A stretch of 64,000 bases of DNA from Acidimicrobiales bacterium (GTDB lineage: Bacteria; Actinomycetota; Acidimicrobiia; Acidimicrobiales; CATQHL01), in the NCBI GenBank assembly GCA_965204655.1, contig OZ241998.1, positions 44,427 through 108,426 on the forward strand. Reading direction: 5' to 3'. The translations under genes and the position numbers were made by a program. The notes below the pieces were generated by a model, which had not been told where the DNA came from, did no database searches, and saw only the letters and a list, made by a program, of their open reading frames with translations. The first letter of the stretch is position 1; each line of letters begins with the position of its first letter. Positions 1-64,000 of this stretch are shown here, one piece after another.

Positions 1-229
1 GAACGTAGGCCTGATGGCCGGTATCCCACAGGATGATGTCACGGGGAGAGCGAAAGACGCGGTGCAGCGCCAGAGTAAGTTCCACCACGCCCAGGTTGGA
101 TCCGAGGTGACCGCCGTGGGTAGTGACAGCGCCCACTAGAAACTCGCGGATTTCCGCAGCGAGAGCTTCCAATTGCGGGTAGTCCAGCGAGCGAATGTAC
201 TCAGGGGTGATTTCTTGGTCTAGGAGCAT
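1..229 (-). CDS. dxs: 1-deoxy-D-xylulose-5-phosphate synthase, N-terminal fragment (gene continues past the left edge)
   Basis: Reverse translation from the ATG at 229-227 gives [76 protein letters not shown]. This is the conserved Dxs N-terminus ([18 protein letters not shown] ... DxGHQxY). Confidence 0.85.
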
Positions 230-412
230 CGGGAACGTAGGAGCGTCGGGAACGGCGGTGTCGCTAGAGGCGACTCTAAAACGTTAGCCCGCATCCGTCT
301 ATGTCCCGCGGCAGTCGGGACGCGCCGGGCGCCCCGGGCGCCCCGGATGTGCTTCTGTAAGCGGCACGTTCTTTCCTCCTCCGGCGCCGTCTCAAGAGCC
401 GGGCTTGCCTCT

Positions 413-808
413 CTATTGGCGGTTGTCGGCTTGCGGGCGCTGCATGAAGCGCTCGGGGTTGACTACCACTCGCACGATCCGTCCCGATGCGATCAGGAAG
501 CCTTCGGAATCCCGCGCCTCCACGTGGAAGGTCAGCCGTCTGCCTTCCACTCGATCTAAAAGAGCGGAGGCCGTTACTTCTTGCCCGACGGAGGTCGGCC
601 TTACGTGGTCGAGATTGACTCGCATGCCTACCGTCGTGGCTTCCTCGCTGTCTAGGCCGCTGAGCGCATCGAGGGTGGCGGCTTCGCACAGCGACAGCAC
701 CACGGGAGTAGCTAGATACGGAAGAGTGCTGGTGTTCAGGGCTTCGCCCGTGTGGCAGTCTTTGACGGTGAGTTCGGCGCGCCCGCGAGAGCCGAGTTTG
801 GCATTCAT
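413..808 (-). CDS. hotdog-fold acyl-CoA thioesterase family protein
   Basis: 131-aa ORF. Size and the central TTVGMRVNLDHVRPTSVGQEVTA segment resemble PaaI/FcoT-type hotdog thioesterases. Confidence 0.55.
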   Translation of the reverse strand: MNAKLGSRGRAELTVKDCHTGEALNTSTLPYLATPVVLSLCEAATLDALSGLDSEEATTVGMRVNLDHVRPTSVGQEVTASALLDRVEGRRLTFHVEARDSEGFLIASGRIVRVVVNPERFMQRPQADNRQ

Positions 809-936
809 GGCCGCTACCCTAAAGGAAACCCCGCACCTGTGAAAGACACCTGTGAAGGATCTGCTCGGTCTCCCGCATCACCGAGAGGAACTCAGGGACG
901 GTCAACGATGAGGCGGCCAACGAAAAGGAGTGCGTA

Positions 937-2358
937 ATGACTCTGCCAACGCAATCTGCCCCCCCGCTGCTGGATGAAGACCTGATTTCGCGGACATTGA
1001 GCATTGCCTTGCGGAACGGGGGCGATTATGCGGAAATATTCGTAGAGGACAAGCAGTCTTCGTCTGCTTCCCTAGACGATCAAAAAGTTGAGGAGTTGGT
1101 GTCGGGCCGCCGACGCGGGGCGGGCATCAGGGTTCTGGCCGGCGCTTCGACCGGTTTCGCCCACACGGCCGACCTGTCGCCGGGCGGGTTGGCGTCTGCG
1201 GCTGAAGTGGCAGCGGCCGCCGCCCGCGCCGGCGGCGGACAAGGCTCTCCCGCCCCCCTGAGCGGAGGCTCCGCCGCGCCGGTGAACGAGGTGAGCATCC
1301 CGCCCCAAAGCGTGGGGGGCGGCCGCAAGGTGGAACTCCTGAAGTCTGCTGACGACGCCGCCCGTTCGGAAGGGAGCGCCATACGACAGGTGGCGTGCGT
1401 CTATGGCGACAGCCTCCGCCGCATCCTGGTGGCCGACAGCAACGGTCTTCTAGCGGGCGATGATCAGGTCAAGACCTTCTTAGCGGTTTCCTGCGTGGCC
1501 GTCGGCGACGGAGGCATGCAGACCGGTCGGGAGAGCCGGGGCAAGACGGTGGGTTTCGAACTCTTTGAGGAAGTGGATGCTGCGGAACTGGCTCGCTCGG
1601 CTGCGCGCAGGGCGCTGACCAAGTTGGACGCCCGCCCCGCCCCCAGCGGCTCTACGCCGGTGATCATTGGCCCGGGTGGGGGAGGCGTGCTCTTTCACGA
1701 AGCTTGCGGCCACGGGCTGGAGGCCGATCTAGTGAAAAAGGGTGCATCGGTCTTTGCAGAGCGCATCGGGGAGCAGGTGGCCCATCCCAAGGTGACGCTC
1801 ATCGACGACGGGACTATGGCCCGTGAGTGGGGTTGCTATGCCATTGACGACGAAGGCCGTCCGTCGCAGCGGAACGTTCTCATCTCCGATGGTGTGCTCG
1901 TGGACTACATGTGGGATCGGGTGCGCTCAGAGCGCGCCGGGCGTATCGGCACGGGCAACGGAAGGAGGCAGAGTTACCAGCACCTTCCTATGGTGCGCAT
2001 GACCAACACTTTCATCGCCAACGGCGACCTAGACCCTGACGACATCCTGGCTGACACTCCCAAGGGGGTCTACGTGGCGCACTTAGGGGGCGGTCAAGTG
2101 AATACAGCCACGGGCGATTTCGTCTTCGGCATGACCGAGGCCTATCTCATAGAGAACGGGCGCCTCACGGCGCCCATACGGGAAGGCAACCTGATCGGCA
2201 ACGGCCCCGAAGTCCTGAAACTCATTGATGCCATCGGCGAGGACTTCGCCATGGGCCCCCCGGGCACGTGCGGCAAGGACGGGCAGGGTGTCCCGGTGGG
2301 CGACGGAACGCCCACCCTGCGGGTGTCGCGCCTCACCATCGGCGGAACAGCCGCCTGA
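937..2358 (+). CDS. tldD: TldD-family metalloprotease
   Basis: 473 aa with the HEACGHGLE zinc motif and a C-terminal GxC..GQG region typical of TldD. A PmbA paralog follows it. Confidence 0.9.
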   Translation: MTLPTQSAPPLLDEDLISRTLSIALRNGGDYAEIFVEDKQSSSASLDDQKVEELVSGRRRGAGIRVLAGASTGFAHTADLSPGGLASAAEVAAAAARAGGGQGSPAPLSGGSAAPVNEVSIPPQSVGGGRKVELLKSADDAARSEGSAIRQVACVYGDSLRRILVADSNGLLAGDDQVKTFLAVSCVAVGDGGMQTGRESRGKTVGFELFEEVDAAELARSAARRALTKLDARPAPSGSTPVIIGPGGGGVLFHEACGHGLEADLVKKGASVFAERIGEQVAHPKVTLIDDGTMAREWGCYAIDDEGRPSQRNVLISDGVLVDYMWDRVRSERAGRIGTGNGRRQSYQHLPMVRMTNTFIANGDLDPDDILADTPKGVYVAHLGGGQVNTATGDFVFGMTEAYLIENGRLTAPIREGNLIGNGPEVLKLIDAIGEDFAMGPPGTCGKDGQGVPVGDGTPTLRVSRLTIGGTAA

Positions 2359-2362
2359 GAGC

Positions 2363-3790
2363 TTGACCGCAAGGGCCGCAGGAACTCAGGCGGCGCGGCC
2401 TGAGCGTCCGGCTCAGCCGGCACAGTCTGCGCCGCCGCCCTGGGAAGACGCCGAGACGCTCCTAGAGCTAGGCGACGGCATCGTCGCTCAGGCGCGCTCG
2501 GGTGAGCAGGTGGAGGCCGTGCTCGTCCATTCCGTAGACACCGAGGTGCGCGCCTGGGATGGGGAGGTCGAGTCCTTCTCGTCCGCAGCGTCCTTCGGAG
2601 CGGGGGTTCGTGTGGTCGTTGAAGACCGGCAAGGTTTTGCCTACGCAGGCACTTGGGACCCCGATGTCGTCGCCGAGACGTTCGCCGCCGCCCGCGCCAA
2701 CGCGGCTTTCGGAACGCCCGACGAGCACCAGGGCGTTGCGACTCCGGACGGAGTGGCGCACACCTGCCTGGATCTCTTCCGAGGCGAACTAGCGGAGGTT
2801 CCTCCCGAGAAGAAGATCGACTTGGCGCTGGAACTCGAGCGCGCAGTCAAAGGGGCAGACAAGCGGATCGCAGGAGTGGAGACTGCGGAATACGTAGATT
2901 CCCTCTCGGCTGCCGCCGTGGTGAACACCAGCGGCATTCGGTCGTTCGGGAGGCACTCCACCTGCTTTCTCATGGCCTACGCAATGGCCTCCGACGGCGG
3001 TGATACACAGACCGGCTTTGGATACAGCGTGGGTCGTTCCCTCCAAGACCTGGACTTGAAGAAGGCCGCAGGAGAGACCGCCGAGCGCGCCCTGCGGCTG
3101 CTGGGCGCAGGCAAGCCGGCTACGGGGCGCACCACGGTGGTGTTCGATCCCTGGGTCACCGCCCAGTTCCTGGGGGTGGTGGGGAGCACCCTTTCGGGCG
3201 AGGCTCTGCTGAAGGGGCGGTCGCTCTTTGCTGACAGGGTGGGTGAAGGAGTGGCGGCGGAGATCTTCTCTCTCCGCGACGACCCGACCAATCCCTTGGC
3301 TTTCGGCGCCTCGGAGGCGGACGGCGAAGGGCTGGCCACACGACGCAACGACCTCATCGTCAATGGGGAGTTGAAGAAGTTCCTGCACAACACCTACACC
3401 GCCCGCCGCCTGGGGGCCGCCTCCACGGCCTCAGCCGTTCGCAGCTACGCCAGCACGCCCGGCGTGGGATGCGCCGCCCTCATACCTTCCACCGGGAGCA
3501 AGACCCCAGAGGAACTGATCGCCGGAATCGACGACGGAGTGTTGGTGCAAGACCTGGCCGGGCTGCATTCTGGCGTAAACCCAGTGAGCGGGGACTTCTC
3601 CACCGGCGCCGACGGACTGCGTATTCGCAACGGGGCTTTGGCCGAGCCCATTCGGGAGTTCACGCTGGCCTCCACCATCCAGCGGATGCTGCTGGACATC
3701 TCGGGCGTGGGCGACGACCTGAGTTGGCTTCCGTCGGCGGCTGCCGGCGTGACGTTGGTGGTCGACGGAGTGATGCTTTCAGGAGAATGA
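2363..3790 (+). CDS. pmbA: PmbA/TldE-family metalloprotease partner
   Basis: Paralogous TldD/PmbA fold directly downstream of tldD. The track ORF begins at 2225 inside tldD, so I place the start at the in-frame TTG at 2363. The start is uncertain. Confidence 0.8.
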   Translation: MTARAAGTQAARPERPAQPAQSAPPPWEDAETLLELGDGIVAQARSGEQVEAVLVHSVDTEVRAWDGEVESFSSAASFGAGVRVVVEDRQGFAYAGTWDPDVVAETFAAARANAAFGTPDEHQGVATPDGVAHTCLDLFRGELAEVPPEKKIDLALELERAVKGADKRIAGVETAEYVDSLSAAAVVNTSGIRSFGRHSTCFLMAYAMASDGGDTQTGFGYSVGRSLQDLDLKKAAGETAERALRLLGAGKPATGRTTVVFDPWVTAQFLGVVGSTLSGEALLKGRSLFADRVGEGVAAEIFSLRDDPTNPLAFGASEADGEGLATRRNDLIVNGELKKFLHNTYTARRLGAASTASAVRSYASTPGVGCAALIPSTGSKTPEELIAGIDDGVLVQDLAGLHSGVNPVSGDFSTGADGLRIRNGALAEPIREFTLASTIQRMLLDISGVGDDLSWLPSAAAGVTLVVDGVMLSGE

Positions 3791-3819
3791 GCGCCGGCTG
3801 CCGCCGGGTGCACCTCTAG

Positions 3820-4728
3820 ATGCCTGTGATTTTCGGCCTCGGCGCTGCCGCGGCGCTGACGGCCACTCTCAGCAGCGGGGACTGGTCGGCCGCCAAGGGC
3901 GTCGTGCTGGGGGTACTCCAGGGATTGACGGAGTTCCTGCCGATCTCTTCCAGCGGGCATCTGCAGATCCTCACTTGGCTGGCTGGCTGGGACGAACTGA
4001 CAGCCGACGCCGCGTTGTGGACGGTCTTTGAGGTGGCGCTGCACTTCGGGACGTTCGCCGGCGCCGTGGTCTACTTCGGACGGGACGTGGGGCGCCTCAT
4101 CACGGGGGGTCTTCGCCAAGCGGCTGGTCGTCGCAGCGAAGACGGGAAGTTGGCCTGGCAGTTGGTGCTGGCTTCCGTTCCAGTGGGATTGGTAGGGGTG
4201 GCGGCGGGCTCCTGGCTCGCCGAGCGAGAGAAACTCTGGGTCACGGCTTGCGCTTTGGCGTTCTTCGGGGCGGCGCTCTGGGCGGCGGACAGATGGGCGT
4301 CGGGGAGCGTCAGGGAGATCGGATCGTTCGGCTGGATGGACGCCGTCTGGCTGGGTCTGGCTCAGGTTCTAGCTCTCCAGCCCGGGGTTTCGCGATCCGG
4401 GGTGGTCATGACCGCGGGCCGGATGCGAGGCTTGGGACGCCCGGCCGCAGCCAAGGCCGCTTTGCTGATGAGCCTGCCGGTTATCGCCGGCGCAGCTGTC
4501 TACAAACTCATAGACATCGGTGGCTTCTCAGGGATTCCCCAGGAGGCCAGATGGGCGTTTCTGTGGGGAGCGCTGACAGCGGCGGTTTCGGGGTGGGCGG
4601 CGGTCTGGCTGTTGATGAAGGCGGCGCGCAAGGTGGCTTTCTGGCCTTTCGCCCTATATCGGCTGGCGCTTGCTGCGGTCGTCCTCTCGCTGGTGGCTGC
4701 CTCCTTCAGGGGGACGAGTTGGGGCTAG
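3820..4728 (+). CDS. uppP: undecaprenyl-diphosphate phosphatase
   Basis: LQGLTEFLPISSSGHL motif and polytopic membrane profile of BacA/UppP. Confidence 0.9.
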   Translation: MPVIFGLGAAAALTATLSSGDWSAAKGVVLGVLQGLTEFLPISSSGHLQILTWLAGWDELTADAALWTVFEVALHFGTFAGAVVYFGRDVGRLITGGLRQAAGRRSEDGKLAWQLVLASVPVGLVGVAAGSWLAEREKLWVTACALAFFGAALWAADRWASGSVREIGSFGWMDAVWLGLAQVLALQPGVSRSGVVMTAGRMRGLGRPAAAKAALLMSLPVIAGAAVYKLIDIGGFSGIPQEARWAFLWGALTAAVSGWAAVWLLMKAARKVAFWPFALYRLALAAVVLSLVAASFRGTSWG

Positions 4729-5398
4729 CGCCGCCGCTCACAGGCTCATGGGCCAGGGCTGCCAGCGTGAGAGTTCCTAAGAGTTTGTGAACAGCGGCGG
4801 CGGCCGCTTCGTCCGGGCTCAGGGCCACCGTCACGGACTCCTCGTCGGCCGCCACCACCCAGGCTTCTGCGGCCACGTTAACGGCGAAGAGGGTTTCCGG
4901 AGAGGGGTCGCCTTCGGGTGCGTAAGCGGACATGAGCCTCACCAGGTCGCCGGGCTGCACCGGAGGGACGTCTGCCGACTTCGGAAAAGACAAAGCGACG
5001 CTGCCGGGCGGCATCTCGCTAGAAAGCCCTCCCCGGCCTCGCAGTCGCGCCGAGTGGACGACCTCGCCCGGATAAATGACGCCGGATGCAGCGGCGTTGG
5101 CTTCCAGGTCTTCCGCCCTTCCGGGCGGGGTGAGGTCTGCTGGACGGCTTTCCCAAGTCACCGCCTCAGCATCCAGCGTCTCCCCCGGGCGGATCAACCT
5201 CAGGGCTACGGGCACCTTCACCTCGCGGCTCGGGTCATCTTGGCCCTCAACGTCTTCAGACAGATTCATGGCGACGACGGTCGCTGCTATGAGCAAGACG
5301 ACGCACGACCAGTAGAGCATCGGGCGGCGCAGCCATTTCAGCAGAAGTGGACGATGCCAGGACGGGGGAGAGTCTTGAGTACCGCGAAGCACGCGCAT
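4706..5398 (-). CDS. SAF-domain / CpaB-like membrane-anchored protein (orphan)
   Basis: N-terminal TM segment (LYWSCVVLLIAATVVAM) followed by a SAF-like beta-clip region (VALRLIRPGETLDAEAV, IYPGEVV), as in RcpC/CpaB proteins. Confidence 0.55.
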   Translation of the reverse strand: MRVLRGTQDSPPSWHRPLLLKWLRRPMLYWSCVVLLIAATVVAMNLSEDVEGQDDPSREVKVPVALRLIRPGETLDAEAVTWESRPADLTPPGRAEDLEANAAASGVIYPGEVVHSARLRGRGGLSSEMPPGSVALSFPKSADVPPVQPGDLVRLMSAYAPEGDPSPETLFAVNVAAEAWVVAADEESVTVALSPDEAAAAAVHKLLGTLTLAALAHEPVSGGASPNSSP

Positions 5399-5594
5399 TG
5401 ACCTTCTCCTTCACTTGAGTTCCGCGGGGGAAGCAGACGACTGCGCGACGGCGGCTGCTGGAAGGGGGAAGGTGGTTATCGGCAAACTCGCCAGAAGGCT
5501 CGTCGACCGAAAGTTGGTGTAAGGGGAGAGAGCAGCAGGCCGGCGGCGTTCACCTCACAACCTAGCGCTGCGGGCTGCTTCTCTAAGAGTTGCG

Positions 5595-6446
5595 TTAGTT
5601 CTCTAGGTGCCCGAGCGGCGGGCCTTCGCGGCTCTTGCAGCAGTGAGGCGGTTCATCGGGCAGGTTCTCAACGATGCGGGCTGCCAGTTCGTGAACGTGC
5701 CCAATGTTCCGTCTGAAGGTTTCGAGCACTCCCTCGTGGGTTACGGGCTCGGATTCCCCTGCCGACGCCGGAGCAGAGATTCCGGCGTCGTAGTCGGTCA
5801 CCAGCGCTATTCCGGCGAAGCAGATGCCGAGTTCTGCGGCTAAGGCTGCCTCGGGCATCTGAGTCATGTTGATCACGTCGCCCCCCGTGTCGGAGTAGAG
5901 CTTGGATTCCGCCTTGCTAGAAAATCTAGGCCCCTGAATGACCACTACAGTCCCTTTCGGGTGGGCGGTTATGTCGAGCGCTTCGGCGGACTCCTTAACT
6001 GCGGTGCGGAGTCTTGGGCAGTACGGATCGGCGAACGTGGAGTGGAAGGTCGTCGGGCCGTCGTAGAAGGTGTGCGCCCTTGAGTAAGTTCGGTCGATCA
6101 CTTGGTCGCACACCACGAAGTCTCCTGGTGCTATGTGCTCTTGCAGAGATCCGCAAGAAAACGTTGAGATCAGGGTCGTGACCCCGATGGAACGAAGGGC
6201 CCACAGGTTCGCTCTGTAGGGGACGGCGTGGGCTGGGAATTCGTGAGAGTTTCCGTGACGAGCCAGGAAGGCCGTCTGCTTGCCCGCAAACTGGCCTACC
6301 TGCAAGGGAGAGGCCGGCTCGCCGAACGGGGTGTTGAGATGCAGCGTCCTGAGGTTGCTGGCAAGGGAGTAGAAGCCGCTGCCGCCTAGTATTGCGATGA
6401 GAGCTCTGTTTCTTGATGAAACCTCGATGCCATCGGTCGTTTGCAT
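5595..6446 (-). CDS. mtnP: S-methyl-5'-thioadenosine phosphorylase
   Basis: IAILGGSGFY ... FLARHG..H.FP.H.VPYRAN.WAL...GV ... VINMT motifs of MTAP / PNP family 2. Confidence 0.9.
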   Translation of the reverse strand: MQTTDGIEVSSRNRALIAILGGSGFYSLASNLRTLHLNTPFGEPASPLQVGQFAGKQTAFLARHGNSHEFPAHAVPYRANLWALRSIGVTTLISTFSCGSLQEHIAPGDFVVCDQVIDRTYSRAHTFYDGPTTFHSTFADPYCPRLRTAVKESAEALDITAHPKGTVVVIQGPRFSSKAESKLYSDTGGDVINMTQMPEAALAAELGICFAGIALVTDYDAGISAPASAGESEPVTHEGVLETFRRNIGHVHELAARIVENLPDEPPHCCKSREGPPLGHLEN

Positions 6447-6481
6447 CGGGGAATTCCTTGGCTTTCTCCGGTTAGCCGGTT

Positions 6482-6874
6482 TTAGCCCGAAGCGCCCGAG
6501 GAAGCGCCCGCTGCGGCTTTGTCCTTGCCCGCAGAGGAGTCGGTTGCGGAACTTTCTCCCGCGGCTTTTGAGCCTTTGTCCTTGGATGCGCCTTCTTTGC
6601 TGCTTTTGCTGCTCGTCCCTTTGCCGTTGGAACTCTCCTTGCCCGTGGAGGCGGCAGCCGAGCGGCTGTCGGTCTTGTAGAAGCCTGCTCCCTTGAAAGC
6701 TATAGAGGGGGCGAAGAAGACCTTAGAAATCTCTCCTTCTCCCGGCGCTTCGCAAGATGGCGGACTGTAAGGGGATTCAGCGCCCGGACAGTTGGTGAGG
6801 CTGTTCTCTGAGATCGACTGCCGAACGTCGAACTGAACTCCGCAGGTACGGCAGCGGTACTCGTAGGTTGGCAT
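6482..6874 (-). CDS. FmdB-family zinc-ribbon protein with Ser/Lys/Gly-rich tail
   Basis: MPTYEYRCRTCGVQFDV...NCPG CxxC zinc-ribbon N-terminus, then a low-complexity tail. Confidence 0.8.
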   Translation of the reverse strand: MPTYEYRCRTCGVQFDVRQSISENSLTNCPGAESPYSPPSCEAPGEGEISKVFFAPSIAFKGAGFYKTDSRSAAASTGKESSNGKGTSSKSSKEGASKDKGSKAAGESSATDSSAGKDKAAAGASSGASG

Positions 6875-7134
6875 TTATGTTTCTCCCAAGTTGCTGGTTA
6901 GGGACATCTACGAATTAGGAGTCGCGGCTCACCCCGGGGGGGGAGGGGGCGGGCGAAGACTTCACAAGCCTCTGAGGCCAAAAGCCTCTAGGGGCTATAA
7001 CAACTTCTAGAGGCTATCAGGGGACTGTTCGGCTGAGCGCCCGTGAGCGGCTCCGAGCAAAAAATTCAGAGGCGCTCCGCTAGCAGCACCCGCAACGAGC
7101 TTGAAATCAAGACTGCGGCCTCAGGGGCACTAGC

Positions 7135-7755
7135 ATGCCGTCCGTGAGTCCTTGGTGGCTGTTGATCATTCCTGCTTATTTGTTGGGGACGTTTCCCACG
7201 GCCCACCTCGTCGGGCGGGTTGTCGGTCGTAATCCGTCGACGGAGGGCTCAAAGAATCCGGGCGCCACGAACATGTACAGGCTGGCCGGGCGGGTGCCGG
7301 GCGCTTTCGTGTTGTTCGGCGACATCCTCAAGGGGGTGGCCGCCACGCTTGTCGGATTGCTGCTCGCTCCCCGCCCCGTCGCCCTGGGTTGCGCAATCGC
7401 TGCAGTTATCGGGCACATAGCTCCGGTTACGCGGAGGTTTCGCGGGGGCAAGGGGGTGGCCACCTACGGCGGCAGTTCGTTGGTGATGTGGCCATACACT
7501 GCCCTCGGAGCGATAATCCTCTGGCTCATCGTCACGAAGTGGTCGGGGCGTCCCTCAGTGGGTTCGTTGGTGGCCGTCCCGCTCTTACCGGTGGGGATTA
7601 CGATCGAATACGCACTCGGACGTTTGAGTTGGTGGGAGCCGGTGAGTTACGCAGTCTTAGCCCTGCTGGTGGTTTGGATGCATAGAACTAACATCCGGCG
7701 GCTGATCAACCGCGAAGAAGAAAGGATGCAGAACGTCTTCACCCGCGGCGCCTGA
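7135..7755 (+). CDS. plsY: glycerol-3-phosphate acyltransferase PlsY
   Basis: GSKNPGATN motif, HIAPV..RF.GGKGVAT, polytopic, about 200 aa. Confidence 0.9.
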   Translation: MPSVSPWWLLIIPAYLLGTFPTAHLVGRVVGRNPSTEGSKNPGATNMYRLAGRVPGAFVLFGDILKGVAATLVGLLLAPRPVALGCAIAAVIGHIAPVTRRFRGGKGVATYGGSSLVMWPYTALGAIILWLIVTKWSGRPSVGSLVAVPLLPVGITIEYALGRLSWWEPVSYAVLALLVVWMHRTNIRRLINREEERMQNVFTRGA

Positions 7756-7813
7756 GTATCCCATCCCCCGCAGTCCTGTCAGTATGTCGAAGCCACCGAA
7801 GCGGCGAAGCTAG

Positions 7814-9022
7814 ATGTCGTTGATACCCCTCTCCGAAGCTCGAGAGTTTGTCCTGAGCCGGTGCTCCGTTCAGCAAGCCGCGGCGTTGCCGATCTCCCAG
7901 GCGCTGTCACTGGTCACCGCCGAGCAGGTGGCGGCAACCGAGCAAGTTCCCGCCTTCGACAACACCGCCATGGACGGTTACGCGGTCCGGGCGGCCGACA
8001 CGAGTCCTGCTCCGGCCCGCCTGCAAGTGGTGGGCACCCTGGCTGCTGGCGAAACGCCGAGGCTGCCGCTGAGGCGCGGGCAGGCAATGAGGATCATGAC
8101 CGGCGCTCCGATCCCCCCCGGTTCCGACGCCGTCGTTATGGTGGAGCGCACTCGGGAAATTGACGGCGGGAATCAGGTGGAACTGGAGGTCAGCGTCCCT
8201 GCGGGAAACCACCTTCGTCGTGCGGGGGAAGACCTGCAGCCCGGACAGGTGCTCTTTGACGCCGGATGCGTCCTGCGTCCTGCGCACCTAGGCGCGCTGG
8301 CCGCACTGGGTCTCCCCGCGGTCAAGGTGATCCCTCGAGCCAGGGTGGGTGTCATGTCGACCGGCGACGAACTGGTGGAAGGCCCCGGGGCGCTCGCCCC
8401 CGGGCAAGTACGCGATTCCAACCGTTATTCCTTGCTGGGGCTGGTGGCCGAGGCAGGGGGTGAACCGGTTGACCTGGGACTGGCGCGCGACGACGCCGAA
8501 GACATCAGGGCGATGATCTCGGGAGGTGTAGAGCGCTGCGACGCCGTCGTGACCAGCGGAGGGGTGAGCATGGGGACCTACGACTTGGTCAAGATGGTGC
8601 TGGATGAGATGGGGGAGATGGCCTGGATGCAGGTAGCCATCAGACCCGCTAAGCCTCTGGCGTTCGGCCTGGTGGGAGGCGTTCCGGTCTTCGGCCTGCC
8701 TGGCAACACGGTCTCTTGCATGGTGTCCTTCGAACTCTTCGCCCGTCCGGCTTTGCAGAAGATGATGGGGCGTTCCGATCTGGGCAGGCAGCGGGTGAGG
8801 GCCGTAGCGTCGGAGCCGCTGCGCCGCCGAGCAGACGGGAAAGTGCACTTTGCTCGGGTGATCTGGCGCTACCGCGAAGGCCGCTACGAGGTACGTTCGG
8901 CGGGGGGTCAGGGATCTCACCAACTCTCGGCCATGGCTGCGGCCAACGGACTGGCCGTCCTGCCCGACGGCGAAGGCGCGGACGCCGGCGAGCAGGTGGA
9001 ACTCATCCTGCTGCATACTTAG
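7814..9022 (+). CDS. moeA: molybdopterin molybdenumtransferase
   Basis: PAFDNTAMDGYAVRA, MRIMTGAP.P.G.DAVV and SGGVSMG motifs of MoeA. Confidence 0.9.
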   Translation: MSLIPLSEAREFVLSRCSVQQAAALPISQALSLVTAEQVAATEQVPAFDNTAMDGYAVRAADTSPAPARLQVVGTLAAGETPRLPLRRGQAMRIMTGAPIPPGSDAVVMVERTREIDGGNQVELEVSVPAGNHLRRAGEDLQPGQVLFDAGCVLRPAHLGALAALGLPAVKVIPRARVGVMSTGDELVEGPGALAPGQVRDSNRYSLLGLVAEAGGEPVDLGLARDDAEDIRAMISGGVERCDAVVTSGGVSMGTYDLVKMVLDEMGEMAWMQVAIRPAKPLAFGLVGGVPVFGLPGNTVSCMVSFELFARPALQKMMGRSDLGRQRVRAVASEPLRRRADGKVHFARVIWRYREGRYEVRSAGGQGSHQLSAMAAANGLAVLPDGEGADAGEQVELILLHT

Positions 9023-9126
9023 CGTCTAGCGAATTACACCGAAGGGGCGGCCCTCTGCGGGCGGCGATCCGCCCCGGGCGGGCGGCGGGCGTTCCCCGTG
9101 AGCGGCGTCGGGCTAGCCTAGATGAG

Positions 9127-10122
9127 GTGACAGGACGCCAACGGCTTGTGGACGGTTTCGGTCGCGTTCACCGCGACCTGAGGATTTCCGTCACCGACCG
9201 CTGCAATTTCAGATGCGTCTACTGCATGCCGGCGGAAGGATTGAAGTGGCTGCCCCGCTCCGAGATACTGAGTTTTGAGGAGATACACCGGCTGGCCCGC
9301 TTAGCGGTTGAGCGTTTCGGCGTGAACGGCATCCGCCTCACAGGGGGAGAGCCCACGGTGCGGGCCAACCTGTCTGAACTCGTCTCCATGCTCGCGGCGC
9401 TGGAGGTGGATCTCGCCATGACCACCAATGGCGCTGCCCTCGGCCTTCTCGCAGACGAATTGGCTTTAGCAGGACTCCGGCGGGTGAACGTCTCACTGGA
9501 CACCCTGCAGCCGGAACGTTTCAAAGAGATGACCCTGCGCGACGATCTTCACAGGGTGCTCGACGGGATCGACGCCGCCAAGGCGTCCGGGTTGTCTCCG
9601 GTGAAAGTAAACGTGGTCGTCATGCGGGGGGTCAACGACGACGAGTTGCTGGACTTCGCTGAATTCGGGCGAACTCAGGGCGTGGAAGTGCGCTTCATTG
9701 AGTTCATGCCGCTGGACGCCGACGCCTCCTGGAGCGGCGGGAGCGTGCTGAGTTGTGAGGAGATAATCGATCGTATTTCGGCGGTCTACCCGCTCGAGGC
9801 AGACGGGGCAACGCCAGATTCCGCTCCGGCAAGGAGATTTCGTTACTCCGACGGCAAAGGGAGCATCGGAGTCGTGGCTAGCGTGACACGCTCTTTTTGC
9901 GGCACCTGCGACCGCATACGCATCACCGCCGACGGGATGTTCCGCAACTGCCTGTTCGCTCTGGAAGAGCAGGATCTGAGAACGCCCTTGCGCAGCGGAG
10001 CGGACGACGACGAACTGGCCGAGGTGATGCTCTCAGGCGTTCGCTCCAAGGGGCCTGGGCACAGCATCGGCAAGGCGGCTTTCATCCGACCTGCCCGCTC
10101 CATGTCGCAAATCGGCGGCTAG
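9127..10122 (+). CDS. moaA: GTP 3',8-cyclase (radical SAM)
   Basis: LRISVTDRCNFRCVYCMP radical-SAM cluster motif and a C-terminal CGTCDRIRITADG second cluster. The track ORF (8716) extends into moeA, so I place the start at the in-frame GTG at 9127. Confidence 0.9.
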   Translation: MTGRQRLVDGFGRVHRDLRISVTDRCNFRCVYCMPAEGLKWLPRSEILSFEEIHRLARLAVERFGVNGIRLTGGEPTVRANLSELVSMLAALEVDLAMTTNGAALGLLADELALAGLRRVNVSLDTLQPERFKEMTLRDDLHRVLDGIDAAKASGLSPVKVNVVVMRGVNDDELLDFAEFGRTQGVEVRFIEFMPLDADASWSGGSVLSCEEIIDRISAVYPLEADGATPDSAPARRFRYSDGKGSIGVVASVTRSFCGTCDRIRITADGMFRNCLFALEEQDLRTPLRSGADDDELAEVMLSGVRSKGPGHSIGKAAFIRPARSMSQIGG

Positions 10123-10150
10123 CTCCCAAGTCTGGACGCCCCGCAGCGTC

Positions 10151-10642
10151 GTGCACGCTCCGCACTTCACCCACCTTGACGATTCCGGTCAAGCGCGCAT
10201 GGTGGACGTCTCCTCCAAGCCGCCTACACCCCGACGGGCGGTGGCGAGGGCGTTGGTAGAGATGAGCAGTGAGACGGCTGAAGCGCTGGCGGCAGGCGCA
10301 CTTGAGAAGGGCGACGTGCTTGCGGTGGCGCGAGTGGCCGGCATCATGGCGGCCAAGCGCACCCCCGAACTAATACCGCTCTGCCACCCAGTGTCGTTGA
10401 GCAGGGTCACGGTCGATTTCCGTCTCGCTGCCGAGAGTGTGGAAGTAGAAGCCGCGGCGGAGACGGTTGACCGCACGGGCGTGGAGATGGAAGCCTTGAC
10501 GGCGTGCGCTGCAGCGGCTCTGACCATCTACGACATGTGCAAGTCGCAGGATCGCTCTATGGTGATCGGACGCCTTTGTCTGTGGGAGAAATCCGGCGGT
10601 CGCTCCGGGGATTACTCCCGCGGGGACTCCGGGGGAAGGTAA
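10151..10642 (+). CDS. moaC: cyclic pyranopterin monophosphate synthase
   Basis: THLD..G.ARMVDVS.K..T.R.A.A and LIPLCHP motifs of MoaC. Confidence 0.9.
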   Translation: MHAPHFTHLDDSGQARMVDVSSKPPTPRRAVARALVEMSSETAEALAAGALEKGDVLAVARVAGIMAAKRTPELIPLCHPVSLSRVTVDFRLAAESVEVEAAAETVDRTGVEMEALTACAAAALTIYDMCKSQDRSMVIGRLCLWEKSGGRSGDYSRGDSGGR

Positions 10643-10937
10643 GGCCAAGAAGAGTCGGTAGGTTTATCCCAGGTGTGTTCTATGAATTGAACAGACATTG
10701 TGGATAATTTGCGGCAATTTCTGAACTTCCTGTTGATAAGGCAGGGAAATCCACCAACTTCAGCCTTGGGGGTGCTGTAATTAGTCGTTGGTGATTAAAA
10801 CGAATCGGAACATCACCTTGTTCCCGTCAATTTGCGCTCTGAAAAACCCGGCGCGTCCTCGCAGAAAATGCCTTTTTGTATCGGAACGCGTTTCAGGGGA
10901 AGTCAGCGGAGCAACCTAGAGATCACCTGAGATTGTC

Positions 10938-11489
10938 GTGGCGTACACGTGGATAGTTGTCGCGCTTTGGCTCGTGTTCGTGCCGGGTCTCGTCAAGTGG
11001 ATCGCGAGCAAGCGCTTCTCTGGCATTTCTTCGTCTGCGGAATCCGTTTTGTCGGAGAAGGTGGTTTACCTGCCTGGCGTTGCGGACGCTGCTAGAGGGG
11101 GAGAAAAGCTGAGTCTGTTGGTCGGAATGGACACCTCAAGGAAGATCCAGAGGGAGTGGGCTAGGCGCAGACGCCGCACCGTCATATGGACGCTCACGGC
11201 CATGTCGTTGGTGTCCTTGCTGGCAGTCATCATTTTCGCCGGGAGGGTGCCCGGCTACGGTTGGTCGGTCGCGGCTCATGTGGTATCTGACGTGCTCTTG
11301 GGCGCCTACGTGGTTTCCCTGGCGCGTCGTCGCCGCCGCATTCAGGAACGCAGAGTTCAGGTGACCTCCGTGCGTCGTCCTCCGCAGCCGGCGGTGGCGC
11401 CGTTCCAGCCGAGGCAGCCGGCGATAGCGCCGTTCCAGCCAAGGGTGGAGCCGATTCGCCTGGTGTCTTCAGCGGGCGGCAGGAGGTAG
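10938..11489 (+). CDS. hypothetical membrane protein with C-terminal tandem repeat
   Basis: GTG-start ORF with three hydrophobic segments and Arg-rich loops. The C-terminus carries a 30-nt tandem duplication (see the repeat feature). Confidence 0.5.
   Translation: MAYTWIVVALWLVFVPGLVKWIASKRFSGISSSAESVLSEKVVYLPGVADAARGGEKLSLLVGMDTSRKIQREWARRRRRTVIWTLTAMSLVSLLAVIIFAGRVPGYGWSVAAHVVSDVLLGAYVVSLARRRRRIQERRVQVTSVRRPPQPAVAPFQPRQPAIAPFQPRVEPIRLVSSAGGRR
11385..11444 (+). repeat. 2 x 30-nt in-frame tandem repeat (QPAVAPFQPR / QPAIAPFQPR)
   Basis: cagccggcggtggcgccgttccagccgagg followed by cagccggcgatagcgccgttccagccaagg. Confidence 0.85.
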
Positions 11490-11575
11490 CCCGACCCCCT
11501 GTACCTCCTGGTGGAATCCCTGAGGGGTTTTTCAGATTGGGGGGAATTCCTTCACCGCTAGGCTGGAAGCCAAGC

Positions 11576-11649
11576 GGGGGTGTAGCTCAGTTGGCTAGAG
11601 CGCTTCGTTCGCAACGAAGAGGGCGGCGGTTCGAGTCCGCTCACCTCCA
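11576..11649 (+). tRNA. tRNA-Ala (anticodon CGC)
   Basis: 74-nt cloverleaf: acceptor GGGGGTG/CACCTCC with the G3:U70 Ala identity pair, anticodon stem CTTCG/CGAAG with loop TTCGCAA, T-loop GGTTCGAGTCC. No encoded CCA. Confidence 0.95.
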
Positions 11650-11802
11650 CGGGGTTCACTTCAACGGGGTTTCACCAACGGGGCTTCCTGACTGGGTTGG
11701 ATGCGCTAGGTCACGGATTGCCGCCCTCGTACCCCTTCGCATTGACAGGCGCTTTCATCCGCTTCCTGGGCGCCCCCGGCGGTCACCGGCGGGCAGGCGA
11801 TG

Positions 11803-12807
11803 TCAGATTCTGGGTTTGGACTTGAGGTCGTACTGGCGGTGACGGGTATTGATTTCCCGCACGGTTCCCGACTTGGAACGCATGACGAGCGACTGGGTGG
11901 ACGCTCCCTGAGGGTGGAACTGAACTCCCTTCAACAAGTCTCCGCTGGTGACTCCGGTGGCTGCGAACAGGCAGTTGTCGCCCGCCACCAGATCGTCGTT
12001 GTGCAGGACGGCGTTCAGGTCGTATCCCGCCGCTTCGGCCGCCTCTCGTTCTGCGTCGTTGCGCGGCCAGAGTTTCCCCTGCAGTTCCCCGCCCATGCAC
12101 TTGAGGGCGGCCGCCGATATCACCCCTTCCGGAGTCCCACCGACGCCGAACAGGACGTCCGCCCCAGATTCCGGTCTGGCCGTGGCTATAGCGCCCGCTA
12201 TGTCGCCGGCGGGGATGAGACGGATTCGAGCCCCTGCGGCTCTTATCTCTGCGATCAACTCGGCGTGGCGGTCCCGATGAAGAACCACAGCAGTAAGCCC
12301 CGAGACCTTTTCCCCTTTGGCTTCCGCCACCCTGTTCAGGTTCTCGGTGGGGGTCGCCTCAATGTCGATCACTCCGACGCAGTCAGGTCCCACCGCGATC
12401 TTGTCCATGTACACGCATGCGCCCGGGTCGAACATCGTGTGCCTGTTCGAAACGGCTATCACCGACAGGGCGTTGCCCAGCCCCAGGGAGACCAGCGTCG
12501 TTCCGTCGATGGGGTCTACCGCCACGTCGCAGGGCGGTGGGGCGCCGTCCCCCACACGCTCGCCATTGTAGAGCATGGGGGCTTGATCCTTCTCGCCCTC
12601 GCCGATGACCACGATACCGTCCATGTCCACTACGCTCAGGGCGGCGCGCATGGCGTCCACTGCGGCTCGATCTGCGCCTGTCTTGTCACCTCGCCCCATC
12701 CAGGGAGCGGCGCTTATGGCCGCAGCTTCGGTGACGCGCACGAGTTCGAGCGCCAAGTTACGATCAGGTTGTTCCTGCACGAGAGAAACCCTAACCAAGC
12801 ATCCCAA
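11803..12807 (-). CDS. glpX: class II fructose-1,6-bisphosphatase
   Basis: [30 protein letters not shown] and DPIDGTT motifs of GlpX. Confidence 0.9.
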
Positions 12808-12934
12808 GAATGATGATTACCGAACGCCGTTTTGTCGTTGGCGCACCCCTCGCTATCGCAGTGGCCAAGGAGGCCATAATGGCCGAAGAGGCCGACGCGG
12901 CCAGGCCTCGGCGGAGGCAATAGAGAGGCGCCCG

Positions 12935-13765
12935 ATGACGATTTGCCCAACACCTAGCAGTTCTTCATCTTCGGAGGTCTGGTGTTTTCAGTGCGGCGCC
13001 GGCTACTTGGCCGAGGTGTCGGTGTGCACCGAATGCGGCGTGGCGACGGTGCCTCAGCAGCCCATCGACGCTGCGGAGGTGGGCGGCCCCTCCGACGGGC
13101 AGTTGGAGTACGACTTCCACGAATACTCAGCAGAGTCCCGCTCCATGCTGGAGAGCCTCCTGCTGGGGGCGAAGATACCCCACGCTTGGCACGGCGCCGT
13201 CTTGATCGTGGGAGAACGCGACGAGGCGAAAGTCGACGAGTTTGTGGCCGGGGTGGACAGAGCCGCCCGCCCGGCCCTCGAGCCTGCAGCAGAAACCGTG
13301 GGTTACGAACTAGGGGAGATGAGCGACGACGAGGTGACGCGCCTCACCGAGGTGCTGGAGGAAGCGGAGGTTACCTACGGTTTTGACGTCGACGGAGACC
13401 TGGAGGTCTACGCCTCCGATGAGGAACGCGTGGATGCCCTGATGGACAAGCTGGCGGAGGAAGTAGTAGCCGAGACGTTCGGCCCGGGTCTGGAGGGCGT
13501 GGATCCGCACGAAGTGGTCTCGCGTCTGTTCCTGGCGTCTGACCGCTTGGCGCGAAACCCCAGAGACCGCAAGGGGCTCCGGGACTTGCAGCGATTCGGA
13601 GAGGATGTCTTGAAGCTCGCACTTCCTTTCGGTTTCGAGGCGAAAGTCTGGAGGTCGCTGCTGGATCAGGTGAGCGACCTCAGGGAAGTCGTCCAAGACG
13701 GCGCCCCGAGCGAAATATCCTCTGCGGCTGCCTCCGCCCGTGTGGTACTGCACAGGTTCGTCTGA
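12935..13765 (+). CDS. hypothetical protein, N-terminal zinc ribbon plus duplicated small alpha/beta module
   Basis: Start taken at the ATG at 12935, because the track ORF from 12605 overlaps glpX antisense. It has a CFQC...CTEC ribbon and two similar about 50-aa segments (YDFHEYSAESRSMLESLL... and YELGEMSDDEVTRLTEVL...). Confidence 0.5.
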   Translation: MTICPTPSSSSSSEVWCFQCGAGYLAEVSVCTECGVATVPQQPIDAAEVGGPSDGQLEYDFHEYSAESRSMLESLLLGAKIPHAWHGAVLIVGERDEAKVDEFVAGVDRAARPALEPAAETVGYELGEMSDDEVTRLTEVLEEAEVTYGFDVDGDLEVYASDEERVDALMDKLAEEVVAETFGPGLEGVDPHEVVSRLFLASDRLARNPRDRKGLRDLQRFGEDVLKLALPFGFEAKVWRSLLDQVSDLREVVQDGAPSEISSAAASARVVLHRFV

Positions 13766-13826
13766 AGTCCCCTCGTCTGAGGCGGCTTCGGATCTTTCCC
13801 GAACTCCGCCGCCGGGTTGACACGCC

Positions 13827-15116
13827 TTGGAGGGTCCGGAACTCGCCCGGTTAGAGATTTACCACTCCCGCCCGGTGGCTCCCACCCGGCGGGTCGCCTT
13901 GGGCAGTTGCCTCTTGCCTATGGAACGCCCTCTGCAGGCCGGAGCCCTCTTGTTGGGCGCCGTGGTGGGAAAGTACCTGCGCCGCAGCGACGAGGAATTA
14001 CGCGGCGAACTGGAATCCCTCCTTTCCGAACTGGGGAAGGGGATGCGTATCAGCCAGCCTCGTCTGCGACACCGTCTGCAGGATGACCGCATCGGGCTAA
14101 CCCGCAGCGTCCATCGGCTCAAGGCCGACGGGAACGGACGCCTGAAATTGGATTCTGTAGACAGAGGGGGCACCCCCGCGCAGCACATCCTGGGGGCCGT
14201 CTACGCGGCAGGCACTCGGAGCACCGCCCTGCTAGCGGTGTGGGAGGCCTTGGGTTGGCGGGGCGGAAGCACCGACGAACTGCTGGAGTTCCTGAGAAGG
14301 TCGCTGAGCGGAGCCAGAGCCTCAGAACGCGATTTCGGCAGGCTTGACGCCTCCCGTTCCTGGGCGATGGAGATATTGGGTTTTCAGGCGGGAAACGAGC
14401 CTCGTCCCCTTGACGTCCAGCGGCGCTTCCGCATGCTGGTGTCTTCAGTGCACCCCGACGCGGGAGGTTCTGACAGCGAAGCCGCCGGCCGCATCGGCGA
14501 TCTGCTGGATGCCCGGCGCATCCTGCTTGATTCCGCTTGCGGTCTGCTGCTGTTTCCGGGGGCGGGCGGAGACTCCCGCCATCACGCCCTAGCGGCGCTT
14601 CAACACGCCCTCAATCCGCTTCCGGTGAGGTGCGTAGACTACCCTCACCACCAAGAAGGCCGGAGGCGCCCCCCTCCGGCGGCGCAAAAGCTGATTCCCT
14701 TCGTCGTGGAGCAGGCGGCGGCCATGTGTTCGGACGAGGGAATCCGACCTGAAAAGCTCGTGTTGGGAGGCAGATCGATGGGTGGCCGCTTGTGCTCAAT
14801 GGCGGTGGCGGAAGGGTTGCCCTCGGCGGGTCTTCTGCTGCTGAGTTACCCGCTTCATCCTCCTCGCAAGCCTGAGCGGCTTCGCACGGGACACTTCCCC
14901 GGTCTGAACGTGCCGTGTCTTTTCGTGTCGGGTGACAGGGATCCCTTTGGCAAGCCCTCGGAGTTGACCGAAGCCGTCTCGGCCATTCCCGGTCAGGTGG
15001 AGATGACCTGGCTTTCCGGCTGCGGGCATGACCCGCCTGCGGAAGTGAACGAGGAACTGACCGCCGGTGTGAAGGAGTGGCTAGGAGGGTTGTTCCGACG
15101 CTATCCCGCCCGCTGA
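13827..15116 (+). CDS. J-domain-like / alpha-beta hydrolase (COG3571, KANL3/Tex30-like) fusion protein
   Basis: SWAMEILGF...RRFRMLVSSVHPDAGGS...AARIGDLLDARRIL carries an HPD tripeptide (nt 14451-14459). The C-terminal half has FPGAGGDS, GGRSMGG (GxSxG), GDRDPFG and GCGHD. The start may instead be the ATG at 13920. Confidence 0.6.
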   Translation: MEGPELARLEIYHSRPVAPTRRVALGSCLLPMERPLQAGALLLGAVVGKYLRRSDEELRGELESLLSELGKGMRISQPRLRHRLQDDRIGLTRSVHRLKADGNGRLKLDSVDRGGTPAQHILGAVYAAGTRSTALLAVWEALGWRGGSTDELLEFLRRSLSGARASERDFGRLDASRSWAMEILGFQAGNEPRPLDVQRRFRMLVSSVHPDAGGSDSEAAGRIGDLLDARRILLDSACGLLLFPGAGGDSRHHALAALQHALNPLPVRCVDYPHHQEGRRRPPPAAQKLIPFVVEQAAAMCSDEGIRPEKLVLGGRSMGGRLCSMAVAEGLPSAGLLLLSYPLHPPRKPERLRTGHFPGLNVPCLFVSGDRDPFGKPSELTEAVSAIPGQVEMTWLSGCGHDPPAEVNEELTAGVKEWLGGLFRRYPAR

Positions 15117-16748
15117 AGCGTCTTCTGGGTTGAGTTCTTCGAGTTCCTCGCGGGCGGTCTCGGGGAAGAACACCCCGATCAGCGCCGCCACCATTAAGGG
15201 CGCAACTGCGACCAACGCGAACGCCGGGGCGAATCCTCCTAGGGGTTCCGTCAGGTTTCCCACGATCTGCAGCCCGATGACCGAACCCACCACCCCCACC
15301 ACGGTCATCTGCCCGTTGGAACGAGCCCTCAGGGACGTTCCGAAGAGTTCGCTGGTGTAGGCGCCCAGGACGGGCACTAGCGCTCCTGCTGCCAGACCTC
15401 CCAGCACACCCCACAGCCACATCGGCCAGCCGCTCTGTAAGTATCTGAGGGTCAAGAAGGCGGGACTCGCCAGCAGGCAGACTACGCCTATAGCGCGTCT
15501 CCCCCGCAAGTCGGAGAGCTTGCCGGCGCCCAGCATCCCCAGACCCACCGGAGCGTAGGTGACCAGTTGGTACACGGTGATGTCGCCGGCCGAGAAGGAT
15601 CGCTCCTCCCGCAGGTACTCGTTCAGGAACTGCGACGCAGGAGCGGCGAAGACGGCAGACAGCATAGACGTCGCCCCTAGGAGCATCAGGCGTTTTCTGC
15701 GACGGGTTTTGACGCCCACCGCCTGTCCTTCTGCTCCTTCTGGGCGGCTACCGGGCCGCCCCCCCAAAACTTCCGCCCGCTTCCTCCCGTCGATGAACCG
15801 CCTGGACTCTGGGAGACTCCTAGAACTCCAGACCAGCAAAGGAAGGGCGGCCGCCGGGATCAAATACAGGATGCGCCAGGCCGACAGACCGAGGTCGGCG
15901 AGAGGCAGCAGCCAGACCACGATCCCCGAGCCCAGTCCAGCCGCCATGCCCATTACAGAGATGGCGTAGCCCCGCACCCCCTTGGGCACTTCCTCTGCGG
16001 CCATCACGGCCATCAATAAGAACGCCGCCGTGGTGCTGCCGCGTGCCAGCACCTGAGTAGTTCCGAAAGTCCAGATCTCCCCGGAGGCCGCCCCGCTGAT
16101 CGTTGCAAGGCACGCAACGCCTATGCAAAGCAAAAGAAGCGGTCTGCGCCCCTTCAGATCGGCGAGAATCACGATGCCGAGCGCCAGGATGACGCCCAAC
16201 CTCACTGCCGAGAGCACGTTGCCTTGGGTGGACACGTCAACTCCGAACTCGTCCGCCGCGAAGGTGATCGACTGACTCAGCAGCGTTCCGGCGTATCCCG
16301 CCAGGACGGCGAGCACGCAGAGGACGCCCAGCATCCGTCCGGAGCGCGGATCAATGCGTTCGGCCGGAGCCCACCAGGGTTGGCCGCCCTCTAGATCGCA
16401 TCTCCGCAGCCTGCGGCGCACCAGCGGGTTCAGCAGGAGCGACCAGAACGGAATGGAGAGCCTGTAGGAGATGAGCGTGCGAAGGCGGTATCCGCCGTCC
16501 GGGAGTTCGGTCGCCACTAGGTGGCGCCGGTACTCATCAAACGGCCCTTCAACAGCCGAGAAGACGGCGACCTGAACTCCAGGTTGTTCAATTGCGCCTA
16601 TTGCGCCTTGATGATGGCCGTCGCTGCTTTCGGGTTCTTCCCGCTGCTCCAAGACGATGTCGTTGATGGGTCTTAGCCGGCCATCTAGTTCATCCCGCTC
16701 GCATTCCTCCGTCCAGCCAAATTGGCTCACAGGAGTCCAAATCCCCAT
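15081..16748 (-). CDS. MFS transporter with about 130-aa soluble N-terminal extension
   Basis: 12-TM-like hydrophobic profile with MFS loop motifs (DLKGRRP, LSDLRGRR). Confidence 0.75.
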   Translation of the reverse strand: MGIWTPVSQFGWTEECERDELDGRLRPINDIVLEQREEPESSDGHHQGAIGAIEQPGVQVAVFSAVEGPFDEYRRHLVATELPDGGYRLRTLISYRLSIPFWSLLLNPLVRRRLRRCDLEGGQPWWAPAERIDPRSGRMLGVLCVLAVLAGYAGTLLSQSITFAADEFGVDVSTQGNVLSAVRLGVILALGIVILADLKGRRPLLLLCIGVACLATISGAASGEIWTFGTTQVLARGSTTAAFLLMAVMAAEEVPKGVRGYAISVMGMAAGLGSGIVVWLLPLADLGLSAWRILYLIPAAALPLLVWSSRSLPESRRFIDGRKRAEVLGGRPGSRPEGAEGQAVGVKTRRRKRLMLLGATSMLSAVFAAPASQFLNEYLREERSFSAGDITVYQLVTYAPVGLGMLGAGKLSDLRGRRAIGVVCLLASPAFLTLRYLQSGWPMWLWGVLGGLAAGALVPVLGAYTSELFGTSLRARSNGQMTVVGVVGSVIGLQIVGNLTEPLGGFAPAFALVAVAPLMVAALIGVFFPETAREELEELNPEDASAGGIASEQPS

Positions 16749-16779
16749 TCCAAGGGCACAATGAAATCATACTGTTCCC

Positions 16780-18201
16780 ATGGAAAGGCCTTTTGGGCAA
16801 ACTCCCCCTTCCCCGCCCCCCTTCATTCCTCCCGCCGCTTCGTCCGATTTCCCGAAGTTGAGCGGCGATCAGGTGCCTTCGCCGGCTCGCCTGGCGTCTT
16901 CGTCTCTGTCTGCAGGGGCGGTTTCGGCAGGTTCCTCGGCGGCGGATTCGAACATCAGGGTGCGCCCTGGCCAGCCCCTGCGCGGGGAGGTGAAGATCAG
17001 CGGGGCTAAGAACAGCGTGCTCAAACTCCTGGCCGCCACGACGATGGCGGAGGGGCGTTACGTGCTGAGGGAGGTGCCGCGCATTTCGGACGTGGGCATC
17101 ATGATGGAGCTCCTTGAGGGCTTCGGCAGCCGAGCGACCTTCGGAGAAGACGGCGTGCTGGAAGTCAGCACCCCTGCGGATCTCTCCCCTTACGCCCCGT
17201 ACGAACTCGTGAGCAGCATGCGCGCCTCCATTTCGGTGCTCGGCCCGCTGCTGGCCCGTTGCGGCGAGGCTGTGGTGGCTTTCCCAGGGGGGGACGACTT
17301 CGGCACCCGCCCGATTGACATGCACATAGAAGCCCTGCAGCGGCTCGGCGCCGAAATAAGCGTCAGCCACGGCTACATCCATGCCAGCGCTCCTGTACTA
17401 AAGGGGGCGAACATCACCTTGGAGTGGCCGAGCGTGGGTGCGACCGAGAACATAATGATGGCGGCCGCCCTCGCAGACGGGGAGACAGTTATAGAGAACG
17501 CCGCGAGAGAGCCGGAGATAGTCGACTTGGCGTCCTTCTTGAACCGAATGGGGGCGCGGGTATTGGGGGCGGGGGGTCAGACCATCAAGGTGGAAGGAGT
17601 CGATTCCCTCTCCTCGGTGGATCACACCCCCATACCTGACCGCATAGAGACGGCTGTGTTCTTGGCCGCTCTCGGCGCAGCGGGCGGCGAGATTTCCCTG
17701 ATAGGGGCGCAGCCCCCGCACCTGCGCATGCTCTGCGACAAACTCGGCGAGATGGATCTCAGAACCTCTACCACCCGCAACGGCCTCTGGGCGATGGCGC
17801 CTAGCCGGCTGCGCTCCGTCGACGTGGTCACCCTGCCCTACCCGGGGGTGGCCACCGACTATCAGCCGCTGCTTGTCGCCATGCTCAGCCTCGCCGACGG
17901 CGTCGGCCTGGTAACCGAGAACGTTTTCCCGAATCGATTCCGTTACGTGGGCGAGCTCTTGAGGATGGGGGCAGACATCCGGGTGGAAGGGCGCTGCGCC
18001 ATCGTAAGAGGCCGTGAGCGGTTGTCTGGCGCCACGGTGAGATCAACCGACATCCGGGCGGGCGCCGCCTTGGTGGTGGCGGGTCTAGGCGCAGAAGGGG
18101 AGAGCTTGGTTCGGGATACCCACCACATCCGGAGAGGATTCGACGGGCTAGTAGAGAAGTTGACCGCCCTAGGAGCCGACGTGGAGTGGACGTCAGGCTG
18201 A
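16780..18201 (+). CDS. murA: UDP-N-acetylglucosamine 1-carboxyvinyltransferase
   Basis: GEVKISGAKNSVLKLLAAT plus a later RPID.H segment. The ORF has a 60-aa Pro/Ser-rich N-terminal extension, and the real start may be the in-frame GTG at 16960. Confidence 0.9.
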   Translation: MERPFGQTPPSPPPFIPPAASSDFPKLSGDQVPSPARLASSSLSAGAVSAGSSAADSNIRVRPGQPLRGEVKISGAKNSVLKLLAATTMAEGRYVLREVPRISDVGIMMELLEGFGSRATFGEDGVLEVSTPADLSPYAPYELVSSMRASISVLGPLLARCGEAVVAFPGGDDFGTRPIDMHIEALQRLGAEISVSHGYIHASAPVLKGANITLEWPSVGATENIMMAAALADGETVIENAAREPEIVDLASFLNRMGARVLGAGGQTIKVEGVDSLSSVDHTPIPDRIETAVFLAALGAAGGEISLIGAQPPHLRMLCDKLGEMDLRTSTTRNGLWAMAPSRLRSVDVVTLPYPGVATDYQPLLVAMLSLADGVGLVTENVFPNRFRYVGELLRMGADIRVEGRCAIVRGRERLSGATVRSTDIRAGAALVVAGLGAEGESLVRDTHHIRRGFDGLVEKLTALGADVEWTSG

Positions 18202-18390
18202 CGGCAGAGCGTCGGCCTCGCGCTTTTCAGTTCCGACAGGTCCCTCGGCGGTTTCGTCGCTGCGGTCTTTGTCTTTGTTCATTTTTCGCTTTGCCAGAGC
18301 TATGAGGCCGATGATTGCGAGGAGCGGTCCGACGATCATGAGGGTCTCGTCCCAGCCGCCCTGATGGGCGAGCGTGCGTATGGTTGACAT
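18193..18390 (-). CDS. small single-TM membrane protein (hypothetical)
   Basis: 65-aa ORF with ATG preceded by GAGGA at suitable spacing, and one TM segment (LMIVGPLLAIIGLIALA). Confidence 0.45.
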   Translation of the reverse strand: MSTIRTLAHQGGWDETLMIVGPLLAIIGLIALAKRKMNKDKDRSDETAEGPVGTEKREADALPSA

Positions 18391-18543
18391 CTGAGGTCCT
18401 CGGTCTCGCCTTCGTCCTGTTCGGAGGCTAGCAGGGCTGGCTGAGGGCAGCGGGGTTGCGGGCTGCGCAGCAACGCGGCAACTCGGGGCAGCGCTCCACT
18501 TGGGCGGCTAACTCGGGCTAGCGCTCAACTCGGGCTGTGTAGC

Positions 18544-19488
18544 GTGAAGCAGGTGAGTCTTCCTCAGTCTGGACAGAGTTTCTGTTACAGGCATCCTTCT
18601 CGGCCTTCCGGCGTGCGCTGTCAGCGCTGCGACAGGTACATATGCCCTTCTTGCCAGTTTCTTGCCTCCGTGGGCTACCACTGCCCCGAGTGCATGGTCA
18701 GACTGGCCCGCGGCAGAGCGTCCGCCACCCCTGTTGGCCGCCGCCGGCGCGTTCGCGGCGTTCGCGTGCTAGGTGCCTTCGGAGGGCGGTGGCAGGGTCC
18801 GGTTCTTACTCGGGCGCTGGTGCTGTCCAACCTCTTGCTCTTTCTGATCACGCTGGTGCAGTCGCGCTCCGTTTGGTCGGTGCGGGTTACGGTGGGTCAA
18901 CTGTGGGGGCGGGAAGGCGTTTGGGCAAGCGGAGCCACCTGGGGTCGGCCCATCGCTGAAGACTTGGAGTGGTGGAGGCTGATTTCCGGAGCGTTCTTGC
19001 ACGCCAACCTCCTGCACGTGGGCTTCAACATGCTGTTGCTCTGGTTGCTGGGCAGGGAACTTGAGCAGATGCTGGGGACGTCTCGATTCGGGCTGATCTA
19101 CTTGATTGCGCTGCTGGCGGGTTCGTTCGGCGCCCTGTTCCACTATCCGGACGCGCCTACCGTCGGGGCTTCGGGAGGCGTCTTCGGCCTGATGGGCTCC
19201 GCCGTGGTCGTTCAGAAAGCCTCAGGCGGACGCATCAGAGACTCCGGAATTCTGGGCTTGCTAGTCCTGAACCTGATCACAACCTTCACCTTTCCTAACA
19301 TTTCCATCGGAGGTCACATCGGCGGTCTGCTAGGAGGTGGACTAGCCAGCTGGGTGCTCTTCCGGCAACAGAGGTTTACCAGCCGTGCCCACCGAGTCTT
19401 GAGGCTGGCGGTGGCTGCGGGCATCATCACGGGTTTGGTCTTTGCCGGAATGTGGGCGGCTTCGACATGGAGGAATCCGGTTTTCTAG
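18544..19488 (+). CDS. rhomboid-family intramembrane serine protease with N-terminal zinc ribbon
   Basis: CYRHP...CQRC...CPSC...CPEC ribbon, then H..N....L, GASGGVFGLMG (catalytic Ser) and GGHIGGLLGG (catalytic His) rhomboid motifs. Confidence 0.85.
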   Translation: MKQVSLPQSGQSFCYRHPSRPSGVRCQRCDRYICPSCQFLASVGYHCPECMVRLARGRASATPVGRRRRVRGVRVLGAFGGRWQGPVLTRALVLSNLLLFLITLVQSRSVWSVRVTVGQLWGREGVWASGATWGRPIAEDLEWWRLISGAFLHANLLHVGFNMLLLWLLGRELEQMLGTSRFGLIYLIALLAGSFGALFHYPDAPTVGASGGVFGLMGSAVVVQKASGGRIRDSGILGLLVLNLITTFTFPNISIGGHIGGLLGGGLASWVLFRQQRFTSRAHRVLRLAVAAGIITGLVFAGMWAASTWRNPVF

Positions 19489-19577
19489 CGGCTATTTGGT
19501 TTTCTAGAGGGGGGCAGAGGGAAGGGAACAGAGGGAAGAAGCAGGCCGCAGCCGGCAACCTCAGGCCCTCCGGTGAC

Positions 19578-20030
19578 TCAGGGCGCTCCGGCAGCGCCAC
19601 CTTCCAGGGTCGTTTTGAACCTGTGCAAGTTCCGGCACCAGATCCTGGTCAGGATGGGTTTGGCTGCCGCCGCTGTGAGCCCTCCGCCCAGCCAGAGGGG
19701 AAAGCGCAACTCCTCCTTCCAGCGGAATACCGAACCTTGCGGCGCGGGAATAATCTCAAAGCGCCCTGAGCCGCTGATTAGCCCAGTGTGGTGAACTCCC
19801 ATGGCTTCGTTCTCAACCCACTCCGTAACCTCCATCACGTCGTTTGTGACAAAAATTCCCACCCGCGTCTTGCAGGAGAAACGGGTGCCTACCCCCCGCC
19901 GCTTCTCGCCGATGAACCTGATTTTGAGGGCGTCGCTCATCCAGCGGGTGTGAGATTTGATGTCCGCAAGCGACGCCCAGAGGCGATCCGGGGGAGCGTT
20001 TATGTGGATTTGCACGCTGAAACGGGCCAT
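19578..20030 (-). CDS. SRPBCC (START/polyketide cyclase-like) family protein
   Basis: 150 aa with N-terminus FSVQIHINAPPDRLWASLADIKSHTRWM, typical of SRPBCC ligand-binding proteins. Confidence 0.65.
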   Translation of the reverse strand: MARFSVQIHINAPPDRLWASLADIKSHTRWMSDALKIRFIGEKRRGVGTRFSCKTRVGIFVTNDVMEVTEWVENEAMGVHHTGLISGSGRFEIIPAPQGSVFRWKEELRFPLWLGGGLTAAAAKPILTRIWCRNLHRFKTTLEGGAAGAP

Positions 20031-20070
20031 CTGCCTCTCCGGCTCATTGCCAAAGTTCTAGCCTGAAAGC

Positions 20071-21408
20071 GTGCAACAAGTCGCATCGGGGGCCGCCCCG
20101 CCCGCATCGGGGGTCGCCTCGCCTGTATTCCCCGCATCGGGAGCCGCCGCGATAACCGGGTCTTCCCAGAGGGAGGCCCGCTCCGCATCGGGGGTCGCCG
20201 CCCCCGTAGGGAGTGCGGCCTACTTCGACCATGCAGCCTCCACGCCGGTCGACGCCCGGGTCGTAGAGGCCATGCTGCCCTATTTCTCCGAGTGCTACGC
20301 CAATCCCACTGGCGCTCACCGAATGGCCCGCCGCGCCCGCCGCGCCATAGACGACGCCCGAGACGCCCTCGCCGAAGGTCTCGCTGCAGAGCCAGCCGAG
20401 GTCGTCTTCTGCGGCAGCGGAACGGAAGCCAACAACCTAGCCGTCTTCGGAGCGGCAGCCGCCGGCGGCGGACGGGTGTTGTGTTCGGCCTTCGAGCATC
20501 ACGCCGTTCTACGTCCCGTTCAGAGCCTGGCCGGCGGGGTGGTGGGATGCGAGAGATCCGGTGCGCTTGATCTAGACGCCCTGTCGGAGGCTCTCAATGA
20601 AGACGTTGCACTGGTCTCTGTGATGCTGGTGAACAACGAGACCGGCGTGATCACTCCGTTGGAGGAAGTGGCCGAAGTCCTGCGCAGGCGTGCACCGCAG
20701 GCGCTCCTGCACACCGACGCCGTGCAGGGTTTCCCGTGGCTGGACGTCGCAGAGGCAACCCGGGAGGCCGACCTCATCTCGCTCAGTGCGCACAAGTTCG
20801 GCGGCCCGAAGGGCGTGGGCGCACTGGTGGTGCGCGGCAACGCCCGCCTGAGGGCGCAGACGCTGGGAGGGGGACAGGAGATGGGGCTGCGAAGCGGCAC
20901 CCAGAACACGTCCGGCATAGTAGGGATGGGCAAGGCGGTGGAGATCGTGCTCTCGGAGCGCCCGTCGGCGACCGAGCGGGTGCGTGTATTGCGCAACCGA
21001 CTTGCCGACGGGATACTCGCTGCGCTGGGAGGCGTCGTGGAGACGGGGGTGCGGTCGTTCGGCGGAGAGGTCTCTTCGCCCGAGGCGATGTCCGAAGCTC
21101 TTCAGACGCCGAGCGTCGACCGCTCCGGCAAGGCTGCCGGCTTTTGCCACCTCTGTTTCGAGGACGTTGAAAGCGAGGCTCTGCTGTTCTTGTTGGAGCG
21201 GGAGGGCGTCTACGCTTCGGCGGCCTCTTCGTGCGCCAGCGGCGCCGAGGAACCCTCTCACGTGCTGGCCGCCATGGGCTTCCCGCGGACCTTGGCCAGA
21301 GGATCCCTGCGGCTGTCTCTGGGATATGCGACCACTCAAGACGACGTGGATCGAGCGCTTTCTGTGCTTCCGGCGGCGGTTGCGCAACTCCGCCGGGCGC
21401 CGGCCTGA
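20071..21408 (+). CDS. cysteine desulfurase (NifS/IscS-like, class V aminotransferase)
   Basis: YFDHAASTP, SAHKFGGPKGVGALVV (PLP Lys) and a SSCASG catalytic-Cys loop. The only in-frame canonical (ATG/GTG/TTG) start I found upstream of YFDHAAS is the GTG at 20071, which adds about 50 aa of repeat-encoded sequence. Confidence 0.85.
   Translation: MQQVASGAAPPASGVASPVFPASGAAAITGSSQREARSASGVAAPVGSAAYFDHAASTPVDARVVEAMLPYFSECYANPTGAHRMARRARRAIDDARDALAEGLAAEPAEVVFCGSGTEANNLAVFGAAAAGGGRVLCSAFEHHAVLRPVQSLAGGVVGCERSGALDLDALSEALNEDVALVSVMLVNNETGVITPLEEVAEVLRRRAPQALLHTDAVQGFPWLDVAEATREADLISLSAHKFGGPKGVGALVVRGNARLRAQTLGGGQEMGLRSGTQNTSGIVGMGKAVEIVLSERPSATERVRVLRNRLADGILAALGGVVETGVRSFGGEVSSPEAMSEALQTPSVDRSGKAAGFCHLCFEDVESEALLFLLEREGVYASAASSCASGAEEPSHVLAAMGFPRTLARGSLRLSLGYATTQDDVDRALSVLPAAVAQLRRAPA
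20083..20199 (+). repeat. four dispersed copies of GCATCGGGRGYCGCC
   Basis: Copies start at 20083, 20104, 20134 and 20185 (spacings 21, 30 and 51 nt). They lie between the divergent SRPBCC and desulfurase genes, inside the annotated desulfurase N-terminal extension. Confidence 0.8.
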
Positions 21409-21419
21409 AGGGGCGTCGG

Positions 21420-22445
21420 ATGCTCGTGCTGGCAGCTATGTCGGGAGGAGTGGATTCCTCCGTGGCCGCTGCGCTGCTCCTAGAGGAGGGACACGACGTG
21501 GTGGGTGTCACTTTGAAGCTCTGGGGAGGGGCGTCGGATACCGGCTGCTGCTCCGTATCCGACGTTGCGGACGCTAGACGGGTGGCCGACAAACTGGGGA
21601 TAGAGCACCACGTCTTCAACTTCGGCGAGGACTTCTCAGAGCGGGTCGTAGACCACTACACGCACGCCCACGCATCCGGGCGAACCCCCAACCCCTGCGT
21701 GGAGTGCAACCGGCACATTAAGTTCGACAGGCTGCTGAGGCGGGCTGAGGCGTTGGGTTTTGACGCCGTCGCCACCGGCCACCACGCCCGCATTGTGGAC
21801 GTCGGCGGCTCAGCGCTGCGGGTGGCGAGGGGCGCTGACTCCGCCAAAGACCAGTCCTACGTGCTGCACATGCTCGCTCCGGGGGAATTGTCCCGTTTGA
21901 AGTTCCCAGTGGGAAGGTTGACGAAGCCGCAGGTTCGTTCAATCGCCGATCGTCTGGGTCTAGTCACGGCCGGGAAGCCCGACAGCATGGGCGTCTGTTT
22001 TATAAAGCGCGGCTCGCGCGGTTCGTTTCTGCGCGACCGCCTGCAGTTCACCCCCGCCGTAGTGGTGGACACCGAGGGGAAGCGTCTGGGGGACGCGCCG
22101 GCCTTGGAACTGCTGACGGTCGGCCAGCGCAGGGGATTGGGCATCGGGGGGCGCTCCGGCCCGGCGTATGTGGTTGACGTTGACCCTCATTCGGCCAGAG
22201 TTACCTTGGGCTGCCGCCGTGACCTGATGAGGACTACGCAGCGGCTGGAGTCGCTGCGTTGGGCGGGGGAGCCGGTCAGCAGCCCAGTGGAGGTTCAGAC
22301 GAGCGCCCACGGCGCTGTGCGCCCTGGCAGCGTGGAAGGCGGCCTGCTTACCTGGTCGGAGCCGCAGCCCCGTGTGGCGCCCGGTCAAAGCGTGGTCTTT
22401 TACGATGGCGGGATTGTGCTCGGCGGAGGAACGGCCGCTCTCTAG
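21420..22445 (+). CDS. mnmA: tRNA 2-thiouridine(34) synthase
   Basis: MLVLAAMSGGVDSSVAAALL PP-loop, CC.V.D..DA..VA..LGI. Start taken at the ATG at 21420, because the track ORF from 21231 overlaps the desulfurase gene. Confidence 0.9.
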   Translation: MLVLAAMSGGVDSSVAAALLLEEGHDVVGVTLKLWGGASDTGCCSVSDVADARRVADKLGIEHHVFNFGEDFSERVVDHYTHAHASGRTPNPCVECNRHIKFDRLLRRAEALGFDAVATGHHARIVDVGGSALRVARGADSAKDQSYVLHMLAPGELSRLKFPVGRLTKPQVRSIADRLGLVTAGKPDSMGVCFIKRGSRGSFLRDRLQFTPAVVVDTEGKRLGDAPALELLTVGQRRGLGIGGRSGPAYVVDVDPHSARVTLGCRRDLMRTTQRLESLRWAGEPVSSPVEVQTSAHGAVRPGSVEGGLLTWSEPQPRVAPGQSVVFYDGGIVLGGGTAAL

Positions 22446-22472
22446 CGCTCAAGTCCAGGGCAAGACTCTTTC

Positions 22473-26148
<3,676 letters not shown>

Positions 26149-26181
26149 GCCGCCGAGTTGTCCGGTTAGCGTAGACAGAGA

Positions 26182-26267
26182 GCCCGGGTGGCGGAATCGG
26201 TAGACGCTGAGGGCTTAAACCCCTCTGCCCCGTCAGGGGCGTATGGGTTCAAATCCCATCCCGGGCA
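26182..26267 (+). tRNA. tRNA-Leu (anticodon TAA)
   Basis: 86-nt class II tRNA: acceptor GCCCGGG/CCCGGGC, anticodon stem GAGGG/CCCTC with loop CTTAAAC, long variable arm TGCCCCGTCAGGGGCG, T-loop GGTTCAAATCC. Confidence 0.95.
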
Positions 26268-26316
26268 CCGAGATCGGGGATTCCCCTCGGTCTAGATCCT
26301 GGGGGGCTCCTTCGGT

Positions 26317-27276
26317 ATGACTTGGACGAACTTGAGGAATGCCCGATTGTTGAGGACGTCAGTGGTGCTGGCGGCGCTGGCGGGAATGCTTTCTTGTTCC
26401 TCCTGCGCCGACCCCTCCGATGAAACCCCCGCCGGGGAATCTCTTCCCCCGATGTTCGCTGACGCAGACTCTGGGGAAGGAGTTTTCTCATCAAGCGTCG
26501 ATCTAGCGGAAGCAGCCGCCGAGATCGCCGACCCCAACGCCGAGCCCAAAACGGCGCTGGGGCGCCTGCGGGCCCGCTACTTCCCGAAGTGGTCTTCTGA
26601 TCTGGACTGGGCGTTCCCACCCGATGTGTGCGAGAGCCCTTGGGAACTAGACGCCATCGCCGTAGGGGTGGCCTATGCCGACTCACGGGTACTGGGCGAC
26701 GTCCACAAGGCGGCCGCCCTGGCGGTCATGCGCTACGAACTATTTACCTCCCGCGCCATGTTCGAGCCGAGTGTGCTTTCGCAAATCTGCCTCTCAACGG
26801 TCTCCCTGCCCCCCGCTCGTACGACAAACCTGGCGGTTCTGGCGTCCTATATAGACAGCGGCGCCCGCCGAACTGAAATCCCAAGTCACCCCTCTTCAGT
26901 CGAGATAATCGCCACCGCCCCGGCAGCGGTCTTGGCTGCCGCCTGCGTGAAGCCCGGTTACGCCACCGTCCTCTCCGCAGATTCTGTAGTGGTGAGTGAG
27001 CCTCAGGCGGCTGTTCGTCTGCAGACCTACCTGCTGACGCTGGCTTCCGGTCAGGAGGACGAGGTGGCAGACGTTACCTTGCGCGTCGCCCGCCTGTTCC
27101 ATCGTCCGGCGGATGGCTGCGAAGAACTCGTAGAATGGTTGGGCGAATGGAGGCTTCGGGTGGAAGCGTGGATTGCCGAAGGTCGGTTGTGGAACGCCGC
27201 CGATGCGGTGATCACCCAAGAAGAACTCTGCAGCGGAGAACATAAGGCTGAGGATTGCCCGCGCAATTGGATGTGA
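26317..27276 (+). CDS. hypothetical lipoprotein / secreted protein
   Basis: N-terminal RLLRTSVVLAALAGMLSCSSC signal with a lipobox-like Cys. I recognise no family. Its stop overlaps the start of the next gene (TGATG). Confidence 0.55.
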   Translation: MTWTNLRNARLLRTSVVLAALAGMLSCSSCADPSDETPAGESLPPMFADADSGEGVFSSSVDLAEAAAEIADPNAEPKTALGRLRARYFPKWSSDLDWAFPPDVCESPWELDAIAVGVAYADSRVLGDVHKAAALAVMRYELFTSRAMFEPSVLSQICLSTVSLPPARTTNLAVLASYIDSGARRTEIPSHPSSVEIIATAPAAVLAAACVKPGYATVLSADSVVVSEPQAAVRLQTYLLTLASGQEDEVADVTLRVARLFHRPADGCEELVEWLGEWRLRVEAWIAEGRLWNAADAVITQEELCSGEHKAEDCPRNWM

Positions 27277-29555
27277 TGAGAATCAGGCTCAAAGACAATC
27301 CAACTAAACCACCTAGCAGGTTGCGCAGACGCAGTTGCCTGACAACGGCTATCTGCCTGTTGTTGATCACGCTGGTGGCCGCTCCGTTCTCAACCGAAAC
27401 CCTGCCCGGCCCGCTCAAGGACTTGGCAGCGCCTTCCCCGGTGCGGGCTCAAGATCCGGCGCCGGACGACACTGACGATGACGACACTGACGAACCGGCC
27501 TATACCACGGGTACTCCCGCTTCTTGCCCGAGTTCACCCATCGGGTGGGTGACAAGGAGCGAAAACTGCGAATTGAACATTCCCGTTCCTTGTCCTACGG
27601 GCTATCCGAACCTCTCTTTGTCTTTTCCTGCGTACTGCTACACGGAGGCTTCAGGTGAGGCTTCCAAACCTCCGGAGTGTTCCAGCCCAGGGGTGAGCAA
27701 TGCGGTGGTCATTTCGGTCAACGCCAGGACTTGTCGAATACATGTGTTGCGTACCTGCCCGGCCGGGGTCTTGCTCAGAGAGGGTTGGACGGATGGCACG
27801 GACTGGGATGAAGACAGGGACGGCGACGTCGATACCGCGTACGACGCCAATGACGACGACCTAGTTGACGACGAACATCACTACTTGAGGTGCAAGGCGA
27901 TTCAACGCCGTTCATGGACCTGCCCGGACGGCTATTTGACAAGTAACCAATTCAATTCGTGTTACCGCCCAAGCAGCGGAGAACTAGCGGAAGGTACGAC
28001 GCATCCGGCTTGTGACACCATCTCCGGCGCTCCCGCCTTCACGGTGCTGGAATGCGGAAGTTACGCAGGTGGCGACTACGACAATTCCAGAACGTGTCCC
28101 AGCGTTTCGAGCAGTTTCACGGCTGCGACAGGCGGGGCTTCAGCCCTCTACTGGTGTACCTTTGATTCCGCAAAATTGAACGTGGATTGCAACAGGACAA
28201 CCGTACCGAGCGGAGCCGACTGCGCCGTCAATACGGCGTACTGTTTGATGCGGGCGAGCCGGACAGGAGGTTGCGACGCAATCCTAAGAAACTTGACTTG
28301 CGCTCGCCTTCAGGCAGCGTACGTAGACGCAACCAACAAGGAAACGGCCGGGCAGAACGCCAGCCGCAGCGGATGTTCTCCTTGTTTAGTGCTGCCCTTT
28401 GCGAGCGTGTCGGGGAGTTGTCCCGATGAGATCACCGGTCAACCTACGAACAGTTTGGCTAATCGGGCTTATATTGCCAGCGTCAAAAGCAACGGAGGGC
28501 ATCTAAGAAGGGGTTCTTCTAGTTGCCAAAACCCTCCGCCTGGCCGCTTAGAGATGAGATCGCTTCACCAAACGAGGCTGCCGGTAGTGAACATAGACTT
28601 AATACTCACCTTTAGGGATATTCCGGAATTTTCTTACAGTTATAGTCCTAGGTACGACAATCCAATAAACGTTTACGGCAGGAATACGATATATGAGAAT
28701 AGATACATCAATATCCTAACGGATGATGAAACGATTAGGCTTGCCAGAATTCCGACAGGTACGCAGACGTCCTGGTCTAGTGTAGGGGAGTGTGCCGTTG
28801 ATTTTGCCCCCGTGTTCTTCATTAAAGTGGAAGAACTCTGGCCGGGTAATAGCGCAGATCATAGAACGAGAATAATCAATCTATTTGGGTCGGATGCATT
28901 GGACTGGTGGAACGATCTGACGACGGAAGAAAAAACTAGGTTGAATACAGCGTATGGCCAGAATCTCTACTCGGCGGAACACAATTGCCATTTGGAGCCG
29001 CCGATCTGGTGTAAGTGGAAGCCGGAGAAGGCGGGCTATTACAGTGTGACTGGTTTGACTATTGCACGAGCTACAGAAAAGGAATTTGCTTTGAGAAATC
29101 CTAGTACTGGCGAGCGCATACCGACTTCAGGTGAATCATTCGACCTCTGGGAAGCAGTATTCCCGATAACACGAAAGCAATCCACGATTGCGAATCAGCT
29201 AAGAGATTATTTTGACGGTGCCAAGATTCAAATTCCGAGTTCAATCTGGCACTCTAGTGGAAGCAGCCAGACTTCTGACCATGAAGGTAATCAAATTACA
29301 GTTTACTATGATTATGCTAGTGCTATAACAAAGATAATAGATTCCGGCGGCAACACAATCACGCTAGGAGACAACGGTAGTATAAACGACGAGGTAACGG
29401 CCGCAATTCTAATGGGGAAAATAGATCCGGAAGCTCTAAATTCTTTCGTAATAGGAGGAAGTGGCAGCCGAGACTACGGGATTTATACCGAGACTGAACC
29501 TATCGGTGTGCAGGTTAACGAAGTACGAGTTCTTACTCGCAAACCTTCAGGTTAA
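27276..29555 (+). CDS. large secreted cysteine-rich protein of unknown function
   Basis: ATG at 27276 shares its A with the upstream TGA. It has a signal/TM segment (CLTTAICLLLITLVAAPF) and an acidic stretch. I count 23 Cys in the next about 365 residues, with a recurrent [TSP]-C-P motif. The C-terminal about 330 aa are Cys-poor, Asn/Ile/Tyr-rich and low in GC. Confidence 0.65.
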   Translation: MRIRLKDNPTKPPSRLRRRSCLTTAICLLLITLVAAPFSTETLPGPLKDLAAPSPVRAQDPAPDDTDDDDTDEPAYTTGTPASCPSSPIGWVTRSENCELNIPVPCPTGYPNLSLSFPAYCYTEASGEASKPPECSSPGVSNAVVISVNARTCRIHVLRTCPAGVLLREGWTDGTDWDEDRDGDVDTAYDANDDDLVDDEHHYLRCKAIQRRSWTCPDGYLTSNQFNSCYRPSSGELAEGTTHPACDTISGAPAFTVLECGSYAGGDYDNSRTCPSVSSSFTAATGGASALYWCTFDSAKLNVDCNRTTVPSGADCAVNTAYCLMRASRTGGCDAILRNLTCARLQAAYVDATNKETAGQNASRSGCSPCLVLPFASVSGSCPDEITGQPTNSLANRAYIASVKSNGGHLRRGSSSCQNPPPGRLEMRSLHQTRLPVVNIDLILTFRDIPEFSYSYSPRYDNPINVYGRNTIYENRYINILTDDETIRLARIPTGTQTSWSSVGECAVDFAPVFFIKVEELWPGNSADHRTRIINLFGSDALDWWNDLTTEEKTRLNTAYGQNLYSAEHNCHLEPPIWCKWKPEKAGYYSVTGLTIARATEKEFALRNPSTGERIPTSGESFDLWEAVFPITRKQSTIANQLRDYFDGAKIQIPSSIWHSSGSSQTSDHEGNQITVYYDYASAITKIIDSGGNTITLGDNGSINDEVTAAILMGKIDPEALNSFVIGGSGSRDYGIYTETEPIGVQVNEVRVLTRKPSG

Positions 29556-29564
29556 GACTCAGCC

Positions 29565-30326
29565 TTAACCCACGCCAAACCTGACGGCGGCCTCCATGGA
29601 GTCGAATCTACGCAGTATATCGTTTTGCAGTACCTGGAGATCAGGGCTGTTCGGATGGCGGGGGCGGGGCAAGTCGACCGGTATGTCGTCGTAGATGACG
29701 CCTCCCGGACGCATCATGATAATCCGGTCAGCGAGTTCCACCGCTTCGTTGACGTCGTGTGTAACCAATATCGCTGTCTTGCGCGTCTGAATCCATATCC
29801 GCTGGAGGTAGTCGCGCAGGGAGCGTCCGGTTAAGGCGTCTAGGTGGCTGAAGGGCTCGTCCATCAGGAGTATGTCGGGGTTTACTAGGAAAGCGCGTGC
29901 TATGTTGACCCGCTGCTGCATGCCGGCGGATAGTTGCGAGGGATATAGGTCGGCTACCTCGCTGAGGCCCACCATAGAAAGATAGAACTCGGCTTCACGT
30001 CGCGACCTGTCCGACTTGCGGTCCAACACGAAAAGCATGTTGTTGACAATCGTTCGCCAGGGGAGCAGGCGGGGTTCCTGGAATACGTAACTGATGTGGG
30101 CAGGCACGCCGTCCTGAACAGAGCGTACGGTTCCCGACGTGGGCTGCTCGACGCCAGCGACGATGTTGAGCAGGGTCGTCTTGCCGCACCCCGACGGTCC
30201 TACTATGGCTACGAGCACGTTGCCGGTGATCGACATGTTCACACCGCCTACCGCCTGCACCTGGTTGGGCTGATTGGTAGTGGGGGGGAAGATCTTCGTG
30301 AGGTTTTCGATCAGGATGGTGGCCAT
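29565..30326 (-). CDS. ABC transporter ATP-binding protein (NitT/TauT family)
   Basis: Walker A GPSGCGKTT, signature LSAGMQQR, Walker B ILLMDEPFS, about 250 aa, SsuB/TauB-like. Confidence 0.9.
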   Translation of the reverse strand: MATILIENLTKIFPPTTNQPNQVQAVGGVNMSITGNVLVAIVGPSGCGKTTLLNIVAGVEQPTSGTVRSVQDGVPAHISYVFQEPRLLPWRTIVNNMLFVLDRKSDRSRREAEFYLSMVGLSEVADLYPSQLSAGMQQRVNIARAFLVNPDILLMDEPFSHLDALTGRSLRDYLQRIWIQTRKTAILVTHDVNEAVELADRIIMMRPGGVIYDDIPVDLPRPRHPNSPDLQVLQNDILRRFDSMEAAVRFGVG

Positions 30327-30332
30327 GAGGTC

Positions 30333-31301
30333 CTATCTTTCTGCGAATGTCTGGCTTTCTTGGGGGCGTTCAGGGTTGTTCTGAAGCGTGTTTGGCTGAG
30401 GGGCGTCGAAGGTGTCGTTTTCCTCAAACGTCAGCAGGGGGCGTTCATTCCAGCGGAAGGCGCGCCTTTCCAGAGGTCTCATCAAAAAGCGGTCGATGAG
30501 CATTATCAGCAGGATGAACAGAAGCACCCAGGACACGAAGCCCGGGAACTCCTGAAAGTCATGCAGGAACTTTGCTCGCGCTCCCACACCGGACGTGGAG
30601 CCGAACCATTCAACGATCAGCAAGCTGTTCCAGCCCGCCATAAGAGCCAACCTGACGCCGGTGATGGCGCTCGGCAGAGTTCCTCCTAGGATCAGGTGCT
30701 GCGTACGGCGTAGAAGCGGTACACGGTAGGAGTTGCACATCTCCACGAGCCCTTTGTCGATGTTGCGCACTCCGGCACTCACGCTCACAGCCACGAACGG
30801 GGTAACGGTCAGAACCACTGCAAAGATCGGGCCTTGCGAAGTCAGGTTGAACCAGAGCGTGGAAAGGAATGCCCATACCACCGAGGGTAGAGCCAGTAAT
30901 GCGAGGGTGGTGTCGTTGAGGAGACCGCGCGCAATTGAAGACGCTCCGATGAGTACCCCTAGCCCAAATCCCGCCGGAATGCCGATGAGCAGACCGATTC
31001 CGTAGCGCTGAAGGCTCGTCAGGAGCGGTCCCCAGAAGTTGCCTCTGAGAGCCCCAGAGTGGATTCCTCCGGTCAGTTCAGTGATAAAGAAGCTGACCAC
31101 TTCTTGGATGCCCGGGATTCGAGCGTTGGTGAAGGCGACGAGTTGCCATACCGCCAGAAGTATCCCGATGGACAGAAGGCGAATAAACCAAGGGCGCCGC
31201 AGCACACCGCCGGCCTTTGCCTGCCCCAGCCGAGGTTCGCTCCTGGGGAGTTCTTTAGGTATGGCGTCGGGAAGCGTGCGGGGGTTTCCGAAGTCAGTCA
31301 T
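30333..31301 (-). CDS. ABC transporter permease (NitT/TauT family)
   Basis: Six-TM BPD-type permease profile, adjacent to a paralogous permease and the ATPase. Confidence 0.8.
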   Translation of the reverse strand: MTDFGNPRTLPDAIPKELPRSEPRLGQAKAGGVLRRPWFIRLLSIGILLAVWQLVAFTNARIPGIQEVVSFFITELTGGIHSGALRGNFWGPLLTSLQRYGIGLLIGIPAGFGLGVLIGASSIARGLLNDTTLALLALPSVVWAFLSTLWFNLTSQGPIFAVVLTVTPFVAVSVSAGVRNIDKGLVEMCNSYRVPLLRRTQHLILGGTLPSAITGVRLALMAGWNSLLIVEWFGSTSGVGARAKFLHDFQEFPGFVSWVLLFILLIMLIDRFLMRPLERRAFRWNERPLLTFEENDTFDAPQPNTLQNNPERPQESQTFAER

Positions 31302-31309
31302 AGTCTTCC

Positions 31310-32143
31310 TCAGGATTCCCCTAAGCGCCAGTGAGAAGCCCAGCGCTCTATTTGCCGAAGTACTAGGTGCTCAAAGATGAGCATTACGGCTATGAACAGG
31401 ACGGTCCAGGCCAACATGGCCTGTATGTCGTAACGTTCAAAGCTCGATCGGATCTGAAATCCAATTCCTCTTGAGGCGGCAAAGACCTCGCTCAGAAGTT
31501 CCATGCGCCAAGCCACGGCAAACGCTAGCCGCGCTCCGCCGAGCAAAGAGAGGAGTGAAGAGGGCAGCAGGACATCCCGAACGATCTGTTGGCGTGTTCG
31601 GCCGAAGGCTTCGCTCATGATGATCAGCCTGCGATCAACGCCAGTGATTCCTTGAGCCACGTTGATCGTGATGTACGGGGTCGCAACCAACATCGTGGTC
31701 AGGATTGGGCCGGCAGGGGAGATCCCGAACAGGATCAGCGACAGCACGGCGAAACCAATCGTAGGAATCCCGACGATCAGCTGCAGCAGATTTTGCAGCA
31801 GGTTCCTCCACCATTCGTTGTAGGCAATGAGGAGTCCTAGGATGGCGCTCAGAGCGATGGCTAGCAGGAAGCCGCTCAGCAACCTAGAAAGGCTGCTCCA
31901 AAGGTTCGCTCCGAAGCCGCCGCCTGAGATTATCTCTCCTGCCCGGCGGATTACCAAGTGAGGGGCGGGCAGCCTCGGATCGTTGATGATTACGTTAGAG
32001 AACAGGTACCAGATGCCGATGAAGGCGCCCCAGCCGACGAGTACGCTGAGTCTCACACCCCAACGACGCCAGACCGCCTTGCGCGCCTCTTGAGCGGAAA
32101 GTTCAGCGATAGAACTGGGAGTCAGGGAGGCGACGTCTGTCAT
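31310..32143 (-). CDS. ABC transporter permease (NitT/TauT family)
   Basis: Paralog of the downstream permease, with an EAA-like loop (MSEAFGRTRQQIVRDVLLPS). Confidence 0.8.
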   Translation of the reverse strand: MTDVASLTPSSIAELSAQEARKAVWRRWGVRLSVLVGWGAFIGIWYLFSNVIINDPRLPAPHLVIRRAGEIISGGGFGANLWSSLSRLLSGFLLAIALSAILGLLIAYNEWWRNLLQNLLQLIVGIPTIGFAVLSLILFGISPAGPILTTMLVATPYITINVAQGITGVDRRLIIMSEAFGRTRQQIVRDVLLPSSLLSLLGGARLAFAVAWRMELLSEVFAASRGIGFQIRSSFERYDIQAMLAWTVLFIAVMLIFEHLVLRQIERWASHWRLGES

Positions 32144-32148
32144 TCTGT

Positions 32149-33318
32149 CTACTCTTCCTCTGTTCCCTTACCGGGTGTGGAAAGACGGTCAGTAAGTCGT
32201 CCTAGGTCTCCCCCTGTATCGCTCCCGGATCCCCCAGGTTTCAAGATGTTTTCTAAGGCGGCGATCTCGCCCGCGAAAGAAAGATCGAATTGGGGGTTGG
32301 TTGCGTCTGGATCGACTAGTGCGGATTCCAGCATTCGGGAGAATATGTCGGAATTGGTGGCTTGGTCGTCCATACCTACATAGATGGAGGGAACGATCCA
32401 GTCCCGTTCATTGACGTAATTGATCATCCATTCGATCTGTCCGTCACCTTCAATTGAGAAGAACGTCGGATAGTTGGTGATGATCCTTGCCTTGTTCAAC
32501 TTCCATTCCTTGAGGGCTTCCTCCCAGAGGGACAGCAGAAAGTCGATAGAACGTTGATTGTTCTCAAACCAGTTTCTGTCAACCACGAATACTTCGTCTA
32601 GTGGCAGCGCAGAGGCGGATTCAGCGACTTCCTCTGAATAGAGTTCTGCGGCGGAGCGTCCGTCGTAGACGGCTCTCAAATCGCCTGAACTGAGATGGGA
32701 GGCGCTGGAGTCGGGGAGGCAGATACAAGCGTCTACCTGTCCGCGAATCACCAAGTCGGCGACGATCGTGGAATTAACGAACTCAAGGGAGAAGTCCCTT
32801 CCATTCTCCTTGAGGTCTAGGCCGTAGAGTTCTCTTGCTAGCACTCCCCACAACCTCGTGGATTCAACGGAGTTGCTGACAGCGATTTTCCTGCCCACTA
32901 GGTCTTCCAGGGAGTTGACCTGAGAATGACGATGTACCCCCAGGAAACTGCGGTCGTAGGTTAGCTTGCCCAGGATCACGGCGTCGCGTTCCGACTGCCG
33001 TACGATGTCGGCGACATCCATGGCGTTCATGATCACTATGTCGGCGTGACCGCCGGCAAAGACCCCGAAGTGATTAGAGAGGGTGTTATCGGCGACGCGA
33101 ATGTTCCAGTTGCTTTCCCACTTCGAGAGTGTGCCGCTGTCTTTCAGCCAATTCCAGAGCGGGTTCGGGCGAATGGCCAAGTTGATGACTGCCGCCGCCT
33201 CTTGCGGGTTTGCGGGTGGAGGATCACCGGGAGAGGTGTCGGGTGAACTGTTCCCCGATGCTGCGCCTCCTCCACAGGACGTCAGAATGGCGGTCACCGT
33301 TAGGAGGGCTGTCAGCAT
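32149..33318 (-). CDS. ABC substrate-binding lipoprotein (NMT1/SsuA-like)
   Basis: Start taken at the internal Met giving MLTALLTVTAILTSCGGG (lipobox). The body resembles SsuA/NMT1-type binding proteins. Confidence 0.75.
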   Translation of the reverse strand: MLTALLTVTAILTSCGGGAASGNSSPDTSPGDPPPANPQEAAAVINLAIRPNPLWNWLKDSGTLSKWESNWNIRVADNTLSNHFGVFAGGHADIVIMNAMDVADIVRQSERDAVILGKLTYDRSFLGVHRHSQVNSLEDLVGRKIAVSNSVESTRLWGVLARELYGLDLKENGRDFSLEFVNSTIVADLVIRGQVDACICLPDSSASHLSSGDLRAVYDGRSAAELYSEEVAESASALPLDEVFVVDRNWFENNQRSIDFLLSLWEEALKEWKLNKARIITNYPTFFSIEGDGQIEWMINYVNERDWIVPSIYVGMDDQATNSDIFSRMLESALVDPDATNPQFDLSFAGEIAALENILKPGGSGSDTGGDLGRLTDRLSTPGKGTEEE

Positions 33319-33337
33319 GCACGACGGCTTGCGCCCT

Positions 33338-34954
33338 CTACCCACTGGTTGACCCTTCCGCTCCCTGCTTGTCGATGTTCTCAAGGACTTCGGAAACATC
33401 GGTCCACCCTTTGCCTTCGATGGGGCGTAGACAACCCCAAGCGTTGAGAGCGCAAGCAGGATCGGCTTTGAGGGCTCGCATGTTGTCTGATCCGAACCTG
33501 TCTTCTGAATTGAATCCGATGTGGAGACCGTGAAGGGCGGTGAAACTGGTTTCTCCCAGAGCGGCGACCAGGGACTCGCGTGTCAAGGAGATTCCTGCTT
33601 TTGAAATTGCGCCGAAGATTACGTCGAGCGCGTCGCACATCGACATCATCAGTACCCAGGCGTCGGTGTGGTGCCGATAGGAAAAGGGCTCGACGTCCAA
33701 GCTGTTGCGAAGGGTATGGCATCCCTGGTCCAAGCCTGTCAGCGGGTCTCCCGGTGTTCTCCAAGAACTGGCTTGGACGAGATTCACGGATTGGCGGTCG
33801 GGTGCCCTGCCCAAGATCAGACTGGCCGTCTGGATGTCGTTTACTATCCAGGTAGGAAACCAATCGATCAAGTCGGCCTTGATCATGAGGCGACGCGTAT
33901 GCGCCCAGTTGCTGTCGGACACTACGGCAGTGATTCCCCCCGCCTGCATCTGAGCGGCCATGTTCGCGTAGAAATCGTCCATAGCGGTTAGAGTTTCCAC
34001 GGCCTCTTCGCTGAGGGGTGTATCTCCGGTACCGGCTTCATAGTGCCTTTTTTGCTCTTCCAGGAGCAGGATTCGAATATCTTCGAACGCCTCAGGTATT
34101 GGAATATTGGCTTCGATTCGAAGCCCCAGACTTTCAGCAAAGGCGGCAATTTCCGCGACCTTTGCATTGGTGTTATCTGTTTCGGGGTCAGTGGGTTTGG
34201 TGTACAGGAGAGCCAATCGATCGCTCGGCCCTATTTCGCCAACGTCAGAGGCTGTTATGAGGCTGCCCTTGAATTGATACTGGCTGGAGCCGCGGTCGTC
34301 GAAGAGAAGTCCGCCTGACATGGCGAAATACTCTTCTGAGAGAGAAGAGTTGATGGACAGCGTCGGGATTCCGGCGGCTAAGGTCAGACAATTGAAGAGT
34401 ACTTCGCTCATTCGCAGTGACAGAATCATTAAGGGTTGCTGCCCGGGCAACTCCGTGCACATTCTTATGATTTCCTCTTCGGCGTTGGCAACGTCCCAAA
34501 TGTTGATCAGGGGCTCAAAACAGTTGCCGTTTACTCCGCCATGCCTGTTTATCTCGTTGATGTAGGACTGCATTATCAGGTTGAGGGGTTCTAGATCCAA
34601 GACCTCCAAGCCAATCTGGGCTAGATTTTGGAGGTCGGGCTCTATCCATGCGATTTTGAACCTTCGCTGAGAGCCCTCCTCCCCGGAGAGGGCGTCCGAG
34701 CAGTTGCCGCCGCCCATCGGGCTTCCGCCTGCTGCCCTGATTCCTTCTCCTGGTCTGGTGTCGGCCAGGGTTCCGACTTGAGCCGATGCGTCCTCGGCTG
34801 TTGGAGTTCCGCTTTCTCCAGGGGTCCCTCCGCCTCCTCCGCAGGCGGACGCTAGAAGCGAGATTGCGAGGAGACCGGCAACTAGCAGCCGGACGTTTTG
34901 GGGCGATGGTCTGCGGTTTTGGAGTTTGGGGTCTGAGCGTAAGTTGATATTCAT
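33338..34954 (-). CDS. type-1 periplasmic-binding-fold lipoprotein (LivK-like)
   Basis: Start taken at the ATG at 34954, which overlaps the upstream stop (TGATG). It has an LLASACGGGGG lipobox and YINEINRHGGVNGNCFEP, which resembles the INxxGG[IV]xG motif of LivK-family binding proteins. Confidence 0.6.
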   Translation of the reverse strand: MNINLRSDPKLQNRRPSPQNVRLLVAGLLAISLLASACGGGGGTPGESGTPTAEDASAQVGTLADTRPGEGIRAAGGSPMGGGNCSDALSGEEGSQRRFKIAWIEPDLQNLAQIGLEVLDLEPLNLIMQSYINEINRHGGVNGNCFEPLINIWDVANAEEEIIRMCTELPGQQPLMILSLRMSEVLFNCLTLAAGIPTLSINSSLSEEYFAMSGGLLFDDRGSSQYQFKGSLITASDVGEIGPSDRLALLYTKPTDPETDNTNAKVAEIAAFAESLGLRIEANIPIPEAFEDIRILLLEEQKRHYEAGTGDTPLSEEAVETLTAMDDFYANMAAQMQAGGITAVVSDSNWAHTRRLMIKADLIDWFPTWIVNDIQTASLILGRAPDRQSVNLVQASSWRTPGDPLTGLDQGCHTLRNSLDVEPFSYRHHTDAWVLMMSMCDALDVIFGAISKAGISLTRESLVAALGETSFTALHGLHIGFNSEDRFGSDNMRALKADPACALNAWGCLRPIEGKGWTDVSEVLENIDKQGAEGSTSG

Positions 34955-37764
34955 CAGTAACCAGGGGGATAGTTGGGGTTTTCGGAGGCCGAAGCCATAA
35001 GGGATGCGGCTATGTCTGGCGACATTGCTTGCGCAGCCAGCATCGTGAAGGCGATCGGCTGCACCACTGCCCGAGATGTGGCGTCTATGTGGATTCTCCA
35101 TGGCCAGCGCGCGGCAGCCGAGGACGTTGCGCCTACCAGCGCTAGGTTTGACCCGGGGGAGACTGCTATTTGTCCTGCACGCTGAATCAGAATGTCGTGA
35201 CCCGGTCCCACCACCAAAACGTCGAGTTCGGCATCTCCACCGGTTGGTTCGGATTTGCTTGCTCTGACGAGAAGTTCCTCAAGATGGGGAGAGTCGAAAC
35301 TCGTGGACATTACGCGTTCCCAGCCCGGGCCTTGGGGCGTATCCACTCCTAGGGCTATGACTCTCACGCTTTCGGCCATGGGTGATGAGCCGAGTGCTTC
35401 CACTATGGCGGAGAGCAGGCTGGTGGACTGGGGTTCCGGTCCGGAAATCGCCAAACAACCGATTTCTTCGAAGTTCAGCAGCAAAGGCCCTTCTACTGTG
35501 TCTCCCACTGGGACGAGAGCCGGGCACAGCGATAAGCCTTGCCCGAAGGAGTCGAGGTGTTCTATCGTGACCCCTTCGGCCAATTCCAGTACGTAGCCTC
35601 CGGAGGCTGCCACCCAGTAGTCGGGTGCTTCGGTGGGCTGATCAAGCAGAACCTCAAAGCCGTAGGTACCCACGCGTACGGCAACCACCTTGGGTTTTCT
35701 TCTGAGTTGCGCCACTGTGACAGACCGCAAGTGCCGCATGGCTGCTTCTATGAGACGCAGGGAGTCCATCCTTGCGCTTTGCCTGAGCGATTCCTCTAGA
35801 GGGTCGTGCGCTTGCTCTCCGCTGTCCCCCCGGCGGCGGCGTAGTCGTGAAAGCTGCCAAAGCAACATTGCGTCGCCGATGGCGGTGCCGGCGAGGCTGC
35901 GCCGCGAAGCGATGATACTTTGCTCGGAAATTCTCGTTGAAGGATCGGCGCCGGTCATTGAAGGCATGAACTTCGGCAGAGGGGGCGCTTCTTGTTCTTC
36001 GAATTCCTCCGGAGCCAGGGGAGGAGGTTCGTAGGCGGAGGGAGCGGAAGGTTCGTAGCCGCCGGCGGCTGGGGTTTCGTATGTGTACGGGGTTTCTGGA
36101 GTTGGCGGCGGCGGTTCGTAGGCGGCGGGAGCCCCCGCAGATGCCGGTGGCGGCTCATATGCGGAGAGAGGGGGAGTGTCGGGGGGAGGCGGCGGGGGTT
36201 CTTGGGGGGCGGGCGGTGCTTCGTATGTGTGCGGGGCTTCTGGAGGTGCTGGTGGTTGTTCGTAGGCGGGCGAAGCGGGCGTGTCCAGCGCTTGCGTCGG
36301 TTCTTCTTGGACCGGAGGTGGAGGGGGCGCCACCGGGGGAGGGGCATGAGTGGTGGTCGGAGCGTCGGGCCCAGCACCGGCGGAGGGTTGAGGTTGAGGG
36401 TCGTAGTAGGTCGCCTCCTCCGGCTCTCGGCCCTCGGGCACCTCCGGCAACGATTGGTCAGCAGATGGCTGTTGGCTAGGTTCTGCCGTGAATGTCTGAG
36501 CGGCCTCTGCGGCCGCCGGGGCAGCAACGGGAGGGGGGGGAGAAACGGGGGGGTGTGTATCGGACGTCGGCGCCTCCGGAATCCCTGGCGGCTGCCCCGC
36601 TCCCAAACCGGGCAACCCTTCGATGTCTGGGAGGGCGGCCGTTTCAAGTTCAGCGCCATGCGCCAGCCCTCTCCAGAAGGGGACTACTTCTGCAGGATCG
36701 GGTTCTCTGCCCCAAGCGGCGTAGAGGAAACGTTCAGCTAATGTCCAGAGGAACACCGGATCAGGCTTGCCCCAGGGCATCGGATCCCCTGGAAGCATAA
36801 GGGCGCTGCCTATGGGTACAAGGTCGTCAGCCTCCAGAGACGCTATGGTTGGATACGCGGCGTTAAGAGTACGTAGTTCTTTCCATCGGGCAGGTGAGTT
36901 CAAGAATTGCGCAGAGATGCTGCGCAGAGTGTCGTCGGGGCGGGAGATGTAGTAGGCGCGCACCGGAATGATCTCCGGCGCTTCGGCGGGGAGGACTCTC
37001 GTTGAATCGCGAGGGATAACCTCTTCAGTGACTGGGGTGTCCGTAATGACTGGGGTGTCCATATACCCTTCAGCCGAGCGCTGCCACTCCTGACCTTCCG
37101 TTCCGTAGTGGCTGAACTCTTCTTGGCTGGCTACCCCTTCGCCCCCCCCTGTTTCAGGGAAGTAGCCGGGTGTCTCAGCGTGTAAGGGGGAGCCTCCACT
37201 GGAGCCTTGGGGAATTGTTTGATAGTCGGGAACGTCTTCGGTGTCTGAGGAGGTGACTATCACCTGGGTCTGGAAGTCGCTGACTGGCTCCTCAAAAATA
37301 GGTGGACTCTGTCGGTACCAGGGCAGTTCGGATTCGCCCTCCCCTGAGGGTGGGTGTGTCTCTATTGTGTCTAGTCCCTGACCAGGGCCGCTAGAACGAC
37401 GTCTTCCAGCCTTTGAGGTTTTAGGGCGGCGGGCGCCCCGCCTTGATCGGCTCACGAGCCCGACGACGAGGGCGATGAGGGCTCCGAGCCATGCGAGTGC
37501 CAGTACCCCTGAAACGATGTTGACAATGTTTTCTGAAGGGAGCGTTCCATCGGAAATAAGTTCTTGTGTGTTGGGCCATTCCGACGGCAGAGCGAATTGC
37601 AGAGGGCCGAGAATAAAGTTGGCCGCAAGTGGCAGAGCGATGAGTATGAGCAGCGCAATTGCGTTTCTAAGCAAGGCAACTCTTGCTGACTTCTCAACGT
37701 TTTCCTCAGATACTGGATTGTGGCTCTCAGTTTCTTGCTCGTTCCCCTGGGGGATTTGTGCCAT
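34954..37764 (-). CDS. 936-aa membrane protein: 2 TM, LysM-like segment, Pro/Tyr-rich repeats, degenerate FtsK/SpoIIIE-like C-terminal domain
   Basis: TM segments at aa 33-55 and 83-104, followed by RSRRGARRPKTSKAGRRR. LysM-like YYISRPDDTLRSISAQF...LVPIGSALMLP (nt 36790-36963). xAYEPPP repeats (nt 35965-36582). C-terminus: PVGDTVEGPLLLNFEEIGCLAISGPEPQSTSLLSAIVEAL...VRVIALGVD aligns by eye with the FtsK block LGKDI.G.PVV.DL...HLLVAGTTGSGKSV..N..I.SL...V.FI.IDPK but lacks GKS/T. Confidence 0.6.
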   Translation of the reverse strand: MAQIPQGNEQETESHNPVSEENVEKSARVALLRNAIALLILIALPLAANFILGPLQFALPSEWPNTQELISDGTLPSENIVNIVSGVLALAWLGALIALVVGLVSRSRRGARRPKTSKAGRRRSSGPGQGLDTIETHPPSGEGESELPWYRQSPPIFEEPVSDFQTQVIVTSSDTEDVPDYQTIPQGSSGGSPLHAETPGYFPETGGGEGVASQEEFSHYGTEGQEWQRSAEGYMDTPVITDTPVTEEVIPRDSTRVLPAEAPEIIPVRAYYISRPDDTLRSISAQFLNSPARWKELRTLNAAYPTIASLEADDLVPIGSALMLPGDPMPWGKPDPVFLWTLAERFLYAAWGREPDPAEVVPFWRGLAHGAELETAALPDIEGLPGLGAGQPPGIPEAPTSDTHPPVSPPPPVAAPAAAEAAQTFTAEPSQQPSADQSLPEVPEGREPEEATYYDPQPQPSAGAGPDAPTTTHAPPPVAPPPPPVQEEPTQALDTPASPAYEQPPAPPEAPHTYEAPPAPQEPPPPPPDTPPLSAYEPPPASAGAPAAYEPPPPTPETPYTYETPAAGGYEPSAPSAYEPPPLAPEEFEEQEAPPLPKFMPSMTGADPSTRISEQSIIASRRSLAGTAIGDAMLLWQLSRLRRRRGDSGEQAHDPLEESLRQSARMDSLRLIEAAMRHLRSVTVAQLRRKPKVVAVRVGTYGFEVLLDQPTEAPDYWVAASGGYVLELAEGVTIEHLDSFGQGLSLCPALVPVGDTVEGPLLLNFEEIGCLAISGPEPQSTSLLSAIVEALGSSPMAESVRVIALGVDTPQGPGWERVMSTSFDSPHLEELLVRASKSEPTGGDAELDVLVVGPGHDILIQRAGQIAVSPGSNLALVGATSSAAARWPWRIHIDATSRAVVQPIAFTMLAAQAMSPDIAASLMASASENPNYPPGY
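36076..36245 (-). repeat. 144-nt-period internal duplication in the Pro-rich coding region
   Basis: ttcgtatgtgtacggggtttctggag (36076-36101) recurs as ttcgtatgtgtgcggggcttctggag (36220-36245), 48 codons apart. ggttcgtaggcgg-type units recur between them. Confidence 0.8.
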
Positions 37765-37915
37765 ACAGGCGTAATCCTAACTTTGGGCAGGTATTGCAGA
37801 CATGTAACTCCTGCGACGTCCGCGCGACGTCTGCGTCGTACGCAGCATCTGTAATTCTATAGCCACACAAGCGAAATTAAGTGTTAGAAAGGCTTAGGAA
37901 GTTGCCGGCTGAGCT

Positions 37916-38470
37916 TTAAGAAGTTGACGCGATGATGGGGCATTCGCCAAGATGTTTGATGCTCTGTTCCTGGCTGCCGTCCGGCCTGATAAGAACGGCT
38001 TCAGCTGCCCCCCTGGCAAAAATAGGTTGTCGTTCTCTGCCTAGGCTCAGCATCGACCTCAACCTGTAGCCAGAGACCACGAGAACCTCCACCCGGGACC
38101 CTACGCAGTCCACGGAGGCGACGAGAATATCCTCCCCGTAGATGAGGGGGACTTTCCCCACGCGGTCTTCCGCAGCCTGCTTGGCGTCAGCTAGAGAACC
38201 TCCGCTTGCGATTGTCACGGAGGCGACTCGAGCAGCTTCGCTGGCCGCATGTGCTGCGTCCTGGCGGGCGGCGATGATACGAGGGGCGTCGTAGGCGATG
38301 CTGCTGAGCAGTATCAGAGCGACTGCGATGATGGCGATGAAAGGGGCGTACACGCCTCTTTCATCTTGGCGTGCTTCCTCACGGGTATGTCCTTTTTTCG
38401 AAGGAAGCGGAGATCCGATTGCTGCCAGGAGGCGCCTAGATCGACGGGCGGGCGTCTTGCGAGTTGACAT
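37916..38470 (-). CDS. TadG/TadE-like pseudopilin (Tad N-terminal domain)
   Basis: ERGVYAPFIAIIAVALILLSSIAYDAPRIIAARQDAAHAASEAARVAS matches the pattern of the Flp pilus-assembly TadE/G-like N-terminal domain. Confidence 0.65.
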   Translation of the reverse strand: MSTRKTPARRSRRLLAAIGSPLPSKKGHTREEARQDERGVYAPFIAIIAVALILLSSIAYDAPRIIAARQDAAHAASEAARVASVTIASGGSLADAKQAAEDRVGKVPLIYGEDILVASVDCVGSRVEVLVVSGYRLRSMLSLGRERQPIFARGAAEAVLIRPDGSQEQSIKHLGECPIIASTS

Positions 38471-38973
38471 CAGGTCGGCCTGGAGCGGTAGGGATCGAGG
38501 GTGGCGACGCCCACCAACAACCGCTCAGCGCTGAAGTAGGGTACCCCGAAACCACCTAAGAGTTTTGGGGGAATTCGGCATCTCAGGAATACGTAGACTG
38601 TTCCTGCGGGCGGGACGGAGTTGCTACTTCCTGCTGCGACTTCGTTGTCGTCGACGTCGGTGAAGACTATGTTGGCGTCTCCGACTAAGTCGTTGTTGCA
38701 GAAGACGCTGTTGAAGACGTTTGCCTCTTCCATCGATTCCAGGCTGGCTCGTACAACGGCAAGAGCGCCATTGTCGCCGTCGATGTTCTGACAGCAGATA
38801 GCTGCGGTTCGGGCGGCTCGATTGGCCGCGGCTTGCAGGGCTTGCTCGATGCGGACAGAGTCTGTGAGCGCAGAGAGGAGGACGATCATGAGCATCAAGG
38901 CAGGGAACAAGATCGCCACTCCTATGGCGGCTCCTGAACCGGCCTCGCAGCGTTCCCGAAACGACTTGCGCAT
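38470..38973 (-). CDS. TadE-like pseudopilin
   Basis: N-terminus EAGSGAAIGVAILFPALMLMIVLLSAL resembles the TadE signature (G-x-AxVEFALVxPxLL). Its stop overlaps the next start (TGATG). Confidence 0.6.
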   Translation of the reverse strand: MRKSFRERCEAGSGAAIGVAILFPALMLMIVLLSALTDSVRIEQALQAAANRAARTAAICCQNIDGDNGALAVVRASLESMEEANVFNSVFCNNDLVGDANIVFTDVDDNEVAAGSSNSVPPAGTVYVFLRCRIPPKLLGGFGVPYFSAERLLVGVATLDPYRSRPT

Positions 38974-38974
38974 T

Positions 38975-39451
38975 TCAGCAAGTCCAGGGGTCGGATTCAG
39001 TGAGTTCTGCTGCAGTCAGGTTGTCTAGCGGGCCGCAGGACAGAGCCGTAAGTTCCACTTCTCCCATTATGGGAGAGATGGTGCTAGCGAAGATCAGAGC
39101 CTGCACGACGCCTCTTCCCTCTTCCACGATTATTGCAGGGGGGCGGGTTTCTATCACGGTGCTGGATGAAGCAACCAGAGATATACGTGCTGCCAGCCTC
39201 CCTTCGGTTTCTCGCTCGCTCGCAAAGGCGCTCTGTGCAGCGATTACAGCGGCGTCGGCAGCCGACTGAACGGCGGTGCGGCCCATTGCCACGATCACGA
39301 GGTGAACTCCCATGAAGATCGTGAAGATGACCCCAAGGAACAGAATGGCAACGGGCATCGCCTCGCCGCGGGCGTCGTTGCCTGCTGCGCCGAGTGCTTT
39401 GCCCAGTTTGCTTAAGCAGGAAGAGCGTCCATGCGCCGGCGGACTTTTCAT
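38975..39451 (-). CDS. TadE-like pseudopilin
   Basis: ARGEAMPVAILFLGVIFTIFMGVHLVIVAMGRTAVQSAADAA, a TadE-like hydrophobic N-terminus. Confidence 0.55.
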   Translation of the reverse strand: MKSPPAHGRSSCLSKLGKALGAAGNDARGEAMPVAILFLGVIFTIFMGVHLVIVAMGRTAVQSAADAAVIAAQSAFASERETEGRLAARISLVASSSTVIETRPPAIIVEEGRGVVQALIFASTISPIMGEVELTALSCGPLDNLTAAELTESDPWTC

Positions 39452-39565
39452 TGCTCCCCTGGAGACCTCAACACAGCGCCTCTCCCTTTCTCGTTGGGAT
39501 GGAGCGGTTAAGTGATCCGCCGTGAAGGTGAATTAAGTCCTCAAACTTCGGCTTGAGTGTCTAGG

Positions 39566-47255: not shown

Positions 47256-47322
47256 CTCGGGGTGAGACGGGTGAGACGGGGGGGAGGGGGAGGGAGACCG
47301 CTGAGATCAATGAATTCGGCGT

Positions 47323-48759
47323 TCAGGCTGCGGCGCGCGCTTCGGTCAACCAGGCGTCTACCAATGTCCGATTGTCGGCTATCCACTCCGCTGCGTGGGT
47401 AGCGATGTCGGCTTCCGAATCTTCTCCTTGTCCGTATTCGACGTTTTGGAGGGCGATGTCGATGACGTCAATGGTGACAAGTTCGAAAAGTTTGGCTGCT
47501 GCCGGGTTGTCTGCCAGGAATTGGTTGTTGGCGACCACTCTTATGTCGGCAGGCTTGAAACCCATTTCGCAGGGTTGACTCGGGCACTGCTCAGCTGGCA
47601 AGGCAGCTGCTCCTCGCTGATCCAGGATGGCATTCGGAACACTTAACCAGTAGGCGTTCCGTCCTGGTATTAGTTCCGTGATGTAAGCGCTCGGAGTCCA
47701 GGTATAAGCAAGCACAGGATCGCCGTTGTTGAGGTGCTCTCGCTGTTCCTCCCAGAGAGTGTCGTAATCTCCCATTATTTGTTCAATCGATCCGTCAAAG
47801 CCATTCAGAGTGAGTGTTTGCGCAATGATGGCTTGACAACCCCAGCCGTCGTCGCAGCCGGCCAAGTCTGCTTTGCCGTTTCCGTTGCGGTCCCAAGGGC
47901 CTGGATTGTTGGCGATGTCCGCTAGAGAACGAATGCCGAGTTCGTCTGCTGTCTTCTTGTCTACGAGGAAGCCCTGGAGTGCGCCTGAGGCTACTTGCAA
48001 TCCGATCGGACTTACAAACTCCGCCGGCACCTGTTCGCCGCCCATCTCCTCAAGGAGGGTTTCGCTGGAGATGAAGATGTCATGGGCGGGGAACCAGCCG
48101 TTTACCCATAAATGGTATTCGCCCTTGGCGAGAGGGGCGTAAAAGTCTTCAGGCGAAAGGTCCGTTTCCTCGCTGAAGTCGTTCACGACGTATCCCAACT
48201 CTTCGAGAAGTTGCTTGAAGATATGCGCCTGCATGTAACCGGTGCTCCAGTTGGCGCGCCCCATGCGCACGTTTATGCCCGCTCCGGGTCGGAGCGTGTC
48301 TTCGGAGGTCGGCGGCTCAACTGCCCCCCCAGCATTCGCCCCTCCGTTCGCTTGACTGACTGAGACCTCGATGTCAGTAAGAGAAGTAACTGCGGCTGCG
48401 ATTCCCTCCTGGTCGCCTTCGGCGAGGGCGCGCGCCAGGGTTTCCACGGCGCTCGTTAGCGCCGAGAGTTGTTCTTGCGTCTGTTGAATCTGGGATCGCA
48501 CGACTTGAAGTGAATCTTGGGCTTCCACGGCGTTTTCACGCGCCACTATGGCAATTTCACGCGCCCTGCCGTCGATGGCTGAGCCGTCTGTTACTGCACA
48601 GGCGACAGTCAGCAAGGCTGAGAGAGAGAAGACGGCGCACAACCGCAGACGTATCGCCTTTCTTGCTCGCCTGTCTTTCTTGCCGACCAATTGGGTCTGT
48701 TCTTGTCTTGAAGCCAACGCAATCCTTCCGGCTACGTATGTTGTTGGTAAACAGCCCAT
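47323..48759 (-). CDS. glycine betaine/proline-type (ProX/OpuAC-like) substrate-binding protein with coiled-coil N-terminal region
   Basis: ANWSTGYMQAHIFKQLLEELGYVV ... HLWVNGWFPAHD resemble ProX. It has a lipobox-like LTVAC followed by about 90 aa of Ala/Gln/Glu-rich helix. The start is uncertain. Confidence 0.65.
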   Translation of the reverse strand: MGCLPTTYVAGRIALASRQEQTQLVGKKDRRARKAIRLRLCAVFSLSALLTVACAVTDGSAIDGRAREIAIVARENAVEAQDSLQVVRSQIQQTQEQLSALTSAVETLARALAEGDQEGIAAAVTSLTDIEVSVSQANGGANAGGAVEPPTSEDTLRPGAGINVRMGRANWSTGYMQAHIFKQLLEELGYVVNDFSEETDLSPEDFYAPLAKGEYHLWVNGWFPAHDIFISSETLLEEMGGEQVPAEFVSPIGLQVASGALQGFLVDKKTADELGIRSLADIANNPGPWDRNGNGKADLAGCDDGWGCQAIIAQTLTLNGFDGSIEQIMGDYDTLWEEQREHLNNGDPVLAYTWTPSAYITELIPGRNAYWLSVPNAILDQRGAAALPAEQCPSQPCEMGFKPADIRVVANNQFLADNPAAAKLFELVTIDVIDIALQNVEYGQGEDSEADIATHAAEWIADNRTLVDAWLTEARAAA

Positions 48760-48839
48760 TCTAGTGCTGAACTGCTTTCTATCAATCGTCGCCGATTGCC
48801 GGAGTCATTGCGAATCATTCCGAATCGGTTCGGAGAGTT

Positions 48840-50567
48840 CTAGGACTCTCGCGCATTGCCAGGGGGAGCATCGGCTACGGCAGCTAATAGTCTCCGAGAG
48901 GCGTCGCTCAGCGGGACTTTCTCCGTTTTTTGGTTTGACCTTTCGGTGAGTTCTACGAATCCGGATGAGAGACTTCTTTGTCCTATCGTCAGCCGATAAG
49001 GAATGCCGATCAGTTCGGTGTCGCTGAACTTGACACCCGCGCGCAAATCGCGATCGTCTAGGAGAACGTCTGCTCCCGCCTTCCGCAACTCCTCGTAGAG
49101 ATTCTCAGCGGTTTGGGCAACCTGATCGTCGTGTACCGCCAGCGGAACTACTACCGCCGAAAAGGGAGCTGCCGCAACCGGCCAGATCAAGCCCCGCTCG
49201 TCGTGATTGGTTTCGGCGATTGTGGCCATGGCGCGGCCTATTCCTATGCCGTAGCTTCCCATCGCTGGGGTTTGGCGAACTCCGTTCTCGTCCAGCACGG
49301 ACACGTCAAAAGCCTCGGCGTAGCGTCTGCCCAGCTTGAAGATGTGGCCGGTCTCGATGCATCGGATCACCTCTAGTTTCTCACCACAGCGGGTGCACGG
49401 CTCACCCGCTTGCACCGTGCGGAAATCTCCCCAAGCCTCCACCGAGATGTCTCTAGCGACGTCGACGCCGCGCAAGTGGAAGTCGTCGATGTTGGCGCCC
49501 GTTACCAGGTTCCGCCGGCCGTTCAGAGAGTTGTCTGCCAGGACGGGGATACTGCTTACTCCCACGGCACCCAGACTCCCAGGCGAGGCGCTCAGGGCGT
49601 CTATACATTCAGCGTCGGTTGCCGCTCGGGCGGTCGCAGCGGAGCAGGAGTCCAGGAGTTTCTGGACGTTCAAGTCGTGATCGCCGCGCAGCAGTACCAG
49701 AGTCGTCTCTTCGTCGATCACATAGACCAGGGTTTTGATCTGCCGCTGCGGCGGAGCGTCTTTGAAGGCTGCTGCGAGGTCGACGATGGTGCGTATTCCA
49801 GGAGTGGGGAACTTCTGAAGCGGAGCGTCGGGATCGTCTGGCGAGTCTGAGGGTTCGGAGACGGCGCGCTCCAGGTTGGCAGCGTATCCGCAGCCGCAAC
49901 AGCGGGCGATGTCGTCTTCTCCGGCAGGAGAAGGAACCATGAACTCCACGCTGGCGCTTCCTCCCATGGCGCCCGAACTGGCTTCCACGGCGACAGCGGG
50001 CAGCCCTAGGCGTCTGAAGATGCGCTGATACGCCTTGCGGTGGAGTTCGAACGCCCGATCAAGACCTTCTTCGTTGAGGTCGATGCTGTAGGAGTCCTTC
50101 ATTGCGAACTCTCGTACTCGCAGCAGGCCGCTCTTTGGTCTGGGCTCGTCGCGGAACTTGGTCTGAATCTGATACCAGATCTGGGGGAGATCGCGGTAGG
50201 AGCGGAGTTCTCCCAAGAGAGTGGCGACTACCTCCTCATGGGTCATTCCCAGTGCATGGTCGTTGCCCCTGCGGTCTCGGAGCCGGAACATCTCTTCGCC
50301 CATTGCTTCCCAGCGTCCGCTGCGCTTCCACACCCAAGCCGGGTGAAGGGCCGGGAGCAGCGTCTCCTGAGCGCCGATTGCGTCCATCTCCTCAGAAACG
50401 ATGGCAGCCACCTTCTTGTGGACACGCAAACCGAGAGGCAGAAGTGAGTAGTGCCCGGCATGAAGTTGTCTGATGAAACCGCCGCGTAGCAGCAGTTGGT
50501 GGCTTGTTATGACGGCGTCCGCAGGCGCTTCCCTGAGTGTAGGGGCGAACAGATTTGACCAGCGCAT
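48840..50567 (-). CDS. proS: proline--tRNA ligase
   Basis: MRWSNLFAPTLREAP...SHQLLLRGGFIRQ...G.YSLLPLG class II motifs. Start taken at Met32 of the track ORF (50567). Confidence 0.9.
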   Translation of the reverse strand: MRWSNLFAPTLREAPADAVITSHQLLLRGGFIRQLHAGHYSLLPLGLRVHKKVAAIVSEEMDAIGAQETLLPALHPAWVWKRSGRWEAMGEEMFRLRDRRGNDHALGMTHEEVVATLLGELRSYRDLPQIWYQIQTKFRDEPRPKSGLLRVREFAMKDSYSIDLNEEGLDRAFELHRKAYQRIFRRLGLPAVAVEASSGAMGGSASVEFMVPSPAGEDDIARCCGCGYAANLERAVSEPSDSPDDPDAPLQKFPTPGIRTIVDLAAAFKDAPPQRQIKTLVYVIDEETTLVLLRGDHDLNVQKLLDSCSAATARAATDAECIDALSASPGSLGAVGVSSIPVLADNSLNGRRNLVTGANIDDFHLRGVDVARDISVEAWGDFRTVQAGEPCTRCGEKLEVIRCIETGHIFKLGRRYAEAFDVSVLDENGVRQTPAMGSYGIGIGRAMATIAETNHDERGLIWPVAAAPFSAVVVPLAVHDDQVAQTAENLYEELRKAGADVLLDDRDLRAGVKFSDTELIGIPYRLTIGQRSLSSGFVELTERSNQKTEKVPLSDASRRLLAAVADAPPGNARES

Positions 50568-50692
50568 CACTTCCTCCTTGGTTCGCCGGAGGCTATCCGC
50601 ATCCAACTCTGGGAAGTCAAACCCAACATTCCTCCCAACAAGGACTCCGTAGAGGTGCAAACGAACTTCCTAGGGACAAGTCTAAGAAATTC

Positions 50693-50771
50693 AAAAAAAT
50701 TTGGTCAACGGCCAAACTTAAAAAAATTTTAGTCAACTGTAGAAACTGAAAAATTTGGGCAACTGTAACTG
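50693..50771. repeat. three AT-rich direct repeats (A5-7 T3-4 RGK CAAC [TGTA])
   Basis: aaaaaaatttggtcaac (50693), aaaaaaattttagtcaactgta (50720), aaaaatttgggcaactgtaactg (50749). Spacings are 27 and 29 nt. Confidence 0.85.
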
Positions 50772-50773
50772 TT

Positions 50774-50824
50774 CTCTCCCCGCCCCCCCCTAAAGGGGGG
50801 GGGGGGGGGGGGGGCGGGAGAGAG
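50774..50824. repeat. imperfect inverted repeat CTCTCCCCGC8 - TAAA - G20CGGGAGAGAG containing a 20-nt G homopolymer
   Basis: Read directly: C8 at 50783-50790, G20 at 50795-50814. The arms are complementary apart from the excess Gs. Confidence 0.85.
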
Positions 50825-51112
50825 TTGGGAGAGTTACGGTACGGTACTAGGTACTGTCTTTGAGGTATCTGCCCGACATCTCAGGATGCCTTATGCCATG
50901 TACTCTCCGGAATTTCCCCTTTCATTCTCCTGGCCACCCTTAACCTGCTCCCTTGATTCTGGTTTCGGAACGAGCACTTTGAAAGCAACATTTGCTTGAA
51001 AACGGCAATAGGGTGCATCTAAATTAGAAATTGGAAGCGAGGCTGACTCGCAGCCATTGATTGCATTGCGCTCGATTCCTGTTTCATCTCATAACCAAGA
51101 AGGGAGACTCAT

Positions 51113-52453
51113 ATGTTGTTTTCAAGGCAGAAAGCGGCGCTTCGGCTTCTTGCTGGCACGCTTGCCATCCTCGCGCTCGTTGCGGCGTCTTGCGGAAGCG
51201 ATTCCGATGAGCAGGCGGAACCGGCGCCTCCGCCTCAGGCGGAACCAGCGCCTGCGCCTCAGCCGGAACCGGCACCTCAGGCGGAACCGGAGCCTGCGCC
51301 CCAGGCGGTGACGTTGGAATTCTGGTCGTGGAACAATGAAGGTGGCTACACCGACGTTCACAAAGCGGCTGAAGAGCGTTTCGAAGCCGATAACCCCAAC
51401 GTGGACGTGGAGCGTACCTACACCGCGTATGGCGACTACATGACCAACCTTAGAGCGGTTTTGACAGCCGGTGAGCCACCCGACATAGCGCAGGTTCCCT
51501 GGACCGGCGAGTACACGGACCTAGTATCCGCAGGTCAGTTGGCTTCTCTAGCCAATGACTTCGAGGACGGCTTCCCCGATTTCTTCGACCCCATTGCTTC
51601 GATAGCCAATGTGAATGGAATTCCCTATGCCATCCCGTTGGACGTCAACTCCCTGCAGATTGCCTACAACAAGGACGTCTTTGCCGAGTTGGGGCTTGAA
51701 GTCCCGCAGTCTTCTGCCGACCTCATAGCAGTGGCTGAGGCTCTTGATGCAGAGGGTTATTTTGGGGTAGCCGTGGGAACGAAAGACAAGTGGGCAGGCG
51801 GCGACCTGTTCTTCAACCAGTTGGCCTACACCGACCCCAGCAACGCACTCATCGTTCGAGCTGACGCCGGTGAGGTCACATGGGATTCACCGGAGTTCCT
51901 TGAGGCGGCCGAGAACCTAGCGGCTCTGATCAACGCGGAGGTATTCGCCCCTGGGGCGAACGCCATGGACGCCTTCGTGGGATCCTTGGACTTGTTCGTG
52001 TCGGAACAGGCTGCCATGTTCTTCCCCGTTGGGAACTTCATAACAGCCGGCATTGCATCCGAGGTTGACGGCAGTTTTGAATGGGGATTGTTTCCGTTCC
52101 CGTCCCCGGGCGGGGGTGAGGCGTACGCCGTCGGCGGCGTGGCCGAGATGTTCTCAGTGCCTGCCGACGCCGAGAACTACGATCTGGCAGTGGAGTTCCT
52201 CCGCTACTTGACTGACGCGGAGGGCGAGGCGGCGCTGGTTTCCAACGACTTCATTCCGTCCTGGAGTATCCAGTTGCCTTCGGAAGTGAGTGACCTGTAC
52301 AGGGATCTGGTCGCAGCGCAGGCCACCGTGCGCAACCGCACTGTCTACACGACGCCGGTGAACGCCGCCATTGCAGACAGCGTCCAAGGTCTGTTGGATG
52401 GGTCCCTTAGCCCGGATGAGATGATCGCCGCCATGGTCGAAGCGGCTTCCTAG
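51113..52453 (+). CDS. carbohydrate ABC transporter substrate-binding lipoprotein (family 1)
   Basis: AAGGGAG SD, LVAASCGSD lipobox, an (AEPAPxPQ)n linker, then a family-1 extracellular solute-binding profile. Confidence 0.85.
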   Translation: MLFSRQKAALRLLAGTLAILALVAASCGSDSDEQAEPAPPPQAEPAPAPQPEPAPQAEPEPAPQAVTLEFWSWNNEGGYTDVHKAAEERFEADNPNVDVERTYTAYGDYMTNLRAVLTAGEPPDIAQVPWTGEYTDLVSAGQLASLANDFEDGFPDFFDPIASIANVNGIPYAIPLDVNSLQIAYNKDVFAELGLEVPQSSADLIAVAEALDAEGYFGVAVGTKDKWAGGDLFFNQLAYTDPSNALIVRADAGEVTWDSPEFLEAAENLAALINAEVFAPGANAMDAFVGSLDLFVSEQAAMFFPVGNFITAGIASEVDGSFEWGLFPFPSPGGGEAYAVGGVAEMFSVPADAENYDLAVEFLRYLTDAEGEAALVSNDFIPSWSIQLPSEVSDLYRDLVAAQATVRNRTVYTTPVNAAIADSVQGLLDGSLSPDEMIAAMVEAAS

Positions 52454-52469
52454 CTCAATGGCATAACCT

Positions 52470-52510
52470 GCCGACCCCGCCGCCGCTTTAACACTGGCGG
52501 CGGGGTCGGC
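52470..52510 (+). promoter_or_regulatory. perfect 15-bp stem-loop between the binding-protein and permease genes
   Basis: GCCGACCCCGCCGCC (52470-52484), an 11-nt loop, then GGCGGCGGGGTCGGC (52496-52510). No T-tract follows. Confidence 0.7.
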
Positions 52511-52549
52511 AAACTAAATCGCTCAGGCAAGCCTGGAGGCAAGCGGGTT

Positions 52550-53566
52550 ATGCCCAACAAGTCCAAGGAACTCCTAGAGAGAGAGGATTCCGCTGCGGCG
52601 GCGGAAGCGGAGGATTCCGAGCAGGCTAGGTCAAGGCGGCTCCGTAGTGAGCAAAGGTCGCGTCGCAGGAAACTGCGCAGAGCCGACAGACGGCGGGGGG
52701 GCAATTACGCTTCTGGCTTGGGGATCGCAATGGTTTTTCCGAGCTTGGCGGTCTTCCTTGGGCTCATCGCCGTGCCGGTCGTCGTGGTGGCCCTGGTGTC
52801 GTTCTCGGAATGGGCAGGTTTTGAACTAGGAGATCTTTCCTGGACCGGCCTGGACAATTACCAGTCGCTGGCAGGCGACCCTATCTTCTGGCGGGCGCTT
52901 CGCAACACGCTCCTGTTCACCGGACTAACCACTCTGTTCCTGAACGTGCTCGGTTTCGGTTTCGCCTTGCTCATCGCCACGAGGGTGCGCGGCACGGGAC
53001 TGCTCCGTGCGGTCGTATTCTTGCCTGCTCTGCTGCCCCCGGTGCTGGTGGGTCTGATGTGGTCGAGGGTCTTGGACGGCTTCGGCTTCGTGAATCAAAT
53101 CCTGCAAAGGCTGGGAATCTCCGAAGACCCGGTCTTTTTTCTGGGGGAGCCGGGTCTCGTCCTTTGGGTGATCATCGGCGTCACCATCTGGCAGTTCGCG
53201 GGTTTTGACATGATCCTCTACTACGCCGGTCTCCAGAGCATCGACAGGTCGATGCTTGAAGCTGCATCACTCGACGGTGCGCGCACTTTCGGCACTGTCA
53301 CTCGGGTGATTCTGCCGTCGCTCTATCACGTAGTAGGAGTGGTCGCCCTTCTGAACGTGATAGGAGGCCTCAAAATTTTTGACGTAGTCTACGTAATGAC
53401 CAGAGGAGGCCCCAACCGCAGTTCGGAAGTCCTCTCTACGTACATGCTGGAGCAAGGCTTCCGCAACAGCATCATGGGGGTGGCTTCGGCCATCGCCATC
53501 GTGATCGTGTTTTTGGCGGTTCTCTTCAGCCTCATCAGAATGCGGGTGGCGAGGCGCCTTGTTTGA
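52550..53566 (+). CDS. carbohydrate ABC transporter permease (MalF/UgpA-like)
   Basis: GGAGG upstream of the ATG, a charged 60-aa N-terminus, six TMs, and an EAA loop (LEAASLDGARTFGTVTRVILP). Confidence 0.85.
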   Translation: MPNKSKELLEREDSAAAAEAEDSEQARSRRLRSEQRSRRRKLRRADRRRGGNYASGLGIAMVFPSLAVFLGLIAVPVVVVALVSFSEWAGFELGDLSWTGLDNYQSLAGDPIFWRALRNTLLFTGLTTLFLNVLGFGFALLIATRVRGTGLLRAVVFLPALLPPVLVGLMWSRVLDGFGFVNQILQRLGISEDPVFFLGEPGLVLWVIIGVTIWQFAGFDMILYYAGLQSIDRSMLEAASLDGARTFGTVTRVILPSLYHVVGVVALLNVIGGLKIFDVVYVMTRGGPNRSSEVLSTYMLEQGFRNSIMGVASAIAIVIVFLAVLFSLIRMRVARRLV

Positions 53567-54389
53567 TATCCGCTCGCTCTGGGCCAGGGCGTCTCTTTCG
53601 ATTCTGTCGGTTAGCGTTGCGGTCGTCGTCGTCCTCCCCGTTCTTTGGGTAGGGGCGTTATCGCTCAAGACCGGGAGAGAGGTATACAACCAATCGTTCC
53701 TGCCCGATCAGTGGACGCCGGGCAACTACGTAGAGGCTTGGCGGGATTTCGGACTGGGCGGCTACTTTTTGAACAGCCTTTTCGTCACGGTTATCTCTGT
53801 TGTCCTCACGATCATCGTGGGGTTGCTGGCCGCACACGCTTTCACTTGGCTGAGGTTTCCGGGGTCGGAAGTGGTCTTCACTGCGCTCTTGCTGGGGATC
53901 ATGATTCCTCCTGCGGCGCTCGTTCTTCCTCTTTTGATTGAAGCTAGACAACTCGGGCTCTACGACCAGTTGTACGGCCTTAGTTTGGTGTACGTAGCTT
54001 TCGGGATGCCCATTGCCATCCTGGTCTTTAGAGGTTTCTTTCAGGGTCTGCCGGGAGAACTGGTCGAGTCCGCCCGACTGGACGGGGCGCGCGAGTGGAG
54101 GATCCTGGCGAAGGTGATCGTCCCGATGGCGCGCCCGGCAATCGTTACTGTGACGATCCTGCTGTTCTTGGCCAACTGGAACGACTTCATACTGGCACTT
54201 GTGCTGCTGCGCGACGCCGACACTTACACCCTGCCAGTGGGTATCAGCCAGTTCATTGGTCAATACAGAACGCCGCACGAGTTGATCGCGGCCGCTTCCA
54301 TCATCGGATCAGTTCCGGTGTTTTTGCTCTATATCGTGCTGGAGCGCCGCTTCCAGCAGGGAGTCACCCAAGGGGCGTTAAAGGGATGA
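53559..54389 (+). CDS. carbohydrate ABC transporter permease (MalG/UgpE-like)
   Basis: EAA loop VESARLDGAREWRILAKVIVPM, with an 8-nt overlap with the preceding permease gene. Confidence 0.85.
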   Translation: MFDIRSLWARASLSILSVSVAVVVVLPVLWVGALSLKTGREVYNQSFLPDQWTPGNYVEAWRDFGLGGYFLNSLFVTVISVVLTIIVGLLAAHAFTWLRFPGSEVVFTALLLGIMIPPAALVLPLLIEARQLGLYDQLYGLSLVYVAFGMPIAILVFRGFFQGLPGELVESARLDGAREWRILAKVIVPMARPAIVTVTILLFLANWNDFILALVLLRDADTYTLPVGISQFIGQYRTPHELIAAASIIGSVPVFLLYIVLERRFQQGVTQGALKG

Positions 54390-54590
54390 CAGGAGCGGAT
54401 TTACGGGCAGGGGCGGCGACGGGAATAGTGGCTTTAGAACCCTCAGATCGTCGTTACGAAGCAATTCAGGCTAAACGCTCTAGATCTAAACGAGGATGTT
54501 TGGAAATCAGAGTCGCTGGAAAGAGAGCAGAATGAATTCAGACGCCGCTGAAGGCGGAAGATCAAAATAAGAGGACAATAGGAGGTCTAC

Positions 54591-55406
54591 ATGGGCTCGA
54601 ATTCACAAAACAGACAGCACGCTGAGCAGACTCCGCTCGCAGGCAAGGCGGCGATCGTCACAGGAGCAGGAGGAGGTATCGGAAGGGGCAGCGCCCTGGC
54701 TCTTGCCAGAGCCGGAGCTTCGGTGGTCGTGAACGACTTGGACATGTCTTCGGCTCAGGAGACGGTGGATCTGATCGTTTCAGAGGGTGGATCGGCTTCG
54801 GCCGACGGCGGCGACGTTTCCTGTCCCGAAGACGTGAAAGCTCTGGTGGGGCTCGCAGAGGCGGACTTCGGCGGGCTGGACATCATGCACGCCAACGCCG
54901 GAGTGGAGCGCTACGTGTCGCTGGAGGAGATGACGGAAGAAGACATGGATCTGCTCTTGGACGTAGACCTCAAGGGTGTGCTGCTCTGCGCCCAGCACAG
55001 CATCGCTCCTATGCGGGCTCGCGGCGGCGGGTCCATCGTGTTTACGTCTTCGGTTCAGGCCACCCACTCCCTCCCGGGCTGCGTGGTCTACGCCGCTGCC
55101 AAGGCTGGAGTGATTGCGGCGGCGCGCACACTGACGCTGGAGGTGGGATCCGACAACATCCGCGTCAACGCCATCTCCCCGGGCACCATAGACACACCCA
55201 TGCTCCGGAGGGATCTCGCCGACATGAATACCGATGAAGTGGAGGGCTTCATGGACAGGGTGCGCGCCGCCAACACCCTAGGGCGCATCGGCACTGTGGA
55301 AGAGGTGGGTGCGCTCGTCGTGTTCCTGGCATCCGATGCGTCTAGCTACATCAGCGGCACGAACATTCTCATTGACGCGGGTTTCTCCGCTGTGAAGACC
55401 TTTTGA
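54591..55406 (+). CDS. SDR-family oxidoreductase
   Basis: TGAGGGIGRG cofactor motif, NAG, and the catalytic S...YAAAK. Confidence 0.85.
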   Translation: MGSNSQNRQHAEQTPLAGKAAIVTGAGGGIGRGSALALARAGASVVVNDLDMSSAQETVDLIVSEGGSASADGGDVSCPEDVKALVGLAEADFGGLDIMHANAGVERYVSLEEMTEEDMDLLLDVDLKGVLLCAQHSIAPMRARGGGSIVFTSSVQATHSLPGCVVYAAAKAGVIAAARTLTLEVGSDNIRVNAISPGTIDTPMLRRDLADMNTDEVEGFMDRVRAANTLGRIGTVEEVGALVVFLASDASSYISGTNILIDAGFSAVKTF

Positions 55407-55496
55407 AAACCTTTGAGCGGCGGGTGGCGCAGACCCCAGAGCGGCCGGCGGCGGCGAGCGCCGGGAGGCCTCGGGCGCGAACTGGGGGATGCTGAG

Positions 55497-56585
55497 GTGA
55501 GCGTGAACTGGGAGTTGAGTCTGCCCCCTGGCGGCGATCTGCGGGCGCTCTTAGGAGAACCGGGGCAGGTGGCTTCGGTGCGAGAAGTGGTTCTTTCAGA
55601 CGGCGCTTCCGACGGTCTGCGGGCAATTGACGTGCGCCCAGCGGGCGGCATCCACGCCTTGGTACTCGTCGACCGGGGCTTGGACATAGGACCCGCCTGG
55701 GCGCAGGGTTGGCCGTTGCACTGGCAGTCTCCGGTGGGATTTCGCCATCCCGCCTACTTCGATGGGGAGAAATGGCTGGATTCCTTCGGCGGGGGATTGC
55801 TCGTTACCTGTGGTTTAGAAAACGTCGGTGAGGGCTGTCGAGTGGGCAGCGAGTGGTACTGCCAGCACGGACGCCTTTCAAACTTGCCCGCCTCCGGCGT
55901 TCGTCACGACCTGATCTCCACCGACGGTGACTTGAAGGCCATTGAGATCTCAGGGAGCGTGCGGGAGGTGTCCGTCTACGGAGTCAACTTGGTCTTGGAG
56001 CGCACTCTGCGATTTGCCGTGGGCTCGCCTCGCCTAGCAGTGAGCGACCGGGTGCGCAACGAGGGCTTCGAGGCTGCGCCGCTATTCATCCTTTACCACT
56101 TCAACCTTGGGTTCCCTCTGGTGTCGCCGTCGACGATGCTGGACATCACCCCCGCTTATTCCACAGAGTCGTTCACGGATACCGATCCCGGGCTACATGC
56201 CCAGTTCTGCGAACCGAAAGCGGGTTTTGCCGCTGAGGTCTTTGAGCATCGTTTTGCCGAGCGGCCTGCAGACGCCTCCGCAACTCTTCGCAACGACAGC
56301 TTTGCGCCTCTAGGCGGCATAGGCCTTGAGATCTCTTGGAAGCCGGAGCAACTGCGGAGGTTTTGGCAGTGGAGGATGATGGGAGCAGGCATGTATCTCA
56401 CCGGGATCGAACCCGCGAACTGCGGAATACGCGGCCGCTCCGCGGAATTGGACGACGAGAACTCGGAAGTGGAAGTTCTAGAGCCGTTCCAAGAGCGCCG
56501 CTTCGACCTCACGATTACCGCCGAATGCGGCGGCGCGGAGGGCAAGGGAGGACAAAGAGACAAGAGGTCGAAAGAGCATGTCTGA
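55497..56585 (+). CDS. aldose-1-epimerase-like (DUF4432-type) protein
   Basis: Beta-sandwich mutarotase-like sequence character, a family common in sugar clusters. The family call is tentative and the GTG start at 55497 is uncertain (the track begins at 55413). Confidence 0.5.
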   Translation: MSVNWELSLPPGGDLRALLGEPGQVASVREVVLSDGASDGLRAIDVRPAGGIHALVLVDRGLDIGPAWAQGWPLHWQSPVGFRHPAYFDGEKWLDSFGGGLLVTCGLENVGEGCRVGSEWYCQHGRLSNLPASGVRHDLISTDGDLKAIEISGSVREVSVYGVNLVLERTLRFAVGSPRLAVSDRVRNEGFEAAPLFILYHFNLGFPLVSPSTMLDITPAYSTESFTDTDPGLHAQFCEPKAGFAAEVFEHRFAERPADASATLRNDSFAPLGGIGLEISWKPEQLRRFWQWRMMGAGMYLTGIEPANCGIRGRSAELDDENSEVEVLEPFQERRFDLTITAECGGAEGKGGQRDKRSKEHV

Positions 56586-57756
56586 GATCTCGTTCAAGGG
56601 CGTAGGGAAGACCTACGGAGATGGAACCGTGGCAGTGCACATGGTCGACTTGGAGGTCTCCGACGGCGAGTTCATGGTGCTCGTCGGTCCCTCTGGTTGC
56701 GGAAAGTCCACGCTCCTGAGAATGCTGGCTGGTCTCGAGGCGATTACCGAGGGGGAAATACTCATTGACGGCGAGGTAGTGAACAAAGTACACCCTCGAG
56801 ACCGAGACGTCGCCATGGTCTTTCAGAACTACGCCCTCTACCCGCACATGAGTGTTTTTGCCAACATGGCCTTTCCGCTCCGTCAAGCCAAAAAGTCGAA
56901 GGCCGAGATAACGGAACGCGTGGAGGAGGTGGCGAGCATCCTGCAGCTCTCCGAGCACCTCAAGCGTCGGCCGGCCAACCTTTCGGGGGGTCAACGGCAG
57001 CGCGTAGCAATCGGTCGGGCCATCGTGCGTGAGCCCAAGGCATTCTTGCTCGACGAACCCCTTTCCAACCTTGACGCCAAGCTCAGGGTGCAGATGCGGG
57101 GTGAGTTGGCGCAACTTCACACCGATCTGGGTGTGACGACGATCTTCGTGACCCACGATCAGGTGGAGGCGATGACCTTGGGGCAGAGGGTGGCGGTGCT
57201 GTCCGACGGCGAACTGCACCAAGTCGGCACTCCCCACGACCTCTATTACAATCCGGCCGACCTGTTCGTGGCGGGGTTTATAGGAAGTCCCTCAATGAAC
57301 CTGCTGCGAACCGAATTGCAGCGGGAAGGCGAGGAGTGGAGGCTCGCACTGGAAAGTTCTGGCTCATTGCCCCTGCCCCAAGAATTACCCGTGACCCAGA
57401 GACTGGAGCGGATCATTGGGCGTGAAGAGTTAAATGGGGAGTTGATCGCGGGCGTGAGACCGGAGTCGATCCTGTTGCTGACCCCAGGCGACGGGAGAGC
57501 CGCGGGCCTGCCGCGTGGCAGGGTGAAGTTGACAGAAGTCATAGAGCCGGAAATGTACGTGTACATCGAAGGAAGCTTTTCCCTGGTGGATCCGAGCGAC
57601 CCCGAAGATGGGGACAGCAATACCTTGGTAGCCCGTCTGCCTTCTACTAGCGCCATAAGCGCTGGGGACGAAGTGGCTGTAGGGTATGAGGGAGAGAGCT
57701 TGTACCTGTTTTCCTCCCAAGGGGGTAGAGCATTGCGATGGCTGCTAAACGGGTAG
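56578..57756 (+). CDS. sugar ABC transporter ATP-binding protein (MalK/UgpC/MsiK-like)
   Basis: GPSGCGKST, LSGGQRQRVAIGRA, FLLDEPLSNLD, plus a C-terminal regulatory (TOBE-like) domain. Confidence 0.9.
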   Translation: MSEISFKGVGKTYGDGTVAVHMVDLEVSDGEFMVLVGPSGCGKSTLLRMLAGLEAITEGEILIDGEVVNKVHPRDRDVAMVFQNYALYPHMSVFANMAFPLRQAKKSKAEITERVEEVASILQLSEHLKRRPANLSGGQRQRVAIGRAIVREPKAFLLDEPLSNLDAKLRVQMRGELAQLHTDLGVTTIFVTHDQVEAMTLGQRVAVLSDGELHQVGTPHDLYYNPADLFVAGFIGSPSMNLLRTELQREGEEWRLALESSGSLPLPQELPVTQRLERIIGREELNGELIAGVRPESILLLTPGDGRAAGLPRGRVKLTEVIEPEMYVYIEGSFSLVDPSDPEDGDSNTLVARLPSTSAISAGDEVAVGYEGESLYLFSSQGGRALRWLLNG

Positions 57757-57778
57757 TCAAATTACGGGAAGGTCGTTC

Positions 57779-58348
57779 ATGAACGCTGCCGGGAGCGCTG
57801 CCGGATCGATAAACGGCTTCAGCCACGCCGGCGTGACCGTTGCCGACTTGGATCGTTCCATCCGCTTCTACGAACTGCTGGGGTTTGAGGTCGCCGCCCG
57901 CTGGGTGCGAACCGAGGACTACCTCCGTGAGTTGGTGGGTTATCCCACGGTAGAGATGCACGCCGCCGTGCTTCGCCATGACGCTTGTGATGTGTTCCTG
58001 GAACTCTTGGAGTACCGCAACATTTCGTCCGTAAGCATCGACCCGGCCAACGGCAACCCAGGCACAAGCCACTTCTGCCTCTTCGTGGACGGCTTTGAGG
58101 AGCTTTGGGAGAGGCTCGTTGCCGCCGGCGTGGATTCCGTCAGCGGGCCGGTTACGCCCACCGTCGGCCCCAATAAGGGCTCTCTGGCGGTCTACCTCAT
58201 CGATCCAGACGGGCACCGCGTGGAACTAGTTGAAACGCCGCGCAATCTTGACGGGTCGTTGCGCTCTCTATCCTCGGGGTCTTCGCGGTCTTCGGTCAGA
58301 GATGAACCTCCGTTATCCGCCGCAACTGCAGGAAGGAAAGATGGCTGA
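57779..58348 (+). CDS. VOC (glyoxalase/bleomycin resistance/dioxygenase) family protein
   Basis: FSHAGVTVADLDRSIRFY ... TSHFCLFV ... DPDGHRVELVE, typical of the VOC fold. Confidence 0.75.
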   Translation: MNAAGSAAGSINGFSHAGVTVADLDRSIRFYELLGFEVAARWVRTEDYLRELVGYPTVEMHAAVLRHDACDVFLELLEYRNISSVSIDPANGNPGTSHFCLFVDGFEELWERLVAAGVDSVSGPVTPTVGPNKGSLAVYLIDPDGHRVELVETPRNLDGSLRSLSSGSSRSSVRDEPPLSAATAGRKDG

Positions 58349-59204
58349 GTCGACTCCGCTCGTTCCGCTTGACGAACTGGAGACTTTTGCTCAGGGTCTG
58401 GATCACCCCGAAGGTATTTGCCTAGCCCCTAACGGTTGTCTCTACGTGGGAGGCGAAGCAGGCCAGTTGTATCGGATCACAGACGACGATAACCCCGAGG
58501 AGATCGCCAACACCGGCGGGTTCATGTTGGGTTTGGCCGCAGACGCCGAAAGCAACGTCTACGCCATAGACAACGTCCACAAGACGGTGTGGAGATTCTC
58601 CCCGGACGGCAGGGATAAGGAGGTCTTCACTCGGGGGAACGCCGAGCGTTCGCTTGGGGTTCCGAACTGGGGAGCCTTCGACAGCGCCGGGAACTACTAC
58701 CTGACGGACTCTGGCGGCTGGGGGCAGTCCGACGGCTTCATCTGGGTGGTTCGGCCCGGCGGCGCAGCGTCGGTCTGGTCGCAGGAGTCCTCTTTTTTCC
58801 CCAACGGGTGCGCGCTGGCGGCCGACGATTCCTGTCTTTACGTCGTAGAGAGTTATCCAGGGGCGATCGTTTCCATTCCGATTTTGGGAGACGGCTCGGC
58901 TGGGCGGCGGAAGGTGCTATGCGAGTTGGGCGTGGTCGTGCCCGACGGCGTAGCGGTTACTACCGACAGCTCGCTCGTCGTGTCTTGCTACCGTCCTGAC
59001 GTCGTTTATGTGTGGCATCCGGACGCCGGCCTGCGGGTGCTGGCGGAGGATCCTCGGGGCACTGTCCTGTCTGCGCCCACAAACGCTGTGTTCGTCGGCG
59101 CAGACCTAGACACGATCGTCGTGCCAAATCTGGGGCGCTGGCACTTGACGCGTTTCCGAACTTCGTACAGGGGTGTCGGGCTGCATTACCCCGCCTTCGA
59201 CTGA
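58341..59204 (+). CDS. SMP-30/gluconolactonase/LRE-family lactonase
   Basis: Start taken at the ATG at 58341. Six-bladed propeller-like repeats (GLDHPEGI, PNGCAL, VPDGVAV) are typical of SMP-30 lactonases. Confidence 0.75.
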   Translation: MAESTPLVPLDELETFAQGLDHPEGICLAPNGCLYVGGEAGQLYRITDDDNPEEIANTGGFMLGLAADAESNVYAIDNVHKTVWRFSPDGRDKEVFTRGNAERSLGVPNWGAFDSAGNYYLTDSGGWGQSDGFIWVVRPGGAASVWSQESSFFPNGCALAADDSCLYVVESYPGAIVSIPILGDGSAGRRKVLCELGVVVPDGVAVTTDSSLVVSCYRPDVVYVWHPDAGLRVLAEDPRGTVLSAPTNAVFVGADLDTIVVPNLGRWHLTRFRTSYRGVGLHYPAFD

Positions 59205-59245
59205 TTGAAGGCTGAGACGCTTAGAAATCAAAGACGTTTAGGCAG

Positions 59246-60100
59246 GTGGACGTGAGTAAAGAAGCGCCGGGGGCGAAGACGCCGGACTCGGAAGCGCCGG
59301 AGGATCAGGCGCCGGAAGATTACGTGCCGGAGGGCTACGTATCCACCCTGTTCGATTTCACAGGACGGATCGTGCTGGTAACCGGCGGCGCCAGCGGTCT
59401 GGGAGAGGCCGTCGTCCTTGGTTTCGCCCACAGCGGTGCGATGGTCGTGATTCTCGACAAGGACGCCCCCCGCGCCGAGAGCCTCGTCCGGAGCGCCGAG
59501 CATCGAGGGCGTCTGGAGTTCATAGAGACCGACGTGACTGTGCGCGACTCCGTGGAGAGCGCCGTGGCCAGCGTGCTAGACGCCCACGGCGCAGTCGATG
59601 TCCTAGTCAACAGCGCCGGCACTGCCGCCCGGCACCCAGCCTTGGACTTCCCCGACGAGGAGTGGGAACGGGTGCTGCGTCTGAACCTCTGGGGAACCTG
59701 GCTTCCCTGCCAAGTGGCGGGGCGCGCTATGACGAAGCGTCGCAGCGGGTGCATCATTAACATCGCTTCTATCGGCGCTAGCCGCGTCTATCCGGAGGCT
59801 ACGGCGTACCTCCAGAGCAAAGGAGCCGTGACGCAGATGACTCGCAGTCTGGCGCTGGAGTGGATTCCCTACGGCGTGCGGGTGAACGCCATCGCCCCCG
59901 CTCTGTTCGACACCCCGCTGGTGCGTGCGTCCGATTCCGCCCGCAGCCTTACGAGTGATTTCATAATGGCCAGAACACCCATCGGGCGGCGGGGGCTGCC
60001 CCGTGAGATGATTGCTCCAGCACTCTTTCTTGCCAGTCCTGGCGCTTCAATGGTGACCGGTCATGTTCTGAGCGTAGACGGGGGGTATCTGACGGCATGA
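59246..60100 (+). CDS. SDR-family oxidoreductase
   Basis: VTGGASGLGEA, NSAG, and S...YLQSK catalytic residues. Confidence 0.85.
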   Translation: MDVSKEAPGAKTPDSEAPEDQAPEDYVPEGYVSTLFDFTGRIVLVTGGASGLGEAVVLGFAHSGAMVVILDKDAPRAESLVRSAEHRGRLEFIETDVTVRDSVESAVASVLDAHGAVDVLVNSAGTAARHPALDFPDEEWERVLRLNLWGTWLPCQVAGRAMTKRRSGCIINIASIGASRVYPEATAYLQSKGAVTQMTRSLALEWIPYGVRVNAIAPALFDTPLVRASDSARSLTSDFIMARTPIGRRGLPREMIAPALFLASPGASMVTGHVLSVDGGYLTA

Positions 60101-61251
60101 ACTCCAATGGCGGCGAGCGCATAGAGGCCGTTGACGTCTGCATTGTGCGGGCGTCGGTGCCGGAGGTGATCAGATTCGGCGCTTGGGTGATGGAGTACCG
60201 GGAGTTTGCGCTGGTGCGGGTTCGTACCCAGGGAGGGCTGTGCGGCTACGCCTTCACGCTCACCCGCGACGGCCCTATTGCTGAGATGATCGGCAACTAC
60301 ATCGGGCCTCGATACATAGGGCGCGACCCGTCGTCGCCGAAGAGCATTTTCGCCGACGTGCAGCGTTCTAACATGTCGTGTCTGGCCTCCGGTATAGGGC
60401 TTCGGGCGCTCTCCCTGGTTGATTTGGCTGCCTGGGACGTCGCAGCCAAGCTGGCCGGACGCCCCATGGCCGAGTTTCTAGGCGGGAAGCCCGCCCGGAT
60501 GCCGGTAACCGCGATAGTCGGATATCCGCCCACGCTCCAGCCGCAGGAAGTGTGCGAGCAGGTTCACGGGCTGTATGAGCAGGGCTGGAGGTTCTTCAAG
60601 TTGCCTATGGCGTCGGATCTGGATACTGCCAAGGCTCGTCTGGAGGCCGCGGCTTCGGTGAGCGGCGACATCGAAGTTTCCTGCGATGGTGCTTGGATGT
60701 TCGATTCAGCCGCCGAAGCAGCGGCTTTCCTGCAGAGTCTGGACTGCGAACTGGGCTGGTTTGAAGATCCGTTTCCTCCCGGCAACGCCCGCGTCGTCGC
60801 AGAGTTGAGGAGACGTTCTCCTTTCCCGATCGCCTTCGGCGACGAGCAGGGAGGGGCTCACTACCCGGAGTCGCTGCTGGCGCACCAGGCGGTGGACATA
60901 GTACGAGTGGACGCAACTTGCATGGGCGGATTGAGTTCGCTGCCGGCGATTCTTGAGCAGGTTTCAGCAGCAGGTGTCCGCTTTGAACCCCACATGAACG
61001 CCCATGTTCACTCGCAAATTTTTGCTGGACTTGGCCACGCCGACGTCCGGCTGGAGTGGGGGGTGCCCACCACGGGAGTGGATCAGTTCGCCGATTCCCT
61101 CCTGCGCCCTGTAGTGAGCGGCGGCTTGATGCAGCCTCTGGAGGTTGAAGCAGGATTTGGGACGCTGGTAAACCCCGACTGGGTGCGCGCCCAGCCGCAC
61201 AACGACCCGGCGGGAATTCTGGATGAAGCCTCCGATCAAGGCGCCGGATGA
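60097..61251 (+). CDS. enolase-superfamily enzyme (mandelate racemase / acid-sugar dehydratase-like)
   Basis: FKLP, then metal-ligand contexts SCDGAW, WFEDPF and FGDEQ, followed by DIVRVD, as in MR/MLE members. ATGA overlap with the upstream SDR gene. Confidence 0.8.
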   Translation: MNSNGGERIEAVDVCIVRASVPEVIRFGAWVMEYREFALVRVRTQGGLCGYAFTLTRDGPIAEMIGNYIGPRYIGRDPSSPKSIFADVQRSNMSCLASGIGLRALSLVDLAAWDVAAKLAGRPMAEFLGGKPARMPVTAIVGYPPTLQPQEVCEQVHGLYEQGWRFFKLPMASDLDTAKARLEAAASVSGDIEVSCDGAWMFDSAAEAAAFLQSLDCELGWFEDPFPPGNARVVAELRRRSPFPIAFGDEQGGAHYPESLLAHQAVDIVRVDATCMGGLSSLPAILEQVSAAGVRFEPHMNAHVHSQIFAGLGHADVRLEWGVPTTGVDQFADSLLRPVVSGGLMQPLEVEAGFGTLVNPDWVRAQPHNDPAGILDEASDQGAG

Positions 61252-61318
61252 GACCGCCGATGCGGGCAGTACGTTTGATCCTGGCAAGCCGTTCGGGTTT
61301 GATTCCTGCGGCAGGTCT

Positions 61319-61834
61319 ATGACGAGCAAGCGAATCTTCGAGGCCCGGGAGCAGCGTTACGGCGGATGGCTGGAGGATTACCAGGTAGGCGACGAATACC
61401 GCCACTGGCCAGGCAAGACGATTACCGACGCTGAGAACCATCTTTTTTGCCTTCTTACGATGGCGGCCAGCCCGCTGCATGTGGATGACGTCTACAGCGC
61501 GCGTCACGGCGGGCCGTTTGAGCGGACGGTGGTCGTGGGTTCATACGTCTACTCGCTGCTGTTGGGGATGAGCGTGGCGGACATCTCCGGGCGGGCGCTG
61601 GCCAACTTGGGCACAACCGACCTGCGTCACACTTCCCCCGTTTATCCGGGGGACACGCTCTATGGAGCGTCTACTGTCTTAGAGGTCCGTCCGAGCCGTT
61701 CACGCCCCGACGCCGGCATCCTCACGGTGAGGACCGTGGGGCGGAATCAAGACGGCGTGGAAGTGGCTGGTTTTGTTCGCTCAGTGATGCTCCCGAGGCA
61801 GGAGTCCAGCGAGAAAACCCCTGAAAATGCCTGA
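61319..61834 (+). CDS. MaoC-like (R)-hydratase/dehydratase hotdog protein
   Basis: Start taken at the ATG at 61319. YQVGDEY...TITDAENHLFCLLT...PLHVD is typical of MaoC dehydratases. Confidence 0.75.
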   Translation: MTSKRIFEAREQRYGGWLEDYQVGDEYRHWPGKTITDAENHLFCLLTMAASPLHVDDVYSARHGGPFERTVVVGSYVYSLLLGMSVADISGRALANLGTTDLRHTSPVYPGDTLYGASTVLEVRPSRSRPDAGILTVRTVGRNQDGVEVAGFVRSVMLPRQESSEKTPENA

Positions 61835-63092
61835 AGGCGCGCTCTCAGATCTGCGCGTGATCGATATGGCCACGGTGATCGCCGGCCCCGGCGCGGCCAA
61901 ACTCTTCGCAGACTTAGGCGCCGACGTGATAAAGGTGGAATCTCCGAGCGGGGATTCCGTGAGGAGGATGGGCTGGCGCCCCGAAGGGTCAGAATCTGAC
62001 GGAGACGACGCCGACGGAGACGACTCCTACTTCTGGAAGTTGCAGGGGCGCGGCAAGCGCTCCGTTGTTCTGGACTTGAAGACTCCCTCCGGCAAGGACG
62101 TCATGCTGCGTCTCCTTGACACGTCGGATCTGCTCGTCGAAAACCTGCGTCCAGGCAAGCTGGAAGCCCTTGGTTTGTCCCCCCAAGTCCTGCATGAGCG
62201 CAATCCTCGACTGGTCATCCTGCGAATCACCGGCTTTGGCCAGAGCGGCCCTTACTCCATGCGCCCGGGGTTCGCGACCTTGGCCGAAGCGCTCAGCGGC
62301 TATTCGGCCATCAGCGGTTCAGCCGACGGCCCTCCGCTCCTTCCCCCCGTGGCGCTGACTGACGAACTCACCGGCACCATCGGGGCGTTTGCCGCCATGG
62401 CGGCCATCTGGGAGGCGCGTCGCAGCGGTCAAGGTCAGGAGATCGATCTTTCTCTGGTGGATTCCCTGCTGCACGTAATGGGGCCGCTCCCCTCGGCGTA
62501 CGCCCACCTGGGCTACCTGCAGCCTCGGCTGGGGTCGGGCATTCCTTACACAGTCCCCCGAGGCACCTATGAGTGTTCGGACGGTCGCTGGGTAGCCATT
62601 TCCACCTCAAGCGACAGCGTGGCTGCTCGCTTGCTGGAACTCATCGGATCCGGGGACGACGAGAGGTTCTCAACTTTCGCAGGGCGGTTCGCCAACAGGG
62701 ACGAACTGGAGGGTTTAGTGGCGGGTTGGGTGAGCGCTCACACCAGCGAGGAGGTCATCCGTTTGCTCAACGAGGCAGACGCTGCCGTTGCGCCGGTCTA
62801 CACCATGGCGGATCTGATCGAAGACGAGCACTTCAAACAGAGAGAGACGTTCGTTGAAGTTGACGGCGTCTTGATGCAATCTGTCGCCCCGAAGTTTTCG
62901 CGCACCCCGGGGCAGGTGAAGTTCGCTGGCAGAGCGTTGGGAGCAGACACAGAGGAGGTGCTGGCCGAATTGGAAGTCTGCGAGCCGACCGCCCCCTCTC
63001 GCTTAGGGGGGGAGCGAGAGGGGGAGCGAGGCTCGGATCGACCAGGGAATCCGGTACAGAAAGACCCCAAGATCAAAAAAAGGAAAGGTTGA
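61827..63092 (+). CDS. type III (CaiB/BaiF-family) CoA-transferase
   Basis: LSDLRVIDMATVIAGP.AAKLFADLGADVIKVE ... ENLRPG ... TD (catalytic Asp context ALTDELTG). Confidence 0.85.
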   Translation: MPEGALSDLRVIDMATVIAGPGAAKLFADLGADVIKVESPSGDSVRRMGWRPEGSESDGDDADGDDSYFWKLQGRGKRSVVLDLKTPSGKDVMLRLLDTSDLLVENLRPGKLEALGLSPQVLHERNPRLVILRITGFGQSGPYSMRPGFATLAEALSGYSAISGSADGPPLLPPVALTDELTGTIGAFAAMAAIWEARRSGQGQEIDLSLVDSLLHVMGPLPSAYAHLGYLQPRLGSGIPYTVPRGTYECSDGRWVAISTSSDSVAARLLELIGSGDDERFSTFAGRFANRDELEGLVAGWVSAHTSEEVIRLLNEADAAVAPVYTMADLIEDEHFKQRETFVEVDGVLMQSVAPKFSRTPGQVKFAGRALGADTEEVLAELEVCEPTAPSRLGGEREGERGSDRPGNPVQKDPKIKKRKG

Positions 63093-63095
63093 GAC

Positions 63096-63425
63096 GTGGG
63101 CGAAGCGGGCGACGGAGATACGCCCAAGGGGGAAGAGTACCTTGTGCACATAGAGGTGAACTGGCCTCCGGACGGCGACGAAGAACTCAAGGCGAACCTG
63201 GTTGACGCCGAGAGAGCCCGCGCCCAGGAACTCATTGCCGAGGGGGTTCTCTGCCGCCTCTGGCGGGTGCCGGGACGCTGGGCGAACTGGGGAGTCTGGA
63301 GGGTCGCCAGCGCCGACGAACTGCACCAGGCGCTGTCGTCTCTGCCGTTCTTCCCCTGGCTTGACATAGAGGTGTTTCCGCTGGCTGCCCATCCGTCCGA
63401 CCCTGGCGGCGGGAAGAAAGGATGA
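63096..63425 (+). CDS. muconolactone delta-isomerase-like protein
   Basis: EYLVHIEV.......A.E.....EL...G....LWRV.G...N.G...V.S..ELH..L.SLP...W......PL..HP matches the muconolactone isomerase pattern. Confidence 0.7.
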   Translation: MGEAGDGDTPKGEEYLVHIEVNWPPDGDEELKANLVDAERARAQELIAEGVLCRLWRVPGRWANWGVWRVASADELHQALSSLPFFPWLDIEVFPLAAHPSDPGGGKKG

Positions 63426-64000
63426 CCTTTCCCTCGGATCTCGAAATTGCGAACTCGGCGCGGATCAGACCGCTGCCGGAAGTCGCCCGCGACGCAGGCA
63501 TCCCCCCGGAGTTTCTAGAGCCTTACGGAAGAGGAGCGGCCAAGGTCTCCCTGGAGGCGGCAGAGCGGATGGACGACCGCCCCCAAGCGGCCTACGTGGT
63601 GGTATCGGCCATCACGCCTACTCCGCTGGGGGAAGGCAAGACCACCACGACGGTGGGCTTGGGGCAGGCGTTTTCCCACATCGGACGCTCGGCCACTATC
63701 GCAATCCGCCAACCCTCCATGGGGCCGACGTTCGGCATCAAAGGAGGCGCTGCGGGGGGCGGATACAGCCAGGTCGTGCCGATGGACATCCTTAACCTGC
63801 ACCTCACCGGCGACATGCACGCCGTGACCGCTGCGCACAACATGTGCTCTGCTCAACTCGACGCCCATCTCCATCACGGCAACGAGTTGGGGCTTGATCT
63901 GCACTCGATCACCTGGCGGCGCGTCCTCGACGTCAACGACCGCTCCCTGCGGAACGTAGTGATCGGCCTGGGAGGGCGGCTGGACGGCGTTGTTCGAGAG
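63422..64000 (+). CDS. fhs: formate--tetrahydrofolate ligase, N-terminal part (continues past the right edge)
   Basis: SDLEIA......I..VA...GI ... ITPTPLGEGKTTTTVGL ... IRQPSMGPTFGIKGGAAGGGYSQV.PM....LH.TGD.HA. Confidence 0.9.
   Translation, partial: MTFPSDLEIANSARIRPLPEVARDAGIPPEFLEPYGRGAAKVSLEAAERMDDRPQAAYVVVSAITPTPLGEGKTTTTVGLGQAFSHIGRSATIAIRQPSMGPTFGIKGGAAGGGYSQVVPMDILNLHLTGDMHAVTAAHNMCSAQLDAHLHHGNELGLDLHSITWRRVLDVNDRSLRNVVIGLGGRLDGVVRE

What the first reader, a model, noticed from the sequence alone, without database searches (positions are those of the whole stretch)
27276..29555. 759-aa secreted protein with a Cys-dense N-terminal half and no family I can recognise
After a signal/TM segment and an Asp-rich stretch (DDTDDDDTDE), I count 23 Cys in about 365 residues. 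A recurring [TSP]-C-P context appears six times: SCPSS, PCPTG, TCPAG, TCPDG, TCPSV and SCPDE. A second acidic patch follows (DWDEDRDGDVDTAYDANDDDLVDDE). Only 3 more Cys occur in the remaining about 330 residues. Such Cys density is unusual for an exported protein of a Gram-positive-type bacterium. The gene is translationally coupled to a lipoprotein gene of equally unknown function.
Basis: partly seen in the sequence, partly recalled or inferred. Interest (0 to 1): 0.7.

Follow-up and report, generated by a model that had tools for sequence, protein, structure and literature searches.

The report
Orphan disulfide-rich surface protein with lipoprotein partner
This is a real gene for an exported protein held together by about 13 disulfide bonds; it belongs to an undescribed family found only in Acidimicrobiales bacteria (many from marine sponges), is always made together with a small lipoprotein, usually sits beside a nutrient importer, and has an unknown function.

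Summary
The ORF at 27276-29555 encodes 759 aa with one N-terminal hydrophobic segment. It has 23 Cys in residues 84-417 and 3 more later, six [TSP]-C-P motifs (0.4 expected) and two acidic patches. It is not a chimera: two independent assemblies share the architecture and the low-GC 3' half. Pfam, NCBIfam, PADLOC, PDB sequence and profile searches, and Foldseek against PDB and BFVD all found nothing. An exhaustive HMM search found a sharply bounded family of about 190 cluster representatives. Every named genome hit is an Acidimicrobiales MAG, many from sponges. Nineteen Cys are invariant, and 82 of 88 members have an even Cys count, which points to all-disulfide folding. The upstream gene is a true lipoprotein with an NTF2-like fold. 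Its stop overlaps the Cys-rich start (RTGA) in 20 of 26 loci. The pair flanks a NitT/TauT-type ABC importer in about 23 of 31 loci, in two orientations. My best reading is inferred, not shown: a lipoprotein-tethered, non-enzymatic binding scaffold on the cell surface, probably accessory to that importer or facing the host. It is a new family of moderate interest.

The parts
26317..27276 (+). Partner gene: a 319-aa lipoprotein. It has a signal peptide, an invariant lipobox Cys27, a disordered tether (about residues 28-68), a helical region and a C-terminal NTF2-like alpha+beta cone. Six further Cys are invariant.
   Evidence: Family alignment A4 shows invariant C27, C105, C158, C210, C268, C305 and C314. 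The AF2 model has pLDDT 78.7, with the core above 90. The top Foldseek hits are the Tim44 C-terminal domain, the ARC6/PARC6 intermembrane-space domain and VirB8-like proteins, with prob 0.9-0.97, E 0.01-0.03 and TMt 0.4-0.62. Pfam and NCBIfam give no hit.
27273..27278 (+). Stop/start overlap junction (GTGATG). The lipoprotein TGA stop lies at 27274-27276. The Cys-rich gene starts at GTG 27273 or ATG 27276.
   Evidence: Sequence read. The RTGA overlap is conserved in 20 of 26 loci.
27276..29555 (+). Gene for the 759-aa Cys-rich exported protein.
   Evidence: A 100%-identical protein (P0001) and 23 homologues were found, and 190 family representatives.
27336..27392 (+). The only hydrophobic segment (residues 21-39), preceded by RRR. 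It is either a signal peptide or a signal anchor.
   Evidence: The maximum of the 19-residue Kyte-Doolittle window is 2.15, at residue 21, and no other segment exceeds 1.6.
27447..27452 (+). A58-Q59, conserved in at least 90% of the family (AxA|Q). It is a possible signal-peptidase site, unusually far (about 20 residues) from the hydrophobic core.
   Evidence: Listed among the nearly invariant columns of alignment A3. Cleavage itself is inferred.
27465..27494 (+). First acidic stretch, DDTDDDDTDE (residues 64-73). It is specific to this clade.
   Evidence: A poly-Asp stretch is also present in L004 and L005.
27525..28526 (+). Cys-dense region, residues 84-417, with 23 Cys. All 23 sit in invariant or nearly invariant Cys columns of the family.
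   Evidence: The AF2 model has pLDDT 70-90 over residues 205-400.
27801..27875 (+). Clade-specific acidic insertion (residues 176-200). It contains a DxDxDGxxD loop of the calcium-binding type at residues 178-186 (nt 27807-27833).
   Evidence: The insertion is seen only in the window protein and P0002 in alignment A1. The motif is conserved in the window, L004 and L005.
28527..29552 (+). C-terminal half (residues 418-759). It has a conserved beta-rich/helical core (residues 420-450, 506-600, 735-750) with C506, C571 and C579. The core is interrupted by fast-evolving, low-GC, low-confidence inserts (residues 452-505 and 603-731).
   Evidence: GC/GC3 profile. Identity profile.
29565..30326 (-). 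ABC importer ATPase (NitT/TauT-like). It is convergent with the Cys-rich gene, 9 bp from its stop codon.
   Evidence: Pfam ABC_tran at 1.2e-31. The best NCBIfam hits are sulfonate, SaoA, nitrate and taurine ATPases, all below their cut-offs. It is 78-94% identical across loci.
30333..32143 (-). Two ABC permease genes (30333-31301 and 31310-32143).
   Evidence: Pfam BPD_transp_1. SsuC-, SaoP- and TauC-like hits in NCBIfam, below their cut-offs.
32149..33399 (-). Substrate-binding lipoprotein of the importer (416 aa).
   Evidence: Pfam Phosphonate-bd at 2.5e-7. A weak SsuA-family hit. Conserved in the block.
33338..35101 (-). Second, SBP-like lipoprotein (587 aa). It is conserved in the block.
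   Evidence: Only a weak Peripla_BP_6 hit. Conserved position.
34954..37764 (-). 936-aa proline-rich membrane protein with a conserved C-terminal domain. It is the last conserved member of the block and has no family assignment.
   Evidence: The PDB sequence search gave nothing.

Best explanation
**Shown.** The ORF is a genuine, conserved gene. It is a member of a hitherto undescribed protein family restricted to Acidimicrobiales.

**Strongly inferred.** The protein is exported by an N-terminal signal peptide or signal anchor. It is folded oxidatively outside the cytoplasm into a scaffold locked by 13 disulfides. All 26 mature Cys are paired.

**Shown (genetics), inferred (contact).** It is produced in fixed translational coupling with the lipoprotein encoded immediately upstream. 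The NTF2-like cup of that lipoprotein most likely binds or escorts it. This would hold it on the outer face of the cytoplasmic membrane.

**Inferred.** Conservation is dominated by Cys, Trp, Gly and Pro, with no invariant catalytic-type residue. I therefore read the protein as a non-enzymatic binding or scaffold protein, not an enzyme.

**Inferred from gene neighbourhood only.** The pair keeps its place at the ATPase end of a NitT/TauT-type ABC importer block in most genomes. I think the most likely role is an accessory surface module of that importer. It could capture or present a ligand, or stabilise the transporter. An analogy is the way VirB8-like Mam/Omam proteins support Mce importers in mycobacteria.

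**Inferred.** In this lineage a clade-specific acidic insertion adds a DxDxDGxxD loop of the Ca2+-binding type.
For: **Real gene and family.**
- 24 homologues were found.
- The exhaustive HMM search gave 190 representatives at E<=1e-3, of which 156 are at E<=1e-30. That is a sharp family boundary.
- 19 Cys are invariant and 7 nearly invariant among 88 members.

**All-disulfide fold.**
- 82 of 88 members have an even Cys count (26-38) in the mature part.
- Accessory Cys are gained and lost in pairs (402/411 and 653/683).
- Actinobacteria have MdbA-driven oxidative folding of exported proteins (PMC9974433).

**Export.** There is a single hydrophobic segment at residues 21-39.

**Partner.**
- The lipobox Cys is invariant.
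- The partner has an NTF2-like fold.
- The pair is present in 26 of the loci examined.
- The RTGA overlap occurs in 20 of those 26.

**Non-enzymatic.** The invariant non-Cys columns are only W214, W293, G332, W545, G587 and V747. The family's conserved His residues (306 and 748) are Asn in the window protein.

**Link to the importer.**
- The pair abuts the ATPase gene either convergently (window, L002, L004, L005, L009, L017, L026, L028) or co-directionally with gaps of about 100 bp (L007, L008, L010, L012, L014, L015, L020-22, L025, L027, L029, L032, L033, L035).
- The outer flanks differ between lineages.
- More distant copies of the ABC core (L040, L041, L044) lack the pair and also lack the two other accessory genes. 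These four genes are therefore clade-specific additions around one transporter.
- The Mam/Omam precedent comes from bioRxiv 10.1101/2025.03.26.645568.
Against: - No experiment, expression data or structural match supports any function.
- The AF2 model of the Cys-rich protein is only moderate: pLDDT 57.5, with 357 residues below 50.
- In the window the pair and the importer are convergent, so they are separate transcripts.
- Extra or solitary copies occur without the importer or without the lipoprotein (L006, L030, L031, L011/L003, L013, L019, L023).
- All hosts belong to one order, so shared synteny could be inheritance and not selection.
- ABC importers of monoderm bacteria are not known to need such a partner.
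- Physical contact between the two proteins was not tested.
- The NTF2-like assignment rests on Foldseek E-values of 0.01-0.03, and none is <=0.001.
Confidence: 0.4

Rival explanations
1. It is a host-facing adhesin or symbiosis factor: a surface-displayed, disulfide-hardened protein that binds sponge matrix or host cells. On this reading it is functionally independent of the neighbouring ABC importer.
For: - All named genomes carrying the family are Acidimicrobiales MAGs. Many carry sponge-derived names: Ca. Poriferisodalis, Ca. Aldehydirespirator, and the APA_, IRC4_ and SB06xx bins. Both named families are described as sponge-associated in PMC11706023.
- It is the fastest-evolving gene of the neighbourhood: 27-33% identity, against about 80% for the ATPase. 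It also has lineage-specific inserts.
- Several genomes hold 2 copies (L011+L018, L023+L030), and some copies lie far from any copy of the importer.
- In the window a Tad-pilus-like adhesion locus lies just beyond the block.
Against: - There is no adhesin-type domain, no repeat architecture (hhalign probabilities <=3.5%) and no LPXTG or other wall anchor.
- Sponge restriction is inferred from MAG names only. Free-living relatives were not surveyed.
- This reading does not explain the persistent adjacency to the importer in two orientations.
Confidence: 0.25
2. It is a structural or biogenesis component of the cell envelope, for example a wall-associated scaffold. The lipoprotein would act as its assembly chaperone. 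There would be no ligand-binding role.
For: - Its place in the genome is conserved: the window, L004 and L005 share the flanking genes (mnmA, ligA, tRNA-Leu).
- Both proteins are exported and disulfide-bonded.
- The NTF2/VirB8-like fold is typical of assembly factors.
Against: - The sequence diverges fast and the copy number varies, which is unusual for core envelope machinery.
- The family is confined to one order.
Confidence: 0.12
3. It is an extracellular enzyme that releases the substrate taken up by the adjacent ABC importer.
For: It is adjacent to an importer of unknown substrate. Secreted enzymes are commonly encoded beside their cognate transporters (general knowledge).
Against: - No invariant Asp, Glu, His, Ser or Lys was found. 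The conserved His306 and His748 of the family are Asn in this protein.
- No enzyme family or fold was matched.
Confidence: 0.08
4. It is a secreted toxin or effector, and the lipoprotein is its immunity or escort protein (polymorphic-toxin logic). The variable, low-GC C-terminal half would be a swapped toxin module.
For: - Two genes are tightly coupled.
- The C-terminal half diverges and has deviant GC in this clade.
- The protein is Cys-rich and secreted.
Against: - The extreme C-terminus (TEPIGxxVxEVRV) and the core at residues 506-600 are conserved family-wide. The C-terminus is therefore not a swappable cassette.
- The putative immunity gene is upstream, not downstream.
- PADLOC and Pfam give no toxin hit.
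- No secretion-system marker domain was found.
Confidence: 0.05
5. It is an artefact: an assembly chimera or a decaying pseudogene, with a foreign AT-rich piece fused in frame.
For: GC drops from about 0.57 to 0.43-0.48, and GC3 from 0.63 to 0.45, inside the ORF. This gene has the lowest GC3 of any large gene in the window.
Against: - The same full-length architecture and the same GC step occur in two independently assembled genomes: L004 (a 2.55-Mb contig) and L005 (a 2.78-Mb chromosome).
- A 100%-identical protein is recorded on two contigs.
- The C-terminal end and C506, C571 and C579 align with all family members.
Confidence: 0.01

Closest known systems
Mam/Omam (Mce-associated membrane) proteins of mycobacteria: VirB8/NTF2-like accessory proteins of Mce ABC lipid importers
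   Same: They are actinobacterial, extracytoplasmic proteins tethered to the membrane, with an alpha+beta cone fold. They are encoded beside an ABC importer and needed for its stability (bioRxiv 10.1101/2025.03.26.645568). The lipoprotein partner here has the same general fold class and the same kind of genomic position.
   Different: The tether here is a lipobox Cys, not a transmembrane helix. The transporter is a classical SBP-dependent NitT/TauT-type importer, not Mce. No sequence similarity was detected. Mam proteins have no 700-residue Cys-rich partner.
ARC6/PARC6 intermembrane-space domain and Tim44 C-terminal domain (NTF2-like protein or peptide-binding cups)
   Same: These are the best structural matches to the lipoprotein partner: prob 0.90-0.97 and TMt 0.41-0.62. 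They act by docking a partner protein segment or a membrane (from my own knowledge of those structures).
   Different: They are eukaryotic organelle proteins. E-values are only 0.01-0.03. There is no sequence relationship, and only the C-terminal half of the lipoprotein is covered.
Eukaryote-type Cys-rich extracellular modules (EGF-like, furin-like or TNFR-type repeats; thrombospondin type-3 Ca2+ loops)
   Same: All are extracellular with a high density of disulfides. 'C-P-x-G-[YV]' contexts recur after a beta-hairpin (C106, C161, C216). A DxDxDGxxD loop at residues 178-186 resembles the Ca2+ sites of TSP type-3 repeats.
   Different: Pfam gives no hit even at E<=1. There is no detectable internal repeat and no fold match. 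The Cys spacing is unique, and the family is purely bacterial.
MdbA/VKOR-dependent disulfide-bonded exported proteins of Actinobacteria (for example pilins)
   Same: They are exported actinobacterial proteins whose stability depends on post-translocational disulfide formation (PMC9974433). The even Cys count fits this.
   Different: Known substrates carry one to a few disulfides, whereas this protein is predicted to carry 13 (up to 19 in relatives). There is no sortase signal.

Membership tests
Any Pfam-A / NCBIfam / PADLOC family (Cys-rich protein) | Significant match to a curated profile HMM | tested here: not met
   No families were found at E<=1 in Pfam and NCBIfam, and none in PADLOC. Nine long family members also gave 0 Pfam hits.
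Any protein with a solved structure | Sequence or profile similarity to a PDB chain, or fold similarity | tested here: not met
   phmmer and the 88-sequence profile against the PDB gave 0 hits at E<=10. Foldseek against the PDB had a best E of 0.02 with TM<=0.13. Foldseek against BFVD had a best E of 0.05. Caveat: the model has pLDDT 57.5, and AlphaFold DB was not available.
EGF-like / furin-like / TNFR Cys-rich repeat proteins | Tandem repeats of a 6-8-Cys module recognisable by a profile | tested here: not met
   No Pfam hit. hhalign of five consecutive Cys-rich segments against each other gave probabilities <=3.5%.
DxDxDG calcium-binding loops (thrombospondin type-3-like) | DxDxDGxxD motif | tested here: met
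   DEDRDGDVD at residues 178-186. It is conserved as DADNDG[VE]VD in L005 and L004. It occurs in only one other position in one other member of 88, so it is a trait of this clade and not of the family.
DxDxDG calcium-binding loops (thrombospondin type-3-like) | Match to the TSP_3 repeat profile; actual Ca2+ binding | tested here: not met
   No Pfam TSP_3 hit. Ca2+ binding is not testable here.
Alpha-2-macroglobulin (top Foldseek hit) | Multiple MG domains, a length of about 1500 aa, and a CxEQ thioester | tested here: not met
   E=0.02, TMq 0.07, rmsd 24 A. None of the 28 Cys is followed by xEQ (sequence).
Sortase-anchored surface proteins | C-terminal LPXTG, a hydrophobic stretch and a basic tail | tested here: not met
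   The protein ends ...NEVRVLTRKPSG. The only hydrophobic segment is at residues 21-39.
Polymorphic toxin with immunity protein | Conserved N-terminus, interchangeable C-terminal toxin domain, immunity gene immediately downstream | tested here: not met
   The C-terminal 25 residues and residues 506-600 are conserved in all members. The partner gene is upstream. The downstream neighbour is a convergent ABC ATPase.
Bacterial lipoproteins (partner, 26317-27276) | Signal peptide ending in a lipobox with an invariant Cys and a small residue at -1 | tested here: met
   C27 is invariant in 27 sequences. It is preceded by S, A or G and by a hydrophobic stretch. Lipidation itself is not testable here.
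NTF2-like superfamily (partner) | Alpha+beta cone: helices packed into a curved antiparallel sheet | tested here: inconclusive
   The secondary-structure order is H167-181, E194-265 and H268-287, with pLDDT above 90. Foldseek prob is 0.90-0.97 for Tim44-C, ARC6 and PARC6, with VirB8-like hits also listed. However, E is 0.01-0.03 and TMt 0.4-0.62.
Mam/Omam Mce-associated proteins (partner) | N-terminal transmembrane helix, encoded in or after an mce operon, sequence family membership | tested here: not met
   It has a lipobox instead of a transmembrane anchor. The neighbour is a BPD_transp_1/SBP importer, not Mce. There is no profile hit.
Tat-exported proteins | S/T-R-R-x-F-L-K motif before the hydrophobic core | tested here: inconclusive
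   The leader has RLRRRSCL, and the family consensus is RRRxxRxL. This is not a canonical twin-arginine motif. A 13-disulfide protein is more compatible with Sec export (inference).

The most novel reading that the evidence does not exclude
The lipoprotein and the 13-disulfide protein together would form a previously unknown kind of extracytoplasmic receptor. It would be specific to sponge-associated Acidimicrobiales. It would capture a host-derived molecule, or dock onto host matrix, and feed the adjacent NitT/TauT-type ABC importer. That would make it a monoderm counterpart of outer 'capture' devices, and a lineage-specific symbiosis determinant. It would have been assembled by adding four accessory genes (big936, lipo587, lipo319, CysRich) around an ordinary transporter core.
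Probability: 0.18. Interest if true: 0.7.

Novelty: categorically new. Interest (0 to 1): 0.5.

Why it matters
If the reading is right, this is a founding member of a protein family and fold that no database describes. It would be the most rapidly evolving, outermost component of a gene module conserved across sponge-associated Acidimicrobiales, a major but uncultured group of sponge symbionts. It offers a concrete, testable candidate for how these bacteria touch their host or acquire host-derived compounds. It is also an extreme test case for oxidative protein folding in Actinobacteria, with 13-19 disulfides in one bacterial protein. If the reading is wrong, it remains one more conserved hypothetical pair, useful mainly as a lineage marker.

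Tried and rejected
**Searches that found nothing**
- Pfam, NCBIfam and PADLOC scans of both proteins and of nine long relatives gave no hits.
- PDB sequence and profile searches gave no hits.
- Foldseek of the AF2 model against PDB and BFVD gave only non-significant Ig-like or MG-domain noise.
- Rfam on the window and three co-directional loci found no riboswitch that could hint at the transporter substrate. It found only two tRNAs.
- PDB searches with SBP416, lipo587 and the C-terminus of big936 were not informative about the substrate.
- The promoter and terminator scan of 26000-29800 was at or below the shuffled expectation.
- tblastn found no paralogue of the Cys-rich protein within the window.
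- Literature searches for the genera, or for Cys-rich proteins in sponge Acidimicrobiia, found nothing about this family.
- A third homologue search with the 88-sequence profile added no new or annotated relatives.

**Ideas rejected**
- Internal-repeat hypothesis for the recurring C...CPxG contexts. hhalign between five sub-alignments gave probabilities <=3.5%.
- Assembly-chimera idea. The orthologues share the GC step.
- Horizontal island at the tRNA-Leu gene. The tRNA occurs only in the window clade, whereas the pair and the block are conserved without it elsewhere.

**Calls that failed**
- The first attempt to scan genomes with the full alignment failed for lack of a conserved stretch. It was repeated with a subset.

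Full report
**1. The observation**

One search lists an ORF at 27255..29555 (+). From the ATG at 27276 it encodes 759 aa.
- There are 28 Cys in all: two in the hydrophobic leader (C21, C27), exactly 23 between residues 84 and 417, and three later (C506, C571, C579).
- The six [TSP]-C-P contexts and both acidic stretches are present as quoted.
- Shuffling the mature sequence gives 1.7 CP dipeptides on average against 6 observed (p=0.004). It gives 0.41 [TSP]CP against 6 observed, a count never reached in 20,000 shuffles.
- The upstream ORF (26317..27276) ends with TGA at 27274-27276. That stop overlaps ATG 27276 by one base and GTG 27273 by four.
- The only hydrophobic segment is residues 21-39.

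GC drops from about 0.57 to 0.43-0.48, and GC3 from 0.63 to 0.45, in the last kilobase. This gives the gene the lowest GC3 of any large gene in the window.

**2. Not an artefact**

A 100%-identical protein and 23 homologues exist in public data. Two close orthologues lie on independently assembled genomes: L004, a 2.55-Mb contig at 62% identity, and L005, a 2.78-Mb chromosome at 72% identity. Both have the same length, the same flanking genes and the same GC step in the 3' half. More distant homologues from 67-69% GC genomes do not show the step.

The low-GC segment coincides with the least conserved parts of the protein: 44-62% identity against 75-90% in the core. I read it as a fast-evolving region in a lineage with smaller, lower-GC genomes. 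I do not read it as a chimera or a recent insertion.

**3. No known family**

The following searches all came back empty.
- Pfam and NCBIfam at E<=1, and PADLOC.
- phmmer against all PDB sequences, and an 88-sequence profile against the PDB.
- Pfam scans of nine unusually long relatives.

The AF2 model built on 24 sequences has mean pLDDT 57.5. It is confident over residues 205-400, 420-450, 506-600 and 735-750. Foldseek found nothing significant in the PDB (best E 0.02, TM<=0.13; generic Ig or MG sandwiches) or in BFVD. AlphaFold DB could not be searched.

An exhaustive HMM scan of 1.84 billion representatives returned 190 proteins at E<=1e-3. Of these, 156 are at E<=1e-30 and nearly all are full-length. 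The family is therefore sharply bounded and isolated.

**4. What the family looks like**

In an 88-member alignment, 19 Cys are invariant and 7 more are at least 94% conserved. The invariant non-Cys residues are only W214, W293, G332, W545, G587 and V747.

Eighty-two of 88 members have an even number of Cys (26-38) after the leader. Accessory Cys appear and disappear in pairs, at columns 402/411 and 653/683. The two C-terminal family Cys (columns at residues 719 and 727, each 91% conserved) are both absent from the window protein. This is the signature of a protein in which every Cys is disulfide-bonded.

The window protein has the family minimum, 26 Cys, which gives 13 disulfides. So the 'Cys-poor C-terminal half' is a lineage peculiarity. 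Actinobacteria fold exported proteins oxidatively with MdbA (PMC9974433). Cys-rich exported proteins are therefore less anomalous here than in Firmicutes, but this number is still extreme.

The recurring C-x7-9-C-P-x-G contexts do not reflect detectable repeats (hhalign <=3.5%). A58-Q59 is at least 90% conserved and may mark a processing site. Whether the leader is cleaved or acts as an anchor is open.

The second acidic patch is an insertion found only in the window clade. It contains a DxDxDGxxD loop (residues 178-186) conserved in the window, L004 and L005. This is the classic calcium-binding loop motif (my knowledge; binding not tested).

**5. Taxonomy**

A scan of one genome per GTDB species found 27 loci. 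All are in Acidimicrobiales MAGs. They include Ca. Poriferisodalis, Ca. Aldehydirespirator, and bins named after sponge samples (APA_, IRC4_, SB06xx). Both named families are described as containing sponge-symbiotic lineages (PMC11706023). That paper does not mention this protein. The sponge association is inferred from names. Free-living relatives were not surveyed systematically.

**6. The partner**

The upstream gene has its own orphan family. That family has an invariant lipobox Cys and six further invariant Cys. Its AF2 model is good: pLDDT 78.7, with the core above 90. After a disordered tether and a helical region, it forms an alpha+beta cone. The best matches to that cone are the Tim44 C-terminal domain, the ARC6/PARC6 intermembrane-space domains and VirB8-like proteins, which share the NTF2-like fold. 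The scores are prob 0.90-0.97, but E is only 0.01-0.03.

A homologue lies directly upstream of the Cys-rich gene in 26 of the loci examined. In 20 of those 26 an ATG or GTG in the Cys-rich frame overlaps the lipoprotein stop as RTGA. Five of the remaining six still show RTGA at the junction. The pair is therefore a conserved, translationally coupled module.

**7. The neighbourhood**

Downstream in the window, and convergent with the Cys-rich gene, lies an ABC importer. It comprises an ATPase, two BPD_transp_1 permeases, a Phosphonate-bd/SsuA-like binding lipoprotein, a second SBP-like lipoprotein and a 936-aa proline-rich protein. All NCBIfam hits (sulfonate, SaoA, nitrate, taurine) are far below their cut-offs. 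The system is NitT/TauT-like with an unknown substrate.

The pair abuts the ATPase end of this block in about 23 of 31 distinct loci.
- It is convergent in about 8 loci, including the window.
- It is co-directional in about 15 loci, with intergenic gaps of about 100 bp: block -> lipoprotein -> Cys-rich protein.
- The outer flanks differ between lineages.

More distant homologues of the ABC core, in other metagenomes with enough flanking DNA (L040, L041, L044), lack the pair, the second SBP and the proline-rich protein. These four genes therefore look like clade-specific additions around a transporter core.

There are exceptions: solitary or extra copies without the importer or without the lipoprotein (L006, L030, L031, L011, L013, L019, L023). 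Divergence rises from the ATPase (about 80% identity) through the permeases (about 60%), the SBP and lipoprotein (about 45%) and lipo587 (about 37%) to the Cys-rich protein (about 29%). This fits increasing exposure to the outside. No riboswitch was found.

**8. Interpretation**

*Shown.* A real, conserved, exported-type gene. An orphan family. A conserved coupled lipoprotein partner. Conserved adjacency to one ABC importer.

*Strongly inferred.* An all-disulfide extracytoplasmic fold.

*Inferred.* The NTF2-like lipoprotein binds and tethers the Cys-rich protein. The protein is a binding scaffold and not an enzyme, because it has no invariant catalytic-type residues and the family's conserved His306 and His748 are Asn here. 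The module assists the importer. The closest functional analogy is the VirB8-like Mam/Omam proteins that stabilise mycobacterial Mce importers (bioRxiv 10.1101/2025.03.26.645568). That is an analogy only; membership is not met.

I give this reading about 0.4. The main rival, at about 0.25, is a host-facing adhesin or symbiosis factor unrelated to transport. It is favoured by the fast evolution, the multiple copies, the apparent host restriction and a Tad-pilus-like locus nearby. Envelope-structural, enzyme and toxin/immunity readings are less likely. The artefact reading is excluded.

**9. Verdict**

The finding is correct and the gene is new at the family level. No sequence, profile or fold relative is known for the Cys-rich protein, and only a generic fold class is known for its partner. 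The function is unknown, and the proposed mechanism rests on anatomy and synteny. Interest is moderate (0.5). It is a good candidate for structural and symbiosis work, but not yet a surprising mechanism.

Noticed in passing
window 26182-26269 (+): A tRNA-Leu(UAA) gene sits between ligA (which ends at 26148) and the lipoprotein gene. The same tRNA is present at the orthologous position in L004 and L005. It is absent from the homologous loci of other lineages.
   Followed up: partly
window 37916-46523 (-): A Tad/Flp-pilus-like cluster lies directly upstream (in transcription order) of the 936-aa proline-rich protein. It comprises a SAF-domain protein (45738-46523), a 488-aa ORF, a T2SSE ATPase (42492-44051), two T2SSF membrane proteins (40678-42440) and four small ORFs (37916-40096) with no Pfam hit.
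   Followed up: no
window 34954-37764 (-): This 936-aa protein has an N-terminal hydrophobic region and a long Pro-rich, low-complexity middle. Its C-terminal roughly 340 residues are 57-92% identical across loci. It has no Pfam, NCBIfam, PADLOC or PDB match. It is always at the far end of the ABC block.
   Followed up: partly
window 33338-35101 (-) and 32149-33399 (-): The importer has two different lipoprotein-type binding proteins in tandem, and their ORFs overlap by about 60 nt. The 587-aa one has only a faint Peripla_BP_6 signal, and a weak, probably spurious PsaF-like stretch in the PDB search. Both give weak hits to the NCBIfam 'lipo-invert tail' domain.
   Followed up: no
window 28500-29555 (+); L004 and L005 orthologues: The 3' half of the Cys-rich gene has GC3 of 0.28-0.50 in three related genomes whose other genes have GC3 around 0.7. 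Distant homologues in 67-69% GC genomes show no such drop. I suggest fast evolution under AT-biased mutation in a reduced-genome lineage (2.4-2.8 Mb against 3.3-4.6 Mb). This is not proven.
   Followed up: partly
L003/L011 (JAPPDX010000107.1), locus coordinates 8001-15842: A solitary family member without the lipoprotein lies convergent to a different ABC importer: Opp/Dpp-type, with SBP_bac_5 and two ATPases. This could be coincidence, or a second case of association with an importer.
   Followed up: no
window 47323-48759 (-) and L033 12125-13063 (-): OpuAC-type (glycine betaine/choline) binding-protein genes occur near the module in two unrelated arrangements.
   Followed up: no
window 23335-26148 (+): The longest ORF for the NAD-dependent DNA ligase (ligA) is 937 aa. 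It is 867 aa as called in L001, and tblastn identity begins at residue 58 and runs to 612 in the best segment. The C-terminal part appears to carry an extra insertion before the BRCT region.
   Followed up: no

What the first reader, a model, noticed from the sequence alone, without database searches (positions are those of the whole stretch)
34954..37764. 936-aa protein: TM hairpin, LysM-like segment, Pro/Tyr repeat linker and an apparently inactivated FtsK-like domain
Seen: two TM segments followed by a strongly basic stretch, a LysM-like segment (nt 36790-36963), about 200 aa of xAYEPPP-type repeats, and a C-terminal region of about 320 aa. Its core (CPALVPVGDTVEGPLLLNFEEIGCLAISGPEPQSTSLLSAIVEALGSS...VRVIALGVD...ELDVLVVGPG) lines up by eye with the Walker A and Walker B neighbourhood of FtsK/SpoIIIE ATPases, but GKS/T and the acidic Walker B residues are replaced. 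The overall TM, Pro-rich linker and P-loop-domain layout also mirrors FtsK. The positive-inside rule puts everything after TM2 in the cytoplasm, which conflicts with a peptidoglycan-binding LysM. Either the topology prediction or the LysM call is wrong. A pseudo-ATPase scaffold attached to a Tad machine would be new to me.
Basis: partly seen in the sequence, partly recalled or inferred. Interest (0 to 1): 0.7.

Follow-up and report, generated by a model that had tools for sequence, protein, structure and literature searches.

The report
Dead FtsK/EccC-like ATPase in Tad operon
This is a real, strongly conserved gene at the end of a Tad pilus operon in a sponge-associated Acidimicrobiales bacterium; it encodes a cut-down member of a widespread but unstudied actinobacterial family that joins LysM units to a catalytically dead FtsK/EccC-type ATPase domain, and here the LysM part appears to have moved into the cytoplasm.

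Summary
The 936-aa ORF (34954-37764, minus strand) is real and under purifying selection (dN/dS 0.06-0.11). The described features are present: a TM hairpin, a basic stretch, a LysM-like module, a Pro-rich acidic linker with seven YExP motifs, and a 336-aa C-terminal region.

The C-terminal domain ("X") has an ASCE/RecA-like fold. Its top Foldseek hit is the FtsK motor. Its best sequence-profile hit in the PDB is the degenerate "DUF" ATPase domain of EccC (hhalign P=0.0017; 0 of 150 shuffles reach the score). None of 217 family members has a Walker A lysine, and Gly-Pro replaces the Walker B acids.

An exhaustive profile search found about 1,000 remote relatives. Those examined have four TMs, external LysM, X, then wHTH+BTAD. 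In 9 of 9 contexts they are the last gene of a tad operon.

The window's clade, found only in sponge-type Acidimicrobiales, has lost TM3, TM4 and the DNA-binding tail. Some members have no TM at all.

Function is untested. The most likely role is a non-catalytic, membrane-associated adaptor of the Tad platform.

The parts
34954..37764 (-). Whole gene, 936 aa. Its stop codon overlaps the ATG of the next gene by 1 nt (TGATG).
37594..37680 (-). TM1 (aa ~29-57).
   Evidence: Kyte-Doolittle 19-mer peak 2.48. Homologous to TM1 of relatives, with the shared loop motif G-x-P-L-x-x-x-LPS.
37450..37527 (-). TM2 (aa ~80-105).
   Evidence: Kyte-Doolittle peak 2.61.
37396..37449 (-). Basic stretch after TM2 (aa 106-123; 10 K/R in aa 106-125). 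By the positive-inside rule this places the downstream chain in the cytoplasm.
37285..37323 (-). Conserved short motif P-W-Y-R-Q-x-P-P-I-F-E-E-P (aa 148-160). It is also kept in the TM-less variants.
36790..36963 (-). LysM-derived unit 1 (aa 268-325).
   Evidence: Clade HMM aligns to Pfam-LysM regions of relatives. 60+ invariant columns across the module. dN/dS 0.06-0.11. Pfam itself does not hit it.
36661..36765 (-). Truncated LysM-type unit 2 (aa 334-367; the LWTLAE...AWGREP...PFWRGL motif).
   Evidence: Aligns to the second and third LysM units of relatives (FWxIA...AWGRxP...PYW).
35965..36639 (-). Acidic Pro-rich linker (aa 376-600; 31% Pro). Its length is highly variable between homologues.
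36010..36270 (-). Seven degenerate x-A/T-Y-E-x-P-P motifs (aa 499-585).
   Evidence: No strong DNA tandem repeat.
35827..35901 (-). Remnant of TM4 plus an Arg-rich stretch (aa 622-646; LAGTAIGDAMLLWQLSRLRRRRG, with an invariant Asp).
   Evidence: Maximum 17-mer Kyte-Doolittle score is 0.94 here, against a median of 2.02 in remote relatives. 93% of relatives reach >=1.6 there, against 1% in the clade. Also.
34990..35829 (-). Domain X: degenerate FtsK/EccC-DUF-like P-loop-fold domain (aa ~646-925).
   Evidence: AlphaFold pLDDT 74.7. Foldseek. PDB profile hits to EccC DUF. hhalign with shuffles. 1039 relatives.
35386..35457 (-). Walker-A-equivalent strand-loop-helix (aa 770-793; CLAIS-GPEPQST-SLLSAIVEALGS). 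There is no Lys, and the loop residues vary between homologues.
   Evidence: 0 of 217 have GK[ST].
35194..35226 (-). Walker-B-equivalent strand LDVLVV followed by G-P-G-H-D (aa 847-857). Gly-Pro sits where Asp-Glu would be.
37916..39451 (-). Three TadE/TadG-like minor pilin genes directly upstream (38975-39451, 38470-38973, 37916-38470).
   Evidence: Conserved upstream neighbours.
39566..40488 (-). Two paralogous Flp-type pilin-like genes (40174-40488, 104 aa; 39566-40096, 176 aa).
   Evidence: They share an N-terminal hydrophobic segment. No Pfam hit.
40678..46523 (-). Core tad genes: cpaB/rcpC-like (45738-46523), tadZ-like (44162-45628), cpaF/tadA (42492-44051), tadB (41544-42440), tadC (40678-41547).
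   Evidence: Pfam SAF, ParA-like, T2SSE and T2SSF. NCBIfam CpaE_hom_Actino, weak.
46764..47255 (+). Prepilin peptidase (TadV-type, Peptidase_A24), transcribed divergently.
33338..34954 (-). Downstream lipoprotein gene (538 aa from the ATG at 34954; lipobox LLASAC). It is start/stop-coupled to the target gene and is its most constant neighbour in this clade.
   Evidence: Present in 48 of 50 loci. Only a weak Peripla_BP_6 hit.

Best explanation
**What it is (shown).** The gene encodes a derived, shortened member of a large Actinomycetota protein family that sits at the end of tad (Flp pilus) operons.

The ancestral architecture, as seen in remote relatives, runs in this order:
1. TM1, external loop, TM2, a basic loop, then TM3.
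2. One to three external LysM units and a Pro-rich stalk.
3. TM4 and an Arg-rich stretch.
4. A cytoplasmic domain X.
5. An OmpR-type wHTH plus BTAD (a SARP-type DNA-binding module).

Domain X is a catalytically dead P-loop-fold domain of the FtsK/EccC lineage. It most resembles the membrane-proximal DUF domain of the type VII secretion ATPase EccC.

In the sponge-associated Acidimicrobiales clade that includes this window, TM3, TM4 and the wHTH+BTAD tail have been lost and the linker has become a long acidic Pro/Tyr-rich segment.

**What follows from that (inferred).** Everything after TM2 lies in the cytoplasm: the LysM-derived module, the linker and X.

**Proposed mechanism (inferred, not shown).** The protein cannot hydrolyse ATP, cannot bind DNA through a SARP module and probably cannot reach peptidoglycan. 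I propose it acts as a non-catalytic adaptor held at the membrane by the TM hairpin, or soluble in the TM-less variants. X would provide an oligomerisation or docking surface, as proposed for the EccC DUF, towards the cytoplasmic Tad platform (CpaF hexamer, TadZ-like protein, TadB/C). The invariant LysM-derived module and the PWYRQxPPIFEEP motif would bind a cytoplasmic ligand or partner.
For: **Gene reality and selection**
- Intact ORF.
- 71 close homologues, 52-70% identical apart from one 99%-identical fragment.
- dN/dS of 0.06-0.11 for the LysM-like module and for X.

**Fold of X**
- AlphaFold pLDDT 74.7, pTM 0.72.
- Foldseek against the PDB: top hit is the E. coli FtsK motor 2ius_A (E=1.1e-4, prob 0.99, 327 columns). 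RadA, PilT, HP0525, EssC 5fv0, TcpA, EccC 4n1a and CpaF follow.

**Sequence link of X to EccC**
- A broad X profile against all PDB sequences gives the EccC5 DUF crystal structure 8rin_A as best hit (E=0.026). T. curvata EccC 4nh0 (0.054) and EccC5 7np7 (0.24) follow. All three align at the P-loop-equivalent position.
- hhalign of 61 X sequences against 9 EccC DUF sequences: score 31.2, P=0.0017. 150 column shuffles gave mean 12.9, sd 2.8, max 18.9. The reversed alignment gave 13.0. Against the active D1 domain P=0.22.
- The EccC5 DUF is reported as a degenerate, non-hydrolysing ATPase-like domain that may still hexamerise (PMC11154593).

**Dead catalytic site**
- 0 of 217 family sequences have GK[ST] at the P-loop position. 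Walker B Asp-Glu is replaced by Gly/Ala-Pro in most.

**Family and architecture**
- 1039 representative proteins at E<=1e-3.
- Pfam LysM, Trans_reg_C and BTAD are found in the relatives.
- The relatives' sequences show the TM layout.

**Linkage to tad genes**
- Remote relatives are the last tad-operon gene in 4 of 4 metagenome contigs and 5 of 5 plasmids.
- A Cutibacterium acnes plasmid tad table lists a LysM+BTAD gene in the same position (PMC3666418).
- In the clade, 34 of 40 loci have tad genes upstream on the same strand.

**Cytoplasmic placement**
- The clade has only the TM1/TM2 hairpin. The TM4 position scores 0.94 against a median of 2.02 in relatives.
- Several lineages (L017, L018, L022, L047, L053) lack the hairpin. 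For L017, L018 and L047 all three frames show no other hidden hydrophobic segment.
- The cytoplasmic TadZ-like and CpaF proteins of this operon carry similar Pro/Tyr-rich tails.

**No DNA-binding tail**
- An HMM of the relatives' wHTH+BTAD tails finds nothing in the six-frame translation of the whole window. The same HMM recovers 98 relatives.
Against: - **Each line of evidence for FtsK/EccC ancestry is weak alone.** Foldseek TM-scores are only about 0.3 (rmsd about 15 A over full-length alignments). RecA/RadA and PilT score almost as well as FtsK. PDB profile E-values are 0.026-0.24. The significant hhalign stretch is 54 columns long. Pfam FtsK_SpoIIIE never hits any of 33 members.
- **Topology is not firmly established.** It rests on Kyte-Doolittle hydropathy and the positive-inside rule, not on a dedicated predictor or an experiment.
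- **The LysM fold was not confirmed.** The AlphaFold model of that module has pLDDT 51.
- **No data bear on binding partners.** The scaffold role is inferred from what the protein cannot do.
- **The tad linkage is not the tightest one in this clade.** The most constant neighbour is the downstream lipoprotein (48 of 50 loci), not the tad genes, and 6 of 40 loci have no tad gene within 10 kb upstream.
- **Operon membership is not proven.** A 151-nt gap separates the gene from the last tadE-like gene, whereas relatives overlap it.
Confidence: 0.6

Rival explanations
1. The protein belongs functionally with the downstream lipoprotein and ABC transporter rather than with the pilus. In this reading X and the LysM-derived module form the cytoplasmic part of a sensing or regulatory device for that lipoprotein or transporter. 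The position next to the tad genes would be only a historical leftover.
For: - The stop and start codons overlap (TGATG) with the lipoprotein gene.
- The lipoprotein follows the gene in 48 of 50 clade loci, including the 6 loci with no tad gene within 10 kb.
- The same order continues into an ABC transporter in L001 and L002.
- A 151-nt gap separates the gene from the last tadE-like gene.
Against: - 34 of 40 loci still have tad genes directly upstream on the same strand.
- The ancestral family is tied to tad operons in 9 of 9 contexts and has unrelated downstream genes there.
- No promoter-like or terminator-like site was found in the gap.
- The lipoprotein has no informative family match.
Confidence: 0.15
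2. The LysM-like module is still outside the cell and binds peptidoglycan, anchoring the Tad machine in the wall as LysM proteins do in other pilus systems. The simple topology prediction would then be wrong, for example because the TM4 remnant and another weakly hydrophobic segment still cross the membrane.
For: - The module is homologous to bona fide LysM units that lie outside the cell in relatives.
- It is extremely conserved.
- The segment LAGTAIGDAMLLWQL is moderately hydrophobic and is followed by RRRR, as TM4 is in relatives.
Against: - No hydrophobic segment lies between the 10-K/R stretch and the module, so no odd number of crossings is available.
- The TM4-equivalent scores 0.94 and carries an invariant Asp.
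- Lineages exist with no TM and no signal peptide at all.
- If the remnant alone crossed the membrane, X would end up outside, against the Arg-rich flank.
- From my own knowledge: E. coli Kbp/YgaU is a cytoplasmic LysM protein. The relatives' LysM units match its NCBIfam model best.
Confidence: 0.1
3. Domain X is a generic RecA-like or Rossmann-like alpha/beta domain with no specific descent from FtsK/EccC. The resemblance to the FtsK Walker neighbourhood would be convergent or due to shared fold constraints.
For: - Foldseek E-values for RadA, PilT, HP0525 and KaiC fall within a factor of about ten of the FtsK value, and all TM-scores are low.
- Pfam finds no FtsK_SpoIIIE signal in 33 members.
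- hhalign against single FtsK or EccC sequences, and against EccC D1, is not significant.
Against: - Only FtsK-type hits align across the whole model, including the N-terminal alpha/beta subdomain (317-354 columns, against 157-204 for RadA).
- Three of the seven best PDB sequence hits are EccC, all in the same register.
- The hhalign score against the EccC DUF is 6.5 sd above the shuffles.
- The order of TM, basic stretch, helix, then degenerate domain is shared with EccC.
Confidence: 0.12
4. The gene is a decaying remnant of a LysM-X-SARP regulator and has no function of its own.
For: - It has lost two TMs and the DNA-binding tail relative to the family.
- Public gene calls are often fragmented.
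Against: - dN/dS is 0.06-0.11 in both modules at dS up to about 2.
- Intact long open frames are present in most complete loci, across several genera.
- The fragmentation is explained by gene callers and assemblies failing in the Pro-rich repeat. L002 has a continuous 1027-aa ORF.
Confidence: 0.02

Closest known systems
DUF domain of the type VII secretion ATPase EccC (e.g. M. tuberculosis EccC5 DUF, PDB 8RIN; PMC11154593)
   Same: - It is a P-loop-NTPase-like fold of the FtsK/SpoIIIE lineage with degenerate Walker motifs and no expected ATPase activity.
- In the ancestral architecture it sits just inside the membrane, after a TM helix, a basic stretch and a helix.
- It is the best sequence-profile match in the PDB, in the same register.
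   Different: - It is not followed by three active FtsK-type ATPase domains.
- It sits in a tad operon, not a type VII secretion locus.
- Similarity is remote (E=0.026; 54 well-aligned columns).
- In the window protein the preceding TM helix has degenerated.
FtsK/SpoIIIE DNA translocase motor (alpha+beta domains, PDB 2IUS)
   Same: - It is the top structural match over the whole model.
- The hairpin-plus-strand motif PALVPVGDTxEGPLLLNxEEIGCLxxSG lines up with [35 protein letters not shown].
   Different: - X has no Walker A Lys/Ser, no Walker B acids, no Pfam PF01580 match and no gamma domain.
- The FtsK-like order of TM, Pro-rich linker and motor is not homologous, because the linker is extracellular in the ancestral architecture.
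LysM/BTAD proteins annotated at the end of actinobacterial tad loci (e.g. C. acnes plasmid PAGK_2369; Nonomuraea WP_327591325; Arthrobacter pAL1 WP_011928069)
   Same: - They share domain X (E 1e-28 to 1e-13), the LysM module, the TM1-loop-TM2 hairpin and the position after the three tadE/G-like genes.
   Different: - The window protein lacks TM3, TM4 and the wHTH+BTAD tail, and has a much longer acidic Pro/Tyr linker.
- The relatives themselves are functionally uncharacterised. I found only a table entry about them in the searchable literature.
E. coli Kbp/YgaU (BON-LysM), a cytoplasmic LysM protein (from my own knowledge; NCBIfam NF008399)
   Same: - It is a precedent for a LysM domain working inside the cytoplasm.
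- The relatives' LysM units match this NCBIfam model best.
   Different: - The window protein has no BON domain.
- The window module itself does not reach any LysM model threshold.
- Its ligand is unknown.
TadZ/CpaE, the atypical ParA/MinD-like protein of Tad systems
   Same: - It is another nucleotide-binding-fold protein in the same operon that is used for assembly or localisation rather than as a motor.
- The window's TadZ-like protein also lacks a canonical Walker A (STEGSPGAST).
   Different: - It belongs to a different P-loop lineage (SIMIBI, not ASCE/FtsK-like).
- It is a separate gene.

Membership tests
FtsK/SpoIIIE ATPases (Pfam PF01580; FtsK-HerA superfamily) | ASCE/RecA-like alpha/beta core with a strand-loop-helix at the nucleotide site | tested here: met
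   AlphaFold model. Foldseek top hit is the FtsK motor, prob 0.99, with EssC, EccC and TcpA also listed. TM-scores are low (~0.3).
FtsK/SpoIIIE ATPases (Pfam PF01580; FtsK-HerA superfamily) | Walker A GxxxxGK[ST] | tested here: not met
   The window has S-G-P-E-P-Q-S-T at this position. 0 of 217 family sequences have GK[ST] there.
FtsK/SpoIIIE ATPases (Pfam PF01580; FtsK-HerA superfamily) | Walker B hhhhDE | tested here: not met
   The window has LDVLVV-G-P. Most relatives have G/A-P-G.
FtsK/SpoIIIE ATPases (Pfam PF01580; FtsK-HerA superfamily) | Match to the Pfam family model | tested here: not met
   No hit at E<=10 for the window protein, for its fragments, or for 33 diverse members.
FtsK/SpoIIIE ATPases (Pfam PF01580; FtsK-HerA superfamily) | Hexameric ring that translocates DNA or protein | not testable with these tools
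   Needs a multimer prediction or biochemistry.
EccC-DUF-type degenerate ATPase domain | Detectable sequence-profile similarity to EccC DUF domains | tested here: met
   8rin_A at E=0.026 is the best of 177,635 PDB sequences. hhalign P=0.0017, and 0 of 150 shuffles reach the score. The similarity is weak and local.
EccC-DUF-type degenerate ATPase domain | Degenerate nucleotide-site motifs | tested here: met
   The degeneration of the DUF itself is described in PMC11154593.
EccC-DUF-type degenerate ATPase domain | Directly follows a TM helix and a basic or helical stalk | tested here: inconclusive
   Met in remote relatives: 93% have a TM-grade segment just upstream. In the window only a degenerate remnant remains (score 0.94).
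EccC-DUF-type degenerate ATPase domain | Followed by three FtsK-type ATPase domains, within a type VII secretion locus | tested here: not met
   The protein ends after X, and its context is a tad operon.
LysM domain (Pfam PF01476) | Match to the family model at the gathering threshold | tested here: not met
   No hit for the window protein or for the isolated fragment at E<=10.
LysM domain (Pfam PF01476) | Homology to domains that do meet the model | tested here: met
   The clade HMM hits regions of relatives that Pfam calls LysM: P0165 169-222, P0170 171-226, P0181 169-198, P0207 and P0239.
LysM domain (Pfam PF01476) | beta-alpha-alpha-beta fold | tested here: inconclusive
   AlphaFold pLDDT is 51. 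The helices are predicted but the strands are not.
LysM domain (Pfam PF01476) | Extracytoplasmic location and peptidoglycan binding | tested here: not met
   Location only, and by prediction: there is no TM between the basic stretch and the module, and TM-less variants exist. Binding cannot be tested here.
Actinobacterial tad-operon terminal LysM-X-SARP proteins | Domain X | tested here: met
   Profile hits at E 1e-28 to 1e-13 to relatives that have X in mid-protein.
Actinobacterial tad-operon terminal LysM-X-SARP proteins | Position after the tadE/G-like genes of a tad operon | tested here: met
   Window. Clade, 33 of 40 loci. Relatives, 9 of 9.
Actinobacterial tad-operon terminal LysM-X-SARP proteins | TM3 and TM4 bracketing the LysM/Pro-rich segment | tested here: not met
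Actinobacterial tad-operon terminal LysM-X-SARP proteins | C-terminal wHTH (Trans_reg_C) plus BTAD | tested here: not met
   The protein ends after X, and there is no such module anywhere in the window. A natural split of X and BTAD into two genes exists in S. alboflavus.

The most novel reading that the evidence does not exclude
**Family level.** The whole family may define an unrecognised component of Gram-positive-type Tad pili. It would be a membrane-spanning protein whose external LysM units read or grip the cell wall. Its EccC-DUF-like dead ATPase ring would dock under the TadB/C-CpaF platform. Its SARP tail would couple the state of the machine to transcription.

**This clade.** In sponge-symbiont Acidimicrobiales the device was turned inside-in. 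The LysM module would now bind a cytoplasmic ligand, such as a peptidoglycan precursor, or a protein. The matching Pro/Tyr-rich tails on this protein, the TadZ-like protein and CpaF would co-assemble the cytoplasmic platform through multivalent low-complexity contacts.
Probability: 0.15. Interest if true: 0.75.

Novelty: new variant of a known kind. Interest (0 to 1): 0.55.

Why it matters
- **An unstudied Tad component.** Tad/Flp pili of Actinomycetota lack the outer-membrane parts known from Gram-negative systems and are poorly understood. A gene that closes the operon in every context examined has escaped functional study. These contexts span orders of Actinomycetota on plasmids and metagenome contigs, and include a Cutibacterium acnes plasmid tad table from the literature.
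- **A domain with no model.** Its central domain has no Pfam or NCBIfam model.
- **Testable predictions.** Recognising that domain as a dead FtsK/EccC-type ATPase predicts no ATP turnover, possible ring formation and docking to the CpaF platform. It also links Tad and type VII secretion machinery at the level of a shared module.
- **A natural dissection.** The window's clade keeps LysM and X under strong selection although wall access and DNA binding are gone. Those two modules must therefore have a function of their own.
- **An annotation fix.** Gene callers routinely split this gene at the Pro-rich repeat.

Tried and rejected
- **Single-sequence searches.** Pfam, NCBIfam and PDB-sequence searches of the whole protein and of three fragments gave nothing useful.
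- **Clade-only profile against PDB.** No hits. Only the broadened profile A3 reached EccC.
- **hhalign against single sequences.** The family was compared with E. coli FtsK and with an EccC-like fragment. The alignments were in the expected register but not significant (P 0.16-0.5). Against the active EccC D1 domain P=0.22.
- **Pfam scan of 33 diverse X domains at E<=10.** No recurrent family.
- **AlphaFold of the LysM-like module.** pLDDT was 51, too poor for a fold search, so none was run.
- **The search for related loci with the diverse alignment.** The clade alignment was used instead, so the genome scan covers only the close clade.
- **Promoter and terminator scan of the 151-nt gap upstream.** Nothing found.
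- **Downstream lipoprotein.** Only chance-level PDB hits, a weak Peripla_BP_6 hit and a weak NCBIfam hit.
- **Literature.** I found no functional study of the LysM/BTAD tad-locus gene, only a table entry.
- **Pseudogene reading.** Rejected on dN/dS.
- **Hidden TM hairpin in the TM-less variants.** Rejected for L017, L018 and L047, where all three frames were checked.


Full report
**1. The observation**

The window carries an intact 936-codon ORF on the minus strand, 34954-37764.
- Two hydrophobic segments lie at about aa 29-57 and 80-105.
- The loop between them has no K/R. The 20 residues after TM2 hold ten K/R.
- A Pro-rich acidic segment runs from aa 376 to 600 (31% Pro). Only seven x-A/T-Y-E-x-P-P motifs are present, in aa 499-585, and there is no strong DNA tandem repeat.
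- The last 336 residues form the C-terminal region.
- Pfam, NCBIfam and a PDB sequence search find nothing for the whole protein or its pieces.

**2. Context**

The gene lies at the downstream end of a complete actinobacterial-type tad locus. In order, the locus contains:
- a divergent prepilin peptidase;
- a SAF-domain CpaB-like gene;
- a ParA-like TadZ-like gene;
- CpaF, TadB and TadC;
- two Flp-like pilin paralogues;
- three TadE/G-like genes;
- the target gene.

The target's TGA overlaps the ATG of a lipoprotein gene (TGATG). A binding protein and ABC transporter genes follow.

**3. Close homologues**

A database search with the C-terminal region returned 71 proteins. Apart from one 99%-identical fragment they are 52-70% identical, and all named ones come from Acidimicrobiia or unclassified MAGs.

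Most are called as fragments of 340-370 aa. Inspection of two loci shows why:
- The full gene exists. L002 has a continuous 1027-aa ORF with the same architecture.
- Gene callers, or assemblies (L001 has a frameshift in the repeats), break it in the Pro-rich region.

A scan of one genome per species found 50 loci. All are in Acidimicrobiales MAGs, including Candidatus Aldehydirespirator and Candidatus Poriferisodalis. The closest is 92% identical. Both conserved modules evolve under strong purifying selection, with dN/dS 0.06-0.11.

**4. The C-terminal domain (X)**

*Structure.* An AlphaFold model built on 29 sequences (pLDDT 74.7, pTM 0.72) shows an alpha/beta domain. Foldseek against the PDB ranks the E. 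coli FtsK motor first (E=1.1e-4, prob 0.99, 327 aligned columns). Other ASCE ATPases follow: RadA, PilT, HP0525, EssC, TcpA, EccC and CpaF. TM-scores are low (about 0.3) and the E-values are close together. Structure alone therefore gives the fold class and only a lean towards FtsK.

[quoted passage not shown] T. curvata EccC (0.054) and full-length EccC5 (0.24) were also among the seven hits. All aligned at the P-loop-equivalent strand-helix.

I then built an alignment of nine plasmid-borne EccC N-terminal halves. hhalign of 61 X sequences against their DUF region scored 31.2 (P=0.0017). In comparison, 150 column-shuffled versions gave 12.9 +/- 2.8 (max 18.9) and the reversed alignment gave 13.0. 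The active D1 domain gave P=0.22.

The EccC5 DUF is described as a degenerate, non-hydrolysing ATPase-like domain that may still hexamerise (PMC11154593).

- Strand C770-S774 is followed by G-P-E-P-Q-S-T and a helix.
- Strand L847-V852 is followed by G-P.
- Across 217 family sequences none has GK[ST] at the P-loop position. The loop is short and variable, and the Walker B acids are mostly Gly/Ala-Pro.

X is therefore an anciently inactivated domain, not a recent casualty.

**5. The wider family**

An exhaustive profile search of 1.84 billion representatives found 1039 proteins at E<=1e-3. Beyond the close clade, most of the listed relatives are 900-1300 aa and carry X in the middle.
- Pfam finds LysM near aa 170-360 in them, and Trans_reg_C and/or BTAD at the C-terminus.
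- Their sequences show TM1, a loop with a G-x-P-L-P...LPS motif shared with the window protein, TM2, a basic loop, TM3, LysM units, a Pro-rich stretch, TM4, an Arg-rich stretch, X, then wHTH+BTAD.
- Neither Pfam nor NCBIfam has a model for X.

In every context I examined the gene is the last one of a tad operon, usually overlapping the preceding tadE/G-like gene:
- four metagenome contigs;
- plasmids of Nonomuraea, Rhodococcus, Cellulosimicrobium, Streptomyces alboflavus (where X and BTAD are split into two genes) and Arthrobacter pAL1.

A published table of a Cutibacterium acnes plasmid tad locus lists a LysM+BTAD gene in the same place (PMC3666418). I found no functional study of it.

**6. 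The LysM question and topology**

An HMM of the clade's module hits the Pfam-positive LysM units of relatives at E 1e-9 to 1e-12. It shows that the window has one complete unit plus the first half of a second. The LysM call is therefore right by descent. AlphaFold could not confirm the fold (pLDDT 51).

The topology prediction is also right, as far as simple methods can tell.
- Relatives mostly have three or four hydrophobic segments before X. The clade has two or none.
- In the 90 residues before X, 93% of relatives have a TM-grade 17-mer (median 2.02). Only 1% of the clade does (median 0.98; window 0.94). The remnant carries an invariant Asp.
- Several clade lineages start directly with the basic stretch (MKLRRR...) and the conserved WY[RH]Q..P[IL]F[DE]EP motif, with no TM hairpin in the open frame. 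For L017, L018 and L047, scanning all three frames found no other hydrophobic segment between the last tadE-like gene and the LysM module.

The clade has thus lost both helices that used to place the LysM segment outside. The module, the linker and X are all predicted to be cytoplasmic. The cytoplasmic TadZ-like and CpaF proteins of the same operon carry similar Pro/Tyr-rich tails, which fits this placement.

No wHTH+BTAD module is encoded anywhere in the window.

**7. Linkage in the clade**

Forty loci have 10 kb of upstream sequence.
- 33 have the last tadE-like gene upstream.
- 34 have some tad gene upstream on the same strand.
- 21 reach cpaF within 10 kb.
- 6 have no tad gene in range.

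The downstream lipoprotein is present in 48 of 50 loci. It has no informative family match.

**8. Interpretation**

*Shown:*
- the gene is real and under constraint;
- X is an ASCE-fold domain without catalytic motifs, and its nearest detectable relatives are the EccC DUF and FtsK;
- the protein is a truncated member of a large family linked to tad operons;
- TM3, TM4 and the SARP tail are absent.

*Inferred:*
- the cytoplasmic location of the LysM-derived module;
- a non-catalytic adaptor role at the Tad platform, by analogy with the proposed structural and oligomerising role of the EccC DUF.

*Rivals.* A functional tie to the downstream lipoprotein and transporter is the most serious one. 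An unconventional external LysM, a merely generic RecA-like domain and gene decay are less likely, and decay is effectively excluded.

**9. Novelty**

The family is visible in RefSeq annotation as "LysM" or "BTAD" proteins. Within the models and literature I could search, the identity of its central domain and its constant place in tad operons are undescribed. The window's clade is a distinct variant of it.

The finding is moderately interesting. It is not a new kind of system, but it points to an overlooked Tad component and gives it a testable structural identity.

Noticed in passing
window 44162-44900 (TadZ-like C-terminus) and 42492-42760 (CpaF C-terminus), minus strand: Both cytoplasmic Tad proteins carry long Pro-rich tails with Tyr motifs (PQYPPPPPMPIYQEPP, HPDYPDYEVPAP). 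These resemble the linker of the target protein, so three proteins of one operon share this low-complexity feature.
   Followed up: partly
window 45560-45628, minus strand (N-terminus of the TadZ-like protein): The ParA-like protein begins MLIVYSTEGSPGASTT. It lacks the KGGxGK[ST] deviant Walker A lysines, so it too may not bind nucleotide in the usual way.
   Followed up: no
window 33338-34954, minus strand: A 538-aa lipoprotein (lipobox LLASAC) with no informative family match. Its ATG overlaps the target's stop codon, and it follows the target gene in 48 of 50 related loci, more constantly than the tad genes precede it.
   Followed up: partly
window 35955-36741, both strands; loci L001 and L002: The GC- and Pro-rich repeat region yields long spurious ORFs in other frames and on the opposite strand. 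Public gene calls split the gene there or call the wrong strand (for example a 493-aa minus-strand call in L002), and L001 has a frameshift inside the repeats.
   Followed up: yes
L003, L004/L005 (metagenome contigs); L073 (Arthrobacter pAL1) and other plasmid loci: Many tad operons that end in the LysM-X-SARP gene sit on plasmids or next to VirD4/TraG-like and VirB4-like genes, a primase and WhiB. This suggests Tad-type pili that belong to actinobacterial mobile elements.
   Followed up: no
L072 (Streptomyces alboflavus plasmid pMDJK44.1), 7711-11474: Here the family gene is split into a LysM+X protein and a separate BTAD protein with overlapping stop and start codons. It is a natural intermediate between the fused form and the tail-less form in the window.
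   Followed up: no
window 39566-40096 and 40174-40488, minus strand: There are two paralogous Flp-like pilin genes with a near-identical N-terminal hydrophobic segment. The longer one has three Cys-containing repeats (AYTVEA[HN]CT...W[ST][AS]G[AS]C) at its C-terminus. Neither has a Pfam hit.
   Followed up: no
window 27255-29555, plus strand: A 766-aa Cys-rich protein with a signal-like N-terminus and no family match lies in the lowest-GC stretch of the window (0.51, against about 0.60-0.66 elsewhere). It is possibly acquired DNA.
   Followed up: no
L032, L044, L057 (one contig, CBDCMW010000002.1); L011 and L012: Some Acidimicrobiales genomes carry two or three complete copies of the tad-plus-target locus.
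   Followed up: no
L063 and L070 (mycobacterial plasmids): Stand-alone genes of 385-394 aa encode only the TM segments plus the DUF domain of EccC, followed by a separate eccCb or hypothetical gene. The degenerate domain therefore also exists on its own in type VII secretion loci.
   Followed up: no
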